From: a virus
IMG/VR virus record: IMGVR_UViG_3300034066_001346
Coordinates: 1 to 64,000 of that record
DNA length: 64,000 nucleotides
Reading direction: 5' to 3' (one strand)
Shown: one piece after another, positions 1 through 64,000 of the stretch
Layout: each line of letters starts with the position of its first letter
Numbering within the stretch: the first letter of the stretch is position 1
Program-made: the position numbers and the translations under genes
Notes under the pieces: model-generated
What the model saw: the letters and a program-made list of their open reading frames with translations, nothing else
Told to the model about the DNA's origin: nothing
Database searches by the model: none

Positions 1-128
1 GCTTCTGCTGCTGCTTGGGCTGCGTTAGCCTTTGATGTTGCATCTGCTGATGCAGTTGCTTCTGCTGCTGCTTGGGCTGCGTTAGCCTTTGATGTTGCAT
101 CTGCTGATGCAGTTGCTTCTGCTGCTGT
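1..128. repeat. 57-bp perfect tandem repeat (more than 2 units) encoding AEATASADATSKANAAQAA
   Basis: Bases 1-57 are identical to 58-114, with a partial third unit. Confidence 0.95.
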
Positions 129-371
129 TTGTGCCGATGCTGCTGAACCTGCTGGATCAAATACTCCAGACTTTATAGATAACTTTCCAGCGCCGCTTAC
201 TTCAAGCTGTGTAGCCTCTACCGATTTTACAAGAGTGGCTCCACCGACAAGGTTGAGGATATAGGAATCTCCGCCTGTCTCTGTAAGTATATTTTGACCA
301 TTGATTGTACCTGTAGCACCCTCAACAATGAGTCCATGTTTAATTCTAAAGTTCTTATTTACTGTTGCCAT
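1..371 (-). CDS. Tail fibre-like structural protein, N-terminal part (runs off the window)
   Basis: ATG at 371 after GGAG; MATVNKNFRIKHGLIVEG followed by Ala-rich 19-aa repeats; sits in the tail gene cluster. Confidence 0.6.
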   Translation of the reverse strand, partial: MATVNKNFRIKHGLIVEGATGTINGQNILTETGGDSYILNLVGGATLVKSVEATQLEVSGAGKLSIKSGVFDPAGSAASAQTAAEATASADATSKANAAQAAAEATASADATSKANAAQAAAE

Positions 372-392
372 CTATATGACTCCTTTTACTGC

Positions 393-956
393 TTATTTTT
401 TAACTGCTGTTCTGTAATATCTTGCTGTAACAGCAGTACTTACAGGGGCTATCTTTAAACTAATTATACCTGAATTTAATTCAAAAGTATAAGTAAATAG
501 GTCATTATCTGTGTTTGAGATAATGTTTGATTCTGATACATTGATGTTGCTTCCATCATTTAGAAGAAGTATCTCTGAGGCATACATTTCTGATCCTCTT
601 GTAATTTGCAAAGTATACTTGACTGTTGCCCAAGCATTTGCTGTAAATGTATCCAAGGTTGTTGGATTTTCAATATCACAAACAGTTGAAGAAGTATCGT
701 TGTTTCCCTCTAATCCAAGTAACTCTACCGTTGTAGCGTTACTTGAGCCTAAGTTTGCTATCTGATCTTCTACTGTTGCAATTTTATAGTCTAATGAATC
801 TGGATCTGTAGACCCATCAATTCCAACCTTTGCTTGCAATGCTTCAATAGCATCATTTGCATCTGCGTGCTGTTGAGAATGAGATGGTGCTGATAATTTG
901 TTTGTAGATGTTGGATTGATTAATACATCTAAATCTACTGGGAAATCTATTGCCAT
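393..956 (-). CDS. Virion structural / tail-associated protein
   Basis: 187-aa ORF with the HxxxHxxxNDAIEALQAKVG motif seen in phage fibre proteins; gene context. Confidence 0.55.
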   Translation of the reverse strand: MAIDFPVDLDVLINPTSTNKLSAPSHSQQHADANDAIEALQAKVGIDGSTDPDSLDYKIATVEDQIANLGSSNATTVELLGLEGNNDTSSTVCDIENPTTLDTFTANAWATVKYTLQITRGSEMYASEILLLNDGSNINVSESNIISNTDNDLFTYTFELNSGIISLKIAPVSTAVTARYYRTAVKK

Positions 957-1007
957 TTTTTTGCCTCCAGGCAGTGGTGCTTATTAACTAATTATATCGT
1001 ATTTTAT

Positions 1008-1379
1008 TTATGGTGCGCCGCCATCAAACAAACTTAACTCAAATAATGTTGGTGTTTCATCTTGTAGTGAAGCTGGTGTTCCACCTTCAATAGAATCGAC
1101 TATTGGAAGCTCTTCTATTACGGTTGATGGCTCTTCGTTATTAATGTTTGTAAATAAAACTGGATTTTTTAAATCAATTGTATGAACATCTCCATCGTAA
1201 GTGTGGGTGTGCATATAGAATGGGATTGGGTCTGTATTTTGTGAAATAGTGACCCAGGTTATTCCATTGTGAATCTTTAAGGCTTTATCTGTTGTATTAA
1301 AAAACACATCGCCCTCCGACCCAATTGGGTCGGAAGGGAGTGTTAATAAATTAAGTAAAGACTTAAATTTTCTAGACAT
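1008..1379 (-). CDS. Tail fibre-related protein
   Basis: GDVFFNTTDKALKIHNGITW fibre motif; N-terminus resembles 1381-2313. Confidence 0.55.
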   Translation of the reverse strand: MSRKFKSLLNLLTLPSDPIGSEGDVFFNTTDKALKIHNGITWVTISQNTDPIPFYMHTHTYDGDVHTIDLKNPVLFTNINNEEPSTVIEELPIVDSIEGGTPASLQDETPTLFELSLFDGGAP

Positions 1380-1380
1380 G

Positions 1381-2313
1381 TTAGCCTATGACTACTACTC
1401 TAAACTCATTAAGAGATGGTGCTGCGGCAAACTTAACAGTTACATAGTCAATATTTGTATGCTCTACATCTACCTCAACCTGTCCATAGTCTGCGGCATT
1501 TTGAAATACCTGAACTGTAACGTCTTTTGTACCAAAGACGTGGTCAACTTGAAATGATGTTGCAGTTGCGTCTCCAACAGAAGTTGCATACTTTCTTACA
1601 CCATATCCACTGGAAGGAACAATATTTCCAGATCCATCAAAGTCTAGTCCTGTTCCTAACTTTACTGTTATATTTTCGCTTCCATCAATTTCAATACCGT
1701 TACCTGGTGTTAGTGCGTCCTGCTTGGTATTAATTGAATTTGTTATTGTTGTAAAATAATTTGCATCGTCATTGATTGCTGCTGCAATTTCATTTAAAGT
1801 ATTTAATAAACCTGGAGCTCCGTCAACAAGATTATTGATTGCTGTATCTGTATATAGTTGATAAGCAGTCGTAATTGCTGTTTCACGAACGTCTGTATAT
1901 GCTTTTGCATCTACTTCAGCCTGGTCTGCATATGACTCATAAGCAGATGTGATTGCAATTTCACGAGTATCAGTATAATCTTTTGCTTCTTCTAGTGCAT
2001 CTGCTAAATCTTGTGGATTAACAGATATTTGAATCCAGGATGTTCCATTGTCTAAAAATAAAGTACTTGTGTCTGTTGCGGCAAATAGCGTGCCTGCCTT
2101 TGAAGCGGACGGTCTTGCAGACTGAATACCAAACTTAGTTGAGCCTCCTGAAATCCACTGAGAACCATCGTAGAACTTTGTTACATTTTCTTGAGTATTA
2201 AAGTAAATCTGACCTGCCACTGGTGAAGATGGGTCGGAGGCCAGGTTTTGTAATCTAGCATTTAGTAACTCATTTTTATTGAGGTCTAAACTAACTAAAA
2301 ATTTTCTTGCCAT
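1381..2313 (-). CDS. Tail fibre-related structural protein
   Basis: GQIYFNT..YDGSQW motif and [22 protein letters not shown] fibre motif. Confidence 0.65.
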
Positions 2314-2326
2314 TTTTTATTCTCCT

Positions 2327-2782
2327 TTATGACAGGTATGCTGTCCCTGAAAATGGTTGAGCCATTGTCAGCTTTATTGTATTTGTATTGATATAGTCTA
2401 TTCCAGTTTCTACTAAATCTCCTGCGCTGTCTTTAATTGTAGCATTTGGATAGAATCCTAAGTTGTGTGTTATGTTTACATAGTAAAAGTTATTAATGGC
2501 GTCATTTTGAACTTGAGTAAGCTCCCAGCTTGTTGTATAAGCATAGTCTGCACCTTCTTGAATAAATTTTATTATTGTTGCTTCAGACCAAGTTGTATCA
2601 GATACTTTTGGCCCATAAAAATCTGTTGTCGATGTGTTGTAATAAAAATCACCTTGAAGGCCTAGGTTGTTAGCAGGTGCACCAGTACCACTTAAAATAG
2701 TTCTACCTCTTGGTCCTTGTGGGCCAGGAGTTGAAATTATTACTTTGTTTTTGGTTTCTTTTACTATTACTTTTTCAGCCAT
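2327..2782 (-). CDS. Tail-associated protein with short collagen-like GPQGPRG
   Basis: GPQGPRG, GDFYYNT and HNLG motifs. Confidence 0.55.
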   Translation of the reverse strand: MAEKVIVKETKNKVIISTPGPQGPRGRTILSGTGAPANNLGLQGDFYYNTSTTDFYGPKVSDTTWSEATIIKFIQEGADYAYTTSWELTQVQNDAINNFYYVNITHNLGFYPNATIKDSAGDLVETGIDYINTNTIKLTMAQPFSGTAYLS

Positions 2783-3132
2783 TAGATGGTAACCGATCTA
2801 CTGAGCGTCATAAAACCCTCAAGGAGTTTTATTTTATTCCCATTAGAATCAATTATCATAATGTCATAAGAAGATTTTGGATAGAACAGCTTATTAGTTT
2901 GAGTTGGTGTCATTTTTACAGTTAATGTTCCTTCTGGACCATCTATTGTAATTCCCCCGCTTGGTGAAGTTAATGTAAAAGCTAACTTCGATCCACCTTG
3001 GGTGTCACGAACCTGCATCTTTGCGGATGCACCAGTAATATCAATAGGCGTTACTTCATCTTCCAAAGTGTATTGAACTTCAAAAATGAATGTAGCATTT
3101 TGATCTACTTCAAAGTTTTTTGATACTGCCAT
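2782..3132 (-). CDS. Baseplate/tail adaptor-like protein (BppU N-terminal-like)
   Basis: DQNATF..DITGASAKMQVR..YDI..KLLEG pattern. Confidence 0.5.
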   Translation of the reverse strand: MAVSKNFEVDQNATFIFEVQYTLEDEVTPIDITGASAKMQVRDTQGGSKLAFTLTSPSGGITIDGPEGTLTVKMTPTQTNKLFYPKSSYDIMIIDSNGNKIKLLEGFMTLSRSVTI

Positions 3133-3201
3133 TTGCCATAGTCTCCTAAATAGGAATACTCCTGTACCAATTTTAGCACAGGAGTATTTCTAATCAACTA
3201 T

Positions 3202-3441
3202 TTACTTTGGGCTTTTAAAACCAAATTCTTGGTTGCTTGGGCTCAGTGCCTTTAGGATAACTGGAGCTACCGCTGCAACTCCACCCATGAGAAGATCTCT
3301 TGGATTTGTGTTTCCAGTCATATATAATGCAATTGCTGCAGATAAGAATGCTCTTGCGTATGTTCCTAAAGCTGCTAATAATTGTTCTGTCATTGTTACC
3401 TTTCCGTCTTTGTTTAAATCCGCTTTATCGAATTTACTCAT
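3202..3441 (-). CDS. Small membrane protein, holin-like, with an EF-hand-like N-terminus
   Basis: DLNKDGKVT followed by two hydrophobic helices and LKALSP. Confidence 0.5.
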   Translation of the reverse strand: MSKFDKADLNKDGKVTMTEQLLAALGTYARAFLSAAIALYMTGNTNPRDLLMGGVAAVAPVILKALSPSNQEFGFKSPK

Positions 3442-3507
3442 TTTATCATCTCCATTTTGGGCGGTGTGCCCAGAATTTTGGGTTTCCCCAATTATATTAT
3501 TCTACCA

Positions 3508-5442
3508 CTATGCAGATATATCTACAAGCTCACAGTTTCCATCTGAGCTACAGGCTAGGGTTGCACTTGGAGAAGTTCCATCTTCTGTCTCATAAAATGA
3601 AAGATCTTCCCATCGAATGTTCTCTGGCATCTTTGCAAGCAACGATTCATACTCTTCTTTTGTTACTTCTTGATATGGGGCCTGCTTGTAAGTGTGATCT
3701 GAATGCGGAAGGAACGAAATTCCAGATACTTCATCAAAATTCTTATAAACCCAGGCACCGACTTCCATCCACTCTTCTTCTTTTACAGAAACAGTAATAG
3801 ATGGTTTATGCTCACACCATGCACGCTGATAAACAAGCCAAATATTTAAATGATCAATAGCTGTCAAATCATTTCTAACAATTGCACCTTCTGGTGCTTT
3901 TACTGGAAATGAAAATACATATGTGTCATTTGGCTTCATAACATCATCTTCTGTTGGAATTCCAACTTCCTTTAGAAATGTAGAAATTGGATCCCCTTTT
4001 GAACCACGTACTGTACGAATGTAATACTCTGAATGCCATGGGTGCATTCCTGAAGATACCCCGACCAATTGAGACACTGTTCCAGAAGGCTTTACACATG
4101 TAATAGCAGCAGACTCAGGAATCCCAATTTTCCCTGCCTCTTCTTTATTTACTTCTCTTGCTCTGTCACGCATTGACATCAAGAATGCTTCCAGGGCTAC
4201 AATGTCTTCTTTGCCTGACATAAACTTATGTCCAAATTGTCCAGTTAATGAAACTCCAAGTAGTCTTTCTTCTTCTGTATTGTCTTTCCAAATTTTTCTT
4301 AAGTACTTAAAGTCAGTTAAAGTTGACTGCCATGTTCCAAGTATTGTCGCTAACTCTACTTTTCTTTTGATATCTTTCTTTGTATCATTTTCACGTAATA
4401 CGACTTCTGAAAGATTACAAAACTGATAAGGACGTAAAATAATTTCTGAGCATGGGTTAGTTCCGTAGTGTATATCTGGATCTCTTCTTCCGAACTTTGC
4501 TGCTTGTGCTTGCGCCGCTGCAACATTGTAGATTCCACGCTCTCCAGACTTTGAATCATAAAGAGATTTCCATTCTGCAATAAACTGCTCCATCTCTGGC
4601 TTGCGTGAATACGCAACAGAGTTATTTGACAAAGCACGCTGTGGGCTTTGCTCCCACCAGCTACCAGATTTTGCCTGTGCCATTTCAATATCATTAATGT
4701 TAGACAATGAAATCATTGCGGAACGTCTAACTCCGCCAACAACTACGACTTCACCAATTTTACACATAATGTCGTGACATTCAATTGGCTTGAGATTTCT
4801 TCCTGCTGCATTTTTAAATTTAGCAATTGTAAAGTCAAAAAGATTTACTAGCGGCTGTGGTCCAGATGAACGGCCACCCATAGTTTTTAGTCTTGCACCA
4901 GATGGTCTAACTTTTGTAACATCAATTGCTGGTATATGGCCAGTCCATAATAATGCGAGAAGTTCACGGTACGCTTTAGCCCAACCCTGCTTTGAATCTT
5001 CTACAACAATCACGGTATCTGACTTTTCTAGCTTTTCTGGAACTGGAGGAAGCTTATTTATGTACTTATACTCTACTGAAAATCCTACACCAGTTCCACA
5101 CATTAAAACATACATCGTTTCATCAAAAGATCTTGGTGAGTCTACTGGAAGAAAGGCACAATTGTATCCAGCAACATTATCTCTTTCTAAAGCAGCCCCT
5201 GAAGTCATAACTGATCTCATAGACGGCATAACGTTTCTTTCAAAAACAAAACTTTTTAATTCCGATACTAAACTATCGCTTGGAACATAGTTGTGATTTT
5301 CCTTCAGGTGGTTTGTCATAAATGCAAAGTATCTATCTACAGTCTCCTGCCATGTTTCTCTGCGACCTTCTGATTCAACCCATTTTGCATATCTTGATAA
5401 AGCAATAAAATTTTCGTATGGGTTTTTAATAGTTTTTGACAT
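3508..5442 (-). CDS. nrdJ: Class II (adenosylcobalamin-dependent) ribonucleotide reductase
   Basis: TNPCSE active site, CNLSEV, TCVKPSGT, C-terminal CSSDGNC; no small subunit in the window. Confidence 0.9.
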   Translation of the reverse strand: MSKTIKNPYENFIALSRYAKWVESEGRRETWQETVDRYFAFMTNHLKENHNYVPSDSLVSELKSFVFERNVMPSMRSVMTSGAALERDNVAGYNCAFLPVDSPRSFDETMYVLMCGTGVGFSVEYKYINKLPPVPEKLEKSDTVIVVEDSKQGWAKAYRELLALLWTGHIPAIDVTKVRPSGARLKTMGGRSSGPQPLVNLFDFTIAKFKNAAGRNLKPIECHDIMCKIGEVVVVGGVRRSAMISLSNINDIEMAQAKSGSWWEQSPQRALSNNSVAYSRKPEMEQFIAEWKSLYDSKSGERGIYNVAAAQAQAAKFGRRDPDIHYGTNPCSEIILRPYQFCNLSEVVLRENDTKKDIKRKVELATILGTWQSTLTDFKYLRKIWKDNTEEERLLGVSLTGQFGHKFMSGKEDIVALEAFLMSMRDRAREVNKEEAGKIGIPESAAITCVKPSGTVSQLVGVSSGMHPWHSEYYIRTVRGSKGDPISTFLKEVGIPTEDDVMKPNDTYVFSFPVKAPEGAIVRNDLTAIDHLNIWLVYQRAWCEHKPSITVSVKEEEWMEVGAWVYKNFDEVSGISFLPHSDHTYKQAPYQEVTKEEYESLLAKMPENIRWEDLSFYETEDGTSPSATLACSSDGNCELVDISA

Positions 5443-5513
5443 TTGTGAGTCTACCTTTTCTCCGCCTTGCGGTTGTTAAATTTTGATTAGTCCCTAAGTG
5501 TATCAAACTTTAT

Positions 5514-6518
5514 TTACTGGGGGAAGGGATTAGAAAATTTTTTAAATATGTCTGAAAAAGCATTATTAGTTAACTGATTCCAATTGTATTCTTCATGAAT
5601 CTTAGTTGCCTGAGAATAGTAATAACCAGAGTAGGCATTAAAATTAATTGATACTTCTCTCATAAGCTCAACTAGATGTTGACGGTTAGGTTCAAAGACT
5701 TTTCCTTCATGTGGGAATTGCCATGGGGAATCAATTAACTCTGACTTTAACTTTAATGGCCCAAGATACTTTTTATAGTGAGCCCAGGATGCTGTACATA
5801 TTGTTGGCATTCCAGTTGCAAGAGCTTGAAGCGGAATAAATCCAAATCCTTCTCCATAGCTTGGATAAACTAAAACATCATGATCATGATAAAGCTTTAC
5901 TAAATCTTCTTCATTTAAATTATCTGTTATAACCTTTACATTTTGATATAAATTTTGAGGAAGACCAATTATGTTTTTATCTATGTAATTATTATAAACT
6001 CTAGTAGTATTTACACCATATGCTTTTATTGTTAATGAATAATTTGGATTATCTGCAAACAAGGAAAGAAACGCATCCAACACCATTTGCCCAGCTTTTC
6101 TTGGTGCTGGTTCTCCTATATGTAAAAATTTAATTACTCCGTCATCGCTTCTTCTTTTTGGAACCCACGCAGAAGATATTCCATGAGGAAAAACTTTAAT
6201 ATCAGAGTAGCCGTTTGATTCAAATACGTTAGCGCACCAATCCGAAGTTGTCCAAATTTCATCTACAACCTCTAAATTTGGTTTCCATATAGAAGGGATT
6301 ACGGTAGACTCCCAGGGGGTATAAGAAATTTGATATTGGTTTCTATGCATTTTAAAATGATCTGGTTGAGAAAAATTTAACTGAACTTGAGCCTTTGGAC
6401 TTTGAAATGGAACTGTGTGTCCTAAATTAATTAAAGATTCAACTATATTTAATCCTGCATAACCGTACCCATTATTATTTTTCATATTAATAGTTGGTGT
6501 TGAAAACGATATTTGCAT
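5514..6518 (-). CDS. Glycosyltransferase family 4 (GT-B)
   Basis: RKAG and YPSYGEGFGFIPLQALATGMP motifs. Confidence 0.85.
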   Translation of the reverse strand: MQISFSTPTINMKNNNGYGYAGLNIVESLINLGHTVPFQSPKAQVQLNFSQPDHFKMHRNQYQISYTPWESTVIPSIWKPNLEVVDEIWTTSDWCANVFESNGYSDIKVFPHGISSAWVPKRRSDDGVIKFLHIGEPAPRKAGQMVLDAFLSLFADNPNYSLTIKAYGVNTTRVYNNYIDKNIIGLPQNLYQNVKVITDNLNEEDLVKLYHDHDVLVYPSYGEGFGFIPLQALATGMPTICTASWAHYKKYLGPLKLKSELIDSPWQFPHEGKVFEPNRQHLVELMREVSINFNAYSGYYYSQATKIHEEYNWNQLTNNAFSDIFKKFSNPFPQ

Positions 6519-6599
6519 AAAACCTTCCTAGTTGACTGGCTTGACACTACTTGCTAGTAGATGTTATTATTATAGTTCGTTATCTCTCTAAAGGAGGAA

Positions 6600-7157
6600 A
6601 TGCCAATGGAGAATATAAAACAAAAGCTGAGCGATTTTGCTCATAGTATGACTGTAGTAGTAATGATAACATTATTTCTATTTACAAACAATACTGTGAT
6701 TCCCGCTCAAGCTTTGAAAGTACAACCAAAGACAGAAGTACAACTTAAGAAAGAAACCTTAGAAAAGTACAGCAATACTGTTTACAAGCCTTCGGAAAAG
6801 CTTTCAGACTACGAGTTGAAAGAGCTACTGGCAGCAGTAGGTTTTGAAGGAAAAGCCCTTAGAACGGCTTGGGCCATTGCTAAGACGGAGTCCAGTGGAC
6901 GCCCATTAGCATACAATGGCAACAGGAATACTGGAGACAGTTCCTATGGAATTTTTCAGATCAACATGTTGGGAAACCTTGGTGTTGCTCGTAAAGAAAA
7001 ATTTGACCTGAGATCAAATGTACTATTATTTGATCCAGTAATAAATGCAGAGATAACGTACTACATGACTAATGGCGGTTTAAATTGGTCGGCTTGGAAG
7101 GGATTAACCCCAAGAGCAAAGGAGTTTTACTTAAAATTCCCAACTACACAGAAGTAG
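6600..7157 (+). CDS. Secreted lysozyme-like / lytic transglycosylase
   Basis: N-terminal hydrophobic segment; AIAKTESSG, SYGIFQIN and WSAW motifs. Confidence 0.8.
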   Translation: MPMENIKQKLSDFAHSMTVVVMITLFLFTNNTVIPAQALKVQPKTEVQLKKETLEKYSNTVYKPSEKLSDYELKELLAAVGFEGKALRTAWAIAKTESSGRPLAYNGNRNTGDSSYGIFQINMLGNLGVARKEKFDLRSNVLLFDPVINAEITYYMTNGGLNWSAWKGLTPRAKEFYLKFPTTQK

Positions 7158-7163
7158 GAGAAA

Positions 7164-7379
7164 ATGCGTAAGATACAGCATGTATCTAAATACATAGCAC
7201 TTTCTGAAGAAGGCCTTGTACCTAGACTGGAATGTCCACTAGATCAAGGTCTTCTTTTTTCTAACCAAACGGATCTTGATGAGGTTTACTTATATTGCTT
7301 ATCTTGTGATTATAAAAAATTTATAGGGTTTGGGTTTTACGATGAAATAATTAAGGCGGTGGAAAAATATGGAAAATAA
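7164..7379 (+). CDS. Small Zn-ribbon-like hypothetical protein
   Basis: CPLD..CLSC; GGAG RBS. Confidence 0.55.
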   Translation: MRKIQHVSKYIALSEEGLVPRLECPLDQGLLFSNQTDLDEVYLYCLSCDYKKFIGFGFYDEIIKAVEKYGK

Positions 7380-7587
7380 TGAAGAGAAGTCTATAGAAGA
7401 AAACCTACCTATGGTTAACTATATAATGCTTCACAGAATATACGACATGCTTACACTGATTGCAAATAAAGTGGTTGGTGGCGATGAAGTTAATAAAATG
7501 GTAGAATATCATGAAAGCGGATACCTTTTGGGACCAGCGCCATCTTATAACGCTGGTATAGACGAAAATGAGGAAAAAAATGGATAA
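7369..7587 (+). CDS. Hypothetical protein
   Basis: Overlapping operon-like ORF. Confidence 0.55.
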   Translation: MENNEEKSIEENLPMVNYIMLHRIYDMLTLIANKVVGGDEVNKMVEYHESGYLLGPAPSYNAGIDENEEKNG

Positions 7588-7768
7588 AGAAAAAATTGTA
7601 ATGTCAATGCTAGAAAAAATCAACAATGATACAAGAGCAATGGGTGTGCAAAATGGAATTGATCTTATGGAAATTGAACAGCAGATCATAAAAAACCAGC
7701 CTAGCTTAATATATCTATTAGCTAACCTACATGACTTTATTATTGAAAAAGAATTTTTTAAAAGCTAA
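7580..7768 (+). CDS. Hypothetical protein
   Basis: Overlapping ORF; GAGG RBS before MDKEK. Confidence 0.5.
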   Translation: MDKEKIVMSMLEKINNDTRAMGVQNGIDLMEIEQQIIKNQPSLIYLLANLHDFIIEKEFFKS

Positions 7769-7770
7769 CA

Positions 7771-7799
7771 TTGACTTTAAATAAATACACTAATACAAT
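7771..7799 (+). promoter_or_regulatory. SigA-type promoter TTGACT-N17-TACAAT
   Basis: Near-consensus hexamers with 17-bp spacing. Confidence 0.75.
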
Positions 7800-7802
7800 A
7801 GA

Positions 7803-7895
7803 ATTGTGTTAGTTGAAGCGTTTATTCGTTCCTAATACAATGTACTACTTATAGTACAAAACCCCAATTGGATCCGCCTCCAATTGGGGTTTTTA
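7803..7895 (+). ncRNA. Candidate ~90-nt three-hairpin small RNA
   Basis: Lies between a promoter and a 15-bp-stem terminator; no ORF; hairpins at 7803-7841, 7842-7857 and 7858-7893. Confidence 0.55.
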
Positions 7896-8062
7896 TATAT
7901 CTAAAAGTGGTATAATTAATTTATGCCAAGAGATCACTTTGCAAGAACAATGAGAAGCCCTTACTTTCAGTATTCTGAAAACCAAGAATTAATTGAATGT
8001 AAATGCATTAGATGTAAATGTGAAAACTTTTTTATAAACTTTTTTAAAAAGAAATAATATAT

Positions 8063-8665
8063 TTAAGCAATAAATAAACCTGGATACTGGTACATAAAAT
8101 CCATATATGAATATCTTACTCCAGATAAGATTTTTTTCACACCATTTCTATACTCTGGATTAGATGAAAATATTATTAAATCACCAGAATTTGGCTTATA
8201 CTCAATTTGTCTGTCTGGAAAATAAATTTCCCCTCCAGTAAAGTCTCCAAAAAAGGCACATATTTTATATTCTATTTTTATTTCAACTTCTTCTACTGGA
8301 GTAAAATTTGTGTAGGTTGGCTCATGAAGATCTCCTGGCAGCATTCTTATTAAAGAATTCATTTTATTTGTCCAGTACTCTGGAGCTATCAAATTAACTA
8401 TATTATCATGAAAACCTAATAAATAAAATCCAATATCATGAGATATTCTTCCATAAGTAAATAAATGTGAAATGTCTCCTTCTTCATAATTAAAATGCTC
8501 TTTTTTTGACTGATTTAAATCAAATGGAGCTAGCCCTTCCAAAATTAAATCTATTAAATCTTTTTTAAAGAAATTTTTATAAAGGTATATTTCATCATCT
8601 AATTTAATTACATCTTTATGATTTTTAAATTTTGGATCTAAATATCTAATTAAATCTTTACTCAT
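8063..8665 (-). CDS. 2OG-Fe(II) oxygenase-fold protein with degenerate metal ligands
   Basis: DFTGGEIYF..GDLIIF..GVKKILSGVRY fold motifs; HxD and distal His absent. Confidence 0.7.
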   Translation of the reverse strand: MSKDLIRYLDPKFKNHKDVIKLDDEIYLYKNFFKKDLIDLILEGLAPFDLNQSKKEHFNYEEGDISHLFTYGRISHDIGFYLLGFHDNIVNLIAPEYWTNKMNSLIRMLPGDLHEPTYTNFTPVEEVEIKIEYKICAFFGDFTGGEIYFPDRQIEYKPNSGDLIIFSSNPEYRNGVKKILSGVRYSYMDFMYQYPGLFIA

Positions 8666-8800
8666 TTTCTAAATCTATATCTTCAAATAAATTAAAGTCA
8701 AACGAGTCTCCGAGACCAATTCTTTTTAACAATTGATAAAGAGCATATCCAGAAGCAATTGATGCTAAAAAGCATAATATAGTTGTAAAAAATTTATTTT

Positions 8801-9721
8801 TCATTGGCCTGGCTTAATAACACAAATATTTTGTCCTGGCATAACATTTGATATTTCGCTTTCATTTTCATATACTCTCATTTCAAATTTTTTAGCCGCA
8901 AATCCTTCTTTTTCTTTTACTTTAAGAAACTCTTTAAAGTCTTCTGGATCCATGCTGTCTCTTGCATCTACAAAATCCTTGCTCCATGCTGAAGACAGAA
9001 ACTGTCTTATATAAAACTTATTTCCTTTTACAGGCTTTACTGCGTGAAAACGATCTGTTCTAAATATTAAAGCGTCTCCAGCTTCCATCTTATACTCTAT
9101 TGGTCTATCAATCAAAAAATATTCAAGTTCTTTGCCATCATAAACCGTAACAGCTTTTTCTGCAGTTTCTAGGTCTGCAAATATTATTTCTCCGCCTTCG
9201 TAATCATCGTTTATATAAATATTGCAATTAAAAATATGCGGAGATCCGCCAAACCAAGGTCTTCTATCTTGATGATATTCCATTGAAAGATTTTTTTCTG
9301 CAGATGTATCTGTTGACTCTAATACTACAACATCTGCAATTCCCCACCTATCCCATACATTTGGTCTAGTTCTATTAGCAATTAGCTCTTCATAAGAAGT
9401 TGGAAAGTCATAGCTTAAACCCAATGAATCAAAGTACTCTTTATTTAAATGATCCTTTTTGTAAACTGAAAGAATATCCCAAAAAACATCTAGGCACTCT
9501 TTTAGCAATTCAGCCCCTTCGCTTGTGTCATTTAAAAATGAATCATCGTCTGCTGGATATGCTTTTGCGTATTCTCCCCAGGGTCTCCAATCTTGCCATT
9601 GACCAAACCACTTGTCCTGCTTTATCTCTTTTTCTTTACGAATAAAAGCGGTGGCAGCTTGAGGGTCCTTTAACACATTTTTAAATAGAAATACGTCTTT
9701 AGATAGTATGATTGGTTTCAT
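8801..9721 (-). CDS. 2OG-Fe(II) oxygenase (P4H-like)
   Basis: HQD, YINDDYEGGE and HAVKPV motifs. Confidence 0.8.
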   Translation of the reverse strand: MKPIILSKDVFLFKNVLKDPQAATAFIRKEKEIKQDKWFGQWQDWRPWGEYAKAYPADDDSFLNDTSEGAELLKECLDVFWDILSVYKKDHLNKEYFDSLGLSYDFPTSYEELIANRTRPNVWDRWGIADVVVLESTDTSAEKNLSMEYHQDRRPWFGGSPHIFNCNIYINDDYEGGEIIFADLETAEKAVTVYDGKELEYFLIDRPIEYKMEAGDALIFRTDRFHAVKPVKGNKFYIRQFLSSAWSKDFVDARDSMDPEDFKEFLKVKEKEGFAAKKFEMRVYENESEISNVMPGQNICVIKPGQ

Positions 9722-9835
9722 ATGTCCATTATACTATAATAGATATTTTATAGTGCAGCTGTATATATTTGCAATATTAAACCTAAAATCATTGTTATTA
9801 CTGCAACTAGAATTACTTTAAATATAGTTTTCATG

Positions 9836-9908
9836 TGTCCCCACTTGGGCTTGAACCAAGGACCCACAGATTAAAAGTCTGTTGCTCTACCGACTGAGCT
9901 ATAGGGAC
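9836..9908 (-). tRNA. tRNA-Lys(UUU)
   Basis: Cloverleaf; anticodon arm ACAGA-CTTTTAA-TCTGT; T-loop TTCAA. Confidence 0.92.
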
Positions 9909-9913
9909 GGAAG

Positions 9914-9988
9914 TAGGAGTAGTGAGATTTGAACTCACAGTCGTTTGTATATAAGACAAATGCTTTAACCAAATTAAGCTATACTCCC
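9914..9988 (-). tRNA. tRNA-Ile(UAU)
   Basis: Cloverleaf; anticodon arm TTTGT-CTTATAT-ACAAA. Confidence 0.85.
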
Positions 9989-10075
9989 AAAATGAGAGTT
10001 AGCGTATTCGTAAATGCATCATACAATGATTATATCTTGACCTGCCCAAATATGTCAATATGGTATAATTAACCT

Positions 10076-10882
10076 ATGTTTAAAGATAACCCTAATATAG
10101 AGCAAATCGGTACAAACGTTTTTGTATACAGAAACTTTGTACCAGCAGAATTAGTTAAAACAATTAATGACAAAATGGCCACATACGAACTTGAAGACTA
10201 TAAAATTCAAAATGGTGAAGTTGCTATTAATTGGTACTCAGAGAAAAGCAGTAAGCTTACTCCAGAGTTATTCCCTGTATGGGACATGATTACAGAGCTA
10301 CTAGCTCCTGAACATTGCATTCACCCAAATTTATCTTTACTAGCGATGCGCCCAGGCGACACAATGTTTGTTCACTCAGATTCACCTGGAAGAGACATGG
10401 AAGAAGATCTTACTCAACCAGATAGATGGAACACATGCTGCATTATTGAATATGGTGTTTGTGTTTACTTTGGCGATTACGAAGGTGGAGAGATCTACTA
10501 TCCAAATATCAGCGCAGAAGACGGTTCAACACTCATTGACCATGACACTGACCCAAACTGCCTAACATATGCTGCAAAGCCTGGAGATCTTGTTATACAC
10601 GGTTCTACACACCCTTGGGAACATGGAGTGCGTGAAGTAAAATCTGGAATAAGATATTGCTACTCAAACTTCTCTGTTTTCTCACATGAGAATCCTGGAA
10701 CATTTCCAGTTCCTGGTTCTGAAGAAGAATTAGCACGTAGATCTGATCCTGGACTATGGATGACACCTCTTGGAGAAGTTAATCCACTTACTGGAGTAGC
10801 TCTAACAACCGAAACACATAAAGCTAAGTTTGGTGTTGGTGCCCCTACTCCTGTTGATACAGTATGGAATAAATCTTTATAA
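10076..10882 (+). CDS. 2OG-Fe(II) oxygenase (P4H-like)
   Basis: HSD, DYEGGEIYY and HGVREVKSGIRY motifs; promoter TTGACC..TGGTATAAT immediately upstream, so possibly leaderless. Confidence 0.85.
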   Translation: MFKDNPNIEQIGTNVFVYRNFVPAELVKTINDKMATYELEDYKIQNGEVAINWYSEKSSKLTPELFPVWDMITELLAPEHCIHPNLSLLAMRPGDTMFVHSDSPGRDMEEDLTQPDRWNTCCIIEYGVCVYFGDYEGGEIYYPNISAEDGSTLIDHDTDPNCLTYAAKPGDLVIHGSTHPWEHGVREVKSGIRYCYSNFSVFSHENPGTFPVPGSEEELARRSDPGLWMTPLGEVNPLTGVALTTETHKAKFGVGAPTPVDTVWNKSL

Positions 10883-11241
10883 TATTGCATTAAATAGTGC
10901 GAAAAAAGTGCGTCGGCGGTAGAAGAACCATATTTTTTATTTAATGTGGAATGTACACACTTATACTTACTCTTTATTCTTTGCTTTTATCTTTATAATG
11001 ATACTTCCAGATTTAGAGCATACAACCCCTATACCCCTTTTATGTTTTTAAAAGAGAACCCCGAAATTGTCCATTTATAAGATAGCAATTCATCGGTTGA
11101 ACTTGGGCGGGAACGCCCAAAGCCAGGATTGCATAATCTAGAAGTATATAATACACTTCCGTCATTATCGCACTTGGAGTTTAACCCCTTGATATTATCT
11201 CCGAAAACTGTCCAAGGTGATTAGTATAACATGGGAGATTT

Positions 11242-11916
11242 TTACAGGTCAAGAGTATTAAAAAAGTTTTCTGCTTTTGCTACAAATAGATACATAATTT
11301 TTTCATTATATATATCATCAAGACCATCCATTGGATGTGGAGCTATATTCCTTGTCATTGATTCATCTAATTCATTTACACCAAGTGCAGCAAGGATTTC
11401 TTCTTGAGATATTGGCTTTGGTAAGCCTAATTCCTCAATTCTATTATTCATCCCCGCCAAAAATAATTTGTTCTGATTTTGTCTATCTTCATATGTATAC
11501 TCTGCAGATATTCCAGGAAATTTTAACAGCATTTGTTTAAACTGTGGTAATGGTTCAGCAAATAGAATATTGCTATCTTTAAAGTAGTCGACTGTAATAT
11601 CTACATATGTCCTGGCAATTTCATCTGCATTGTCATACCTAGTTAAATAGGTTCTAATGTCTACATATCCAATCCAAGGAATAACTAGATCACATTTTGG
11701 AAGCTCATTAAATTCAATTGAATGATCTTGTCCATCTGGTGGTAATTCCATTCCAGAAGATCTTACTTTTAGCTCCGCCGTTTTTTTATAATCTAGAGCA
11801 TGAGCTCTATATCCAGCTAGTCCCCAAAAATGTATATCTAATTTAGTTTGATCTTTTTTATAATGCTCAAATATTCTAGATGTATGACAATCACCAACTA
11901 TCGCAACATTTCTCAT
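11242..11916 (-). CDS. SGNH/GDSL-like protein, paralogue of 43718-44488
   Basis: IVGDCH, GYVDIR and EPLPQF shared with 43718-44488. Confidence 0.55.
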   Translation of the reverse strand: MRNVAIVGDCHTSRIFEHYKKDQTKLDIHFWGLAGYRAHALDYKKTAELKVRSSGMELPPDGQDHSIEFNELPKCDLVIPWIGYVDIRTYLTRYDNADEIARTYVDITVDYFKDSNILFAEPLPQFKQMLLKFPGISAEYTYEDRQNQNKLFLAGMNNRIEELGLPKPISQEEILAALGVNELDESMTRNIAPHPMDGLDDIYNEKIMYLFVAKAENFFNTLDL

Positions 11917-12054
11917 ACTCTAATTATACCAGCGTATAATCCTAGTCGACTACAATATCAGATCTCATAAAATGTTAATATATATTTTTCTTGTATGATA
12001 CACACCATTTAGAATGTCCGAATTGTCCGATAGTGCGACCATATGACCAGTCTT

Positions 12055-12070
12055 TGTGACCCTTATCACA
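12055..12070. promoter_or_regulatory. CRP/GlxR-type site TGTGA-N6-TCACA
   Basis: TGTGACCCTTATCACA. Confidence 0.7.
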
Positions 12071-12118
12071 TACCTTTTTTTAGAAATGTCCGAATTAAAC
12101 CCATTTTGGATTTGAATT

Positions 12119-12140
12119 TGTCAGTGGCTTAGTATAGTCT
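12119..12140 (+). promoter_or_regulatory. Early promoter TGTCAG-N10-TAGTCT
   Basis: Copy 1 of 13 with identical spacing. Confidence 0.7.
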
Positions 12141-12185
12141 TAAGACATAAGGTTAATCAAGGTGATTAACAGAAAGGAGTTAGAA

Positions 12186-13312
12186 ATGACTAACTCAAAC
12201 TTTGCAAGAGTAGCAACTCTTAGCGACTATCCACAAGGGTTAATGAACCTTTGTCAATGCGGACAGGTTGTTTTAGCCCCCGCTACAATTCACGACATTT
12301 GCCTACCAAATGGCACTTGCCTACATACCGCTTGCGGTAGAGACATTTGGGGAAACCCAATCGCCTAACGGCGTGTCTCCCCAATTTGTCACCGCTATAC
12401 GCTACAATTCCTACTATAACTACTAACGAAAGAAGAACAGACAATGACTATCACTTACTCAATCTGGCAAGGCTCTAAACTAATCTCGGTTAATAATGTT
12501 GCACATGAGGTCAAGGCTATTGACCACTTAATCAACTCGCTTAACGATAGCGAACTAGGCAAGGGTAAGAAATTTACCGCTAATGTAATGGACATCAAGG
12601 TAGGGGCTAACTAATGACTAAATGGGACACGATACAAGCAGATGTGCAAGACCAATACGCACACCTAGCAGAAGAAGAAATGTATGAGCAACTAATGGCA
12701 GAAGAAGAAGATGTATTCGGATTTGTTAAGGCTATACAGATTGACCACTTAACAGATGAACAACTAGATGAGGTATTCGACATGTTTGGAGATAAGTAAT
12801 GACTATCGAACTAAACGAATACGGCTTCATGTTTGACATGGGCGATTTTATCTATCTATCCCTATCATGGGCTTTTATTATCTTGTCCGCCCTTGTTTTT
12901 ATCGGGTATAAGGTTTATAAGAGAGTGCAAGCCCATAGATGGGCATCACTAGTAAAAGATGAACTATCTACAGATGAATGGGGTATCTAATGAATAGACT
13001 ACTTACTACACTAGTGCAACTATCTATTGCTATCCCCGCCCTATACATGGCACGCATTGTATGGCATGACTTTATTAGCGAGATGAAGGAGTTATTTAAT
13101 TGAGTATGACACAATTTGAAAGAGACCTAACTATAAAAGAAAGCTTTATGGATTTACTTAATGAGATTTATCCAGAGGTAAAGATTGGGTACTCTACCTT
13201 TACCCCCGCCGAGATCTTGGAGTGTTGCGACCCTATCGCCTTTAACATTGGTGTTATAGAGCATGAGGACTACATGCGTGAGTGTGGCATGCTAGATGAT
13301 GAAGATATGTAA
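12186..13312 (+). other. Cluster of small early hypothetical ORFs (12186-12368, 12444-12614, 12614-12799, 12799-12990, 12990-13103, 13100-13312)
   Basis: Tightly packed plus-strand ORFs with TAATG-type overlaps and RBS. Confidence 0.7.
12387..12408 (+). promoter_or_regulatory. Early promoter TGTCAC-N10-TACAAT
   Basis: Repeated motif; CGGCGTGTC just upstream at 12369-12377. Confidence 0.7.
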
Positions 13313-13327
13313 ATCATACTAGCCTAG

Positions 13328-13435
13328 CGGCGTGTCGGCTTGACAATAGTCAAGCTGGCCCCCAAAGGAGAGGGGGCTGTGGATAAGTTAAGAAGGCCTG
13401 TGGAAAAACCCTGAAATTTTGTGAGCAACATCACA
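13328..13435. repeat. Composite intergenic element (hairpins, DnaA box, TTAAG-N16-CCCTGAA, CRP site)
   Basis: GCCCCC-N8-GGGGGC 13358-13377; TGTGGATAA 13378; CRP site 13420-13435. Confidence 0.85.
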
Positions 13436-13452
13436 TCAAATAGATTAGGATT

Positions 13453-13474
13453 TGTCGGTCATGTGTGATAGGCT
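13453..13474 (+). promoter_or_regulatory. Early promoter TGTCGG-N10-TAGGCT
   Basis: Repeated motif. Confidence 0.65.
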
Positions 13475-13499
13475 TTCGTTATCAACGAAAGGAAAACTT

Positions 13500-13953
13500 A
13501 TGTGTGCAACATGCTATGCTAACGCTAACGGAATAAAGTTTTATTCTGTTTCACCATCTACTCTATGCGATACTCATTTCTTTGAGTGGCAAGAGGAAAA
13601 AATGTATTGGGAATTAGACCGCTCAACGGAAGGACTTTACATATGAGCACTTTTGTATCTGTAAACTCTGTATGTGGTGCAGTATCTACCACAATCGATA
13701 TGTATGATTTAGAATTAAATCCGCATGGTGTTATCTGTTGCGATAATTGTCAAAGCATTGTGTTATGCCGTGAGGCGTGGAATTTTTTATACAAGGGGGT
13801 AAAGTAATGAATACAGATCTGTTAAAAGATGTCGCATCTATTGCAAAAGAAAAGCATGGCGATAATTGGCTTGCTTATCTTTGGGGCGCATCTCAAGTTT
13901 TGCTTAACGAAAAAGATTTGCAAATAATTTTAGAAACTTTGCAAGATAATTAA
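13500..13953 (+). other. Three small early ORFs (13500-13646 and 13643-13807 Cys-rich; 13807-13953)
   Basis: AACGAAAGGA RBS and overlapping stop/start codons. Confidence 0.6.
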
Positions 13954-13960
13954 ATAAAGG

Positions 13961-14102
13961 CGGCGTGTCGACTTGACAAAGTCGGCAGCTGCCCCCAAAG
14001 ATGAGGGGGCTGTGGATAACTTACGTATAAATGTGGAAAACCCCTGAAAAATTGTGGATAACTTGTGTACGACACGCCCGAGATCTTGTGAGATTTATCA
14101 CA
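13961..14102. repeat. Composite intergenic element with 2 perfect DnaA boxes and a CRP site
   Basis: GCCCCC-N8-GGGGGC 13991-14010; TGTGGATAA at 14011 and 14053; CRP site 14087-14102. Confidence 0.85.
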
Positions 14103-14150
14103 TGGCTTGAGCGTCTCACATCTTGGAATTACTGGCTAGTAATTAGTTTA

Positions 14151-14172
14151 TGTCAGTGGGTTTTGGTACAAT
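14151..14172 (+). promoter_or_regulatory. Early promoter TGTCAG-N10-TACAAT
   Basis: Repeated motif. Confidence 0.75.
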
Positions 14173-14202
14173 ACTCTTATCAACAAACGAAAGGCGGACA
14201 CC

Positions 14203-15081
14203 ATGTCAGCAAATGTCTATACAATCGAAAGCCTACTTGTAGGAAAAACCTATCGCTCAAAGTCTCTTACTGGAGAAATCATAGACGCAGAAAAGTCTGA
14301 TGATGTCTGGTATGCAGATTGCGATACTTATAAAGTGCAGGTTCGTCCTCACTATTCAGCACCGCTAAACCTCAAAGACACTTATCGTTATTTGGCAGTA
14401 AAGATTTAACGGGTATCGAAACAGGGGTAGTTTAGAGGGAGTCCTCGCCCAATGTCGTAAGTAAGAACCCTCACAAAATTTGTCAGCCCTAACTGATACA
14501 ATAACTTAAACAAACAAACGAAAGGAAAACTATAAATGGGAAATTTCTTAGATGTAATGGACGAGGGAACTATCTCCGTCATCACTTGCGAGGATTGCTT
14601 AGGATTTGGCGCAATCTTTTGGGGAGATGAAAACTCCTATGATGTAGAGCCATGCGATTGCGTAACTAACGAAATTGGAGATTACTAAAATGTATAAGAT
14701 TACTTTATCCTATGACGGAAATTCTGTTCGCTGGAGTAATGACTATGATGATGCATTGGAAGCATTTACCGCATTTGCTAAATTTACTGATGTCGGATTT
14801 GCTAACGAATACTCAACGATTAACCTATCAATGCCAACAGGCAAGATGTACACAAAAGTAATTGACCGCATGGGAAAGGTAACAATTAAATGATGACCCG
14901 TAAAGACTATGTCGCAACCGCAGAAATTCTAAAGTATGTTAGCGATAAAACTCATCCCGCTGTTTTTTCTAAAATGGTAAATGATTTTGCGGAAATGTTC
15001 GCAAAGGATAACGACCGATTTGATGTAACACGATTTCACGAAGCGAGTGGATACAATGTTCCAAAATTCACTTCGAGATAA
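14203..15081 (+). other. Small early ORFs (14203-14409, 14536-14688, 14690-14893, 14890-15081)
   Basis: RBS-preceded plus-strand ORFs. Confidence 0.65.
14481..14502 (+). promoter_or_regulatory. Early promoter TGTCAG-N10-TACAAT
   Basis: Repeated motif. Confidence 0.75.
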
Positions 15082-15290
15082 AGTAAAACGCATTCAGGAA
15101 TTGCGCCGCAGTAATGCGGCGCAACCTGTTCGCAATAAAAAAACTTACACACGCAAAATAAAACACAAAAAGAATTCTGATCATGATTGATTTTATTGCT
15201 GCAGTAATTTCAATTGGAATTATTTTTGCAATGGCCACACCGCTATACGTTGCATATAAAGTGTGGAAGAGTTGACAATTCTTTAAAGCT

Positions 15291-15367
15291 GCCCCCAAAG
15301 GTGCGGGGGCAAAGATCTCTTTAAGTCAAGCACCAAAACACCCTGGAATTTTGTGAGGTTTATCACA
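15291..15367. repeat. Composite intergenic element with CRP site
   Basis: GCCCCC-N8-GGGGGC 15291-15310; TTAAG..CCCTGGAA; CRP site 15352-15367. Confidence 0.8.
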
Positions 15368-15405
15368 TAAATAAATTAGATAAACATTGGGCGTGTTGGA
15401 ATTTT

Positions 15406-15427
15406 TGTCAGTGGACCATGCTACAAT
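15406..15427 (+). promoter_or_regulatory. Early promoter TGTCAG-N10-TACAAT
   Basis: Repeated motif. Confidence 0.75.
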
Positions 15428-15457
15428 TCCATTATCAAACAAACGAAAGGTAAAACA

Positions 15458-16328
15458 ATGGTATCAATCGCACACTCTCTAAACTTCGTAACAGAGGTTG
15501 ATGAAACTAACCCAACAGGTGCCCGTCTATTGGCACTTGATAAGGCGTCACAAATTGCTATGCTAGAAGGCGCATTAAAGTCTATGGTGCTACCTGCAAT
15601 TTATCCAGTACTAGAAACAATTAACGAAGGTGGCTCTTGGGCTATCGTAAAGGTGGCAGAATAAATGGGATACAACACTGCGCTAGATTTATCTAATGAA
15701 TTAGATTTAGAGGTTGCTCTTGGTTATCACTTGCAAGGTAATCACTATCCACCAGTTCCGCTTTCTATGGTGGAGCCTTGCATAGAAGCAATTGATGCTT
15801 TCTATGATGAGGACTACAATCGTGAAATTGCTTTACCTGAAGGCGTGTTATGGCGTGGACAGGTTACTGCACCCGCATCCGCAATTGTTGATGCACACCA
15901 CTTAAATGCTTGGCTACCAGAGGAGGAATACTAATGAACAATCTTTATTCTATCTTATCCGAAAGACACCCAGACGGAGACTTTAATGAAATGGATCTAT
16001 GGGAGGCTATCGCAGACTCAGAAGGCTTGGAGCTGAACGAAATTATGGACGGCGACCTAACAGAATACTTGTGATGCTTATCACACCCCAGGGGCTTGAT
16101 AAATGTCAGACCCTAATGCTACAATAACACCCTAAACAGAAAGGAAGCAAAATGACAGTAAATGGATACACTTACAAGGTTGGCGATTTATTCACCACTC
16201 TTAAGTCAAAGAAAACTGGAGTAATCAAAGAGATTATTCCTAACGCATCTGGCTCGGTGCGTGTGCTACTGGAAATGCCAACAAAGGAAACTCGTTGGAC
16301 AACAGTTAGCAACAATAGCCTAGTATAA
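15458..16328 (+). other. Small early ORFs (15458-15664, 15665-15934, 15934-16074, 16152-16328)
   Basis: RBS-preceded plus-strand ORFs. Confidence 0.65.
16070..16125 (+). promoter_or_regulatory. CRP site (16070-16085) plus early promoter TGTCAG-N10-TACAAT (16104-16125)
   Basis: TGTGATGCTTATCACA; repeated promoter motif. Confidence 0.75.
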
Positions 16329-16351
16329 GGAAGTGGAGGGGTCTCACTATT

Positions 16352-16373
16352 TGTCAGACCCCTCCGCTATAAT
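16352..16373 (+). promoter_or_regulatory. Early promoter TGTCAG-N10-TATAAT overlapped by a 10-bp inverted repeat
   Basis: GGAGGGGTCT at 16335 pairs with AGACCCCTCC at 16356. Confidence 0.75.
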
Positions 16374-16409
16374 ACAATTAACCAAACCAACTAACGAAAG
16401 AGGAAACAA

Positions 16410-16832
16410 ATGGCTAGAGGAAAAGCAATCTCAGTAAAAATCGCAACACCAAAGGTAATCAAGGCACTTGAGGCAAAGTTAGTAGAACTTAACGCCAACT
16501 ATGCTAATCAAGAAACAAACGAAGCAAAGTACAAGAAGGCTATGGAAAAGTGGCAGAAGGAAATTACTGCCTATGCCGTTTCTAACATCAAGAAGGCAGA
16601 AAACTTCCGTACCAACTATCGTGCTTGGAATAACACTCTCAACATTGACTTTGATTTGACAGTTACACAATCAGACCTGCCAACAGAGCCTGAGCGTGAC
16701 TTTGAGCAGATGGGTCGTCACACATACCTAGAGCAAAAGCAAGAAATCGAAAACGCAATTCGTATTCTCAAGATGACAGATGAGGAAACAGTTAATACCA
16801 GCACTTACAATGCGGTTGCTCGTTATCTCTAA
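16410..16832 (+). CDS. Early hypothetical coiled-coil protein
   Basis: 140-aa ORF with a strong RBS. Confidence 0.75.
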   Translation: MARGKAISVKIATPKVIKALEAKLVELNANYANQETNEAKYKKAMEKWQKEITAYAVSNIKKAENFRTNYRAWNNTLNIDFDLTVTQSDLPTEPERDFEQMGRHTYLEQKQEIENAIRILKMTDEETVNTSTYNAVARYL

Positions 16833-16841
16833 ATAATCTAA

Positions 16842-16869
16842 CGACCTGAGCATGTCGCCAAACTGCTCA
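16842..16869 (+). ncRNA. H-type pseudoknot motif (stem-CTGAGCA-stem-AAAC-TGCTCA), copy 1
   Basis: Three covarying copies in the window. Confidence 0.6.
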
Positions 16870-16904
16870 CACCTTCGGGTGTCCCTACTAACAAAGGTAA
16901 TAAA

Positions 16905-17165
16905 ATGGCTAATCGTTTCAGAATAGAAATCTATGATGAAAACAAGCAAAATGATTTAACAATTTATTCAGAGCAAGGCGTGGACAAAGACTATTTAACT
17001 GAATTAGTTTATAGCAACATAGCACGCTTTGATGGTAATGTAAAAGCATTTGTATTCGATACAATTAAAAAGAAGAAGACAACTGCAATGTTTTTACCAA
17101 TGGAAATAATTACATCTGTTAAATCTAAACTATCTAATACTGCTAAGGAATTACACTTAGCATAA
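16905..17165 (+). CDS. Early hypothetical protein
   Basis: ORF with AAAGG RBS. Confidence 0.7.
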   Translation: MANRFRIEIYDENKQNDLTIYSEQGVDKDYLTELVYSNIARFDGNVKAFVFDTIKKKKTTAMFLPMEIITSVKSKLSNTAKELHLA

Positions 17166-17169
17166 AGCT

Positions 17170-17206
17170 TGGGGCGGGATCTTAATGCCTTTTGTGTCCC
17201 GCCCCA
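17170..17206 (+). terminator. GC-rich hairpin terminator
   Basis: TGGGGCGGGA..TCCCGCCCCA after the stop codon. Confidence 0.6.
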
Positions 17207-17225
17207 TCTTCCCAACTTTAAATCT

Positions 17226-17364
17226 GCCCCCAAATATGTGGGCGGTTATCCACAGACTTACGGCCTCCTGTGGAAAACCCCTGAAAATTTGTGAGATTCA
17301 TCACATTTTATTTGTCGACAAATGACTGTCTAATCTTGTTAATGTCAGTGCCCTATGTTATACT
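17226..17364 (+). promoter_or_regulatory. Composite element with DnaA box (17246), CRP site (17290-17305) and early promoter (17343-17364)
   Basis: TTATCCACA; TTACG-N16-CCCTGAA; TGTGAGATTCATCACA; TGTCAG-N10-TATACT. Confidence 0.8.
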
Positions 17365-17396
17365 CAGTTTATCAACCAACCGAAAGGAAATAAATT

Positions 17397-18401
17397 ATGG
17401 CTCATAATCTAGAAACTGAAAATGGCGAAGTTGCTTTTGCTTTGCGTGGAAAACCAGCATGGCATGGATTAGCAAATCGCATCTTTAATCAAGATGAAGA
17501 AGTTACAACACAAACAATGCTTAATGAAGCAAAGTTGTCTAATTGGAATGTTCGTCTATCTCCAATCACTGAGCACATTCCAGAATCATGGAATGATGTT
17601 TCTACCGCATCTCTTGTGTTGCGTGACAATCCATTCAATGGCGGAACTGATGTTCTTGCTACTGTTGGTAAGCGTTACAAGCCAGTGCAGAATGAAGAAT
17701 TGTTTGCATTTGCTGATGCTATTCATGATGCAGACCCAAATTGTTTTTGGGAATCTGCTGGCTCATTGCGTAGCGGTAAAGTTGTTTTTGGTACTGTGGA
17801 CATTCCCCGCACAATGGTGCTTGACCCACAAGGTGCAAATGACGAGACAAAACTTTATTTAATTGTTTGGACATCTCATGACGGGTCAGTTGCTGTTCAG
17901 GCTGCTGTTACTCCTGTTCGTGTTGTATGCCAAAACACTCTTAACCTTGCAATGCGTAATGCAAAGCAATCTTTTAAGATTCGTCATACACAATCAGTTG
18001 AAGGACGAATTCAAGTTGCCCGTGAGACTCTCGGTCTTGCTCTAGGATACTTTGATGAATTTGAGAAGGAAGCACAAGCAATGTTCAATCAATCAATTAC
18101 TGATGCAGAATTCTCAAAGTTGATTCAGACAATCTACCCAAAGCCTGAAAAGGATTCTAAGGGTGCGCTAAAGAAGTGGGAAAACAAAGTTGTTTTGCTT
18201 GATGATTTGTATCATAACTCACCAACCAATGCGACAATCAAGGGAACAAAGTGGGGCGCATTTAATGCACTTACTGAACGCCTAGATTACTATCGTACTG
18301 CACGAGGAAATTCTGAATCACTTATTGCAGGTGCATCAGGATTTGACCCTGTTCTTACCGCAGAAAAAAATAAAATTAAAAAATTAGTTTCTGCGTTTTA
18401 A
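17397..18401 (+). CDS. DUF932 / TIGR03299-family phage-plasmid protein
   Basis: PAWHGL, YKPVQN, SHDGS, TPVRVVCQNTL, IRHT and GTKWGAFNALTE motifs. Confidence 0.85.
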   Translation: MAHNLETENGEVAFALRGKPAWHGLANRIFNQDEEVTTQTMLNEAKLSNWNVRLSPITEHIPESWNDVSTASLVLRDNPFNGGTDVLATVGKRYKPVQNEELFAFADAIHDADPNCFWESAGSLRSGKVVFGTVDIPRTMVLDPQGANDETKLYLIVWTSHDGSVAVQAAVTPVRVVCQNTLNLAMRNAKQSFKIRHTQSVEGRIQVARETLGLALGYFDEFEKEAQAMFNQSITDAEFSKLIQTIYPKPEKDSKGALKKWENKVVLLDDLYHNSPTNATIKGTKWGAFNALTERLDYYRTARGNSESLIAGASGFDPVLTAEKNKIKKLVSAF

Positions 18402-18408
18402 TAAATAA

Positions 18409-18437
18409 AAATCCTGAGCAAGATTTAAAACTGCTCA
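18409..18437 (+). ncRNA. H-type pseudoknot motif, copy 2, directly 5' of the tRNA pair
   Basis: AAATC-CTGAGCAA-GATTT-AAAAC-TGCTCA. Confidence 0.6.
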
Positions 18438-18443
18438 CCATTT

Positions 18444-18517
18444 GGTCTGTTAGCTCAGTTGGTTAGAGCGCTACCCTGTCACGGTAGAGGCCGTCGGTTC
18501 AAGTCCGATACAGATCG
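18444..18517 (+). tRNA. tRNA-Asp(GUC)
   Basis: Cloverleaf; CTACC-CTGTCAC-GGTAG; G73. Confidence 0.92.
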
Positions 18518-18521
18518 CAAG

Positions 18522-18595
18522 GTGCCATTAGCTCAGTTGGTTAGAGCCCCGAACTCATAATTCGGTCGTCGTAGGTTCAAGTCCTACATGGCACA
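18522..18595 (+). tRNA. tRNA with CAU anticodon (elongator Met or Ile2)
   Basis: Cloverleaf; CCGAA-CTCATAA-TTCGG; paired 1:72 so not an initiator. Confidence 0.88.
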
Positions 18596-18615
18596 CCTTA
18601 CAGTTGCAGAAAGAT

Positions 18616-18708
18616 GCCCCCATACCTGAAGGCAGCCTAATTCCGTTACGACCAATTTAAAAAAACCCCTGAAATCTGTTGACATTTGTCAGTGGCATCC
18701 GCTATAAT
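18616..18708 (+). promoter_or_regulatory. Composite element plus early promoter (TTGACA 18679; TGTCAG-N10-TATAAT 18687-18708)
   Basis: TTACG at 18646 and CCCTGAA at 18667; repeated promoter motif. Confidence 0.8.
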
Positions 18709-18738
18709 TCTGACATATCACCAACGAAAGGATATCAA

Positions 18739-19392
18739 ATGCCAAACTGGGTATTTAATGGATTAACCGTAGAAGGTAATCCTGAATCAGTTAAGAAAAT
18801 GATGGCTCAATTAAATAAGCCATTTACTCAAATGCATGATTCATGGGATGTAAGTAAGAATACATTCATGAAGAAGAATACTTTATATGCAGAGCCTGTC
18901 TTTGCATTTCATAATATCTATAACTACATGGATGCTGGTATTACTGAAGAAGTATATCTTGGTCAGCCTGACTATTCCCTCCCAATTTCAGAAGCAATGA
19001 AGTGTCTTACTGATGACTGGTATAACTTTAATATCCGTGAGTGGGGAACTAAATGGGATGTTGCCGTATCTGTAAATGACAAGTATCCTGATACTAATAT
19101 GGAGGAAACCGCCAATGGTGATAACCATGTAGTTCATTATAATTTTCAAACTGCTTGGGGTCGCCCAATGGGTGCATTAACTAAACTATCTGCACAATAC
19201 CCTGACTTGCTATTTACTTTATCATATGAGGAAGAGACTGGCTGGGGCGGTGAACTAGAAATCCTTCGTGGTGTAGTTATCTCAGAATCAGAATACGATA
19301 ACATTTGTCGTGAATGTGATGAGACTGATTGTTTAATCTATGATGATGAAAAGGGTGTAGAGACATGCCAGAAGTGTGGGTATGAATCATGA
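18739..19392 (+). CDS. DUF1281 / YubB ferredoxin-like domain protein
   Basis: MPNWVFN, DWYNFNIREWGTKWD, FQTAW and YEEE motifs. Confidence 0.75.
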   Translation: MPNWVFNGLTVEGNPESVKKMMAQLNKPFTQMHDSWDVSKNTFMKKNTLYAEPVFAFHNIYNYMDAGITEEVYLGQPDYSLPISEAMKCLTDDWYNFNIREWGTKWDVAVSVNDKYPDTNMEETANGDNHVVHYNFQTAWGRPMGALTKLSAQYPDLLFTLSYEEETGWGGELEILRGVVISESEYDNICRECDETDCLIYDDEKGVETCQKCGYES

Positions 19393-20009
19393 CAGATTTA
19401 ATTTCATCTAAATATACATTTGTCTGTGACCCAAATGAATGTGATTCTTTAATCGAACTAACATCATCAGATGGATTTGGATTCCCATCTGGTGTGACCG
19501 AGCTCACATGCCCTTGTGGTCGCAAGACTACATTATTGTCAGTGGAGCATGCTACACTACCAACAACAAACCAAACGAAAGAGGAAAAAATGGACCAGCC
19601 AGTAATCGATAACCACTACATGACACGAGACTTCCTTGAGTCACAGTTAGTAGAAAACAAAGCACGCATAGCACAGTTAGAAGAACAGATTCAGCGTGTA
19701 ACTCAGCGTGACTATGCAACCGCATCAACCTTAAATAAGTTGCGTGATGACATGAAGATATTTACTCTGGAGGGACTTGATGACGATTCTATTACAGAAT
19801 ATCAAGCCGAAGAAATTGCAAGCATCTGCGGTTTCGAACTAACAAATGAATTTGAGTTGACTGTAACAGTTCAATATTCAGTTACAGTTAATGCTAGAAG
19901 CGAAGAGGATGCTATTAATTCAATTCACGATACAGACTTTGACACAGTGTCATATGATGAACCAATTACATATTTGTCATCATCTATAGATTCAATCGAG
20001 GTGGACTAA
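19389..20009 (+). CDS. Zn-finger-like N-terminus fused in frame to a separately promoted gene (internal ATG 19590)
   Basis: CDPNEC..CPCG; internal CRP site 19493, promoter 19537-19558, RBS 19574. Confidence 0.65.
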   Translation: MTDLISSKYTFVCDPNECDSLIELTSSDGFGFPSGVTELTCPCGRKTTLLSVEHATLPTTNQTKEEKMDQPVIDNHYMTRDFLESQLVENKARIAQLEEQIQRVTQRDYATASTLNKLRDDMKIFTLEGLDDDSITEYQAEEIASICGFELTNEFELTVTVQYSVTVNARSEEDAINSIHDTDFDTVSYDEPITYLSSSIDSIEVD

Positions 20010-20940
20010 TGTACTTTGAACTTACTGCACCAACTAAGGTGGCCTATGCACGGGCCACCTGGGAGGCGGAGATGCTTGGTTTAGATCCTGAAGCCAGCGA
20101 AGAGCCGTTGACATTCAACATTGGAACTGGTAGTATTGAGAAAGTAACACACCTTAGAGAGAAATACAATCTTGAAGAAGTGTATGTTTCTGAATTCGAA
20201 CCAACGGGATATATAAGGAGTTAAAGTGTCAGACTACAAAGAAGGATTTACAGACGGGTACAAGTTTGCTCGTGAAGAACTAATGGAGAAGTTGCGTGAG
20301 ATTGATATCACCGATATCGATTCATGGTTACTTAATCAATTAGCAGATATGATTGAAGGCAACGACCTGTGACAGAAGACTTAACTAGATGGATTGGCTG
20401 TGACCAATGTGGCACGGCTCAAGCAATGTATGTAGTTAAACTAGTAGAAGGTGAGCTTTTCTTTTGTGGCCACCACTACAATGCAAGCAAGCGTGGCCTT
20501 GACAAGGTCGCATATGAAGTAGTAGAATTAAACAAAACCGAAGCAGTACCTACATTAGAAGAGGCGGAACTATAATGGGAGACAGAGCAAATTTTGGATT
20601 TAAACAAAACAGCGGTGACACATTGTTTTTGTACGGGCACTGGGCAGGTCACAACATGCTTGGCAACTTGGCAGCAGCGCTGTCTGCAGCAGAGCCAAGG
20701 TGGGGTGACTCATCCTATGCAACACGAATTGCTACATCACATTTAATTGGAGATGAATGGACTTCAACAACTGGTTGGGGCTTTAGCATTAATCGATTGG
20801 ATGACAATGAGCACAAGGTACCTGTTGTCAATTGGGCAGAACAAACCGTAACTCTTTTTGAAGAGGACCTTACTACAGTCGTAGCAAAGTTCGGCATTGC
20901 TGAATTTGTAAATAGGTATACATTAGTCTCAGTTGACTAA
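20009..20940 (+). other. Early ORFs (20009-20224, 20227-20372, 20369-20575 with CxxC..CGHH, 20575-20940)
   Basis: Overlapping plus-strand ORFs. Confidence 0.65.
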
Positions 20941-20957
20941 TATGATATAATAGTATT

Positions 20958-21082
20958 TTAGGGTGCTTCTATCTAGTCGTATGGCCAGGAGCTAAGTAAG
21001 GCAGAGATTGTTACTTTCGTTGGTTACTCTTAGCAGCCCTAATCTATGGTCCCCCAGGTAAGATCTGGGGGATCTTCTTTTT
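20958..21082 (+). ncRNA. Candidate trans-acting small RNA antisense to the early-gene RBS leader
   Basis: TGATATAAT promoter (TATAAT 20946-20951); closing stem TTAGGG/CCCTAA; seed CTTTCGTTGGTT 21014-21025; terminator 21050-21082; no ORF. Confidence 0.65.
21050..21082 (+). terminator. Intrinsic terminator
   Basis: TCCCCCAG-N7-CTGGGGGA followed by TCTTCTTTTT. Confidence 0.8.
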
Positions 21083-21219
21083 GCCCACAAAGACATGAGG
21101 GTATATTATTCTCTTTAAGAAGTCAAGTAAAAATCCCCTGAAATTTTGTGAGCTTTGCCACAATGTGGCGGGTATCACATAGGAAATCTATTCCATTTGT
21201 CAGTGCCTTAATATATAAT
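21083..21219 (+). promoter_or_regulatory. Composite element, two near-consensus CRP sites (21147, 21164) and early promoter (21198-21219)
   Basis: TTAAG at 21115 and CCCTGAA at 21136; TGTCAG-N10-TATAAT. Confidence 0.75.
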
Positions 21220-21243
21220 AATCACATAACGAAAGGGATAAAA

Positions 21244-22732
21244 ATGGAAGCATTTACAGATACAGTAGGAGAGCATATTCTTGGAGCAATTCAAGTAGAT
21301 ATTGAGCAACATCTATTTGAGCAATGGAACAATGCTAACTTAGATGAAGGCTCAGCATATGCAGAATATAAGTTTATGCAATTTGCACCTGATAACTTAA
21401 AACAATCATATAATGAATACTACGGGTATATTGAAGGAGATGAGTTCTTACTATGATGTTAGGATATACTGAAATAGATATAGATAGAATGAAGTTTGCT
21501 TTGAATATGGCTGCTTTCTATTTACCGCCAGCCCAAGAAGATATCAAAATTAGATTAGAAGAAGTTCATGAGTTTTTAGACAAAATGCTAGCGGAAGGGA
21601 AAATGTAATGTTAGGTTATTCTAATAAAGATCTAGATGAAATGGTCTATGCAATTCAATCTGTAATAACTACCGTGGATTCCAATGATGACCCGTTTTTA
21701 CACGGGAACTTATGGAAAGCACAGGAGTTTCTACAAGGACTATGGGCAGAGGGTTATTTTGACTAAGTCATCCCACTTCCTAGAATATATAAAGCTTCAT
21801 TTAATTAGTCTTATCCAGGACTTAGATAAGTTACATTCAACTGATGATAACTTTAAATTTGTTGAAGGACAAATTGAGGCAACCAGGCATTTATTGTCAG
21901 TGGCAACTGATATAATGAACTCTACTAACGAAAGGTATGAATAATGAATATAACATCTAGAGAAGTTACTTATCGTTCCGCCGTCGAACAAATCTTTTTT
22001 GAGGACGGGACTGAATTAGTAATAACAATTGGCGCTCCTGCCGAAGGCGGAGGCGATATCGATATTGAATATAATTGGGTAGAAGGAAAGCCTGATTGGG
22101 CAGACAACTTAAATGAATCAACACTAGTGAACTATGAGGTAATCTAATGAATCAAGAAGACATTGGGCTCCCGCCCCATTTGCAACGCATGGTCAATGCA
22201 GGAGTATCAGGCCTTGACATTATCCACGGTGAACTAAAGAACTTAATGCTGATTGCCGAGCAAGAACTTGCAGACGCAATCGAACGGGAAGAGGAGTCAG
22301 AAGAAGCAATGGACTCCATGGTCCGTACGGAATGTGAAGGCGCACTAGACACCTTGGTAGCGCTATATGAACTTACTTACCAACTATCATTTGCGATTGG
22401 AGCACGGAATGAAGCCTGAAGATAAAGATAAACTAAATAAGTGTTTAGAGATCTTGGACACCACCGACCTTGGGCTATCCATGGTATGGCTGTGGACCTG
22501 GTCGACTATTCAAAACATCGTTAGCGATGACAACTGGACTGCACAGGCAACCCTTGATGAGATGTGGGAGCACCTGTGTGAGGCTGTAGAGGCAGGCCAG
22601 GGATTCTCCTTAGAGTACGGAGCAGAACAGCACCAGGACGATGTACTTGAATGGATGTTAAATCGTGGGTACATCTTGGACCCACTAGATTCACTTGATG
22701 ATGAGGATGAAGAAGATGCAAGCGACGAGTAA
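21244..22732 (+). other. Early small ORFs (21244-21456, two MLGY-starting paralogues near 21453 and 21608, an ORF ending 21944, 21944-22147, 22147-22419, 22409-22732)
   Basis: Packed plus-strand ORFs; internal early promoter at 21895-21916. Confidence 0.6.
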
Positions 22733-22934
22733 ATATATCAATGAGCAATTAAATAAGGCACAGGAGCTTTTGTGGGGTGGGTCAGAAACAGAGAACATTC
22801 AGGCCCACAACATCGTTGCTAGTTTAATTAAACATCTAGAAAAAAACTAAATATAGGCGGAATATCTATTTACAATTTCTGTAAATTGATATATAATAAA
22901 TACAACAACTTATATCTCTTGAAAGGGGATTCAA

Positions 22935-23084
22935 ATGACAACAAAGCGTGAATATCTAAAGCAGCAAGGCATTACAGTAGGAGCCCGTGGCCGTTTCTCA
23001 GGAGCAGCCAAGGTAGCTTTGCAAGAGGCAGTAAACAAGGGCATTACCTTCACAGCAGAGGCGCCAACTAACAAGGCTAAGTAA
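22935..23084 (+). CDS. Lsr2-like DNA-binding mini-protein (49 aa, not in ORF track)
   Basis: MTTKREYLKQQGITVGARGRFS matches the Lsr2 C-terminal RExxxxxGxxVxxRGR AT-hook; own promoter TTTACA-N17-TATAAT (22869-22897), RBS GAAAGGGG and terminator. Confidence 0.7.
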   Translation: MTTKREYLKQQGITVGARGRFSGAAKVALQEAVNKGITFTAEAPTNKAK

Positions 23085-23096
23085 CAAACTAGATCG

Positions 23097-23130
23097 AAGG
23101 GGTGGTTGAGTCAAGGCTTGCCACCCCTTC
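23097..23130 (+). terminator. Hairpin after the Lsr2-like gene
   Basis: GAAGGGGTGG..CCACCCCTTC. Confidence 0.6.
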
Positions 23131-23167
23131 CCTATTGTGGTAAAATCAACTAAGAAAGGCGGAACCA

Positions 23168-23530
23168 ATGGCTAAATCACCAGCAGACAAAGTAGCAGAC
23201 CAACTAGTAGAACTAACAGAGAACCATTTCTTTAATCCAGCAATCTTTGGTCGAGTACTAGCAGACCAACCACTTTATACGACAGACCGCATTATGGAAA
23301 TGGTTGCTCAAATAATTAGTTACCAAGCCAAGCGATACAAGACGGAAGCAACGAACGGCAAGACAAGCGAAGGCTTATTCCTTGCTAAAGAGTTAGATAG
23401 AATGCTTAAACATCTAACAGATTCCTACAAATGGAATAATCTTAAATTACCTCAATCAAATAAAACACATTCCCAACTTAAAGAAGAGCCAAGTATAAAT
23501 TCTAAGAAGTCTTGGGTCAAGTTAAATTAA
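23168..23530 (+). CDS. Hypothetical protein, last plus-strand gene of the island
   Basis: 120-aa ORF; AAGGCGGA RBS. Confidence 0.7.
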   Translation: MAKSPADKVADQLVELTENHFFNPAIFGRVLADQPLYTTDRIMEMVAQIISYQAKRYKTEATNGKTSEGLFLAKELDRMLKHLTDSYKWNNLKLPQSNKTHSQLKEEPSINSKKSWVKLN

Positions 23531-23549
23531 TTAAACATAGCTCACAGAA

Positions 23550-23594
23550 TTATCCACATCCTTATCCACAGGGTGTGGATTTTTTTGTGGATAA
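23550..23594. promoter_or_regulatory. DnaA-box cluster (3 perfect, 1 partial); candidate origin or ejection-stop region
   Basis: TTATCCACA at 23550 and 23562; TGTGGATTT at 23574; TGTGGATAA at 23586; AT-rich non-coding tract follows. Confidence 0.7.
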
Positions 23595-24042
23595 AATGTG
23601 TGGGCATGGGGCGAAATTTTTCTATTACGACAACATAATAAAAATCCCTGAAAATTATATAGAAATGTCGACAAATCTATTTAAATACATACAGAATTGT
23701 AGACAAATTGCCATAAATTGTCCAGAATATAATAGAATAAATATACATAAATATTGGACAAAGAGGGCGAAATTGTCTATTTACGACAGTTGACAAAAAT
23801 TCCCTGAAATGTATCTATTGACAAATATGGGGGAATATGCCAGATTAGACAAAACATTACGAAATGTCAATCATTAGGATGACGCCCAATTACATGTAGT
23901 AGATTTGTCGATAAATAGATAGTAATCCAGGGTAAATTAATAGTAAATTATTTCATAGATACATAGATCTATGCAGTCAAAATGGGCTTCTAAGGGGGTT
24001 TTAAGACCTTTATAAAAGGCGGGGGATACTAGGATATGGAGC

Positions 24043-24384
24043 TTATTTGCCCATTTGATTTGGCCAATGTAGGAAATCTTTGCTTCCAAATGGCCAAGGC
24101 ATGGGTGGATTTCTCTTTGCTTCATCTAATCCAGAATCAGCTATTTTAGCAGCATCATCTCCATCTACTATAATTTCTGATGATCCACCTTTATTCCAAT
24201 CTATAGTTACCACATAGTTATCATTAGTTTTATCAAATTCAATTTCTAAACTATAATAAGATCCTGAGTAGAATATTGGACCAGGACCTATATCAGGGTT
24301 ATATTCTTTATACTGAGAATAGTCTTCATCAACTACCGCCTTGACCAAATCAGCTATTAGTACCTTTTTCATAAACTTATCCAT
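24043..24384 (-). CDS. Hypothetical protein
   Basis: 113-aa ORF. Confidence 0.55.
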   Translation of the reverse strand: MDKFMKKVLIADLVKAVVDEDYSQYKEYNPDIGPGPIFYSGSYYSLEIEFDKTNDNYVVTIDWNKGGSSEIIVDGDDAAKIADSGLDEAKRNPPMPWPFGSKDFLHWPNQMGK

Positions 24385-24387
24385 GGC

Positions 24388-24882
24388 TTATCTTAACACC
24401 TTTGCACCTTTAATTACATTACATCTTCCGTGTGCTGGTCTAACATTATCTAAGCTATCTGTACCACCCTTTGATAAAGGATATAGGTGATCTATATGAA
24501 AGCCATTATCCCAGCCAGGCTTACCACACTGTCTTGGAGCAGATAAATCTATTGGGTTTTGGCAGATATGGCATAAATTCCCATACTTATCCAGAACCTG
24601 TTTCTCAGAGTAGGGAGCATGTTCATTGTTTCTTTTTAAAGCTTCACGCTTTCTATTTTTCTTTCTTCCCCATTCTTTTACTTTATCTGGGTTGGCTTTT
24701 TTATATTTTTGCTCATGAACCACTCTTTTGTCTCTATTTTCTTTATCATATTTTTTACTGGTTTTTCTACTTTTCTCTGGATTTGCTCTATGATAGGCAG
24801 CATTATAAATAGACCTACATGGCTTGCAATAGGTATCATTTATTGATTCAGCAACCCTGCATGAACTACAAATTCTCATCAA
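24388..24882 (-). CDS. HNH endonuclease (homing-type)
   Basis: CHIC..HIDHLYPLSKGG..NVRPAHGRCN. Confidence 0.9.
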   Translation of the reverse strand: MMRICSSCRVAESINDTYCKPCRSIYNAAYHRANPEKSRKTSKKYDKENRDKRVVHEQKYKKANPDKVKEWGRKKNRKREALKRNNEHAPYSEKQVLDKYGNLCHICQNPIDLSAPRQCGKPGWDNGFHIDHLYPLSKGGTDSLDNVRPAHGRCNVIKGAKVLR

Positions 24883-25255
24883 ACCACTACGCCCTTCTTC
24901 ATGGCTATTTACAGCTTACGCAGTAGTATGGAGCACGTAAATGATCTGGATGAGTATATACAGATTGAGCACATTTAGCACACGTAACCTTAATTAAATC
25001 AGATTGTTCTATATCAAAGGTAAATGACCTTGTGTAATATAGTTTAGTTATATACCAAGTAATGGCTATTGCTAATATAGTTATCATGAGCTTAGTCCTT
25101 TAAATGAATGACATGCACATACGCCTACTATTTGATAGTTTTGTTCTACTTCGGCTAGATCATTATATATAGCTAATGCTTGACAGTAATGACACTTCTC
25201 TGTCTCTTGTTCTTCCGCCTCTAAATAGGCTTCAAAGTTATCTAATATACCCATA

Positions 25256-25486
25256 TTACTTATTCCTTGGGATTAGTGTTTGTGGTCCTTCTGTACCAAA
25301 TAGGGATTTCTTTACTGGGACACAATTAGGTACTCTTCTACCGCCTTTATCCTTCATACCCACCTGCTTATATCCGCTCCAGCAAGCCTTCTCCATATTG
25401 TCCCATTTGTCCTCTTCTTCATTATCTGAGGTATAGCCCTTTGAGATCTCTTCATCTGTTAATTCAATGTTGTCGTTGTTTTCCAT
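25256..25486 (-). CDS. Small protein with the phage CWxGYxxxGxKxKxGxxVPNCVP motif
   Basis: Motif visible in the translation. Confidence 0.6.
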   Translation of the reverse strand: MENNDNIELTDEEISKGYTSDNEEEDKWDNMEKACWSGYKQVGMKDKGGRRVPNCVPVKKSLFGTEGPQTLIPRNK

Positions 25487-25802
25487 AAATCTATTATACC
25501 ATATTCCTAGTCAACTGATATGGACATTACCTTACAATAGATTAATTGATCTTCTACCTTATGCCAATCCCAAAATAAAGGATCTTTAAATGGTTGATTG
25601 CATACATCACACTCTGGTGGTTTCATTCCTCTTCCCCATCTACAAGTAAAGCTTTATTCATCCAGATCTCACCTGCTGGATTCATGGAATACATCAGATA
25701 CATTAGCTCACCGCAAAATTTACAATCAGGTACTGAGGTAAGCTTATTTACACTCATCTTTAATTCCGCTTTACACTTACATTTCCATCCGTAATCATAC
25801 AT

Positions 25803-25964
25803 CTAGAGCCTTCTCCAGTTTCTATATATACCGTATTCATCTAGCCATTTAATTAACAGCCATTTCTCAATCTTTAATTCTTCTGCTATCTGAGTAACTG
25901 ATCGTTCTTTAACGATATACTGCTCAATTAGCCAGTCTTTATCAGTATATTTAGGATTTCCCAT
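25803..25964 (-). CDS. Small HTH protein (not in ORF track), paralogue of 52531-52677
   Basis: YTDKDWLIEQYIVKERSVTQIAEEL. Confidence 0.6.
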   Translation of the reverse strand: MGNPKYTDKDWLIEQYIVKERSVTQIAEELKIEKWLLIKWLDEYGIYRNWRRL

Positions 25965-26153
25965 AGGTATCAATTATAAGTCACGTAGTGACAAAATGCT
26001 CTCTACCGCCGCCGATTTCACTAATTGGGATCAAATTAGACAATATATTATTAATTACCTCTAGCTACCTTAGCAGCAAGCATACGCATACCAAGGGCGT
26101 TAGTTGCGGAATCCTCAATCGGTATTGCTTCGATCTCTCGTGCAATCTCTTCT

Positions 26154-26480
26154 CTAAGCATCATGTCGTCTAGGCTCATTATTAATAACCAGTCCGTGTT
26201 CAATGTCTCTGGCCCAAAGGTTGTCCCAGAGTTCGTTTATTGTTTCGTGCCCTATATCATCAAACAAATACATGTTATTCATTTCATTAAAGGTGTAACC
26301 GTACCACAATCCGCCTTCTTCCCAACTTAAATTATTTGTAGGCTCATTCATGGCTGCATCTATTGCATCATACATGTGAACTTCAGCAAAGATTGCCTGT
26401 CTTAGAGACGTAAATCTAAATATACGATTAACTAACCAATCAATCATTTTCTTGATCCTTTTCCCATGTAAGCTTTCCAT
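26154..26480 (-). CDS. Hypothetical protein
   Basis: ORF in a minus-strand run. Confidence 0.5.
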   Translation of the reverse strand: MESLHGKRIKKMIDWLVNRIFRFTSLRQAIFAEVHMYDAIDAAMNEPTNNLSWEEGGLWYGYTFNEMNNMYLFDDIGHETINELWDNLWARDIEHGLVINNEPRRHDA

Positions 26481-26759
26481 CTTTATATACAGGCCAATAG
26501 CCTAATGACCGCCAGTCCATCTTCATGATCTTGGGTTCTTTCATATCATAATGATAGTATTATTTGGAGTTCTTGTCAATGACTTTTTCAAGTCTTTTCA
26601 TAAGTTTCTTTTGCTTCTCTATGGCTTCATTTATGGCGTCTTGAAAGCCTTGACACATCTTGCACATATCCATCATTTCTGGATACTTTTCCCATTGTGC
26701 TAAATTATTTGCTACATCGCATGTTGTACACATTGCTCTGTCTGTCATGTTAAACCAAT

Positions 26760-27038
26760 CTATTTAATGTATCTATGATCTATATGACCATGAGTGTATA
26801 TCTCATTATACACCTCATCATCTTCTGACTCTTCCCGCTTCCAGTGTATGTATGATTTAATATATACTGCTGCGTAAGCTATTGCTGAAAATATAAATCC
26901 GTATTGTTTTGTAATTAATGCATAAGTAATCCATAACACTTCATTAAAGCAAAGCACTATCCATCCCCAAATAGTTTTTCTGCCAACGAAATAGATACCA
27001 GTAACACCTATTACAGCTAAAACCCAGGACCACATCAT
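26760..27038 (-). CDS. PnuC-like small membrane protein
   Basis: Three TM helices; WGW..LWITYALITKQYGFI. Confidence 0.6.
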   Translation of the reverse strand: MMWSWVLAVIGVTGIYFVGRKTIWGWIVLCFNEVLWITYALITKQYGFIFSAIAYAAVYIKSYIHWKREESEDDEVYNEIYTHGHIDHRYIK

Positions 27039-27625
27039 ATAGCCTTTCCATAAAAATTAACATTTATGCTTATCCTAAAGCTTGTCTTTTGTGGATAAGC
27101 CCAGCTATGAAAAACATCTGAGTTCATTAATAATCCTGATCCAGCAGTTGGATTAAACTGTTTTAAAATAGAAAACTCTTCATACTTATGCTCATTGCCA
27201 TCATACTTAGGGTTGTACATTGTAGTTGGTCCGTCGCTATCATTAACAAAATAAACAAAAGATAGGCTATTGGGGTTTTTACCATGCATATCTACATGTA
27301 TTGGCAAAGGCCTTGGATCATCATTTTTGAAGGTAAAGTTTACTCTTGTTCTTAAAACTTTTCCTACCTTAAATCCATAATTTTTACAGAATTCATTAGT
27401 TAAATCCTTTGCCATTGCTTTCATTTTTTTTGATTCAGCATTTGCAAATACACCTACATCTTGAAAACTGTCACTAAATATGCCTGAGATATTGTCCTTC
27501 CTAGCACCAACCTTATTGGTGTAGTAATACGGCAATTCGTATATTATTTTTTTATAGTAATCTACTTTTTCATTACTTAAAAATGAATCACTATGTATAT
27601 ATCCAGGCTCAGGTATTATAATCAT
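27035..27625 (-). CDS. 2OG-Fe(II) oxygenase
   Basis: HVD, YFVNDSDGPT, FHS and RISIN motifs. Confidence 0.8.
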   Translation of the reverse strand: MIIIPEPGYIHSDSFLSNEKVDYYKKIIYELPYYYTNKVGARKDNISGIFSDSFQDVGVFANAESKKMKAMAKDLTNEFCKNYGFKVGKVLRTRVNFTFKNDDPRPLPIHVDMHGKNPNSLSFVYFVNDSDGPTTMYNPKYDGNEHKYEEFSILKQFNPTAGSGLLMNSDVFHSWAYPQKTSFRISINVNFYGKAI

Positions 27626-27630
27626 TTAGT

Positions 27631-28029
27631 TTAAAATGGTACATCCGATAGGCTTTTCCATGATGGGAATGCATCAAGTGCTTCTCCTTTAGGGGCATCC
27701 TTAGATAGCGTAAATGTAGTAACTGCAATTGTATCTGCATTAATTTCTACAGAAGTCCGCTTTTGACCTTCTTTATCTGTCCAAGTTTCTTCGTAAATCT
27801 TACCAGTAATAGTAACTTCCATTCCCTTTTTAAGGGTAACCTTTGACTGTTCCGCTAAGCTCTTCCAGGCCTTAACTGTCCACCACGAAGTGTTCTTATC
27901 TTCCCATTGACCGCTTTGATCATTCTTAACACGATCACTTGTTGCTACACGCAATCTAACTCCGTTTGAACCAACTGACTCTGGCTCTTGACCAATTCTT
28001 CCAGTTAATGTAATAAATGGATTTGCCAT
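27631..28029 (-). CDS. ssb: Bacterial-type single-stranded DNA-binding protein
   Basis: ITLTGRIGQEPE, LKKGMEV.ITG and the acidic C-tail DVPF. Confidence 0.9.
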   Translation of the reverse strand: MANPFITLTGRIGQEPESVGSNGVRLRVATSDRVKNDQSGQWEDKNTSWWTVKAWKSLAEQSKVTLKKGMEVTITGKIYEETWTDKEGQKRTSVEINADTIAVTTFTLSKDAPKGEALDAFPSWKSLSDVPF

Positions 28030-28091
28030 TTTACCGCCTTCTTTCTATAGATAACTATTTTATAATATAAAAAATAGTATGTCAATACTTG

Positions 28092-28163
28092 CTGGGAATA
28101 CTGGATTCGAACCAATGACCTAGAAGTTAACAGCTTCCCGCTCTGCCGCTGAGCTAATCCCCA
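28092..28163 (-). tRNA. tRNA-Asn(GUU)
   Basis: Cloverleaf; GGAAG-CTGTTAA-CTTCT. Confidence 0.9.
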
Positions 28164-28342
28164 ATTAATTTATCTTTGATTCTTTTCCATTTTCCGTACT
28201 TAGTAGGAACTCCACAGCCTAAATACTCTTGTCCAGTCTCCATATCAATTAGCTTCCATTTACCTGGAGCCTTAGTATGAATTGTTAAATCAACTGCATT
28301 AGGATATTCTTCAACATGGGATCCGTCTAGAAGCCTTCTCAC
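28154..28342 (-). CDS. Hypothetical protein
   Basis: 62-aa ORF whose stop overlaps the tRNA 5' end. Confidence 0.5.
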   Translation of the reverse strand: MRRLLDGSHVEEYPNAVDLTIHTKAPGKWKLIDMETGQEYLGCGVPTKYGKWKRIKDKLIGD

Positions 28343-28467
28343 TTTTCTTCCTCTGGCTCTTTTGTTTGCACAAAAGGTGTGCCCTTTGAGTTTTCAATTA
28401 ATCTCTTATTATGGCTTCCGTCACAATATGGATGATTTGCACTCTTGTTGCATACACACATTTTCAT
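28339..28467 (-). CDS. CDGSH iron-sulfur domain mini-protein (not in ORF track)
   Basis: CVCNKSANHPYCDGSH. Confidence 0.8.
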   Translation of the reverse strand: MKMCVCNKSANHPYCDGSHNKRLIENSKGTPFVQTKEPEEEK

Positions 28468-28607
28468 TTAATCAATCTCCTCAATAGGTATCATTCTGTT
28501 GCATCTCTTACAATAATCGTATGACATTCCAGTAAATGGGCAAGAGCCTCCATAAACTAAATTATGACTCTTGATACTGCAAATAATACCACCGAAAAAA
28601 TCTTTTA

Positions 28608-29135
28608 TCATGCAGATAATATCTTTGAAACTGCATTCATTGTTGCTGCAATTCTTCCGATATCTCTTAGTTGCTCTGCTGTATAGCCAAACCCTTTAAG
28701 AGTTTCATAATGGCCCTTTACGCAGAAATGACATTTACCTACAATTGATGCAGCTAAAGAATACCCCTCAAACTTTGTCTTTTCAGTTCCGCCATGTGTG
28801 GCAATAGCATTCATTCTTAGCTGAGCTGGAAGGCCAGAAAGGTTAGGGTCATCTGCCATCTCTAAATATGGATACCAAACATTGTTTTGAGCCATTATGG
28901 ATCCAGCTGTAAGAGCAGCATTTTTTTCAACTTCATTATCTGAGTTTGATGATATGAATGCAACAAGCTTGGAGTTTCCAGTAGCAAACGCTGCGGCAAG
29001 AGCTATGTATCTTGCGTCCTCTGTATTAATCCCAGAGCTTCTATTCATTACAGAATCAAGGTTAAGCTTTATATCTTTAGCATATTCAGGGAGTGACTCC
29101 TTAAGTAGCTCTACCCAATCAGCCAATTGTTTCAC
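28608..29135 (-). CDS. ahpD: Alkyl hydroperoxidase AhpD
   Basis: LPEYAKDIKLNL, MAQNNVWY and GKCHFCVKGH motifs; directly downstream of ahpC. Confidence 0.88.
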   Translation of the reverse strand: MKQLADWVELLKESLPEYAKDIKLNLDSVMNRSSGINTEDARYIALAAAFATGNSKLVAFISSNSDNEVEKNAALTAGSIMAQNNVWYPYLEMADDPNLSGLPAQLRMNAIATHGGTEKTKFEGYSLAASIVGKCHFCVKGHYETLKGFGYTAEQLRDIGRIAATMNAVSKILSA

Positions 29136-29658
29136 CGCCTAAAGGTCTGTTACATGCACAAAGCTCTCCCGTTTGCAGAGCATCTAAAACACGAAGAGCT
29201 TCATCGGCATTTCTTCCAACATCAAGATTATTAACAGTTACATGCTGAATTGTATTTTCTGGATCGATTATAAATGTTGCACGATATGCAACTCCTGATG
29301 GAGATATTACTCCAAGATCTTCTGCCAATTGTCTGGCTGTATCAGCAAAAGACCACGAGTTTGTTTTACGTAGATCTTCGTGTGCATTTCTCCATGCAAT
29401 CTTACAAAATTCATTATCTACAGAGCCTGTTATAAGAACGGTATCTCTGTCATTAAAGTCATTAACTAGTTTGTCATAAGCAACAATTTCTGTTGGACAT
29501 ACAAATGTAAAATCTTTTGGATAAAAAACAATTATCTTCCACTTTCCAGGAAATGAGTCCTGATTAAGAACTTCAAAAGAACTATCTTCATAAGTTAAGG
29601 CACCTGGCTTAACTCCAACTAAAGAAAAATTACCTAACTTATCACCGATTGTTTTCAT
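29119..29658 (-). CDS. ahpC: Peroxiredoxin AhpC
   Basis: FYPKDFTFVCPTE, GRNADEALRVLDALQ and LCACN motifs. Confidence 0.95.
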   Translation of the reverse strand: MKTIGDKLGNFSLVGVKPGALTYEDSSFEVLNQDSFPGKWKIIVFYPKDFTFVCPTEIVAYDKLVNDFNDRDTVLITGSVDNEFCKIAWRNAHEDLRKTNSWSFADTARQLAEDLGVISPSGVAYRATFIIDPENTIQHVTVNNLDVGRNADEALRVLDALQTGELCACNRPLGGETIG

Positions 29659-30368
29659 TTTATCTTTTCTTCTATAAAAAATGGTACTTCGTGCACCATA
29701 AAACCTACTTAATTATACAATATTTAAAAACTGATGTCAACGCTACAATAAGAAAAGCCCACTAATTAATTAATGGACCTTCTTACTATAAAGTTTTTAT
29801 ATTTTTTTTCTTCCAACTTTTTTTGGAGCTAAAGAAGTTTCTCTTCTTATTCCATGTTTGTTAGTGTCAATTTTAGGCTTTGGATTATTCATTCCAGATC
29901 TAAATTTACCTTGGCTTGGTGATTTTGCTGTTGCTTCTCTTGATGTAACTGCACCAGATGGTTCAGAATTTGATGGCGATGCCATTCCTGTTCCGTTTTC
30001 AGACATTAATCCATATCCCCCGATTTAGCTCCAAGTGGGTTAGAGGATTCAGTCCCAAACATTGCTGGCTCAATTACAATTGCTGTTGCGCCAACGTCAT
30101 AAACATTTTGATTTGGTAGCTCTACTCCCATGAAGGCTTCTGAGCTACATCCACACATAGCGCACATATTTTTACTTTGGACCTTGTGCTGATGCCTGGT
30201 TTGAAACATCTGATGCTGAATCAGCTGCTCCTGGTGCTGCTGCGTACTGCTCACCAATTGTGTGCTGTACTGCTGGCTTTACTTCGTTAAATCCTGTTAA
30301 ATTCAATCCGTCTGTCATTTTTTTTCTCCTATAGGTTTGTTATTTAGATGGGTCTAGAATGCCATCTA

Positions 30369-31136
30369 TCAGTCTATTATATCATTTACTTGATAACGGC
30401 TCAGATGCCCTTCCCAGGGCTTTATACCGCTATTTGAGCCATTGTCTGAAGAGATGCCTTTTGACAATGAGTCTAAAACCATTTCTTCAGTAATTTCTAT
30501 TTCTGTTTCATACATTGGTCTATTTCTAGGCCTATCCTTATCCCTTTCATGATATAGAAAGGAAATCATATTATTTCTTACGCCAGATTCAACCTTTTTA
30601 ACACCGTGAGGTATCGTATAGTCTCCCTCAAAAAATATTAATGATCCTGTTGGTGGCTTATATTCAAAATCTTGTAGCGGGAAGTATAGCTCTCCGCCAG
30701 TATAGGCATCGTTTAAGTATAAAAGAGCTGCTCTATCTGAATATTCATTTTCTCTAATCTTTAATGTCTTGTCATCGCTTATATAGTGGTTATCCATATG
30801 CAGCTTATTTTCTGCACCTGGAAGCATGCTGCTGTAAAACATACTTTTTGCTATAAACTTTGTTTCATAGAATAAAGATACAGCCTCAACCATAGAGGTT
30901 GCTATCATCTGAAATAAATCTAATCCTAAATCAAACTCTGGATCTCCAGTATAATCTGAAACATATTCTATTGGTGACACTGCATATCCAGATAATCCGC
31001 CAAAGATAAACTTATTATGTGGTGTTGGGCTTAAAAATTTATTTTGTAGGTTTGTTAACAGATTGGCTGTATGTGGTGAAATAAAATTCTCTATTACATG
31101 AATTTTATCGTGGTATGTAAGTATCTTCTTTTCCAT
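30369..31136 (-). CDS. 2OG-Fe(II) oxygenase
   Basis: HMD, YLNDAYTGGELYF and HGVKKVESGVR motifs. Confidence 0.85.
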   Translation of the reverse strand: MEKKILTYHDKIHVIENFISPHTANLLTNLQNKFLSPTPHNKFIFGGLSGYAVSPIEYVSDYTGDPEFDLGLDLFQMIATSMVEAVSLFYETKFIAKSMFYSSMLPGAENKLHMDNHYISDDKTLKIRENEYSDRAALLYLNDAYTGGELYFPLQDFEYKPPTGSLIFFEGDYTIPHGVKKVESGVRNNMISFLYHERDKDRPRNRPMYETEIEITEEMVLDSLSKGISSDNGSNSGIKPWEGHLSRYQVNDIID

Positions 31137-31407
31137 CTTTTTCTTCCCATCTCTTTTTTAATGCTTCCCAGTCAATTTGATCATATGGAACCTTCTCCCA
31201 TTCACGATATCTGTGCATTTTAGCAAAAGCGCATGGGCAAGATATTCTAAACGGCTTAAATCTTTCTGGTAAATTTGTTACTATATGTATCTGAGTAAAA
31301 CAATCTGGGCATTCAAAGCTGCTTGTTCTCCAGTCATCTGCAACAACACCGTTTTCATAATCCCTAGGTGTTGGCAATCCGATATCTTCTGGATTTTTTT
31401 CTATCAT
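31105..31407 (-). CDS. Zn-binding hypothetical protein
   Basis: CPDC..CPC. Confidence 0.5.
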   Translation of the reverse strand: MIEKNPEDIGLPTPRDYENGVVADDWRTSSFECPDCFTQIHIVTNLPERFKPFRISCPCAFAKMHRYREWEKVPYDQIDWEALKKRWEEKDGKEDTYIPR

Positions 31408-31666
31408 GACTTGTACAACTTATTGTAGCAATTTGAGCACATATCTATTATTCCGCTTTCAGGAAGTGACCCTATATGAGATGCAGGCTTATTACATTCT
31501 TTTACTTCACACTTGCCAGACAACATATTGTTACTTATTTCCCCTAGCTTTTTGTCCACGGTATCCAGTTTTCTTTTTATTCATAGATCCAGGCTTTTTA
31601 TAACCAGATCCGTTTGGCGTAGCAGCGATTCTCTGCTCTAATGCCTTTTGAATTTTGTCTAGATGT

Positions 31667-32470
31667 TTACCCATTAATCTCTCCAATTATCTCTTTTACC
31701 AAATCATGTATATTATGATACTGATCGTCTTGCATGTGGTTAGTTATTTGAATATCTGATATACCACCATTATACAAGTCTATCATAAAATCTTTAACTT
31801 CTTGCCTAGATCCAAATACAGTAAAGTTTGATGCGTAGGGATTTGATAATTTATCCATGACACTTTTTGCCTCAGCATATGTATCCCTTATTACAACCCC
31901 TAGGCTCACCATTTGCCTGCTAGCCATACTAAATTTTATATTATTCTCTGGTTTTTTATATTCAGACCATGAAACTAAACTTGTAAAGTTATTTTTATTA
32001 GAAATCTCAATTGTTTTTTCAGAATGGCCGCCCATTACAATTTCTGGGAAATTGCGTACAGATTTTAATGATAAAAACTTTTTAATCCACTCGTCTGTAT
32101 AGACTAATCTATTTTCAGGAGTGTCTATATATTTAGATATAAATACCGAATCTGACAGAAAGGTTTCTCTGCTATTAATATCTCCAGAAACTATGTTAAG
32201 CATTAGCCTATCTTTTTGAATTTCATCAAAAGCTCTGCAAATCATACCCATGTACTCTGGTGATATGGAGTATGTTCTTATTGCCTGCATATATTTTATT
32301 TTATGATTTTTGTTTAAAGCATAAGCACATTTTATTAAGTTATCTGGGACTAGAGGGTCATAAGTTAACATTAAAGAGTAATAGCCGAACTGATCCAGCT
32401 CTTCTGAAAGATTAATTATTCCTTCTGGAGATAAATCATTTTCTCTACCCATAAAATGAAATCTAATCAA
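31667..32470 (-). CDS. Luciferase-like (LLM) flavin-dependent monooxygenase family protein
   Basis: KIKYMQAIR..SPEY, RLMLNIVSGD and MGGHS motifs (SsuD-like). Confidence 0.7.
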   Translation of the reverse strand: MIRFHFMGRENDLSPEGIINLSEELDQFGYYSLMLTYDPLVPDNLIKCAYALNKNHKIKYMQAIRTYSISPEYMGMICRAFDEIQKDRLMLNIVSGDINSRETFLSDSVFISKYIDTPENRLVYTDEWIKKFLSLKSVRNFPEIVMGGHSEKTIEISNKNNFTSLVSWSEYKKPENNIKFSMASRQMVSLGVVIRDTYAEAKSVMDKLSNPYASNFTVFGSRQEVKDFMIDLYNGGISDIQITNHMQDDQYHNIHDLVKEIIGEING

Positions 32471-32476
32471 TTTTTT

Positions 32477-32677
32477 CTACTTAAGTTTATTTCCAAACTT
32501 AGCCCAAACTCTTTCATGTAGAAAATATCCTAGAGCTTCCCAGCCAATATAAATAAGTGCACCCAGGCTTGCATATTCCCATTCACCCGTAAATAAGTAA
32601 ATAACTCCTGCAACACCAACTAGGTGAAATGTTTCCCAGCTTAATGTTTTTAACAATGTTCTTTTAGTTGATTCCAT
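32477..32677 (-). CDS. DUF2061-like membrane protein
   Basis: ESTKRTLLKTLSW..YFLHERVW. Confidence 0.75.
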   Translation of the reverse strand: MESTKRTLLKTLSWETFHLVGVAGVIYLFTGEWEYASLGALIYIGWEALGYFLHERVWAKFGNKLK

Positions 32678-32711
32678 GTTTTAATTATTCTCTCTATTAG
32701 ATAAAAGGTAA

Positions 32712-32738
32712 ATGGGGCGGATAAAATCCGCCCCATTT
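32712..32738. terminator. Terminator hairpin
   Basis: AATGGGGCGGAT-AAA-ATCCGCCCCATT. Confidence 0.8.
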
Positions 32739-32743
32739 ATTAA

Positions 32744-33904
32744 TTACTTAAGCAAAGATACCTTTGCTTTTGGATTCTTCTTGTTCCACTGAAGAGCCAA
32801 CTTGTTAAATGCAGCCTTTACAGACTTAAGTGTTGCTGCATTATCTGCAGTCAACTTAGCGATCTGTGCATCTTTAGCAGCAAGTGCTGCATCAGAAGCG
32901 ACCTTTGCATCAGCAATAGCCTTGGCAGAAGCAGCTTTTTCAGCAGTAAGAGCCGCAGCAGATGCTGCCTTCTCTGTTGCTAGTGCAGCAGCAGCATCAG
33001 CGTTAGCCTTTACAACTGCAGCATCTGAAATTGCCTTTGCAGCAAGTGCTGCATCCTTAGCTGCAGTCTGTGCAGCAAGTTCTGATACTAGATCACGAAC
33101 TGCGATTTCTGCAAATGGTGCTAGCGTACGAGCAGGAAGACCAACTACATCTGCAGTTGTTGCCTGACCAGCAGTTGTTGGAGCAAACGTAATAAGTGTG
33201 CGTGATCCAGTTGTAGGAAGAGTTACTTTAAACTCAGCCACACCAAAGTCAGAGAGTGCGCTACCTAGTAGTGCCGTTGCTGAATCAAGTGTTCCTGTTG
33301 CAGCAAATACTGTTGCGGTAATTGTTTTTGTAACACCATCAACTGCAGCACCAGAAACCTTGTTTCCAAATACATCTACAGCAGCAACTGTAATTGTTTG
33401 CTTTGTACCTGCAGCACCTGATGCTGGAGCAGTTACTGTTAGGTTGTTGATCTTACCAGCAGTTCCCTGTACATAGTATGTAAGAGTTGTTCCACCGTTG
33501 TTGATTACAACTGTGCCAATTGCTGTTGTCTTTGTATAGACATAGAATGTTGCAGTTGTTCCTGTACCAGTTGCAATGCTTAGGCTTGAAGAGCCTGATG
33601 CCGATGTTACTGGTGCAGCGGTTGTGTGTAGTGCAGACACGATTGTTGCGTTTGTTGTTACTACAGAAACGACTGTTCCTGTGTCAACTGTTGCGACGAA
33701 CCTAAGTGCGTCAGCAGCGTCAACTGTGTTGTCTGCTGGGACTGGCAATGATGCAGGTGTTGCGATTGCTGAGGCAGTTGTGTTAGCCGTTCCAGCGAGA
33801 TCGACAGCGACTGTCATTACAGCAGCACTTGCAGGTGTTGCTACGATTGTGCCCAAAGTCATGGCTGCAACCATGGCTAGTGCGATTTTCTTAAATGAGT
33901 TCAT
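32744..33904 (-). CDS. Secreted Ala/Thr-rich surface (S-layer-like) protein
   Basis: Signal peptide MNSFKKIALAMVAAMTLG..ASA; beta-rich Thr/Val body; Ala/Lys coiled coil. Confidence 0.65.
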   Translation of the reverse strand: MNSFKKIALAMVAAMTLGTIVATPASAAVMTVAVDLAGTANTTASAIATPASLPVPADNTVDAADALRFVATVDTGTVVSVVTTNATIVSALHTTAAPVTSASGSSSLSIATGTGTTATFYVYTKTTAIGTVVINNGGTTLTYYVQGTAGKINNLTVTAPASGAAGTKQTITVAAVDVFGNKVSGAAVDGVTKTITATVFAATGTLDSATALLGSALSDFGVAEFKVTLPTTGSRTLITFAPTTAGQATTADVVGLPARTLAPFAEIAVRDLVSELAAQTAAKDAALAAKAISDAAVVKANADAAAALATEKAASAAALTAEKAASAKAIADAKVASDAALAAKDAQIAKLTADNAATLKSVKAAFNKLALQWNKKNPKAKVSLLK

Positions 33905-34112
33905 TTAATTTATTCTCCTTATTTCCTCTGCCTCTTCATGAGAACAGAAATTTAGTTTTGATCTAATAGTTTTACATGAAAGCTGCATGGATCAAATCCA
34001 GCTTCCCATTCATCTGCTTCTTCATCTGTCATTGGAGCACCTTCATGTGTATCACAAAAGACATCTGAGATCCATTTTTTTTCATATCCAACTAGAAGCC
34101 ATGCTTCAAAGT

Positions 34113-34415
34113 CTAGATCCATTTGGACAACTCCTCAACAAGTACATGCTTTGGTTTTGCTCCAATTATAGTTTTTACTGGTTTACCGCTTTCAAATAAT
34201 ACCATAGTTGGTATTGATGTTACTGAGAATTCGGCAGTTTTTATTGGATTTTCATCAACATTTAACTTTGCAACCCATAAATTATTTTCTGATGATATTT
34301 CATCTAATATGGGTGAAAGCTTTTTACAGGGACCACACCATTCAGCCCAAAAATCAACCAAAACAATCTTGTGTGAATTTATCGTGTCTTCAAATGTGGT
34401 ATCTGTAATGTTCAT
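34113..34415 (-). CDS. trxA: Thioredoxin
   Basis: DFWAEWCGPCK and SIPT motifs. Confidence 0.95.
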   Translation of the reverse strand: MNITDTTFEDTINSHKIVLVDFWAEWCGPCKKLSPILDEISSENNLWVAKLNVDENPIKTAEFSVTSIPTMVLFESGKPVKTIIGAKPKHVLVEELSKWI

Positions 34416-34613
34416 TAACTATCCTTTAGTTGATCTGCTGCTTCATTAAATTTAAACATAAATGTCTGAATTACCCAAATAGCTGTTTCTCCAGCATTTT
34501 TAGCCATAGCCTTCGAAGCCTCTTCGGTTCTATCTTCAATAGCAAGACCATTGTACCATTTTTGGTATAGTTCTTCACCAATATCTTTAATGATTCCTTC
34601 TAAAACTGTAGTC

Positions 34614-35543
34614 TTATCCATTAATTGCCGCCTGCAAGTTAATAATCTTATTCACAGATCCGCTATATGTTTTTGCTACAGATGCAGTTGATTTGAGCAA
34701 AGACAAGTACTGAGTGTATGATAGTCCTGGCTTTGACTGCTTAAGTGCTACCCAGTTGGCTGCCGCAATTTGAGTAGAGATAGAAGTTCCAACTCCATAT
34801 CCTGTCGATCCACCTGGATAAATAACCTTGGCTGATCCTGGTGCAAAGAAACTGAGAAGAGATGTGTCATCATTTGAATAAAATTCAGCCTCAGACTGTG
34901 TGCTTACTGCGCCAACAGATATTGCGTTTGGAACACATGAAGGCCAGTCAACCCTCTTCTTGTCTCCATTATTTCCAGAGGCAAAAAATGGTGCTATTCC
35001 AGCAGCAACCATGCTAGCCAAAGACTTAGTAACAACAGAATTATTCGGGCAGTAATTTGCTCCAGATAAAAGGTTATGGTGTCCTTGTGCCATGGCAACC
35101 GCTTGAATATTAAACCTATCCTTATTTTCGATTACCCAATTTAGTGCTGCGGCTATTTCTGATGGACCAGTTGTCTGTCTTTGTCCAAAAATAGAGTTAC
35201 CAATAATTCTTACAAAAACGATCTGCATGTTGGGGTTTGCTTCTAAAGCAACAGAAGCCATTTGTGTTCCATGATTAAAGTTTCTGCTACTCATGATATT
35301 CATTGGAAGAGATGCAGAGCCTGGGCCCTCCATAAATGCTTTTCCATTAGGACATGTCATCCACTTAATTATACATACTTCGTGTGCAATCTTTCCTTGA
35401 AAAGCTGGAATTGATGAATCAAGTGCCGTATCCAAAATTGCAATTGTTGGAACGGCAGTCGTTGAAGACTTGAGCGCAGCATGTGATGCTGTTGGGATAA
35501 GCACTATCAATGATGTTAGTGCAATTATTAGTTTTTTGTTCAT
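34614..35543 (-). CDS. Secreted subtilisin-like S8 peptidase
   Basis: Signal peptide; ILDT, HGT, ASGN and GTS catalytic motifs. Confidence 0.85.
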   Translation of the reverse strand: MNKKLIIALTSLIVLIPTASHAALKSSTTAVPTIAILDTALDSSIPAFQGKIAHEVCIIKWMTCPNGKAFMEGPGSASLPMNIMSSRNFNHGTQMASVALEANPNMQIVFVRIIGNSIFGQRQTTGPSEIAAALNWVIENKDRFNIQAVAMAQGHHNLLSGANYCPNNSVVTKSLASMVAAGIAPFFASGNNGDKKRVDWPSCVPNAISVGAVSTQSEAEFYSNDDTSLLSFFAPGSAKVIYPGGSTGYGVGTSISTQIAAANWVALKQSKPGLSYTQYLSLLKSTASVAKTYSGSVNKIINLQAAING

Positions 35544-35743
35544 GGCTTTATTCTACTAAAATGCCACTGGTATGTCAATACCCTAGTCTACCTTCTTTTT
35601 ATACCACTTTCCAGCATCCATATCTGGAACTGTTACCTGATTTTGATTTAATAACATTTCTATTGCTGTAAGTGCATACTCCATTTGGAATTGTGTACGC
35701 AAAAGCTCCATCTCAAGGAGTCTTAGTCTTTCTGATTTTCTCA

Positions 35744-36055
35744 TTATTCCATATTCTCTCTATCAACTAATGTTGGTGCAGTAGCAATATTACCACATGA
35801 TGCACACAACATATCTAAGAAATAGGTAGCTATCTCATAGTTTTCAAAAACTGTCTTAACGTACCATATATTAGATCCACATACACATATGTGTGTTGGT
35901 GTACCTCGTAAATCTAATGCTGTTGGCTCTGGCTCTTCTTGTGCCAACTCTTCTTTATCAAATATCAAAACTTCATATTTATCTAAAAAGTTTCTAGCAG
36001 CAGATGCCGATACTAAGCTTAGTATTAGAATAGATAATCTATTAAGCATCTTCAT
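35744..36055 (-). CDS. Zn-ribbon hypothetical protein
   Basis: CVCG..CASCG. Confidence 0.55.
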   Translation of the reverse strand: MKMLNRLSILILSLVSASAARNFLDKYEVLIFDKEELAQEEPEPTALDLRGTPTHICVCGSNIWYVKTVFENYEIATYFLDMLCASCGNIATAPTLVDRENME

Positions 36056-36070
36056 ATAATTAATTATACT

Positions 36071-36625
36071 CTAAACCTGAATATATGTAAAGGGTGGTGC
36101 TACTGACATTGAGAATTCTGACGCCGCTTCTAAAGCTAATTTTAATCTCATCTTGGGATTCTTTTGATTCTTTGTTGCATGAAGGGCTCCAAGGGCAAAC
36201 ATTCCGCCTGAGCCTTCAGCCATATAATTAACTACATTCTCACCAACATGGAAATCTTCATCTACAACAAAGATTCTTCCCTCTAGGCCTACTATAAAGA
36301 TGCCACCAGTATCTTCATCTGTTCCGCCTATATCTCCAAAGCCGTGATCTTTAAATGCCGCTTTAACAGAATCAATAAACTTAGTTCTCATAAACTTATC
36401 TAAGCCTGAGTTAGTCTTTGTTGGAGTATACTTTGGTGGTGTCCATGAGTATTGAAGGATCTGCCCCATGCGAAAGCTATCAGTAAATGCAATACCGTAC
36501 TGTCCAACCTTAAAGCACTTTGGCTCTTTTCTAGACATCACCCATCCACTTTTATCATCAGATGCGGCATGGTCGGAACCCATGTAGACGGTTCCATTTT
36601 GAGCTATAGCAACAATACAGGTCAT
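36071..36625 (-). CDS. Ntn-hydrolase / HslV-proteasome beta-like protein
   Basis: MTCIVA with N-terminal Thr; GSD, K and GSG..ALGAL motifs. Confidence 0.75.
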   Translation of the reverse strand: MTCIVAIAQNGTVYMGSDHAASDDKSGWVMSRKEPKCFKVGQYGIAFTDSFRMGQILQYSWTPPKYTPTKTNSGLDKFMRTKFIDSVKAAFKDHGFGDIGGTDEDTGGIFIVGLEGRIFVVDEDFHVGENVVNYMAEGSGGMFALGALHATKNQKNPKMRLKLALEAASEFSMSVAPPFTYIQV

Positions 36626-36657
36626 AGCATAAGTATACTATTTATAAATTCGTAGTG

Positions 36658-36966
36658 CTAGTCCTCTTTTAAATGTATCTCAATATGTGATAATTTAATT
36701 AATGTATTTTCAAGCTCAGCTTTAACCTCAATTAATTCCTGAATAGCCTCATAATATTTATTCTTCCACTCATGAAGGTCTTTTTCTAATTGATATAATT
36801 TAATCTCTAAATCTTTTAATTCAAGCTTAAGGTCAGACTGAATTTTCTCTTGCCTTCTAAAGACTTCCCTTTTCTTTTCTTTAATAGAATTAAACAGGGC
36901 AGTGCCAAAACCGCTCAAAATTGAGATTAGTATAGTTATTCCTATTTGAAATGCAGATACTTCCAT
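36658..36966 (-). CDS. Membrane-anchored coiled-coil protein
   Basis: N-terminal TM helix plus heptad repeats. Confidence 0.55.
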   Translation of the reverse strand: MEVSAFQIGITILISILSGFGTALFNSIKEKKREVFRRQEKIQSDLKLELKDLEIKLYQLEKDLHEWKNKYYEAIQELIEVKAELENTLIKLSHIEIHLKED

Positions 36967-36996
36967 TATAATGCAATTATACAGTATAAATGATTA

Positions 36997-37731
36997 TTAA
37001 ACTAATAATTCAGAAGCAGATATGTCATTACCAATGTATCTTTTTTTGACTATAAATTCTCTAACATATTCTGATCCAAATTGTCTTCCAGACAAAATTA
37101 CAACCCATCTTGGTTCAAACTTAGATGTTATGCATGTCTCACAAACAAGCAAATTTATAGGCAATAGGCTAGACTTTCTTAAATTCAACTTATTTTTATT
37201 CTTATTGCATGAATAGCATAAAATTTTTTCCATTAATTTTCTTCCTCAATGTGCTCAAAAACTATTTCATCTACGATAACGAAATCTTCGTTCTCTAAAA
37301 GTGCTTCGTGCTCTATTTCATCTTTCTTATACCTGACTATTGAGGCAAATGCACCTAGCTTATCTATAGTGCCAAATACCCCCTCTTCGTTTAGGAATAC
37401 AACAACTACCCTATCATAGTACTCTTTCACTTGGTGCCCCCTCTAGCTCGCATCTTACTCCATATGACTCTATCAACCTTTTTACCTTGTTGACATAATC
37501 AATAACCATTTCTTTCTTAGTACCTTCATACTGTAAAAAATTGTCTTCATAAAGTCTTATTGCTAGAAAATCGGGATACATTACTATGTCCATTAATAAA
37601 TCAAAAACTGGCTTATTGATTTCTCTAACCCTTTGAGCCATTTCTTTTGTATAGAACACTGGCTTATTTGGCTCACCGTTCCACTGATTAATTCCGTGCT
37701 TAAAATGATTTTTGTCTTTATCAATAAACAT
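36997..37731 (-). other. Three hypothetical ORFs (36997-37233, 37233-37430, 37414-37731)
   Basis: Overlapping operon downstream of whiB. Confidence 0.6.
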
Positions 37732-38032
37732 TTTTTTTCTTCAATCTTTTCCATATTTCTTGATCTTTGTGTGTATTACGAGATCTGTTTATACTTCCTG
37801 CATTTAAATATACCCCGCCCCAAACTCCATACTCTTCATTTTCCACACCTGCGTCGTAACACATTTTAATAACAGGGCAAGACAGGCAGGCCTCATCTAT
37901 ATTTTTTGCAACATTAACATCTGATTCATACTTATCATAAAATAAATTAGTATCCATGCCTCTGCATATACCTAGATGCCACCACTCAAAATCTTCCTGA
38001 TCAACACCTAGGTTATTTAAAATATTTGACAT
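37721..38032 (-). CDS. whiB: WhiB-family Fe-S transcription factor
   Basis: C..LFY..CLSCPVIKMC..GVWGG; start probably MSNIL at 38032. Confidence 0.9.
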   Translation of the reverse strand: MSNILNNLGVDQEDFEWWHLGICRGMDTNLFYDKYESDVNVAKNIDEACLSCPVIKMCYDAGVENEEYGVWGGVYLNAGSINRSRNTHKDQEIWKRLKKKNVY

Positions 38033-38508
38033 ATCGCTTTGGCAGCTTCCATAGACCCTGATCATTGACAGTAATTGTTTCTGCCAAACCCCACTCTTTT
38101 CTAAACATTCCTTTTTTATCTGAATATCCAGAAGAATTTTTGTTCCATATAACTAGGTCATAATTATTCCAAAATGACTCTTGAGTTTTAGTCTTTGACT
38201 TATTTATAAAAACATCTACACCTAAAGATGTAAGGGTCAGCATTTCTTTCCTATCAGTATGTCCGCCTGATTTAATTTTGTGTCATATAAAAGCATAGCC
38301 ACACAACACTATATTATTATACAGTAATTTGTGTGGCTATGTCAATCTATTTTTGTGCTATTTTAACTATATTAATTTTTTTGATTTCATCATCTAAATT
38401 AAATATATCATGCACATATTCAGATGCATCCTCCTGGTTAAAGGCTTCTACCTCTATTTCAACATCTAATTTAACTTTATATGTGTTCATAGTATTAGTA
38501 TAGCATTT

Positions 38509-39035
38509 TTAAGGTTTAGGTGCTCTAGACGACTTTACTTTATCAGACAATTGACGCTCTTCAACTTCGACGTCTGCTACAGTTTTTGCGCCCTTGTCAA
38601 CAGTTGAAAATGCTGCATTAATTTCATCTGCTGTTAGCTTGCCATCGTCCATAAATGCACGAGCAAGCTTCTCAACTACAGCTGCAACTGCTGTTAATCC
38701 AGCAACTGTTATAGCCTTTGCTGTTGAAATTCCAGCAATTGCTCCAGCTCCAATAACGGCAAGTCCGTTAGCAGCAAAAACAGCAACAATTCTCATCAAT
38801 ATATTTTTAATATTCTTTACGCTATTCATTATTTATCCTTTCTTAACGGTATTGTAATTAGCCAAATTACTGTTGTTGCAAGTACTGCAATTCCAACAAT
38901 ATCTCTTGCTGATCCCGTCAAAGTTAGCCATGCGATGAAGAAGCCTAGAAGCGTAAAGGCTTGTGCAATTACTTCCACCCCTGCATCTTTTAGCCATGTA
39001 AAGAATCCCTTTACAACCTTTTTGATTATTTTCAT
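38509..39035 (-). other. Two small membrane proteins (38509-38829, 38829-39035)
   Basis: Two TM helices each; coupled to the PA14 gene. Confidence 0.6.
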
Positions 39036-39036
39036 A

Positions 39037-41124
39037 TTACCTCCTCATCCCAATCATTACGTTTGCAATCTGTGAAACAATGATTACTGGGATAATGACT
39101 TCTTGGGCTTTTTCTCTCTGATCATCTGTCATGTCCATACCCAATTCAGAGAAATTGGATAGGAGTTCTGTAACATCCACTTCAAATACTGCTCCAAGTG
39201 GGTCTGCTAAGAATGCTTCTGTTTGCACTTCTGTTACTGCATCTGCTAATGTAAATGGCATTGGGGTTTCTCCTGCATCCCCTGCTCTTTCTGCGAACTC
39301 AACAAATGCTGATGCAAGTGCTGGGTTAGATTTCATCTGCTCAGCAATCTGTGCAACTTCTGATGCCTTGATACCAAGGTCCCCCGCAATTTCTGCTTTT
39401 GCTTCTTGGGTCAAAGAATTAAGGGTTTGGCTAACTGCTGCTATTTGCTCAGGTGAAAGTGTAACTAACTTGTTATCCTTGCTTGTAAGGTTAGCGATAA
39501 CTCCAGATAAATCTTCTGATGTTCCTGTACCCTTTTCAGGAATAAGTTCAGCCAACTCTTCATCTTCTATTTCAGGATTAGTTGTTGGTTCTGGTTCAGG
39601 AGTTGGTTCTTCTGTAGGTTCTGGAGTTGGTTCTTCAGTTGGATCTACGACTGGCTCATCTGTTGGTTCTGGATCTGGGGTAGGCTCATCAGTTGGCTCT
39701 GGCTTAGGGTCTTCTGTAGGCTCTTCTGTAGGCTCTGGAGATGGCTCTGTGGTAGGTTCTTCAGTAGGTTCTTCTGTTGGCTCAGTTGATGGTTCTGGAG
39801 AAGGCTCTGGGGTAGGCTCAACTGTAACCTCTGGTGTTGGTTCTGGCTGTGGCATGTTTGCAAGGGCAGTAGCAATGGCAGCATTAAGTTCTCTTTGTGC
39901 TTGCTCGTAGTAATATTCCCAAGCATCATTAATAGCATTATTTAAGTCAACGATTGATTGATTATATATTTCTATTCTGCTGTTCTTCAACTCTAAAGCA
40001 TCTTCTGTATCTGCAACGGCATCAAGATGTTCCTGTGTCTTAGTTTGCAAGATCTGATTCATTGATGATAGTATTGCATTCTCAGAGTTGTATACGCTTA
40101 GTTTGTCATTGTATACTGCTAACTTATTATTATAATTTGTTTGTGCAGTAGTCCTTGCTGCAAGTGATTCATCATATGCATTTAACTGTGATTGAGTTGG
40201 TCCTGGTCCAGAAGAGAATGTTCCAAGGTTACAACTAAAACCTACTCCCCATCCACCAGTATAGTCACAACCTGCTCCAGTCCAACCTCCAGGAATTGCC
40301 CATCCAAGATGGTAAGAGCCTGGGCCTCCTCCGTTATACCACCATATCTCTACATCTAAAGTCTTGTCTTCACTAACATCATACACTGGAGAGTAATCAC
40401 TCCAGGTAACACCCTGTTCCACCCAGTTATTGACAGCAAGTTGTCCATCAACATACATTCTAAACCCATCATCTGTGGATCCTGCAAAATATGTTTGTGT
40501 CCAGTGGTCTGGAACAGTAATTCTTCCAGTAAACTTAACTATAATGTTTTCATATCTACCACACACTGGAAGGCTCATTGAGTTTGAGTTCCAAGTGCCA
40601 GTACATATAACAGATCCAGGAACTGCCTGGTTTCCATTTCTTAATAGGTTATAAACCGTATAGGCAAGCCCTGATCCTCCAGCACTCTGAATATTTGATT
40701 GGGTGGTTTGAACATTTATGTTGGCTATGCTGAGAGCATCCTGTGCATCGTTTCTTTCTTCAAGGGCGTTGTCTTTATGTTCAAGGGCCAAGGCTACTGT
40801 GGCTGTCTGACCATCTAAATTTGATTGGGCAAGATTTATTTCTTCTAAGGCTACAGCCTCTGCTTCTACTGCATCATCATAGGAATCATTGGCATCGTCT
40901 CTAAGTTCTATCGCATTTTTGGCATAGGTAAACTTATTTTCTGCTATGTCTATAAGATCTATAAAGTCATCTTGGTAACCAAGGTCATCTACGCTATCGT
41001 TAAGTTTCTGTATTTCTTGGGCTGCAACAGTTAGAGGGTCATCGCCATTTGCGGGGGAAATAAAAAGCCAGCTGAATGCAAGAGAGATTGCAGCTGTTAT
41101 TCTAAATAATTTATCCTTTTTCAA
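39037..41124 (-). CDS. Surface protein with PA14 domain, coiled coils, Pro/Glu/Thr linker and C-terminal anchor
   Basis: Signal peptide; GSTDDGFRMYVDG and WWYNGGG (PA14); EPTPEP repeats. Confidence 0.8.
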   Translation of the reverse strand: MKKDKLFRITAAISLAFSWLFISPANGDDPLTVAAQEIQKLNDSVDDLGYQDDFIDLIDIAENKFTYAKNAIELRDDANDSYDDAVEAEAVALEEINLAQSNLDGQTATVALALEHKDNALEERNDAQDALSIANINVQTTQSNIQSAGGSGLAYTVYNLLRNGNQAVPGSVICTGTWNSNSMSLPVCGRYENIIVKFTGRITVPDHWTQTYFAGSTDDGFRMYVDGQLAVNNWVEQGVTWSDYSPVYDVSEDKTLDVEIWWYNGGGPGSYHLGWAIPGGWTGAGCDYTGGWGVGFSCNLGTFSSGPGPTQSQLNAYDESLAARTTAQTNYNNKLAVYNDKLSVYNSENAILSSMNQILQTKTQEHLDAVADTEDALELKNSRIEIYNQSIVDLNNAINDAWEYYYEQAQRELNAAIATALANMPQPEPTPEVTVEPTPEPSPEPSTEPTEEPTEEPTTEPSPEPTEEPTEDPKPEPTDEPTPDPEPTDEPVVDPTEEPTPEPTEEPTPEPEPTTNPEIEDEELAELIPEKGTGTSEDLSGVIANLTSKDNKLVTLSPEQIAAVSQTLNSLTQEAKAEIAGDLGIKASEVAQIAEQMKSNPALASAFVEFAERAGDAGETPMPFTLADAVTEVQTEAFLADPLGAVFEVDVTELLSNFSELGMDMTDDQREKAQEVIIPVIIVSQIANVMIGMRR

Positions 41125-41168
41125 TTATAACCCCTACATAACAAATTTTGTTATGTAGTAATTATACC

Positions 41169-41357
41169 CTATTTAGGATTATCAGTTTTATAAAATCCAG
41201 TACCTTTAAATTGTATACCGAATGGACTGAAATGTCTTACCATTTCCGATTCACACTCAATACATGTATATCCTGGATCACTATCAGTTATAGAGCGATT
41301 AACTGACATTATTGCATGTGCATCATCTTCTGTGCATTTGTATTCGTATACTGGCAT
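41169..41357 (-). CDS. FmdB-family Zn-ribbon protein
   Basis: MPVYEYKC..C..C..FKGTGFYKTD. Confidence 0.85.
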   Translation of the reverse strand: MPVYEYKCTEDDAHAIMSVNRSITDSDPGYTCIECESEMVRHFSPFGIQFKGTGFYKTDNPK

Positions 41358-41376
41358 TATTTATCCTTAATATTAA

Positions 41377-41404
41377 TGAGCATTTTAAAGACTTGCTCAG
41401 GTCT
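41377..41404 (-). ncRNA. H-type pseudoknot motif, copy 3
   Basis: AGAC-CTGAGCAA-GTCT-TTAAAA-TGCTCA on the minus strand. Confidence 0.6.
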
Positions 41405-41426
41405 GCCTTCGGTAGCGAATCGAAGA

Positions 41427-41846
41427 TTATTTAACCTTAATTGTTTTAGGCTTTTTTTCTTCTGGAACAATTCGATCTACGTTAATATGCAACATACCAT
41501 CTTCAATCTTTGCTCCAGTAACTTCCATATATTCGCCAAGTGCGAATGTTCTTGTAAACTTTCTAGACGCAATTCCCTTATGCAGGTACTCTCCGTCTGT
41601 TACTTCTTGAATCTCTCCAGTTACAATTAGTGCACCATTATTTACAGATACATTTATATCGTCTTTTGTAAATCCAGCCACTGCAATTGATACTTGAAAA
41701 GTATCTTCATCTAGCTTTAAAACATCATATGGAGGATAAGTTTGTCTAGCTGCTATTTGATGCACACTATTCATTCTTTCCAGATCACGATTAAAGCCTA
41801 TAAAAAATGGATCTCTAAAAAGATCCATAGCAAATTGTGTTACCAT
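41427..41846 (-). CDS. Small heat-shock protein (Hsp20/IbpA-like)
   Basis: YPPYDV, AVAGF, YLHKGIASRKFTRTF and DGML motifs. Confidence 0.92.
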   Translation of the reverse strand: MVTQFAMDLFRDPFFIGFNRDLERMNSVHQIAARQTYPPYDVLKLDEDTFQVSIAVAGFTKDDINVSVNNGALIVTGEIQEVTDGEYLHKGIASRKFTRTFALGEYMEVTGAKIEDGMLHINVDRIVPEEKKPKTIKVK

Positions 41847-41934
41847 TTTATTTCTCCTTTTAAGCAAGTAATATGGCCACCCCCTTTTGGCAGGTGACCA
41901 TATTATTATACCATTTAAGCAACTAGAAATGCAA

Positions 41935-42342
41935 CTACTTTTTTGATTTTGCTCTTGCCTTTGCTAAAGCATCAAAATCTTTAATCTTGGTATCTCCCAT
42001 GTATCCCCAAGCATGTCCGTCTATAATCATTTGCTCATTAATAGACTTTTCTGATCCATCAAGAAACACCCAACCTAAAATTCTTCCATATTTTTCTGAA
42101 GAATCCATCTTTTCTGTTTTAATAACTACAGTCTTTGCTGAATCAATTGCATTTTTTAAATAGGACTTTGCTTCTAAGCCAAGCGCTTTCTCCATTTTAT
42201 CTACAGTTCTGCTTTCTGGAGTATCAATTCCAGCTAACCTAACTCTTGAGCTAAATGAGATATCAAAACCCAAATCTATATCTACATCAATTGTATCTCC
42301 GTCTACAACCTTAGTAACTTTTTTTACATAGTATTCAAACAT
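41935..42342 (-). CDS. Thermonuclease (SNase-like)
   Basis: VVDGDTI, RLAGIDTPE and KYGRILG motifs. Confidence 0.9.
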   Translation of the reverse strand: MFEYYVKKVTKVVDGDTIDVDIDLGFDISFSSRVRLAGIDTPESRTVDKMEKALGLEAKSYLKNAIDSAKTVVIKTEKMDSSEKYGRILGWVFLDGSEKSINEQMIIDGHAWGYMGDTKIKDFDALAKARAKSKK

Positions 42343-42956
42343 TACTTTGTTGCTGCTGGCTTTCCGCCGCCACCCTTTGCTGGCTTTGCTGGTGCTGCCT
42401 TTTTAGAAACTGGCTTATCCGTCTTTGGCTTAACTGCTTGACCAAATGTTGGGCGTCCAAATCCTACAATAAATACTGGTTGGCTCTTGCGAAGCTTTGA
42501 CCCATTCTTCTTCTTATATGCACGATTCTTAAGGCATGCTTGTCCGCCATTTCTCTGATCTCCCTTTTTATCTGGACTAGTATTTCCTTCTGCAACATCA
42601 ACTGTTCCATCTGCATTAACTGCAGTAACAATTCCTACATGAGAAATTCTATCGACACCATCGTTTGGAAAATCAAAATACGCTATATCTCCAACTGCTG
42701 GTGTTGCTGTATCTACTGGCTGCCAGGTGCCTGCTTTAATAAATGCTTGTGCACCTGCTGGAGTGTAGACTGTATTAGGCATCTTTACCCCAGCCTCATT
42801 TGCACACCACATTATATAACTTCCGCACCATGGTTGGAAGTTGGACTTTGTAAACTTACCATACTTTGTCTCGTTATCTTTTGGACCTTCAATGTATCCA
42901 ATTTCTGCCAACGCTACTTCTACTAATCTTGCTGCTGATCCTTGTACTGCTGCCAT
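42342..42956 (-). CDS. CHAP-domain endolysin
   Basis: PWCGS, SHVGIV and EGNT motifs. Confidence 0.85.
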   Translation of the reverse strand: MAAVQGSAARLVEVALAEIGYIEGPKDNETKYGKFTKSNFQPWCGSYIMWCANEAGVKMPNTVYTPAGAQAFIKAGTWQPVDTATPAVGDIAYFDFPNDGVDRISHVGIVTAVNADGTVDVAEGNTSPDKKGDQRNGGQACLKNRAYKKKNGSKLRKSQPVFIVGFGRPTFGQAVKPKTDKPVSKKAAPAKPAKGGGGKPAATK

Positions 42957-43038
42957 TTCAATTCTCCCTAATTTTCTTTATTTCAGTATTTAAACAATAC
43001 ATCATTTATATTCTTATTATACCATTTCTATATTTAGA

Positions 43039-43716
43039 CTATCTAATTGAGTTATTTATGTGAAGAAGCTTAATTGACTCTACGTTTACATGCTTTGGCA
43101 TAGAAACAGACCACCTAACTGCCTCAGCAACATCCTCTGGAGTCAGCCTATTTTCAGCGTCACCCTGATTTCTGCTATTAACATTACCAGGTGCGATCTC
43201 GGTAACCCTGACATTTTGGTATAGCATTTCCATTCTTAGCAGTTCAGATAGCGCAACCTCTGCATGCTTTGCTACTGTGTATCCAGAACCTCCACGATAT
43301 ACATAATGACCGCATGTCGAAGTTATAAAAATAACATGCCCATCTTCATTCTTGATCATATTTGGGACCAGGAGTCTAGTAAGATTTACTGGTGCTAGAA
43401 CATTTAGATTATAAGCGTATCTCCATCTATCCAATGAGTCATTTATTATTGGAAGGTTAGTTGCTCCCCCGCCTGCATTATTTACTAAAACAGATACATC
43501 TTTATCACCTAAATATGAAACAAACTGGTTTACTGCGTCCTCATCAGTAATGTCTAGAGTGTAAGACTCAATGTTTGGGTCACCTGACGCTAAATCTTCA
43601 ATTTCATCTGTGCTTCTAGCAACAGCAATAACATGAAAGCCGTCAGAGGAAAGAGCCTTGCAGGTGGCCTTTCCAATACCAAAACTTGCTCCAGTTACAA
43701 TTGCAATCTTTTTCAT
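43039..43716 (-). CDS. Short-chain dehydrogenase/reductase
   Basis: TGASFGIG, NNAG and YTVAK motifs. Confidence 0.92.
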   Translation of the reverse strand: MKKIAIVTGASFGIGKATCKALSSDGFHVIAVARSTDEIEDLASGDPNIESYTLDITDEDAVNQFVSYLGDKDVSVLVNNAGGGATNLPIINDSLDRWRYAYNLNVLAPVNLTRLLVPNMIKNEDGHVIFITSTCGHYVYRGGSGYTVAKHAEVALSELLRMEMLYQNVRVTEIAPGNVNSRNQGDAENRLTPEDVAEAVRWSVSMPKHVNVESIKLLHINNSIR

Positions 43717-43717
43717 A

Positions 43718-44488
43718 TTAACATTCCTTTATCTTGTTGTTTGTAAAAATTTCATCTAAAAATGGTTTATATAGATGAGGCTTTAAATGATCATTCATAA
43801 TGATTGGCATTTTTTTAGGCTGCATATGAGGCTCAATCATGTCTGTCTTCATTATATCTATGCTGCTTATTGGATCTTCAAGTCCGTATTGTCTTGAATA
43901 TTTTTTCAATGAGTCAATAAATTCATAATGGTATTCGTATCTTGTTTCAAAATCTATGTCTGGGTCGGCAGAATTTAAAACCCATCCATTTATAATGTAC
44001 GTTATAAACTGAGGAAGGGGCTCCATAAATACGATGTTTGCCTTATCAAACTTCTTTATTGTTTTTTCAACATACATTTTAGCTACATCGTCAGTATTTT
44101 TATATCTTGGAAGGTAATTTCGTATATCAACATATCCTAAAAATGGTACGATATTGCTAGACTTATTATTCCATTCATTCATATACTCATAATCTTCATA
44201 GTTAAACCTATAGGCTGATGCTCCAGGATGATATGAAAATGATAAATTATGCTGACTATCAGAATAAGAGTATACGCCTTCTTTGTATCTTATAAAGATC
44301 TTAACTTCCTCTTCTATGACCTTTCCGTTGTCCATCCAGCTTTCTTGATTAAATCTATAATAGTTATTTGTCATTTTATTATCTGAATCACGAAAAACAT
44401 GCTCATCATTTTGCGATCTAAAATAATCTGGCATTAGGTATGAAATCTTGGCTGTCTGTGAGTCTCCAATTATGTGTATATTTTTCAT
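43718..44488 (-). CDS. SGNH/GDSL-like protein
   Basis: IIGDSQ; paralogue of 11242-11916. Confidence 0.55.
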   Translation of the reverse strand: MKNIHIIGDSQTAKISYLMPDYFRSQNDEHVFRDSDNKMTNNYYRFNQESWMDNGKVIEEEVKIFIRYKEGVYSYSDSQHNLSFSYHPGASAYRFNYEDYEYMNEWNNKSSNIVPFLGYVDIRNYLPRYKNTDDVAKMYVEKTIKKFDKANIVFMEPLPQFITYIINGWVLNSADPDIDFETRYEYHYEFIDSLKKYSRQYGLEDPISSIDIMKTDMIEPHMQPKKMPIIMNDHLKPHLYKPFLDEIFTNNKIKEC

Positions 44489-44507
44489 AGCCCCCTCATT
44501 TATTAAG

Positions 44508-44580
44508 TGCCCTTGGCAGGAGTCGAACCTGCGGCCAGTCGGGTAGAAACCGAATGCTCTGTCCTCTGAGCTACAAAGGC
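44508..44580 (-). tRNA. tRNA-Arg(UCU)
   Basis: Cloverleaf; anticodon loop TT-TCT-AC. Confidence 0.88.
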
Positions 44581-44594
44581 ATTTAAGAAGTATA

Positions 44595-45560
44595 TCAAAT
44601 TAAAAACCTTTTGGCTATAGCATCAGTAAAAATATCCGCCACATGTTGGTGTCTGTGAGAGCCCCAGTGTGCTTCACCTAATCCGCTTTCTGCATCAAAC
44701 CCTATATCGAATCTAGTTGGATCTTCATTTTTTAGATCTCTGTGGCACTCTTTATCTAAAGAATAAGTACATTTCATGTCCTCTAAATTTAAATCCCATT
44801 CCCAGTTATAATTTTCTATATCTATAAATCCTGAAAGCCCATAACTATTCCTATCTTGAATTTTTTGAATAGATCTTGAATGACCTTCTTGCCATGTTGT
44901 CCATAATAAATTTATGCCAGAGGACTTACAATATTGCTCTAAAAGGTTTATCATTGTCATTGATAAAAAATAAGCATTATCTGGTGCAAGTATGTTTTCT
45001 ATCTCGGTTGGAAGCTTTACAACCTTTGGCCCCATTCCTTCTGGGCGCACATGCTGAATATTATCCCAGTAATTAGTGTCAGTTAGTTGATCTTTCTTAA
45101 ATCTATTATTGTCATACTTATTGTATCCATAATTATAATTTTTTGTTCTAGTAAATCTATAAAAATCTGGGAAAATGCATAACAATGTCTTTGGATTGCC
45201 ATACATTCTACAGTATTCAAAAATGTTTGAAACTATAATAAATACTGATCCTCCTGGTGATCCCAAATTTTGATGGGACACCCCTTTTTCTTTTGCAATT
45301 AAATTGCTCCACAAATATTTAAGAGGTATACCAGTACCAAAAACAAAAGAATCTCCAGCAAAAAGTATATCTGGGTTATCAATAAATTCATCAGACCTAA
45401 ATCCAAAGGAGTTTCTCTCATAGTATTCGTTCCTGAACATTAAGTCTGTTGGTCTCTTGAGCTTGTTTAAAAATATTGAATCCACAGCAGATGAATCAAA
45501 TCTATAGTTGCTAGATTGAATTTCATGATATACACAGTTATCAAAATCTAGATCTTTCAA
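44595..45560 (-). CDS. SGNH-like protein
   Basis: NSFGFRS, GDSFVFG, NLG and HWG..H motifs; paralogue of 47085-48218. Confidence 0.65.
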   Translation of the reverse strand: MKDLDFDNCVYHEIQSSNYRFDSSAVDSIFLNKLKRPTDLMFRNEYYERNSFGFRSDEFIDNPDILFAGDSFVFGTGIPLKYLWSNLIAKEKGVSHQNLGSPGGSVFIIVSNIFEYCRMYGNPKTLLCIFPDFYRFTRTKNYNYGYNKYDNNRFKKDQLTDTNYWDNIQHVRPEGMGPKVVKLPTEIENILAPDNAYFLSMTMINLLEQYCKSSGINLLWTTWQEGHSRSIQKIQDRNSYGLSGFIDIENYNWEWDLNLEDMKCTYSLDKECHRDLKNEDPTRFDIGFDAESGLGEAHWGSHRHQHVADIFTDAIAKRFLI

Positions 45561-45666
45561 TATATATACCTGCCCCTGCTATTCTTTTTTTTAAATTTAG
45601 ATTTAATCTTAAAATAAAAACTATATAAATAATACTTTATTAACACTAATCTGCCCTCAACATTCT

Positions 45667-47088
45667 TTAAGAAATTATTTCTTTATCGTAAGCTTTATTC
45701 CATAAAATAATATCATCACTATCATTTAAAAGCGGCTGTCCTTTTATATTTAAGCTGGTGTTTAGTAATACTGGAACTCCAGTATGCCAGTACCATTGTC
45801 TTAATAAAAAATGAAGCTGTGGATGATCATATTCGTTTACTGTTTGAACCCTAGATGTTCCATCTACATGAACTACAGATGGAATTTTATCAGGCTGCTT
45901 GCATTTAACTGAATACTGCATGTATGGAGTTGATTTTGTTGGCATATCAAACCACTCATCTGCAAAATGCTCAAGAACAACTGGAGCGAAGGGCCTGAAT
46001 AGCTCTCTCTGCTTAATTTGATTTACCTTATCCTTTATATCTGGATCTCTTGGGTCTGCCAATATGCTTCTATTCCCAAATGCTCTCGGCCCATACTCAG
46101 CTCTACCTGATGCTACTGCAGCAATTTTATTTTCTTTTAGTTCTGCAAGCACTCTGTCTACTGGCCACCTTTCACCAATATTAGTTCCTAGATACGGACC
46201 CTTCCAATTCAAATGCTTACCGTATAGTGCTGCTGCTGCACCAAGGGAGCTTCCTGCGTCACCAGGATTTGGCATAATCCATATGTTATTAAATATTTTC
46301 CATAGAGCAGTATTTGCAGAACAATTTAAAGCGCAACCACCCATAAATACTAAATTGTTTTTACCAGTTATTTGCTTTGCCATGCTCATAAATTCCATGA
46401 GTCTACTCTGATAAACAGCTTGAACGGCAGCGGCAATATCAAATTTATCTTGATCGCTGATTACTTCATTCCAATCATATATACCTTTATGAAAGTTATA
46501 TTTTTGCTTATGATATGAAGGGAAATATTCACCAACCTTTTTCAAGTATTTATTTGAATCTCCGTACCCAGCCATGCCCATCATTATGTACTCTTCTTGA
46601 TTTGGCATTAGACCAATTAGCTCTGTAAATGCAGAATAAAATAATCCAAAGCTGACTGGGTAGTTTTGCTTGTATTTTAATTTGATTTTTTCATTTTCAC
46701 CAGACCAAACCGTGGAGGTGTTGTACTCTCCTATAGCATCTAATACGACTACAACTGCATCCTTAAATGAGCTTGTATAGTATCCAGCTGCGGCATGTGA
46801 GTAATGATGTTTAAAATAATGAACTGGTACGTCGAGTGGTATATTTGGCTTCCAGTCTCCAGCTCCGCCCCTTAAAAATATTCTAGACCTTTTTAGCCAA
46901 GGCTTCTCGTAATAAGCAATTGCATCTGGAGTTCCATATTCTAAAGCATTCTGAATAATTTCTTCATTATTATACCAATCATTTTTTTTCTTGCTATATC
47001 TTTCTGCATGAGCAGCAAAAAGTATATCGCCATCTTTTATTAAAGACACCGATGCGTCATGTGAAGTTTCATTTATACCTAATATTAT
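45667..47088 (-). CDS. Carbamoyltransferase (NodU/CmcH family)
   Basis: ILGINETSHDASV, HHYSHAA, GGCALN, EYGPRAFGNRS, RPFAP and NTSLN motifs; start extended to ATA at 47088. Confidence 0.9.
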   Translation of the reverse strand: MILGINETSHDASVSLIKDGDILFAAHAERYSKKKNDWYNNEEIIQNALEYGTPDAIAYYEKPWLKRSRIFLRGGAGDWKPNIPLDVPVHYFKHHYSHAAAGYYTSSFKDAVVVVLDAIGEYNTSTVWSGENEKIKLKYKQNYPVSFGLFYSAFTELIGLMPNQEEYIMMGMAGYGDSNKYLKKVGEYFPSYHKQKYNFHKGIYDWNEVISDQDKFDIAAAVQAVYQSRLMEFMSMAKQITGKNNLVFMGGCALNCSANTALWKIFNNIWIMPNPGDAGSSLGAAAALYGKHLNWKGPYLGTNIGERWPVDRVLAELKENKIAAVASGRAEYGPRAFGNRSILADPRDPDIKDKVNQIKQRELFRPFAPVVLEHFADEWFDMPTKSTPYMQYSVKCKQPDKIPSVVHVDGTSRVQTVNEYDHPQLHFLLRQWYWHTGVPVLLNTSLNIKGQPLLNDSDDIILWNKAYDKEIIS

Positions 47089-48218
47089 AATTTTTTTGAC
47101 CTTTCAATAAAAGATTCGGCTATGTGTCTATGCTTGTGCACACCCCAGTGTCCTTCCCATTCAGATATTTCTACATCTTTTCCCCAATAAAAATACTCAG
47201 GGTATTTTTCTTTTAAATCTAGGTGGCAGATGTCTTCTGAATCAGAAAAAACTTTTGAGTGATTGTAGCTATCATTTGAATCTGAAAAAACATTATACGG
47301 AACATATCTTTCGGAAACCCTAGATCCACCAGGATTCTCAACAGTTTGGGTATCAGCTTCAAATATTTTTGCTGCCCAGCTTTCAACATCTAGCTCAACA
47401 AAAGAGTCGTACTTTAAAAAATCTTTTTGTATTTTTAAAATAGTTTTGTATACTTTTGGTTCCCATACTGACCATAAAAATTTTATACCTAAGTCTTTGC
47501 AGTACTGCTCTAGTATTAATATTTTTTTTATAGAATTAAATATAGAAAGCTCTATTCCTAAAACATCATTAATTTGGTAAGGCTTTCTAGAGTATGATGG
47601 CTTTAAATCAATATCCTGATTCTTAGAAAAATGTGCATCAACAATAAATATCTGTCCATCAGTAGGCATTCCAAAGTAACTGAACTCGCTAACATTTATA
47701 TTTGGATTAATTGGGAATCGCATTCTTGTAAAATCGGGGAATAGGCAAAATATAAACTTTGGCTTCTTATACAATTTTAGATAAGAAAAAACAGAATCTA
47801 CAATCCAGTCTGAGCTTACGCCTGGCTTTCCTAAATTAGCATATGAGAGACCTAACTCATTTGCCAAAGATACGCCCCATATACATTCTTCTGGTACGCC
47901 TAAGCCAAATGTGTAGGAGCACCCAGCTAATAATAAATCTGCATCATTAAATTCTGGAGAACGAAAATCTAAAGAATTATAAGAGTACTCTGTAAACCTA
48001 TCCATGACTAATTCTTTTCCTTTATAAGGCCTTGTAAAACCCTGCTTCTTTAAATTAGATCTTTTTTCAATAGACATTCCAGTTTTATTTAAATCCTCAA
48101 TATTGTTATAAAAAATATCACGGATTGTTTCTTCAGATATTTTATAGTTTTTATTTTTCTTTTCTGGATAAAGAATAGCGTCATAAAAGTCATTACCGCC
48201 ACTGCTTTTATTAAGCAT
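47085..48218 (-). CDS. SGNH-like protein
   Basis: NSLDFRS, GCSYTFG, NLG and HWG..H motifs. Confidence 0.65.
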   Translation of the reverse strand: MLNKSSGGNDFYDAILYPEKKNKNYKISEETIRDIFYNNIEDLNKTGMSIEKRSNLKKQGFTRPYKGKELVMDRFTEYSYNSLDFRSPEFNDADLLLAGCSYTFGLGVPEECIWGVSLANELGLSYANLGKPGVSSDWIVDSVFSYLKLYKKPKFIFCLFPDFTRMRFPINPNINVSEFSYFGMPTDGQIFIVDAHFSKNQDIDLKPSYSRKPYQINDVLGIELSIFNSIKKILILEQYCKDLGIKFLWSVWEPKVYKTILKIQKDFLKYDSFVELDVESWAAKIFEADTQTVENPGGSRVSERYVPYNVFSDSNDSYNHSKVFSDSEDICHLDLKEKYPEYFYWGKDVEISEWEGHWGVHKHRHIAESFIERSKKL

Positions 48219-48444
48219 TACTTATTGTTCTTTCTACAATTTGCTGAACATATTCTGAAAAATGCTTTCTTATGTTACCAGAAGGTCTACTTCCTAAAGA
48301 AATCCATATTCTTTTATACTCCATTATATTTGCAAACGTGGTGGGACAAACCACAATATCGTGGTACTCTTTAAGCACAGTTGGCAGAGGCACGTGCTTG
48401 CCGCAACACTTGCATTCTTTAGCTTTTTCTTGGTACGTACTCAT
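48211..48444 (-). CDS. Small Zn-binding hypothetical protein
   Basis: CKCCG..CPT. Confidence 0.55.
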   Translation of the reverse strand: MSTYQEKAKECKCCGKHVPLPTVLKEYHDIVVCPTTFANIMEYKRIWISLGSRPSGNIRKHFSEYVQQIVERTISNA

Positions 48445-50237
48445 ATTATTAACATCCTATCCATTGATTCTTTTAATTCTTGTGGCATTCGTGGTGCCCT
48501 TATCATATTTTGAGCATACTCTATCTCTTCACTATCTCGATCATTTAGCATTGAGCTATAAGTATGAATATCTATTTCTTGATTATTTTCAAATCTTGTT
48601 CTGCTTATTGCATTGTATATTGATCCACATACAGCATCAGCTAAGTCTTTTGACCCTTTTCTTGGGTGATCAACTCTATCACGCATAATCTTTAGCTGAA
48701 GTAATTCATCTATTAAAAGAGGAATTCTGGGGCCAAGAAGTCTTTCTTCTAGTACTATCATAGCCATATCGTCGTAGTGTTTTTTTGCGACAGACAAAAT
48801 TTCAGTGTTAATTCCATACTGCTTTAGCTGTTGCATCATGTCGTGAGAGTTCCATCGGTCAAATGTACAAACACGTATCTTAAATCCCATAGTTCTTAAT
48901 GCTAAAATATAATCTTTAACCTCAGTAAAGTCTACAGACTTATCTGCTGTTGGAGTCCAATACCTTACTGCATCCACCTCAACTATTGGTGCTGGCTGAG
49001 AATATTCATTTGTTATTTTTATGTTAACCCATTTTTGCACATGAGCCAAAGACACTGCACAGTGGTCATGCTTTTGTGCTAAGTCGACATGTATAAAATA
49101 TTCTTTATCTGGGTCTGGTGCAAACCAGTTTTCAAATCTACCAAAGCCGTCTATGGCAATTGCAGTATTTCTAAATGCCGATTCTATTTTTTCTCTTGAC
49201 TTAAAGAATGCATCTATTGCTTCTGCTGGCATGCAAGCAAATCTTCCTAGTGCATCAGATGGATTCTTATAGAATGCAACCTTAAAGTCTTCTATTTTTC
49301 TAACTGGATTAACATCCCATGTTGGTCTTTTAAGAGCATACATCTTTGGATACTTATAAGATATTATATGATCTTCTTCCCACTCTACGTCGAACTCATT
49401 CCCAGCTGTTCCATCTGGAAGATCGTCGTCTAATTTAAAATGATGTGTTCTAACAACAACTTCTTTTTCAGCAACTACGTCGTCATATCTTTGCTGAATA
49501 TAATCATTTTTATAACGTGGAAATGAAAGTAGAATTACTTTGCCAAAGTCTGGGAATCTTGAGTCTACTGATGCCCTGTACATATCATAGATTGCTGATC
49601 CAGTCTTTGCTTGCTCGTGACCAGTTGTATTTTCTATAGCAAAGCCAGAAATTTCATCAAGAATAATTACAATAACATTGTATCCTTCCCATGCCTCTCT
49701 TTCAGAGTGACCTGAGTGTACTGTGATAGCTTTATCAAACTTAATTTCAGAAGCCTTTGGGTCGTACTTTCCTGTAAACCATGGCGACTTATCTATTCGT
49801 GTTTTAAAACCTTTAAAGAAAACATTATTTGCCTGCTGAGAGTTAATTGCAATATTAATAATATCAATTGAGTCTCCAGGAGGCTTTCCATAATAAGTTG
49901 CTGGATCTTTTAGACACAATAGTAAATATACTATATAAGAAACTGCAATTGTGGAGCAGTAATCTTTTCCAGACCCCTTTCCTAATTGTGCAACGACTTC
50001 ATTAGCCGTTTGCTTAAACATTCTTTTGCCTTCTTGTTCGCCAAAAAGCTTAATGAGAGTTGACTCTTTATATATCTGGGAACTTTTTTCAATTAGAGTG
50101 TACTGATATTCAGAAAGTGGTGGTAGCCCTAAATAGTTTGGGCTCTGCACAAATGTTCTTAAATCGACTGGCTTTTCTTCAAACTCTTCGCCATCAAGTA
50201 TGTCAATTAAATCATTAAAATCAAATTCCACTTGCAT
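48441..50237 (-). CDS. Terminase large subunit
   Basis: GKGSGKD Walker A; IILDE Walker B; nuclease motifs HVDLA, FDRW and KDLADA. Confidence 0.9.
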   Translation of the reverse strand: MQVEFDFNDLIDILDGEEFEEKPVDLRTFVQSPNYLGLPPLSEYQYTLIEKSSQIYKESTLIKLFGEQEGKRMFKQTANEVVAQLGKGSGKDYCSTIAVSYIVYLLLCLKDPATYYGKPPGDSIDIINIAINSQQANNVFFKGFKTRIDKSPWFTGKYDPKASEIKFDKAITVHSGHSEREAWEGYNVIVIILDEISGFAIENTTGHEQAKTGSAIYDMYRASVDSRFPDFGKVILLSFPRYKNDYIQQRYDDVVAEKEVVVRTHHFKLDDDLPDGTAGNEFDVEWEEDHIISYKYPKMYALKRPTWDVNPVRKIEDFKVAFYKNPSDALGRFACMPAEAIDAFFKSREKIESAFRNTAIAIDGFGRFENWFAPDPDKEYFIHVDLAQKHDHCAVSLAHVQKWVNIKITNEYSQPAPIVEVDAVRYWTPTADKSVDFTEVKDYILALRTMGFKIRVCTFDRWNSHDMMQQLKQYGINTEILSVAKKHYDDMAMIVLEERLLGPRIPLLIDELLQLKIMRDRVDHPRKGSKDLADAVCGSIYNAISRTRFENNQEIDIHTYSSMLNDRDSEEIEYAQNMIRAPRMPQELKESMDRMLII

Positions 50238-50757
50238 CCTCTATGACTACTGCTTCAACTATTCCAGTAATTTGAGACAATCTTTTTGCAACATCCATCT
50301 TACATTTAGGGCAAGTAGAGGTAACCTCTTTTAATATCTTTACCAAAACCTCTTGCTTACGTTCTGCTTCTGCAATTTGTGAAGCCAATTCATTATTTTC
50401 AAGTACGCCGACATCTTGAAGCATGCCTATTCTTTTGCCCTCAATGTCCGCTATAAGCTTTAATGCGCCAGCCTTAACATTTAGTTGACCAGACTGGTCT
50501 GCGTCCTCTACGGTCTTCCAGGCCTCTTTAATGAGCATTGCATAGTGTTGGTCGGCACCTGAGATGGCTTCCTTAGCACGGTCTCTAAGGCTGCTATCAT
50601 TATGAACAACGCTCTTCCACTCATCAATAAACTCAACAACCTCTTTACGAGAAAATCCAGTTATAGAAGCAATCTGGGTAGCACTATTACCCTTTAGCAG
50701 TTCTTCAACCACCTTGTTCATTCTATCAAAATGTTGTGCGAGTTCTATTTCAGCCAT
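50221..50757 (-). CDS. Probable terminase small subunit
   Basis: N-terminal HTH and helical body; directly upstream of TerL. Confidence 0.65.
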   Translation of the reverse strand: MAEIELAQHFDRMNKVVEELLKGNSATQIASITGFSRKEVVEFIDEWKSVVHNDSSLRDRAKEAISGADQHYAMLIKEAWKTVEDADQSGQLNVKAGALKLIADIEGKRIGMLQDVGVLENNELASQIAEAERKQEVLVKILKEVTSTCPKCKMDVAKRLSQITGIVEAVVIEDASGI

Positions 50758-50772
50758 AGTTTAATTATACTT

Positions 50773-51117
50773 CTAGTTGACTGAAATAGCAAGTTTCTTA
50801 GCAATTTTAAGTAAGATTAAATAACCAATCATATCGTCAATATCATTATCTCCTGCAAATCCTGAGCCATTCTTGATCCTATTAATCTTGTCATCAATTC
50901 TGATCTTAATCTGCTCCTGATTATCTGCTTGAGAAAATATACGAATAGGACTTAATGCTGAGTCTCCATAAGATATATTCTTTTTAATTAGCATCTCTGC
51001 AATATCAAGACATTCTCTAATTATTTTATGTCCAGAAGGTGCATCAGTTGCAATTAATTGCAAATCTGTTACCCAAGACTGATAGCTATCTTTATTAGGA
51101 TAATCTGTTCCCGCCAT
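50773..51117 (-). CDS. Nucleotide-modification-associated domain protein (DUF1599-like)
   Basis: KKNISYGDS..RIDDKINRI..DDMIGYLIL. Confidence 0.65.
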   Translation of the reverse strand: MAGTDYPNKDSYQSWVTDLQLIATDAPSGHKIIRECLDIAEMLIKKNISYGDSALSPIRIFSQADNQEQIKIRIDDKINRIKNGSGFAGDNDIDDMIGYLILLKIAKKLAISVN

Positions 51118-51788
51118 TATTCCATCTCCTTATATAATTGTTTAAGACCTTTTAGTGTTCCTATATCCATATACTTTCCGCCTGGCTTTACAGCCCTAAT
51201 ATCTAGACTCATATCAATCCATTCTTGTATTTGTTTTCCTGGATGCTCTAATTCTGGATCTATGTATCTTATCAAATTTTTGCGGAATAGCATAGTTCCC
51301 CACATGTTTGAATAGTCGCAATTATTTGTTTTATCCATAGAAGAAATAACTTTATCCCCAGATAATAACACTTGACCAACTCGACCCTTTAATTCTTCAC
51401 TACATTCCCATACCCCTAAGACAAGGTCCCCAGAAACCTTATTCATTTCTTTATAAATATTATTTTGTGTTCCATGAATATATGTGTCTGGCATTCCAAC
51501 TAGAACAGTATCATTATAATCACCAACCATAAACTTTACAGCATCTGACATAGTCGATGGCTCACGAACGATTAACTTAATATTCATATCCATATTCTGA
51601 ATAATTGGAACCCATTCAGCTCTTGTTGAAACTCTAACCTCGTCACAAACTTCTAGCATTTGCTCAACGTGCCATTGTAAAAGAGATCTTTCATCTGAAA
51701 TAGGCAGGCAAAACTTAGGTATACCGCCTACACGTGAAGCTTTTCCTGATGCAGGTAAAATTCCTATTGTTGACATCATTTCTCCCAC
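51117..51788 (-). CDS. Sugar-phosphate nucleotidyltransferase-like protein
   Basis: ILPASGKASR..PKFCLPI and YMDIGT motifs. Confidence 0.8.
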   Translation of the reverse strand: MGEMMSTIGILPASGKASRVGGIPKFCLPISDERSLLQWHVEQMLEVCDEVRVSTRAEWVPIIQNMDMNIKLIVREPSTMSDAVKFMVGDYNDTVLVGMPDTYIHGTQNNIYKEMNKVSGDLVLGVWECSEELKGRVGQVLLSGDKVISSMDKTNNCDYSNMWGTMLFRKNLIRYIDPELEHPGKQIQEWIDMSLDIRAVKPGGKYMDIGTLKGLKQLYKEME

Positions 51789-52534
51789 TCATGAGGATTG
51801 AATCCATTGGGATATGACTCATTAACCATTGGATCCTTTTTCCATGCAATCCATCCAGCTTCTCTATCATCGCCCCAATACAAATGAACTACATCTCTAT
51901 CTAGTAAACGCCTTGCTTCTTCGCCATTTAATATCTTTACGTTATTATTTTTTAACCAGTCCATCTCCATAAGCTCTGGCGCCCAATCATTTAAATGCTT
52001 TTGATAAGGCTCAACACCAAGCTCTTTATATATAGCGTCAGTGAACATTTGAACATCTGTGTAATAATGAACCATATGATTATGTTTGATAATACCGCTT
52101 GCACATCTTTCAACGCATAGATCAATTGCTGCCTTCATTATTGGGCTACCAGCCTTTGCAGCAATCACTTGCGTGGCAAGCCATGGGGTGTCCCTCTCTA
52201 TATCCAAAAGAACATCATTTTCTTCTCTTAGCCAATCTGAAATTGGTGACTTACAGTGTGTATCCATATCTGCATATACTCCACCATTAATATAAAGAAT
52301 TGCAAATCTCCATAGGCCAGCCTTCATGACACCTAAAGGTAAATTGATATAAGTGTTATATACTTCTTCAGAAAAGTTTTCTTTAAAAAAGGATTCTCTA
52401 TCTGGTCCACTCATATATCCGTGTTGCCAATCTGGATTATTATGCTTCCAGGTATTTATGCTTTCTTTAGCATACTGTGGTAAATCTTCGTATGATGTTT
52501 CATACGTCTGCCAAATAGTCTTTTCGATACTCAT
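51776..52534 (-). CDS. GT32 (OCH1-like, DxD) glycosyltransferase
   Basis: IEKTIWQT and RFAILYINGGVYADMD motifs. Confidence 0.85.
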   Translation of the reverse strand: MSIEKTIWQTYETSYEDLPQYAKESINTWKHNNPDWQHGYMSGPDRESFFKENFSEEVYNTYINLPLGVMKAGLWRFAILYINGGVYADMDTHCKSPISDWLREENDVLLDIERDTPWLATQVIAAKAGSPIMKAAIDLCVERCASGIIKHNHMVHYYTDVQMFTDAIYKELGVEPYQKHLNDWAPELMEMDWLKNNNVKILNGEEARRLLDRDVVHLYWGDDREAGWIAWKKDPMVNESYPNGFNPHEWEK

Positions 52535-52677
52535 CTTTTTTTAATTAGCCCAAACTGTTCTAGGTATCTCTGAATAGTCATTGCAGAGACTTGACACTCT
52601 TTACCTATTTCTGTAACTGTTTTCTTTTGAACTACATATCTTCTATACAGCCACTCCTTGCTTTGATACATTTTCAT
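52531..52677 (-). CDS. Small HTH protein (not in ORF track)
   Basis: YQSKEWLYRRYVVQKKTVTEIGKECQVSAMTIQRYL. Confidence 0.7.
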   Translation of the reverse strand: MKMYQSKEWLYRRYVVQKKTVTEIGKECQVSAMTIQRYLEQFGLIKKR

Positions 52678-53243
52678 CGTTCTGTTAACACCTTATTTGC
52701 GTAGTGAGCAATTCCAAATGAATCTGCCACATCAAAATCATCTAAATTTAAATTATACTTATCATTAAAATAATCTACAGTTCTTTGCTTTCTCATATTT
52801 CTTATTTGATTCTTATACCATGAGTCAGCATATCCTGGACTCTTTAATCTTATCGCTGCCTTTTCTTCTTTTGTAGGGTTTTTATTCCCAATATACGCCT
52901 GCCAAGACGTCGGAGAAATAGTAATAACACTAGCACCCGTAGACATAAGTTCAGCAATGACAACGCCATATACATACGACAATTTTATCACAGCATCTGG
53001 TGATCTGACAAGGATGGCTCCTTCTACAACAATGTAATCAGACTTTAATTCATCTAACATCATAGCCATTTTTCTTTTAGCATCATATATCTTTTCATAT
53101 ATATCAATTCCTTCAAGGTTAACCTTACCCCATTTAAGAGGAACATCATTTTCCATTAAACAAAATGCTATGGAATTAGTTGATGCATCTATGCCTAAAA
53201 CTCTATTTGCTTGGGTCTTCTTTAAACTAGCTAATGTCATCAA
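52674..53243 (-). CDS. RuvC-like Holliday junction resolvase
   Basis: LGIDAS, VVEG and DVADSFGIA motifs. Confidence 0.8.
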   Translation of the reverse strand: MMTLASLKKTQANRVLGIDASTNSIAFCLMENDVPLKWGKVNLEGIDIYEKIYDAKRKMAMMLDELKSDYIVVEGAILVRSPDAVIKLSYVYGVVIAELMSTGASVITISPTSWQAYIGNKNPTKEEKAAIRLKSPGYADSWYKNQIRNMRKQRTVDYFNDKYNLNLDDFDVADSFGIAHYANKVLTER

Positions 53244-53502
53244 TCATTCCTAGCAATCTGGATCTTGATGAATCACTATTCTTTTTTTCACAACCAGAGC
53301 AAACAGAGCCTTGATTATATCTACTTAGTCTAACTCCGCATTTGCAAGCTCGATAAGCGCCATTTCGTATAGACTTTTTTTCATAATACTTCTCCATTAT
53401 TCTTCTATTTGTTGCAATTCTGCAACATTCATCTGTGCAGTATTTTTGGTTGTGTGTCTTTGCTTCAAATTCTTTTGAGCATTCTTTATTATGACATATC
53501 AT
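53227..53502 (-). CDS. Cys-rich Zn-finger protein
   Basis: C..C..QKYCTDECC and CKCG..CSGC. Confidence 0.6.
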   Translation of the reverse strand: MICHNKECSKEFEAKTHNQKYCTDECCRIATNRRIMEKYYEKKSIRNGAYRACKCGVRLSRYNQGSVCSGCEKKNSDSSRSRLLGMIDDIS

Positions 53503-54290
53503 AAAGAAGGAACCTTAAATAATTCAATCTGAACTTCACCAACTGGGGTTTCTTTGCTATAGCATTCCTTTTTAATTGGGCAGTATGTGCATGGCATTTT
53601 AGATTTAGTTGATCCTGCTGGTCGCATTGGTAGACCGCCATCTTGAAAGTTATCCCACACTTCCTGCATCCATAAAAATGTATCTTCAATTATCTTTTTG
53701 TTTTTATCATTCATAGAGATTGGTATTACAAGTATCTCCTGGGTGTTTTTATTCTCATAAAGAAAAAATCCTTCTTTCGCATTCTTAAGCTTCATGTATG
53801 TCAGAAGTTGTAGTATGTGATTTGCAGATGGTTTCATCTCGGCCTGTCTTGTATCCCAGACTTCTTGCTTTGCCGTTTTAATTTCGCCTATTACCGTCTC
53901 ACCATCATACTCCATAATTAAATCTATAAATCCACGAATTGGCGGATACTCGTTAATTATTTCTTCTTCTTCTGCCCTGAATTCTGGCATAGTGGCAATT
54001 AGCTTTTGCAATCTTTCATGAGCCTGTGTTCCTTGTGACATATTTGCAACAGCAACTGCATCATTATTATCAATGAACATAGCACCACTAAAAGCCATAT
54101 ACCAATATCTTGGGCATGTTCCGTGTCCGTATCCCAATGAGCTTGGACTAAACGACTTCTTTGTCATGTCGCCATCTGCACGCTTTGTATTTCTGTAAGA
54201 CTCATCAAGTAGCTCGGCAAATCTTTCTGGATCAAAATACTTTCCAGTATGCTTCTTAAACTTAAGGTTCTTTACTATATCTCTACCCAT
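53499..54290 (-). CDS. Cas4-like PD-(D/E)XK exonuclease
   Basis: CPRY, GFIDL..EIKT, QLLTY and C..CP...C motifs. Confidence 0.85.
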   Translation of the reverse strand: MGRDIVKNLKFKKHTGKYFDPERFAELLDESYRNTKRADGDMTKKSFSPSSLGYGHGTCPRYWYMAFSGAMFIDNNDAVAVANMSQGTQAHERLQKLIATMPEFRAEEEEIINEYPPIRGFIDLIMEYDGETVIGEIKTAKQEVWDTRQAEMKPSANHILQLLTYMKLKNAKEGFFLYENKNTQEILVIPISMNDKNKKIIEDTFLWMQEVWDNFQDGGLPMRPAGSTKSKMPCTYCPIKKECYSKETPVGEVQIELFKVPSL

Positions 54291-54628
54291 TATGAGTTAT
54301 ACCTAACAACATACTTAAGTGCATCTACAAGTTTGTCTATGGACTCCTTTAGTGAATAATATACATTTTTCTTATTATTGTTTTCAGTGCCAGCTTTATC
54401 TTTTGCAATTGTTGAATAGTATGAAGCCATCACAGCAAACTTAGTTGACATTGCTTGAAGCTCCATAATAAGCATTGGAGATTTTGCTGAAGGAACATCT
54501 GGATTCATTAAAAGCTTTACAACAATAGCCAGAGCCTTGTCTAAGTGCTCATCCTTCATGAACTCATGAAGGTCATTAAACTCAGTTATATTGCTAATAA
54601 GTTCTAATGTATTTTTATCTTCTGCCAT
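54290..54628 (-). CDS. Hypothetical helical protein of the recombination module
   Basis: ORF coupled to the exonuclease; start MAEDK assumed. Confidence 0.55.
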   Translation of the reverse strand: MAEDKNTLELISNITEFNDLHEFMKDEHLDKALAIVVKLLMNPDVPSAKSPMLIMELQAMSTKFAVMASYYSTIAKDKAGTENNNKKNVYYSLKESIDKLVDALKYVVRYNS

Positions 54629-54718
54629 CTTTTGTTCCTTTGTTAATTTTATCAATAAAAAGTCCTATTGAGTAACCTAATGCTAATCTTATCATAAACT
54701 TTAAAAAATAGATATAGT

Positions 54719-55507
54719 TTAAAATGTTAATCTCCATATGCCGTCACATTTAATACCGAAGGCCTGAACAGTTATTCTTTGATCTCCGTCTTCTATATCT
54801 ATTCCATGAGATATAGCATGAACAACTTTACTGTCCATGTGCAACATATCTCCAACAGAATACTCTACTAATTCTGGAGTATAGTTTGATACATGGTCTT
54901 CCATAAAACTTTTGTTGTAGTCTTTATTTTTAAACTCTATTTGCTTTATATAATCAGAATAAGAGTTGTTTGAGTAAATTCCTATATCTGGCTGGTCCCA
55001 AAGTATCATGCCAGCACCGCCAGCTGGCAGACTTATTGATAAAGTAAGAGAGATATAATTGCTATGATCAACCTCTGAATATCTTGATAAAGTATGTCTT
55101 ATTCTGCCAAAAGAGTTGTCTATGTGGACATTTACATTTTCTTTAAATAAATTATTGACAGTAAATCCATCTTTACCTCCATATATAAAAAATCCAGGGA
55201 TAGGCGAATCATCTAAAAATTGAGCAGCACCATAAATATCGCTAACTTTATTTATTATAGCATTGTAAAGAAAATCAAAATTTTTGCTAAGTAGGTTATT
55301 ATATAAAGCAACACTGGATAGGTACTCGTTGGATGGCGCCTCTCCGTTTTTAGGACCGTCTGCAAAAGCTGAAACTCCAAGGGTGTGCAGATTCTGTCCA
55401 GCAATAGTTCTTTCTATCCAGTATTCTTTTAGAGAGTTTACTGTGCTGGAAATACTTTTACACTCTTCTTTACTTAATATATTAACTTTTCCATACAGTG
55501 GATCCAT
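54719..55507 (-). CDS. 2OG-Fe(II) oxygenase-like protein
   Basis: HID, VHAI and RITVQ motifs. Confidence 0.65.
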   Translation of the reverse strand: MDPLYGKVNILSKEECKSISSTVNSLKEYWIERTIAGQNLHTLGVSAFADGPKNGEAPSNEYLSSVALYNNLLSKNFDFLYNAIINKVSDIYGAAQFLDDSPIPGFFIYGGKDGFTVNNLFKENVNVHIDNSFGRIRHTLSRYSEVDHSNYISLTLSISLPAGGAGMILWDQPDIGIYSNNSYSDYIKQIEFKNKDYNKSFMEDHVSNYTPELVEYSVGDMLHMDSKVVHAISHGIDIEDGDQRITVQAFGIKCDGIWRLTF

Positions 55508-56472
55508 TACATTGTTCTGCCGTCTACGTAAGAATCATCCTCTGCTTTAATAAACACCTTAATTGCTGGTGCTGTTGGCATTAACTTTTTACCCTCAATA
55601 TGTACTTCTCTATCTCTTTTACCTGCACTAACATCAATCTGTATGGCCTCTTCATTAATTCTATTCCACTCTTCGGCACCGTACTTTTCAACATTATCAA
55701 ACCATTCCTTTGATCCTGGGTGATCCCATAATGCAAATACACGTACAAAAACTTTGTGGTTACCTTCCTTTACAGCAAGTGCTGAGTGGAAGTAGGGTTC
55801 TCCTGAAGGGAAAACTGTGAGGTCTCCAAACTTTGGCTTGTATGTTATAAGTTTATTATCAACTTCACTTAAAAATTGAAGGTCTCCACCTTCGTAATCA
55901 TCGTTGACATACATTGTTATTGTAATAATTTGCTGAGTTCGTGGGCTTCCGTTTCTGTGCTCATGAGTATCTGTATGGAAACCAATTGCAAAATCTTTTT
56001 CTGGCTTGTTATCATGCTTTAATATCTCAATAACACTGTAGAACATCCTTGTTGCCTTATCATTGTTAATGTTCCAATTATCAATATACTCAGGCCAGTA
56101 TCCTGAATCTGACCATTCATCAATATAGTCTTTAAAGACTTCTCCAAATACCTGGTAAAGCTTTTCTCTGAAGTCATATAAGAATATAAGGTTTTCGTCT
56201 TCTAGGCCTTCTGGCTTTTTTGTAAAATTAAAAAAAGTTTTCTTGCCAAACGTATGCCATGGGACCCAATTGTTTAATGGACTATCCTTTTGCTCTTCTA
56301 GTGGAAGAACGCCATGATCATCTTTTCTCATTGACTCTTCTTCATTTGTTATTTCTATTCCAGAAATATCTGTATCATACATCTGTAGTAATGAGTAGAA
56401 TCTCTGAAGCTCTTCTTTACTAAACAAATCTTTATAAACTACAACTTGTGGCATTACTGTATATTTTTTCAT
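55507..56472 (-). CDS. 2OG-Fe(II) oxygenase
   Basis: HTD, YVNDDYEGGD and FPSGEPYFH motifs; start MKKY. Confidence 0.8.
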   Translation of the reverse strand: MKKYTVMPQVVVYKDLFSKEELQRFYSLLQMYDTDISGIEITNEEESMRKDDHGVLPLEEQKDSPLNNWVPWHTFGKKTFFNFTKKPEGLEDENLIFLYDFREKLYQVFGEVFKDYIDEWSDSGYWPEYIDNWNINNDKATRMFYSVIEILKHDNKPEKDFAIGFHTDTHEHRNGSPRTQQIITITMYVNDDYEGGDLQFLSEVDNKLITYKPKFGDLTVFPSGEPYFHSALAVKEGNHKVFVRVFALWDHPGSKEWFDNVEKYGAEEWNRINEEAIQIDVSAGKRDREVHIEGKKLMPTAPAIKVFIKAEDDSYVDGRTM

Positions 56473-56771
56473 TGATTTTCCTCCCAGAAATTTATTAATT
56501 CTTCTAAAACTGACCACTCTATTATACCAAGCCTTACTTTAGACTGTTCGCCAAGTATTACTTTTAGGGCTGGGTGCATGTCTCTATTTACCTTAAACGT
56601 ATCAGTGCAAATCTTTGCCCATACGTCTTTATTTAAAGCAAAGGATCTTGAAGCCTCTTTATAGTCTACTAAGAACTGATTCCATTGGGCATCACCTTTT
56701 TGATAATCCCCACGTCCGCTATTTTTTTGAGCTTTTGCCCCATCACGTTTTACCTCTGCTCTTTCTGACAT
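56469..56771 (-). CDS. Hjc-like resolvase / PD-(D/E)XK nuclease
   Basis: NSGRG..KGDA..VDYK. Confidence 0.6.
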   Translation of the reverse strand: MSERAEVKRDGAKAQKNSGRGDYQKGDAQWNQFLVDYKEASRSFALNKDVWAKICTDTFKVNRDMHPALKVILGEQSKVRLGIIEWSVLEELINFWEENQ

Positions 56772-56954
56772 TATCCAACCTGTATTGAATTCTCATGCCC
56801 ATCGCTGCATTTCCATGTCAGCAAAAGTTTTTTTGAGTCCCATAGAGCACCGTCAACATTTAGATCACACTTAGAGCATGGCCTAATCCCATCCAGACTC
56901 TCAATATCTGCGTTATCTGGAACAAATTGTTTGTCTGGCTTATTTAAAAACTCA

Positions 56955-57959
56955 TTAAGATTTGGCATTTATTTCCTTAATTAATTTTTCTACCACATCT
57001 GGGTTTTCTCTAAGATAAGCGACAGCTTTTGCTCTACCCTGGAATCTTTCCTCATTAATGGTATACCATGCACCACCCTTTTCAATTATTCCACACATCT
57101 CTGCAACATCTAGGGTTTCTCCGACCTGATCTACACCCAAAGACTCGCCTTGGTAATAAAAATCATACTGACCTGAAAGATTTGGTGGACCCAACTTATT
57201 GTAATCTATAATCCAATTTACTGGCCTACCTACTCTTTGCTCAATAATTTTATCTCCAACTTTAACGCCTGACTTAATAGCATTAGCCTCAGCTTCGCTA
57301 GACCAAAGTTTAATGACAGTAGAGGAGAAAAATTTAACCGCCATGCCGCCCGTAGGGATATGGCTTGCATGCATGCTGCCAAACTGATTGCGCTGCTGAG
57401 AAATAAGAACGAGTAGCGTATTTTTATTTGCGTAATTAAGCATCTTAACTGCATGAGTCATGTCCTTTGCTTCTGCACCGATTTGCTTAGTATCCTGCAA
57501 ATCTTTCATTTCATTGCCGTCTTTTTCAAAATAGATCGCTGGGAGAAGTGCAGAAATAGAATCAACAACAATTATATCTACGCCAGCATTCATAAGCTTT
57601 GTTGCAACATCAACCATATCATTTACTGTTTTTGCTGGAGAGTGTATTAATGACTTTGAGTCTACTCCCAAAGACTCTGCCCAGTCTGGATCATATGAAT
57701 CTTCAGAGTCAATCCAAGCACAAGTCTTTCCTTCTTTTTGAGCAAGTGCAATCATTTGTAAACAAAATGAAGACTTTCCAGCAGATTTATTTCCCCATAT
57801 AAGGGTTTGTCTTCCGTAGCCAAGGCCTCCCTTTAATGCCATGTTAAGGCCAATGCTTGGGGTTTTCTGTCTATCTACTTTAACATTTTGTGCTGATTGA
57901 ACTCTTGCTCTAGTTTTTGGATCTAGTTTTGCTAGTATATCGTCTATCAAAATTGTCAT
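56955..57959 (-). CDS. recA: RecA/UvsX-like recombinase
   Basis: GNKSAGKS, IDSE, VVDSISAL, TGGMAVKF and GGAWY motifs. Confidence 0.9.
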   Translation of the reverse strand: MTILIDDILAKLDPKTRARVQSAQNVKVDRQKTPSIGLNMALKGGLGYGRQTLIWGNKSAGKSSFCLQMIALAQKEGKTCAWIDSEDSYDPDWAESLGVDSKSLIHSPAKTVNDMVDVATKLMNAGVDIIVVDSISALLPAIYFEKDGNEMKDLQDTKQIGAEAKDMTHAVKMLNYANKNTLLVLISQQRNQFGSMHASHIPTGGMAVKFFSSTVIKLWSSEAEANAIKSGVKVGDKIIEQRVGRPVNWIIDYNKLGPPNLSGQYDFYYQGESLGVDQVGETLDVAEMCGIIEKGGAWYTINEERFQGRAKAVAYLRENPDVVEKLIKEINAKS

Positions 57960-57988
57960 ATTAACCTTCTCTTTGTATCAGTATATCA

Positions 57989-58408
57989 TTAAAATAAATT
58001 GCCGTGAAGTCTTGGTCTGTTAGAATTTATATCCATCTTCTTAAATAGCTGTTCGTCTAAGCTTGTATCTATTAGTCCGCCGTTCATCATTGCTGCATAT
58101 AAATCTAAAAGACGAATAATTACATCAGCCATTTCTTCTACAATCTTTTCAGACCCATGATTTTTTCGAATAGCCTCTAAAACTTCAGTTACTTCGGAAT
58201 GAACTAAAGCAAGTTTGTTACCTAGCTTATCGTGATTTACTGGGCCTTCCCAAAAACCTTTTTCTATTGCTGTCTCGTGAAGTACAGCTGCCAAGGCATC
58301 GAGACCATTGTCTGTAACCATGTATACGCCGTGATCACCATTATTCATTTGCTGCATTCTTTTCCTTAAGCTTAAACACAAATGTCTGTTCATCTGAATT
58401 ATATTCAA
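57989..58408 (-). CDS. MazG-like NTP pyrophosphohydrolase
   Basis: HSEVTEVLEA..EEMADVIIR. Confidence 0.8.
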   Translation of the reverse strand: MNIIQMNRHLCLSLRKRMQQMNNGDHGVYMVTDNGLDALAAVLHETAIEKGFWEGPVNHDKLGNKLALVHSEVTEVLEAIRKNHGSEKIVEEMADVIIRLLDLYAAMMNGGLIDTSLDEQLFKKMDINSNRPRLHGNLF

Positions 58409-59276
58409 CCTCTAGCTCTTTATCTTCATTTGCTGAATCTAAAAAGGTTAGAACTGGTATTTTTATCTCTTTAACTGTTTCCATTATTGCAACCAAAACT
58501 TTACTAAGGCTCATTTCTTGAAACAGTTCTTCGGGGGTCTTACTTGTATCGTTAGTCATTTCTATCACTCCATTTTGATCTTATACAAACGTATCCAAAT
58601 ACGCCGTCGTCTTGCATGTTTCTTTCACCTTCTTCTTTTGAAACAATCTTCATTGTAATTTCGTCATTTTTATTTTCATAGTATTCAACTTGGACATAGC
58701 CTCCAGTTGATTTAATGTAATCCATATAGCCATCTTCATATGGCCAGTACTTTACATTCTCACGTATCTCATCATATTTAATAAGCATGTCAAACGACTC
58801 CCTTGGAATTTTAACTCCGTCAAGGCTTTTTAAAATCAAAGACAGCATGCTAGAACTATTAAATCTATCTTTTATAGATATTACTGTTTGAAGAGGGCTT
58901 TCGCTCACTGGTTACTCCACTTTGATCTAATAGGAATATATCCCATGTATTGTCCAGTCTGAATTAATCTTTCTCCCTCTTCTCTGGAAGCTAAATGAAA
59001 ATAAAACGAATCGGTTTCTTGGTCAAATTTAACCATTACCGCCTCGCCATTTTCTTTTAAGTAATCAATAAATCCAGCCTCGTACGGATACTGCTTAATA
59101 TTCTTATCAACCATAGGATAGTCTAGCATCCCAAGAGCAGACTCTCTTGAAATATTTACCGTCTTCAGATGATTAAGTATTCCAGAAAGCATTGTTGAGC
59201 TATTTAATCTATGAAATATTTCAGTAGCAGAATCTTGTCGCTCTTCATAAATTTCTCTAGTTGTCTTTTCTGTCAT
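58341..59276 (-). other. Three tandem related hypothetical ORFs (58341-58568, 58552-58908, 58905-59276)
   Basis: The two larger ORFs share NSSxMLSxIL, PYExG, EEGER and IRSKWS. Confidence 0.7.
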
Positions 59277-62200
59277 TTTATTTCCTTTACATTTAATGTG
59301 CCATCATCTAATTTAGCTAGCACAACCTTACATTTCATACCTTCACGCATTTTTGCAAGTGACATCTTATACATTGTTGGGAATGCAATAACTCGTGTTA
59401 ATTCTTTTTCACCGTTAGATAATACTATATGGCTCATCATTTTACCAGCCTTAGTTTTATACGGAGTAAAGTTAATAACCATGTACTCATCTTCCTCTAA
59501 GTCATATTCTTTTCTATATAAATAATCTACAAAGAGGTCTGGGGCATCTGGACTAATATCTTTAACATTAACATATCTAGCAATGCGATTATCTCCAACT
59601 AATATAAAGTACATTTGGTTTGGCTCAATTTGAGTATCCTCATGATGGAATAATCCAACAGTACCGCTTTCATCTACAAGCTCTACTCTTGCCCAGCCAG
59701 CTCCACGTTTAATGCTCTTAACCATTCCAAACATAACAAATGATCCAAGATCATCGAAGTCCTCGATAGGCCTTGCCTGTGCTTTAATTCTTGGTGGTAT
59801 TCCCTCTAAATTAAAAGTAGGTATGCCCAAATATTCATAGTAATTATCTTTCTCATTGCCACCTCTAGGATTATCAGTAAAAGCAGCACCACCAATTGAA
59901 TTTAATGCGGCAATTGCTCTGCTATTAATTCCACTTCCTTTTTTAGAAGCCTTGTCAATAAAATCTGAGTAGTCTGCAAATGGTCTTTTATCTAGTATCT
60001 TGTTAGCAATACTGTCTGAAATAAATTTAATTTCAGCCAAGCCAAATATAATTGAATTATCTTTTAAAGAAAAATATATGTCTGATTCATTTACATGTGG
60101 CAACTTAATTTTAAGACCCAGGCGCTTAGCCTCAATTAAATATTCTGTTCTTGCGTCTTTGTCATTTTCGTTTTTAAGAATTGAAAACATAAACTCAAGA
60201 GGATAATAGGACTTAAGCCAAGCAGTATAATAACTAAGCATAGAGTAAGCAACAGCATGGGAGCGGTTAAAAGAATAACCAGCATGAGCCTCAAAGTCAT
60301 GCCAAAGCTGCTCTGCTTTTTTCTGAGTAATTTGCTTTGAAGCCCCAGCAATAAACTGATCTTTGAATTGGTCAAACTCTTTTGCATCTTTTTTCTTTCC
60401 AATAATCTTGCGGACCTTATCAGCCTCTGACCAAGACATACCTCCTAGGTATACGCAGGCTTGCATAACCTGCTCCTGATATATAATAACACCATATGTA
60501 TTCTCAGTAAACTCTTTCATAATCACATGGCTATAATCAACTGCTTCTTTACCGTGCTTACGGTTAATGTATGCAGCACCCACTGTATTCATGGCTCCTG
60601 GGCGAACTAAAGCATTTGATGCAACTAAGTCTTCAAACTTATCTACGCCCATCTTCATTAAAAGATTTGTATACGGAGTTGCTTCCGCCTGAAATACACC
60701 CTTGGTGTATCCTTCGCTTAACATTTTATAAACTTTGGGGTCATCCATAGTAAGATCGGAAAGGTTGATGTCTTTACCAGATCTTTCCTTAATAGATTGA
60801 AGCGTATCTGAGATTACTGATAAAGTCTTAAGTCCTAGCGCATCTAGTTTAATAAGACCTATATCGGCAACCGTATCCATATCGTATGCGACGACTGGAA
60901 TTCTTCCAGATACTTTATCTTGTGAATCTTCACGAGACTCAACTGGCGCATAGTTTCTTAAATCATCTTTTGCTACAACCACTCCAGCTGCGTGTACTCC
61001 AACTGATCTGATGCGGCCACGCAATCTTTCGGCAAGCCAGACTACCTCTGGGTACCTTGCTCTAAAATCTTTTGTATTCGGGGAATCCATAAAATCTTCG
61101 AAGGTGTCTACAGTTTTTAGTGCACGGTTTACTTCTTGAAGTGGAACCATGAATACACGAGCAGCATCACGAACAACACCCTTATCTTTAAAATAAGTGT
61201 AAGTTGAAATTGAAGCTACGTGCTTAAACTTTTTCTTTAGATATTCTTTAACTTCTTTTCTGCGACGGTCTTCAAAGTCGGTATCAATATCTGGAAAATC
61301 ATTTCGCTCTGGATTAATGAATCGAAAGAAAAGTAAGTCATATTTAATTGGGTCAACATCTGTAATTCCTAATGAATAACAAACTAAAGATCCAGCAGCA
61401 GAACCACGTCCTGGCCCAACCTTAATATTATTTTCTTTAGCCCAATTAATCATATCGGCGATTACTAAGAAATATGAGGCGAAGTTCTTTGAGGCAATTA
61501 CGGCTAGCTCTTCTTCTACACGAGCCACATAAATATCATCTGAAGCCTTCTGAAGCCTCTCTAAGCCCCGATAAGCCAACTCCCTAAGCTTCTCATCGGC
61601 ATCTGTTTTTGGGACGGGCAGAAGGTCAAGATTTTGATTAAAGTCATAATCACTAACCTTATTAGCAATCTCCATAGTATTTTCATATATATCAGTACGG
61701 CTAATTCCAGCCTTATTAAAGTCAGATTCAATTTCTGAGCGTGACTGAATAAATAGATTATAATCTTGAAATGAAATTCTACGATCTGGATAAAGATAAT
61801 TAAATCTATCTAACATATCCTTCATATTACGAGACATATCAAAGTCAGCATCTTTATCAAACTTAGGAGATGTGGATAGAATCAATAATGCTTCTTCTAA
61901 TATTCTATCCTCTTCTTTAGCAAAGTGAGCGTCTCCTGTCGCTACCGCCTTAATTTTTAATTCATCTGCTAATTTTAATAAGGTCGAGTTGATTTCATGG
62001 GGGTTATGTGATTGTACTTCCACGTAGAAATCTTCCATAAAGATTTGTTTAAAATCTTGAAGTATAAGCTTGGCTTCTGATAGTTCGCCCTTTTCGATGC
62101 ATTTACTAATAAGTCCATTAAGACATCCACTAAGTACAATAATACCTTCCGCATATTCTTTTAAAACCTCTCTGTCAATTCTTGGCTTGTGATAAAATCC

Positions 62201-62542
62201 TTCGTTCCATGCAAGTTCCTGCAAAATATTTATATTCTCTAAGCCCTTTTTATTTTTAGCTAGAAGAATAATATGATTGTATGCCTGAATAGATTTATCT
62301 GTTTTTGATGAACGGTCAAATCTATCTGTTGGAGATATGTATGCTTCTACTCCAAGTATGGGTTTTATCCCCAATTCTTTTGCAGCAATCTGCATATCTC
62401 TATGGGAAGATAAAGTTCCATGATCTGTAATTGCAATTGCTGTCTGACCAGCATCCAATGCTGCTTGGCATAGTTCTTTTGGAGAATTTAGTCCATCCAT
62501 TAATGAATAATAAGAGTGGACGTGCAAGTGTGTAAAACTCAT
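59273..62542 (-). CDS. dnaE: DNA polymerase III alpha subunit (family C)
   Basis: PHP motifs HLHVHSYYS and TDHG; GRGSAAGS, PDIDTD and YSFNRSH. Confidence 0.95.
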   Translation of the reverse strand: MSFTHLHVHSYYSLMDGLNSPKELCQAALDAGQTAIAITDHGTLSSHRDMQIAAKELGIKPILGVEAYISPTDRFDRSSKTDKSIQAYNHIILLAKNKKGLENINILQELAWNEGFYHKPRIDREVLKEYAEGIIVLSGCLNGLISKCIEKGELSEAKLILQDFKQIFMEDFYVEVQSHNPHEINSTLLKLADELKIKAVATGDAHFAKEEDRILEEALLILSTSPKFDKDADFDMSRNMKDMLDRFNYLYPDRRISFQDYNLFIQSRSEIESDFNKAGISRTDIYENTMEIANKVSDYDFNQNLDLLPVPKTDADEKLRELAYRGLERLQKASDDIYVARVEEELAVIASKNFASYFLVIADMINWAKENNIKVGPGRGSAAGSLVCYSLGITDVDPIKYDLLFFRFINPERNDFPDIDTDFEDRRRKEVKEYLKKKFKHVASISTYTYFKDKGVVRDAARVFMVPLQEVNRALKTVDTFEDFMDSPNTKDFRARYPEVVWLAERLRGRIRSVGVHAAGVVVAKDDLRNYAPVESREDSQDKVSGRIPVVAYDMDTVADIGLIKLDALGLKTLSVISDTLQSIKERSGKDINLSDLTMDDPKVYKMLSEGYTKGVFQAEATPYTNLLMKMGVDKFEDLVASNALVRPGAMNTVGAAYINRKHGKEAVDYSHVIMKEFTENTYGVIIYQEQVMQACVYLGGMSWSEADKVRKIIGKKKDAKEFDQFKDQFIAGASKQITQKKAEQLWHDFEAHAGYSFNRSHAVAYSMLSYYTAWLKSYYPLEFMFSILKNENDKDARTEYLIEAKRLGLKIKLPHVNESDIYFSLKDNSIIFGLAEIKFISDSIANKILDKRPFADYSDFIDKASKKGSGINSRAIAALNSIGGAAFTDNPRGGNEKDNYYEYLGIPTFNLEGIPPRIKAQARPIEDFDDLGSFVMFGMVKSIKRGAGWARVELVDESGTVGLFHHEDTQIEPNQMYFILVGDNRIARYVNVKDISPDAPDLFVDYLYRKEYDLEEDEYMVINFTPYKTKAGKMMSHIVLSNGEKELTRVIAFPTMYKMSLAKMREGMKCKVVLAKLDDGTLNVKEIK

Positions 62543-62749
62543 TTAGTATCCGCCCTGACATTCATTTCTAGTATGATAAAGTCTAATCTTTGTCATAACC
62601 TTTTTATTTGGTGCATATAAATCTTCATTACAGCATAAGCAATTCATGTGCCACTCTTGTGCAAAGAAATCGTAGAGCATGCCTTTAAAATCTTTATACT
62701 TGTTTGACACAAATGTATCAAATGGGTCTGGTATCTCTAAGTTAATCAT
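62543..62749 (-). CDS. Small Zn-binding hypothetical protein
   Basis: CLCC..HTRNEC. Confidence 0.5.
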   Translation of the reverse strand: MINLEIPDPFDTFVSNKYKDFKGMLYDFFAQEWHMNCLCCNEDLYAPNKKVMTKIRLYHTRNECQGGY

Positions 62750-62769
62750 TTCCGCCGTTTTCTATTATG

Positions 62770-62842
62770 TACCAAAGGTGGGATTCGAACCCACGCTGTA
62801 TAGATTTTAAGTCTACCGCCTCTACCGCTGGGCTACTCTGGC
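62770..62842 (-). tRNA. tRNA-Leu(UAA), short variable arm
   Basis: Cloverleaf; GTAGA-CTTAAAA-TCTAT; A73. Confidence 0.85.
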
Positions 62843-62875
62843 CTAAGAGGGCAGATTGCTCTGCCCTCCGCCAAA

Positions 62876-63550
62876 TTATAACCAGTCTAGGCTACTGTTT
62901 GTTGATGAGTCAGAAGACTCTTGTCCAGATTCTCCGTTAAAGAAAGCTTCCTGTTCAGTATAAGGCATATCACGAACAGCGGTTTCTTCAAGCTTATACA
63001 ACTCTAATGAAGATGAGTCAAAGTCTGATTCATCTTTTGCTAAAGGAATGATAGTATAGCTTGTATCTGTCTTTGTGCCAGAACGTTTAATACGCCACAT
63101 TAGGTTTGTAATGCTACCCATTTCTCCAGCGTATTCAATTAATGTTGGTGTTACTGTCTTTCCGCTAGAACCCTGTGAAAGAATTGCAACATAAGGTTCC
63201 TCTTTGCCATCGTCTACTAAAACATTAATGTAAAGTCGTGAACGACCTTTCCAACCTGCCTTGTAATCTTTGCGATGTTGTTCACAGCCATAGCACTTGC
63301 CCTGATCTTCCATTGAGCATAGCGCCTTGCGGCGATAGTCTTTAGGGTTTGTGTGTTCTACTGCAATAAAGCCAAGTCCGTTCTTTTCATTGTAACTTGG
63401 TGAATCTGGATCAAGCTCCTGTAAGAAGCGAATCTTAACGCTTTCTGTATCTTCTAGCTTAACCCAACGTGCTTTAGTTCCTTCGCCACCTGATGACTGT
63501 GGCTTATCCATTACTTTGTTTAGGTCTTTTAATCCCTTAACGATACCCAT
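62876..63550 (-). CDS. Phage gp32-like single-stranded DNA-binding protein
   Basis: KIRFL, H..C..CYGC Zn motif, KRSGTKTDTSY and an acidic Ser-rich tail. Confidence 0.7.
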   Translation of the reverse strand: MGIVKGLKDLNKVMDKPQSSGGEGTKARWVKLEDTESVKIRFLQELDPDSPSYNEKNGLGFIAVEHTNPKDYRRKALCSMEDQGKCYGCEQHRKDYKAGWKGRSRLYINVLVDDGKEEPYVAILSQGSSGKTVTPTLIEYAGEMGSITNLMWRIKRSGTKTDTSYTIIPLAKDESDFDSSSLELYKLEETAVRDMPYTEQEAFFNGESGQESSDSSTNSSLDWL

Positions 63551-63605
63551 TTATATCCTCTTTTCATATAGTTGACAGTATATATCTGTCTGTATTGCTA
63601 TTATA

Positions 63606-64000
63606 TCATGGGTTCCAAGATCGATATTCGATATCGGAAACTGCGTTTTTTATACAAGCTTTTATCTCATCTTCTGACATATCGCCTGCATCTTTTGCTG
63701 CATGTGGATATATCTTACCATATTCATAAGAAGCCCACAAGATGTCTTTATTCTTTAATTTATTAGCAATGCTCATTCCTAATGCTCTTCCAGCTTCATC
63801 TGCATCAGTCATTATTGTTATTCGATTAAAATATCTATTTAAAAGGTGGTGCTGTTCATTTGAAATAAATCCTCCAAGGGTTGCAACCACATTTGGGAAT
63901 CCAGCCTGATGAACACGAATAGCGTCAAAGCTGGACTCAACTACGACTACATGATCACCGATTTTTTTTGCTCTATGAACATTAAATAAAGTTTTGCTCT
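63606..64000 (-). CDS. DNA primase, C-terminal Toprim part (truncated by the window)
   Basis: VVVESSFDAI, VATLG, DADEAG and KDAGDM motifs. Confidence 0.85.
   Translation of the reverse strand, partial: SKTLFNVHRAKKIGDHVVVVESSFDAIRVHQAGFPNVVATLGGFISNEQHHLLNRYFNRITIMTDADEAGRALGMSIANKLKNKDILWASYEYGKIYPHAAKDAGDMSEDEIKACIKNAVSDIEYRSWNP

Follow-up and report, generated by a model that had tools for sequence, protein, structure and literature searches.

A putative PafBC-type early regulon with a candidate leader-pairing RNA in a freshwater actinophage

Organisation of the island

The window analysed here comprises 64 kb of a 96.8-kb viral record, and the further 33 kb of that record were also scanned for the bipartite element described below. 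Between positions 12055 and 23530 the ORF list gives ~35 small + strand ORFs, flanked on both sides by blocks of − strand genes. The only recognisable products of this island are DUF932, DUF1281_C, DUF7455 and an Lsr2-like protein; Streptomyces BE-cluster phages carry the DUF932 homologue in their terminal repeat. The record is assigned to an actinophage because it encodes WhiB and a Pol III alpha 57% identical to those of Streptomyces phages. The island is probably the early (host-takeover type) block of a low-GC freshwater actinophage, lytic and distantly related to Streptomyces BE/BK-cluster phages. Searches of the phage record for WYL, HTH_11, CRP-HTH, cNMP-binding, sigma-70 region 2 and DnaA domain IV sequences, for a PafBC-like protein, for a CRP-like gene and for any recognisable HTH gene returned none. 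The motif layers described below are all confined to the + strand island (12.0-23.9 kb), in numbers far above chance as estimated from 100 shuffles of the 64-kb window, and the same motifs are found in 80 of 80 related lake-phage loci, on the gene strand only.

PafBC-type promoters

The motif TGTCAG-N10-TAnnnT occurs 12 times in the window where 0.69 matches are expected, always on the + strand (12119-21916). Two variants extend the set, and the N10 spacing is invariant across the 12 exact and two variant copies.

12119-12140, +: PafBC-type promoter TGTCAG-N10-TAGTCT, CRP box 64 bp upstream (motif scan)
12387-12408, +: variant TGTCAC-N10-TACAAT, then leader octamer at 12425 (read from the sequence)
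13453-13474, +: variant TGTCGG, the mycobacterial consensus form
14151-14172, +: PafBC-type promoter (motif scan)
14204-14225, +: match within the ORF it would serve, may be chance (motif scan)
14481-14502, +: PafBC-type promoter (motif scan)
15406-15427, +: PafBC-type promoter (motif scan)
16104-16125, +: PafBC-type promoter (motif scan)
16352-16373, +: PafBC-type promoter (motif scan)
17343-17364, +: PafBC-type promoter of the DUF932/tRNA unit, each of the two boxes conserved to 95% or more in 63 orthologues
18444-18597, +: tRNA-Asp and tRNA-Met, end of the DUF932 unit (tRNA search)
18687-18708, +: PafBC-type promoter with a perfect TTGACA 18 bp from the -10
19537-19558, +: PafBC-type promoter within ORF 19389-20009; leader downstream, then in-frame ATG at 19590
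21198-21219, +: PafBC-type promoter (motif scan)
21895-21916, +: PafBC-type promoter (motif scan)

The phage box often continues as TG(G), as does the older RecA-NDp motif. In Actinobacteria, the published in vivo consensus of PafBC (RecA-NDp) promoters is tGTCgg(N10)tA(N3)T, where PafB reads the GTC triplet of a "-26 element" (-23 to -28) and a canonical -10 is present without a -35 (PMC8635444). These promoters depend on "sigma adaptation" (PMC8635444, PMC11804915, PMC6789036), and PafBC is activated by ssDNA (PMC11804915). The phage copies likewise place a GTC box at -28 to -23, 10 bp from TAnnnT, lack a conserved -35 and vary at box positions 5 and 6 only. In a leader-anchored search, TGTCAG, TGTCGG and TGTCAC far outnumbered all other hexamers at 10 bp upstream of the -10, and therefore only these two positions vary. 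In a sister clade with the same promoters the ATG lies 6-7 nt past the -10, giving leaderless mRNAs and thus fixing the transcription start.

The phage promoters differ from their host counterparts in that ~14 copies stand in tandem ahead of small uncharacterised genes rather than DNA-repair genes, in that many are preceded by a CRP-type box not described for host PafBC promoters, and in that most carry A instead of G at box position 5 together with a TGn extended -10, which could permit sigma-A firing without PafBC. Three or more of the copies also show a -35-like hexamer at 17-18 bp. The TGTCAG-N10-TAnnnT copies are almost certainly real promoters. That they depend on PafBC, presumed to be present in the host, is probable, and since the element matches the published PafBC/RecA-NDp promoter, the ssDNA/DNA-damage sensor PafBC is most likely the dominant host input. 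The first-pass annotation had listed the box as an anonymous grammar element, omitting PafBC; the motif stands, its anonymity does not. No paper describing phage genes under this promoter class was found in the searchable literature.

Shared leader and small RNA

Downstream of the promoters, the octamer AACGAAAG has 12 matches in the window against 1.37 expected; ten of the 12 lie on the + strand of the island, and all ten sit between the -10 and the ATG. Its GAAAGG is the ribosome-binding part. Leader composition over 816 distinct promoters is A 52, C 28, T 15 and G 5%. A complement of this word is carried by an RNA encoded within the island.

12425-21934, +: A/C-rich leaders ending in the octamer AACGAAAG
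12425, 13484, 14186, 14517, 15442, 16393, 18723, 19574, 21228 and 21927, +: positions of the leader octamer
20944-20952, +: extended -10 promoter of the small RNA
20959-21043, +: structured RNA core, three-way junction P1/P2/P3, with CUUUCGUU in the P3 loop (21014-21021)
21048-21084, +: intrinsic terminator of the RNA, 12-pair stem and T run

The reverse complement of the leader (21014-21025) is preceded by an extended -10 and followed by a strong terminator; the first-pass annotation had proposed an island-encoded sRNA complementary to the leader. Across 37 distinct sequences, 96% of alignment cells are paired and eight pairs show compensatory changes, against 29-50% paired in slid controls; the three-stem fold is real and shows covariation, and the RNA is new, no Rfam family matching it. 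The P3 octamer complements exactly the one leader word that is conserved, and an apical loop with a YUNR-type UUCG turn presents it. Of the loop sequences, it alone is retained across every loop type in which it occurs; structure prediction places part of it in a weak inner stem. For duplexes between the RNA and island start regions the mean predicted energy is -15.1 kcal/mol, compared with -10.9 kcal/mol for other phage genes (p = 8e-6). At eight loci where the RNA lacks the octamer there are 0 leader octamers in 88 kb, compared with 4.4 per 10 kb elsewhere. Pairing with the leader is a well-supported hypothesis because the sister clade has lost both leader and loop octamer, and we consider it fairly likely, the co-loss being confined to one clade and so possibly a single event.

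A protein-binding or ribosome-directed RNA with a primary scaffold function, or the processed 3' end of an upstream operon, is a less probable account, and we rate it as rather unlikely. It is consistent with the P1/P2/J2-3 scaffold, which is conserved more widely than the loop and is still present in the leaderless clade, where a search for a repeated target of the new loop found none, and with the lack of a terminator after the RNA in some relatives. Against it, the loop octamer exactly complements the sole conserved leader word and is lost with the leader, and the divergent RNA of locus L053, which lacks the octamer in P3, presents an anti-ribosome-binding-site loop in another hairpin. That the RNA acts as a repressor is a tentative assignment, somewhat short of an even chance. 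Its own strong extended -10 promoter suggests expression alongside the early genes, a limiter fitting better than a late off-switch; TGGTATAAT-type promoters lie upstream of the RNA in most relatives.

CRP-type palindromes and upstream modules

The perfect palindrome TGTGA-N6-TCACA is found seven times in the window, compared with 0.20 expected, and all copies fall within 12055-19508. Positions of their centres are given relative to the inferred transcription start.

12055-12070, no strand: CRP-type palindrome, centre ~-84.5
13420-13435, no strand: CRP-type palindrome, centre ~-53.5
14087-14102, no strand: CRP-type palindrome, centre ~-84.5
15352-15367, no strand: CRP-type palindrome, centre ~-74.5
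16070-16085, no strand: CRP-type palindrome, centre ~-54.5
17290-17305, no strand: CRP-type palindrome, centre ~-73.5, conserved in orthologues
19493-19508, no strand: CRP-type palindrome within coding sequence, centre ~-64.5

Distances to TGTCAG are 64, 33, 64, 54, 34, 53 and 44 bp, a periodicity of 10-10.3 bp (R = 0.96) equalled by none of 20000 random sets, and the spacing distribution over 295 distinct segments has its peaks at 34, 44, 54, 64/65, 75 and 86. One orthologous family has the box half a turn out of phase. The dependence of actinobacterial CRPs on cAMP is variable. Actinobacterial CRP uses the same palindrome, and E. coli class I promoters and CRP-Mt/GlxR sites resemble the island in carrying a perfect TGTGA-N6-TCACA upstream of the core promoter (PMC4117774). 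Class I positions also differ by whole helical turns, but the phage centres (-54, -64.5, -74 and -84.5), mutually in phase, are ~3 bp off the classic E. coli optimum, and the phage core promoter is PafBC-type.

Several promoters are preceded by a further module, parts of which recur in a convergent zone.

13358-13415, +: G/C-box hairpin, DnaA box 13378-13386, TTAAG-N16-CCCTGAA, weak DnaA box in the spacer
13991-14061, +: G/C-box hairpin, a DnaA box every 21 bp (14011, weak 14032, 14053), bipartite element 14021-14048
15291-15348, +: G/C-box hairpin and N15/CCCTGGA bipartite variant 15321-15348
17226-17285, +: G/C box, DnaA box 17246-17254, bipartite element 17258-17285
18646-18673, +: bipartite element without CRP box, 14 bp ahead of a PafBC-type promoter
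21115-21163, +: bipartite element, then degenerate CRP-type box (one mismatch)
23540-23920, no strand: convergent zone with four DnaA boxes arranged as an inverted repeat (23550-23594), GACAAAT-type repeats, and two 53-nt direct repeats with one bipartite element in each (23625, 23781)

The bipartite element TTAMG-N16-CCCTGAA has seven matches against 0.61 expected, all on the + strand (13388-23808), with no further copy in the other 33 kb of the record; N15 and N16 forms are both common among relatives. A G/C-box hairpin precedes 72% of 280 distinct copies. The DnaA box TTATCCACA has eight matches (0.91 expected), seven of them in the island, where DnaA boxes occupy fixed positions. These DnaA boxes, real as motifs, may serve in regulation, titration or as an origin, and the convergent zone is possibly an origin or a DnaA sink.

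Since seven perfect palindromes lie upstream in ~10-bp helical steps, a CRP-family reader is plausible, and we lean slightly towards a CRP-family protein of the host. Palindromes serving as operators of a phage-encoded dimeric regulator, or acting on the adjacent bipartite element, would agree with a box lying exactly 4 nt past CCCTGAA in 93 of 156 cases, with the phase offset from class I sites and with the absence of the boxes from sister clades that retain the promoters. This seems unlikely: the seven sites each agree with the CRP consensus at all ten specified bases, boxes 12055, 16070 and 19493 keep their phasing without any bipartite element, and the phage shows no recognisable HTH gene, CRP-like or other. 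As CRP boxes, bipartite element and leader are absent both from the sister clade, which also lacks the anti-leader loop, and from Streptomyces phage Jay2Jay, these layers are lineage-specific add-ons. The co-occurrence of layers predicted by the first-pass annotation holds in the 80 related contigs and breaks down in the sister clade, which retains PafBC-type promoters and RNA scaffold.

Discussion

The analysis supports a coherent regulon with host-factor-dependent promoters and a shared leader, and each motif layer of the grammar initially proposed proved real except WhiA/WhiB, which found no support. Whether a phage protein rather than PafBC reads TGTCAG has to be weighed. T4 middle promoters are served by sigma appropriation, phage MotA/AsiA acting at an activator box near the host -10; MotA is thus the precedent for an early-made or injected activator, and the asymmetric stoperators of mycobacteriophage L5 for a repressor closing early promoters. 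Such a reader would suit a box kept across phage clades of 37% and 47% GC, which may infect different hosts, the many island proteins without a known fold, and a geometry resembling the T4 MotA box plus -10, where the activator box replaces the -35 as it does here (PMC8635444). We nevertheless regard it as quite improbable, because agreement with the PafBC consensus is exact for sequence, for spacing and for position, the only variable positions are ones that PafB does not read, and the search of the phage turned up neither a WYL nor an HTH protein. Unlike in T4, the adaptor would here be supplied by the host, with no relationship between the sequences.

T4-type phages carry PeSL cassettes, in which stem-loop and promoter are repeated between small, variable early genes, much as in the island. 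Copy-and-paste of such terminator-promoter cassettes, with co-occurrence reflecting inheritance rather than signal integration, is suggested by the obvious duplicates at 13325-13435 and 13958-14061, by the content of the genes lying between cassettes, which varies from relative to relative, and by an analogous hairpin-promoter-leader repeat of different sequence in Jay2Jay. As a full explanation it is very unlikely, since across 63 distinct orthologous regions upstream of one promoter conservation of the motif blocks stays at 95% or higher as the spacers drift, and the constant 21-bp and 10-bp spacings speak for selection on binding; cassette shuffling is compatible with the PafBC reading rather than opposed to it. 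The first-pass model as written, in which an unnamed factor reads TGTCAG, CRP stands for energy, DnaA for replication and WhiA/WhiB for division state, and an RNA acts as late off-switch, has equally little to recommend it: its CRP motifs, DnaA motifs and RNA complementarity are real, but the promoter already has a named reader in Actinobacteria, GACAC is barely enriched (19 in the island against ~12 expected from genome-wide density), the only whiB gene (37721-38065) lies outside the island, and the constitutive-looking RNA promoter argues against late expression.

Host-takeover modules in the terminal repeats of Bacillus phage SPO1 and Streptomyces BE-cluster phages such as Jay2Jay are also dense blocks of small ORFs with a strong promoter and ribosome-binding site for each one or few ORFs, and the BE repeat shares the DUF932 gene with the island; Jay2Jay cassettes, however, have ordinary -35/-10 spacing without TGTCAG, CRP or DnaA boxes. 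T4 shuts off early-message translation through ribosome-binding sites, by RegB cleavage at GGAG and by RegA. The leader octamer would offer a similar common handle, although RegA and RegB are proteins. Among phage antisense RNAs (P1/P7 c4, P22 sar, lambda OOP), the loops of c4 mask a ribosome-binding site on a phage mRNA; here, by contrast, one RNA with a new three-way-junction scaffold would address ~ten transcripts by an 8-nt loop word.

Taken as a whole, a PafBC early regulon with a leader-pairing RNA is the explanation we modestly favour, the bound proteins, the signals read and the direction and timing of the RNA effect being inferred. The island would be split into ~fourteen short transcription units, each starting at a PafBC-class promoter, where host housekeeping RNA polymerase would work via PafBC, placed between sigma-A domain 4 and DNA. 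As no PafBC-like protein is encoded, the phage most likely borrows that of the host, which would make early transcription depend on ssDNA or damaged DNA within the infected cell, the ssDNA possibly coming from incoming phage DNA itself. At half of the promoters a perfect CRP-family palindrome lies upstream on a common face, one to four helical turns apart, a layout expected of an upstream activator touching polymerase, and perfect DnaA boxes occupy fixed positions in the module that holds the bipartite element. The transcripts have in common a short leader poor in G, and its conserved octamer overlaps the ribosome-binding site. The phage RNA of ~125 nt, with its own putative promoter and terminator, presents the exact octamer complement in a hairpin loop, and most likely pairs with the leaders to tune, and probably lower, translation of the whole set.

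Organization of the early island

The phage of the window is an actinophage, and its source record extends over 96.8 kb (estimated 81% complete; ~37% G+C). Its DnaE-type polymerase shares 57% identity with counterparts from Streptomyces BK/BE-cluster phages, and the DUF932 gene (17397-18401) is 52% identical to a gene located in the long terminal repeat of Streptomyces BE phages. An integrase and a resolvase were looked for in the phage and neither was found, the INPHARED set contained no near-identical phages and an Hsp20 look-up in Atlas returned viral clusters only. A 75%-identical copy of the Ala/Thr-rich surface-type protein of the phage (window 32744-33904) is encoded by a 23-kb contig from a 'Bacteroidia' MAG (locus L089, JBBALJ010000051.1), the sole find of a genome-contig scan with this protein and most likely a mis-binned phage contig.

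The island comprises 12 kb with ~35 small + strand ORFs and is flanked by - strand blocks for nucleotide metabolism, replication and structure. The only recognisable products are DUF932, DUF1281_C, DUF7455 and an Lsr2-like protein of 49 residues; when 35 proteins (33 island ORFs plus two flanking genes) were scanned against Pfam and PHROGs, the Lsr2-like protein was the only regulator to emerge. The repeated motif layers described in the first-pass annotation are real, all of them being present far above chance, as summarized below.

Copies of the repeated motifs in the window
Motif; copies; expected; placement
TGTCAG-N10-TAnnnT (core promoter); 12; 0.69; all + strand
TGTGA-N6-TCACA (CRP-type palindrome); 7 perfect; 0.20; all in island
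TTATCCACA (DnaA 9-mer); 8 perfect; 0.91; 7 in island
TTAMG-N16-CCCTGAA (bipartite element); 7; 0.61; all + strand
AACGAAAG (leader octamer); 12; 1.37; 10 on + strand between a -10 and an ATG

The core promoter matches the PafBC type

In addition to the 12 exact copies of the core promoter, the window holds one variant with TGTCGG (13453) and one with TGTCAC (12387). The spacing between the box, at -28 to -23, and the TAnnnT -10 is N10 in 14 of 14 copies, and relaxing it to 9-11 bp recovered no extra island copies. Promoters of relatives were gathered by their leader anchor, the box playing no part in the selection, and the hexamer positioned 10 bp before the -10 was TGTCAG in 419 instances, TGTCGG in 44 and TGTCAC in 7, with variation confined to positions that PafB does not read. 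The logo derived from 816 distinct copies displays no -35 information and only a weak A run upstream of the box, together with a G at -14 that constitutes an extended -10; a -35-like hexamer is present in at least three window copies. Since a sigma-70 scan identified 35 promoter-like sites versus 36 in shuffles, the island is not accounted for by promoters of the ordinary -35/-10 kind.

The in vivo PafBC (RecA-NDp) consensus of M. smegmatis is tGTCgg(N10)tA(N3)T, where the GTC triplet at -23 to -28 (the '-26 element') is read by the PafB helix-turn-helix. PafBC promoters possess a canonical -10, lack a -35 and are not used by RNAP-sigma-A alone, PafBC being inserted between sigma domain 4 and the DNA (PMC8635444). 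Activation of PafBC is by single-stranded DNA, via WYL domains (PMC11804915). Judged by its fit in sequence, spacing and position, TGTCAG-N10-TAnnnT is a promoter of this actinobacterial PafBC (RecA-NDp) class, an identity that was missed when the TGTCAG-N10-(-10) grammar, itself real, was initially described. WYL and HTH_11 domains and sigma-70 region 2 were all absent from the phage, and the reader would thus be the host PafBC.

That these units are promoters is independently supported by a sister clade of eight loci, L255 (47% G+C), L210, L214, L217, L230, L257, L258 and L259, whose genes are leaderless: the ATG lies 6-7 nt after the -10 of the same box-N10-(-10) units. An ATG just after the promoter is the arrangement of actinobacterial leaderless mRNAs. 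A PafBC promoter is expected to start transcription 6-8 nt after the -10, a position on which the ATG spacing bears indirectly. A search of the accessible literature found no paper placing the PafBC promoter class in a phage; according to a citing paper, recent work has linked PafBC to mycobacteriophage resistance.

Several island features relate to these promoters. A further exact TGTCAG-N10-TACAAT match (14204-14225) starts a single base past the start codon of ORF 14203-14409 and could be a chance occurrence or an internal promoter. The 206-codon frame 19389-20009 holds a CRP-type box, a PafBC-type promoter, a leader and, at 19590, an in-frame ATG. It may therefore yield both a zinc-ribbon-like N-terminal part and a shorter product; the CRP-type box is conserved in relatives despite its coding position. 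Genes for tRNA-Asp and tRNA-Met (window 18444-18597) lie inside the island directly after DUF932, so that the PafBC-type promoter at 17343 would transcribe them together with it. The Lsr2-like gene (phrog_6269, window 22869-23084) is preceded by a canonical TTTACA-17-TATAAT promoter and a different ribosome-binding site; it could stand apart from the PafBC-type set as an immediate-early gene.

CRP-type palindromes are phased relative to the promoter

No perfect TGTGA-N6-TCACA palindrome occurs in the rest of the genome. The seven island copies precede TGTCAG by 64, 33, 64, 54, 34, 53 and 44 bp, a range of 33-64 bp with a periodicity of 10-10.3 bp (R = 0.96) that was equalled by 0 of 20000 random sets; the phasing of CRP-type boxes proposed previously is upheld. 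Among 295 distinct segments of relatives the spacing peaks at 34, 44, 54, 64/65, 75 and 86; an out-of-phase peak at 49/50 derives essentially from one orthologous promoter and from a promoter with two tandem boxes. The common phase also holds for CRP-type boxes located away from the bipartite element.

With the transcription start set 7 nt after the -10, the inferred centres fall at ~ -54, -64.5, -74 and -84.5, mutually in phase. Class I CRP sites of E. coli, in contrast, are centred near -61.5, -71.5, -82.5 and -92.5, leaving the phage centres ~3 bp off, an offset to which a different path of the upstream DNA in the PafBC complex may be relevant. Actinobacterial CRP recognises the same palindrome (PMC4117774), and the phage contains neither a CRP-type HTH nor a cNMP-binding domain. 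Sensing of cAMP through the palindromes is conjectural. The WhiA/WhiB input that had also been suggested is not borne out: the WhiA core GACAC occurs 19 times in the island (93 genome-wide) versus ~12 expected, and the whiB gene is outside the island, on the other strand.

37721-38065, strand opposite to that of the island: WhiB protein gene

DnaA boxes and the bipartite element

Four DnaA boxes are clustered within 45 bp at 23550-23594, beside AT-rich repeats and GACAAAT words, and this cluster looks origin-like. The DnaA boxes of the phage may serve in transcription regulation, in DnaA soak-up or as an origin mark. In the convergent zone (window 23540-23920), the four boxes form an inverted repeat that also scores as a terminator, accompanied by two 53-nt direct repeats and many GACAAAT-type words, of which 17 of 24 genome copies are in the island.

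The bipartite element has no further copy in the rest of the genome. The geometry of its module was established from 280 distinct copies of relatives, in which 15 or 16 bp separate TTAMG from CCCTG(A/G)A. A G/C-box hairpin lies 5' of the element in 72% of these copies and a perfect DnaA box is found in 40%, almost always 12 bp before TTAMG and/or 9 bp after the TTAMG start, the two positions being 21 bp apart. A CRP-type box follows in 56%, mostly exactly 4 nt on, and a PafBC-type promoter is found no more than 170 bp away in 80%. The element does not look like a sigma-A promoter. Its interpretation as an alternative-sigma promoter was rejected, as it is not known to match any of the actinobacterial SigD/E/F/H/WhiG consensus sequences and two copies, in the 53-nt direct repeats at 23.6-23.8 kb, have no downstream + strand gene. 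Another repeated word, GGCGTGTC, longer than the GACAC core, is present in four copies, in the island only (12370, 13329, 13962 and 14071), placed just 3' of operon ends and 5' of G/C-box hairpins.

A structured RNA complementary to the shared leader

The leaders are ~24 nt long and G-poor (A 52, C 28, T 15 and G 5%), with GAAAGG as the ribosome-binding part and AAC just 5' of it. A cis hairpin at 13473-13491, in which the octamer faces its own complement, was rejected, since that complement is located 5' of the inferred start and overlaps the -10. The island also contains an 85-nt core bounded by the following elements, predicted from sequence only, and within 20944-21084 the small RNA reads as a discrete gene with its own promoter and terminator.

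20944-20952, + strand: extended -10 of the RNA
21048-21084, + strand: strong intrinsic terminator of the RNA

Of the 32 distinct upstream sequences recovered with a strict first pattern, 25 have a TGnTAnnnT promoter within 50 nt, and a fuller listing placed this promoter upstream of the RNA in many relatives, with several lineages lacking it. Many relatives carry a strong RNA promoter of the TGGTATAAT type, most of these with AGTCAA at the PafBC-box position; in the window RNA the word at that position is inverted.

The RNA folds as a three-way junction of P1, P2 (with a small inner hairpin) and P3, with 96% of cells paired over 37 distinct sequences. Eight pairs are compensatory, and the covariation score of 0.219 compares with 0.009-0.047 when partners are slid. 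No Rfam 15 family matched the RNA at the gathering threshold, which only tRNAs passed, and the best sub-threshold matches over the RNA were far under their cut-offs. Arranged around a UUCG turn in the P3 loop is CUUUCGUU, which complements the leader octamer exactly. Part of this loop octamer is predicted to lie in a weak inner stem, and it is the sole part kept in P3 loops that otherwise differ in sequence and size. Eight loci, those of the leaderless-gene phages, retain the RNA scaffold with a short P3 devoid of the octamer, and their 88 kb hold 0 leader octamers versus 4.4 per 10 kb elsewhere; this co-loss of leader and loop may be a single event. Base-by-base compensatory changes between octamer and leader are not observed, both being invariant where present. 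The mean energy of predicted duplexes is -15.1 kcal/mol for island start regions, versus -10.9 kcal/mol for other phage genes.

Given the complementarity, the retention of the octamer, the joint loss and the duplex energies, pairing of the RNA with the leaders is the best reading of these sequences, whereas a repressive role is conjectural. The first-pass annotation had postulated an RNA off-switch: the structured RNA and its complementary loop stand, but the strong promoter of its own suggests co-expression with the early genes and fits a limiter or feed-forward element better than a late switch. In a divergent RNA from the related locus L053 (L053:12800-13000), P3 is a short hairpin without the octamer and the inner P2 hairpin has the loop ACCCUUUC, complementary to the GAAAGG ribosome-binding site. 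For the variant RNA loops of the leaderless clade, a search for a repeated target gave none.

Conservation in relatives and in the wider family

Among 260 relatives, 80 related loci were fetched via the DUF932 protein (88-99% identity), and all 80 contain the same motifs, on the gene strand only. In 63 distinct sequences upstream of DUF932, the G/C box, DnaA box, TTACG, palindrome, GTCGACAAAT word, TGTCAG, -10 and ribosome-binding site form blocks at least 95% conserved, with CCCTGAA somewhat less strictly held, while the spacers drift. Conserved blocks with drifting spacers indicate selected sites and not only copies of one cassette.

The proposed co-occurrence of motif layers holds in these loci but does not extend to the sister clade or to Streptomyces phage Jay2Jay, which lack several of them. 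The sister clade retains only PafBC-type promoters, the DnaA cluster and the RNA scaffold, without CRP boxes or bipartite elements, and its RNA appears to be transcribed from a canonical -35/extended -10 promoter. The terminal repeat of Jay2Jay resembles the island in layout, with hairpin-promoter-leader cassettes of ordinary -35/-10 spacing; TGTCAG, CRP, DnaA and bipartite motifs are all missing from it, implying that these layers are not ancestral to the wider family. Two copies of the word ATGTCCGAAT stand at the island's left edge (window 12014-12095). The complement of this word resembles CGGACA words repeated ahead of the Jay2Jay terminal-repeat promoters (L090, Jay2Jay 1-11000), and words like these also lie before two promoters of L255; a phage protein common to the family may use this type of word as a conserved site.

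Implications for control of early genes

Overall, the original observation is confirmed and the interpretation first attached to it is partly supported. Most likely, the early regulon would be driven via sigma adaptation by the host PafBC, from promoters flanked by DnaA boxes and the unexplained bipartite element. A CRP-family site would modulate the regulon from phased upstream positions, and the small RNA would pair with the shared leader and tune expression post-transcriptionally. The components taken singly are all of known kinds; neither their combination nor a phage using PafBC promoters appears to have been described. A bolder scenario, which we offer tentatively and consider rather doubtful, is that the host ssDNA alarm serves as the ignition key of a lytic phage. 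PafBC, activated by ssDNA from incoming or attacked phage DNA or by phage-inflicted damage, would act by sigma adaptation to switch on the entire host-takeover block, in which CRP-family and DnaA proteins would gate single units. The same promoter type possibly driving the leader-pairing RNA in most relatives would create an incoherent feed-forward loop, placing a ceiling on the synthesis of early proteins.

To date, descriptions of PafBC sigma adaptation concern the DNA-damage regulon of mycobacteria. If the assignment is true, ~fourteen PafBC promoters before phage early genes, in hundreds of lake-phage contigs, would make PafBC a phage-exploited host factor and provide a concrete reason for PafBC status to affect phage sensitivity. 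This abundant group of uncultured phages offers a testable case of combinatorial control by a PafBC box, a phased CRP-type site and DnaA boxes. The RNA represents a new structured family with a plausible target, one octamer in ~ten leaders, and if confirmed would be an RNA counterpart of the T4 RegA/RegB-type control of early messages.

Follow-up and report, generated by a model that had tools for sequence, protein, structure and literature searches.

Temporal shut-off of early phage genes is known to be achieved by proteins, such as RegA and RegB of phage T4, and by antisense RNAs that act in cis or on a single target. The RegB endoribonuclease and the translational repressor RegA shut off early mRNAs as a class, by way of a signal at or in the Shine-Dalgarno (SD) region. 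Among RNAs, the c4 antisense RNA of phages P1 and P7, reportedly described by Citron and Schuster in 1990, is among the closest known cases, and the CI RNA of phage P4 is said to be related to it. In bacteria, RsaE/RoxS of the Firmicutes and 6C RNA of the Actinobacteria use pyrimidine-rich, invariant loop seeds directed at the ribosome-binding sites (RBSs) of many mRNAs, and do so without Hfq in Gram-positive bacteria.

The small RNA (sRNA) that we describe here resembles c4 in being a phage-encoded, folded RNA with a loop complementary in trans to leader sequence that includes the RBS, and it too may shut off phage genes. However, c4 is processed from the operon of its single target, serves lysogenic immunity and uses two loops against two sites in one leader, whereas the RNA described here is a stand-alone gene with its own promoter and terminator and a single seed facing at least 13 dispersed candidate targets; we find no sequence or Rfam relation between the two. 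RegA and RegB are proteins, whereas the candidate agent here is an RNA loop and the signal an SD sequence extended on its 5' side (AAC-G). RsaE/RoxS and 6C, in turn, are host-encoded and have C-rich seeds and other folds, whereas ours is a phage-encoded three-way junction with invariant junction bases and no Rfam model match, whose candidate targets are the phage's own temporal class. The RNA is a member of none of these groups, from which it differs in fold, gene organisation and target number.

A different kind of precedent is offered by the start-associated sequences (SAS) of Cluster K mycobacteriophages, 13-nt sequences found 3-9 nt upstream of the starts of 11-19 non-structural genes; they are asymmetric, contain the SD and reach beyond 16S pairing, one reverse-oriented copy is present in several genomes, and whether they are bound by an RNA or a protein was left open (Pope et al., PMC3203893). 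Their role is still called unknown (PMC11373665), and neither PMC3203893 nor PMC11373665 describes an RNA partner. The SAS motif, GGGATAGGAGCCC, differs from the early leaders discussed below, as do the phages and the host.

The window that we analysed is the first 64 kb of a 96,797-bp IMG/VR viral contig (about 81% complete, 37% G+C). It encodes a DnaE-type polymerase that, among cultured viruses, is nearest to that of Streptomyces siphoviruses in the family Stanwilliamsviridae (57% identity; BillNye and others). Small genes of early type form a 12-kb block on the plus strand, at about 12.0-23.6 kb. Several leaderless genes start 6-7 nt downstream of a TGGTATAAT box, leaderless starts being typical of Actinobacteria, and other genes have AAGGAG or AGAAAGG as RBS. 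Because of these relatives, leaderless starts and RBSs, the host is most likely a low-G+C freshwater actinobacterium. No integrase was seen in the window.

A conserved small RNA gene with a three-way-junction fold

At 20941-21082 the first-pass annotation had proposed a small RNA bracketed by an extended -10 element and a strong terminator, free of ORFs and closed by a TTAGGG/CCCTAA stem, and each part of this anatomy was borne out. As expected for a trans-encoded sRNA, the unit has its own promoter and intrinsic terminator and no conserved ORF. From the sequence, the extended -10 promoter, TGATATAAT, is read at 20943-20951 (+), and the terminator occupies 21048-21082 (+), where a G+C-rich 12-bp hairpin (21048-21074, with seven G-C pairs) is followed by the T-run TTCTTTTT. 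The only ORFs that overlap the unit are unconserved and 31-44 aa long, and the indels that separate relatives at this place are not multiples of three. The closing stem is present and covaries in relatives. Of 113 distinct family loci, 83 have a TGnTAnnnT element no more than 80 nt upstream of the RNA, the extended -10 boxes around the RNA including TGATATAAT and TGGTATAAT, and 88 have a terminator downstream of it, a simple detector having missed some with longer loops. The terminator sequences vary across the family, without relation to the RNA core. Because it has no TGTCAG box, the sRNA promoter is of a different class from the 13 early promoters described below.

Other features of this promoter landscape were noted in passing. 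TG(G)TATAAT-type -10 boxes placed 6-7 nt upstream of an ATG occur at 10055-10078 (+), 25486-25510 (-), 36966-36990 (-) and 50757-50780 (-); these leaderless promoters are of the class of the sRNA promoter, not of the TGTCAG early class. Directly downstream of the sRNA terminator, at 21081-21145, lies a strongly conserved promoter-like block, TTGCCC(G/A)CAAAG..GAGGGTAnnAT followed by TTA(C/A)G, which is found in the same place in relatives and is part of an upstream cassette repeated 5' of the early promoters. Some relatives have TTGACA in place of the sRNA terminator.

Searches for known RNA classes and for relatives in cultured phages gave no match at the locus. ARAGORN and a tRNA model placed seven tRNAs elsewhere in the window and no tRNA, tmRNA or tRNA-like element at 20941-21082. 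Rfam 15, run on the window at the gathering threshold, returned tRNAs only, and on 20850-21250 at E<=10 its best matches were fragments resembling terminators, which scored 17-18 bits where the thresholds are 39-56; blastn of the sRNA region against cultured phages found nothing. The unit also lacks the marks of a riboswitch or other cis-acting 5' leader: the terminators vary freely, with no alternative pairing to the closing helix, and the next gene is preceded by a conserved promoter cassette of its own and by a TGTCAG promoter (about 21198).

Using phrog_31860, the gene 5' of the RNA, as an anchor, we collected 53 related loci, and CTTTCGTT stands at the equivalent downstream place in all 53. 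An alignment of 30 distinct copies yielded a three-way junction, whose core is at 20958-21042 (+) in the window as judged by RNAalifold, pair counts and a covariance model. Helix P1 (20958-20964 with 21036-21042) closes the molecule, and P2 (20965-20970 with 20987-20992) is stacked directly on P1. After P2 the consensus fold has an unpaired UAAnUAAnGC stretch, J2/3, which reads UAAGUAAG at 20993-21000, and then P3 (GCAG.../...CUAGC with a bulged A; 21001-21006 with 21027-21034). The apical loop of P3 is 14-21 nt long in the family; it spans 21007-21026 in the window, bears the seed described below and is mostly unpaired when the consensus helices are enforced.

All three helices are supported by covariation. 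In a set of 96 distinct sequences, aligned by fitting to the model, 98.2% of the cells hold standard pairs, and each of the three helices shows double-sided changes; a pair in P2, for example, is GC in 47 sequences, CG in 31, AU in 16 and UA in 2. The covariation score is 0.381, as compared with 0.140 in shuffles (none of 500 reach 0.381) and at most 0.083 when the partners are slid. An independent MAFFT/RNAalifold run gave the same pairs as the model-fitted alignment. The scaffold and junction bases GGUGC, CUA, UAAnUAAnGC and GCAGCC are invariant, even in five loci that carry another P3 loop. Two candidate resemblances were rejected: a pairing of J2/3 (UAAGUAA) with UUACUU of the P3 loop, for which the changes across subfamilies, judged by eye, are not compensatory, and a likeness by eye to words of SRP RNA or to helix 45 of 16S rRNA, given that P2 covaries freely and no Rfam model matches.

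The covariance model found exactly one copy in each of the 97 sources searched, and model R1 recovered the single copy in the window's genome with 81.5 bits (E 2e-15). A scan of IMG/VR with a pattern made of the scaffold invariants, the P3 loop being left free, returned at least 118 stretches; together with the syntenic loci these amount to at least 171 loci on about 140 distinct IMG/VR contigs (at least), with 96 distinct RNA sequences. In 185,579 bacterial and archaeal species genomes the RNA was found on three MAG contigs of about 3 kb and nowhere else. The RNA is a structured, conserved, independent small RNA gene, and, since no Rfam model matches it and the bacterial and archaeal scan gave only those three MAG contigs, it represents a phage RNA family outside Rfam.

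Among cultured phages, a weak match to the covariance model was seen in Streptomyces phage BillNye (NC_042105, 115862-115937; L179:1501-1576; 15.6 bits, E 0.46). It lies in the early gp037-gp036 intergenic region, which adjoins Lsr2-like genes, downstream of a TTGACA-17-TACAAT promoter, and has P2-like and J2/3-like features without CUUUCGUU; the match may mark a distant homologue in this cultured phage. The same search of Streptomyces phage Mildred21 gave no match.

The P3 loop and the early leaders

The first-pass annotation had placed the complement of a shared early leader sequence at the centre of the unit, at 21014-21025, and CTTTCGTTGGTT is found there, encoded by CTTTCGTT(GGTT). The seed proper, CUUUCGUU at 21014-21021 (+), is the complement of AACGAAAG, and its pairing can be extended by GGUU at 21022-25. 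Among the matches listed, the seed is present in the P3 loop of 166 of the 171 loci, in a search whose pattern did not specify it. Across the 96 distinct sequences, in which the stems have changed repeatedly, no other unpaired stretch is as well conserved as this 8-mer, whose mean unpaired probability in the family is 0.65, the remainder of the molecule having 0.40. We stress that plain energy folding of the window copy gives a minimum free energy (MFE) structure of -42.0 kcal/mol in which most of the seed is paired, and that the covariation-supported fold, in which the seed is mostly open, has -37.5 kcal/mol and thus lies 4.5 kcal/mol above it. This predicted burial is a real weakness of the reading of the loop as a seed. 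A buried or unconserved seed had been named beforehand as an outcome that would speak against the sRNA; the conserved single-stranded seed expected of a trans-encoded sRNA is there in the consensus fold, though the MFE structure of the window copy pairs it.

On the plus strand of the 96,797-bp genome AACGAAAG has ten copies, none of them outside the early leaders, and these stand at precisely the ten positions listed in the first-pass annotation, each 8-11 nt upstream of an ATG and about 14-25 nt downstream of a TGTCAG-N10-TAnnnT promoter. The predicted duplexes with the loop are of -15.7 kcal/mol at 12425-12432, -14.3 at 13484-13491, -12.7 at 14186-14193, -11.7 at 14517-14524, -13.0 at 15442-15449, -16.1 at 16393-16400, -17.1 at 18723-18730, -14.0 at 19574-19581, -13.2 at 21228-21235 (the gene directly downstream of the sRNA) and -16.4 at 21927-21934. 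Three further promoters of the TGTCAG class have AAC(A/C)GAAAGG leaders, each with one extra base, again where they had been reported: AACAGAAAGG at 12168-12177 (+; -10.4 kcal/mol) and 16135-16144 (+; -10.3 kcal/mol), and AACCGAAAGG at 17378-17387 (+; -15.3 kcal/mol). The leader at 19574-19581 lies inside ORF 19389-20009, upstream of an in-frame ATG. A full early promoter and AACGAAAG leader (19537-19592) are contained in this 206-aa ORF, the ATG being residue 68, so that either one frame has two nested products or the long ORF is over-called. The minus strand has two copies of AACGAAAG, one in the sRNA and one at 13473 that overlaps a -10 region by chance. This second CTTTCGTT was considered as a cis anti-SD hairpin and rejected; because it coincides in part with that promoter's -10 and discriminator, it is probably absent from the mRNA.

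The leaders are short and A/C-rich, and the bases in which they go beyond a plain SD, namely AAC and a C in place of A, are those matched by the RNA. The late genes have AGAAAGG or AAGGAG as RBS instead of the AACG leader. The leader C mismatches a generic CCUCCUUUCU 16S tail, which would want A there and may not be the tail of the host, and faces a G of the RNA. For the 13 leaders the predicted duplexes range from -10.3 to -17.1 kcal/mol with the loop, versus -6.0 to -12.9 kcal/mol with the generic CCUCCUUUCU 16S tail, which again may differ from the host's own; at eight late sites the predicted duplex with the loop has -3.9 to -11.3 kcal/mol.

These energies were computed with the loop only, and exact-complement counts were used for the genome-wide comparison. 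When the complementary plus-strand sites are counted for each 8-mer of the RNA, the seed ranks highest, with ten, and the neighbouring CG-containing 8-mers have 0-3; the only sites commoner overall than those of the seed are A-rich complements of the terminator T-tail, on the other strand. A sliding RNAduplex scan of the genome with a 28-nt stretch that included P3 stem bases did not rank the leaders first, and we judged it uninformative because stem bases and long G-U-rich duplexes dominate it. Leaders with AACGAAAG occur in all 53 syntenic relatives, and the conserved complementary sites at target RBSs that are expected of a trans-encoded sRNA are therefore present.

Loop, leaders and scaffold among relatives

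Among the 53 syntenic relatives the seed core and the leader core are both invariant and, because both partners are frozen, no compensatory change is seen inside the 8-bp core. The flanking bases do vary. In loci with a C directly preceding the seed (UUCCUUUCGUU, complement AACGAAAGGAA), 93% of the leaders have G at +1 and 49% have GAA; with A or U in that place, the shares fall to 65-69% and 7-13%. Cognate C-seed/C-leader duplexes average -15.4 kcal/mol, as against -13.2 to -13.6 kcal/mol for non-cognate ones.

Five listed loci, from two lineages (L088/L111/L120 and L075/L157), keep the scaffold and have an unrelated P3 loop. Their 45 kb contain no AACGAAAG on either strand, compared with 0.4-0.7 per kb in seed-bearing loci. 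They do have TGTCAG-N10-TAnnnT promoters, and they share early genes with the window phage; their leaders carry AGAAAGG or AAGGAG, or the ATG directly follows the -10 box (leaderless). A search for repeated complementary targets of the seedless P3 loops within their own loci found none. The scaffold-only variants include L111:2994-3059, L120:5070-5134 (-) and L157:5680-5750 (-), with P3 loops such as AGGAG-CCUCGAAAA-CUCCU. The covariation of seed and leader that had been anticipated is accordingly seen in the flanks, which track each other, and in the lack of AACG leaders from seedless loci; the core itself is invariant and shows no compensation. Both patterns, that in the flanks and that in the seedless loci, come from a small number of independent lineages and could reflect lineage effects.

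In one further locus, L239, the scaffold (reverse strand coordinates 2302-2380) lies downstream of the syntenic gene, and its P3 is short and seedless. At 4925-5000, 2.6 kb from the scaffold and between a stop codon and the next promoter, a second hairpin, of 12 bp, has UUCCCUUUCGUUG in its loop, as if the seed had moved to another RNA. No relatives of this hairpin were found in IMG/VR, where it is a singleton.

The leaders also occur apart from the RNA. A leader-first scan for such cases covered partial loci, with about 50 chance matches estimated for its pattern, and gave little information; whole-record searches of leader-rich contigs with the covariance model and with the pattern recovered the RNA from part of these contigs, and the ones that lack it are mostly fragments. 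One, G001 (IMGVR_UViG_3300044612_001159), is a complete 115.7-kb genome with a DnaE 53% identical. At 28039-36371 it has promoters of the window's early class, TGTCAG-N10-TAGACT, and six clustered AACGAAAGG leaders, and the whole genome contains neither a scaffold RNA at E<=10 nor an intergenic anti-leader sequence, its sole CTTTCGTT being inside a long ORF on the other strand. Another, G010 (a 48-kb, 40% fragment with ten leaders and the same kind of promoter), has no RNA or intergenic anti-leader sequence in its early block. Since these two have leaders and no RNA, the leader motif is older or more widespread than the RNA and must have a reason of its own to exist. This weakens the original idea that the leader barcode exists for the sake of this RNA, and it makes G001, with its leaders and no recognisable sRNA, a useful natural control.

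Candidate functions and a parallel in Cluster K

From these observations, we hypothesize that 20958-21082 encodes a small RNA of about 125 nt, with its own extended -10 promoter, intrinsic terminator and three-way-junction fold, and that its P3 apical loop displays CUUUCGUU. By pairing in trans with the AAC(N)GAAAG that each of the 13 early units has in its short leader, the loop would cover the SD. Because the predicted leader duplexes are stronger than those with the generic 16S tail, the RNA would compete with the ribosome, which would reduce translation of the whole early class and possibly lower mRNA stability; late genes with AGAAAGG or AAGGAG would be spared. That a trans-acting sRNA pairs with the early RBSs and represses them is the explanation we prefer, and we consider the chances for and against it to be about equal. 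The gene anatomy, fold, conservation, complementarity and co-distribution are observed, and from them we infer expression, pairing in the cell, the repressive sign of the effect and its timing. The first-pass proposal that one trans-acting RNA silences the early regulon is thereby strengthened as regards a conserved folded RNA, an invariant anti-leader loop and their co-distribution with the leaders, and weakened as regards a barcode made for the RNA. The scaffold is invariant and is retained even in RNAs with another loop, which suggests an additional function, for example the docking of a protein.

It is this last point that gives rise to the main rival, which we regard as possible, if unlikely: the RNA would pair with the leaders while its scaffold recruits a protein (an RNase, a chaperone or the ribosome) and P3 serves as an exchangeable guide, the outcome being cleavage, stabilisation or activation. 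The five loci with another P3 loop nonetheless retain the invariant junction and scaffold bases, so that scaffold and targeting loop behave as separate modules, and L239, with its seedless short P3 and its separate UUCCCUUUCGUUG hairpin 2.6 kb away, points in the same direction. However, we identified no partner protein, and the adjacent gene has no known family and changes its position relative to the RNA in seedless relatives. An activating role, moreover, would find no obvious structure to open, since the leaders are A/C-rich and short. It is rather improbable that the loop is an anti-SD mimic directed mainly at host mRNAs for the purpose of shut-off, the match to the phage leaders being incidental or serving to titrate the RNA. 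The seed of one subfamily does read UCCUUUC, which we take to be the last bases of the generic CCUCCUUUCU 16S tail, and other phage genes also have GAAAGG-type RBSs; but the invariant GUU (and GG) 3' of CUUUC matches the leader AAC (and CC), beyond the end of the 16S tail, and AGAAAGG sites would give a G-A mismatch.

G001 and G010 have leaders and no RNA, and five loci have the scaffold and no seed, so that leader motif and scaffold can each stand alone, and one might suppose that the RNA acts by its fold alone and that the complementarity is a frozen relic, for example of an inverted copy of a leader. A relic would drift, however, and the seed is the most conserved unpaired stretch of the RNA, with flanks that track those of the leaders; we give this explanation little credence. 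The notion that there is no RNA gene at all, and that the region is either a site acting at the level of DNA or a leader that controls the downstream gene in cis, appeals to the many DNA motifs that fill the 300-nt intergenic region. We hold it to be highly improbable: the RNA helices are preserved by compensatory changes, the terminator sequences vary without relation to the core, and a separate TGTCAG promoter, at about 21198, serves the downstream gene.

Our preferred explanation, repression by a loop that reads an extended SD, bears on the SAS of Cluster K. Genes 92 and 93 of phage Adephagia (JF704105) are separated by 432 nt, and the reverse SAS within this gap (58682-58694) makes up the apical loop of a long hairpin, a loop of 10 nt that reads CCUCCUAUCC. 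The 171-nt region around it (58589-58759; L181:33590-33760) has a folding z of -6.0, and the hairpin region is conserved, mostly unannotated, in 143 Cluster K records. Pairing of the helices is kept, with some double changes, in six divergent copies, five of which have the CCUCCU loop. Published RNA-seq places a start of late transcription in the gap between genes 92 and 93. An anti-SAS loop on a late RNA fits the same switch logic, and this hairpin may be an analogous anti-SAS RNA; we offer it as a lead, not a result.

More generally, we tentatively propose, while thinking it rather doubtful, that actinobacterial phages widely use a class barcode fused to the SD together with a single RNA that carries the anti-barcode in a hairpin loop, is made from another class of promoter and turns the class off, with a modular scaffold and guide loop, and that this explains the SAS of Cluster K. 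If true, one trans-acting RNA reading the barcode of a dozen RBSs would be a new and very economical design, the scaffold would possibly be a protein-docking platform that carries an exchangeable guide loop, and the barcode/anti-barcode logic would explain a 15-year-old puzzle in Cluster K mycobacteriophages, a hypothesis that can be tested in phages of Mycobacterium smegmatis. Barcode/anti-barcode pairs might also provide orthogonal translational switches for Actinobacteria. The RNA itself constitutes a new structured RNA family, found on about 140 (at least) contigs of uncultured freshwater phages.
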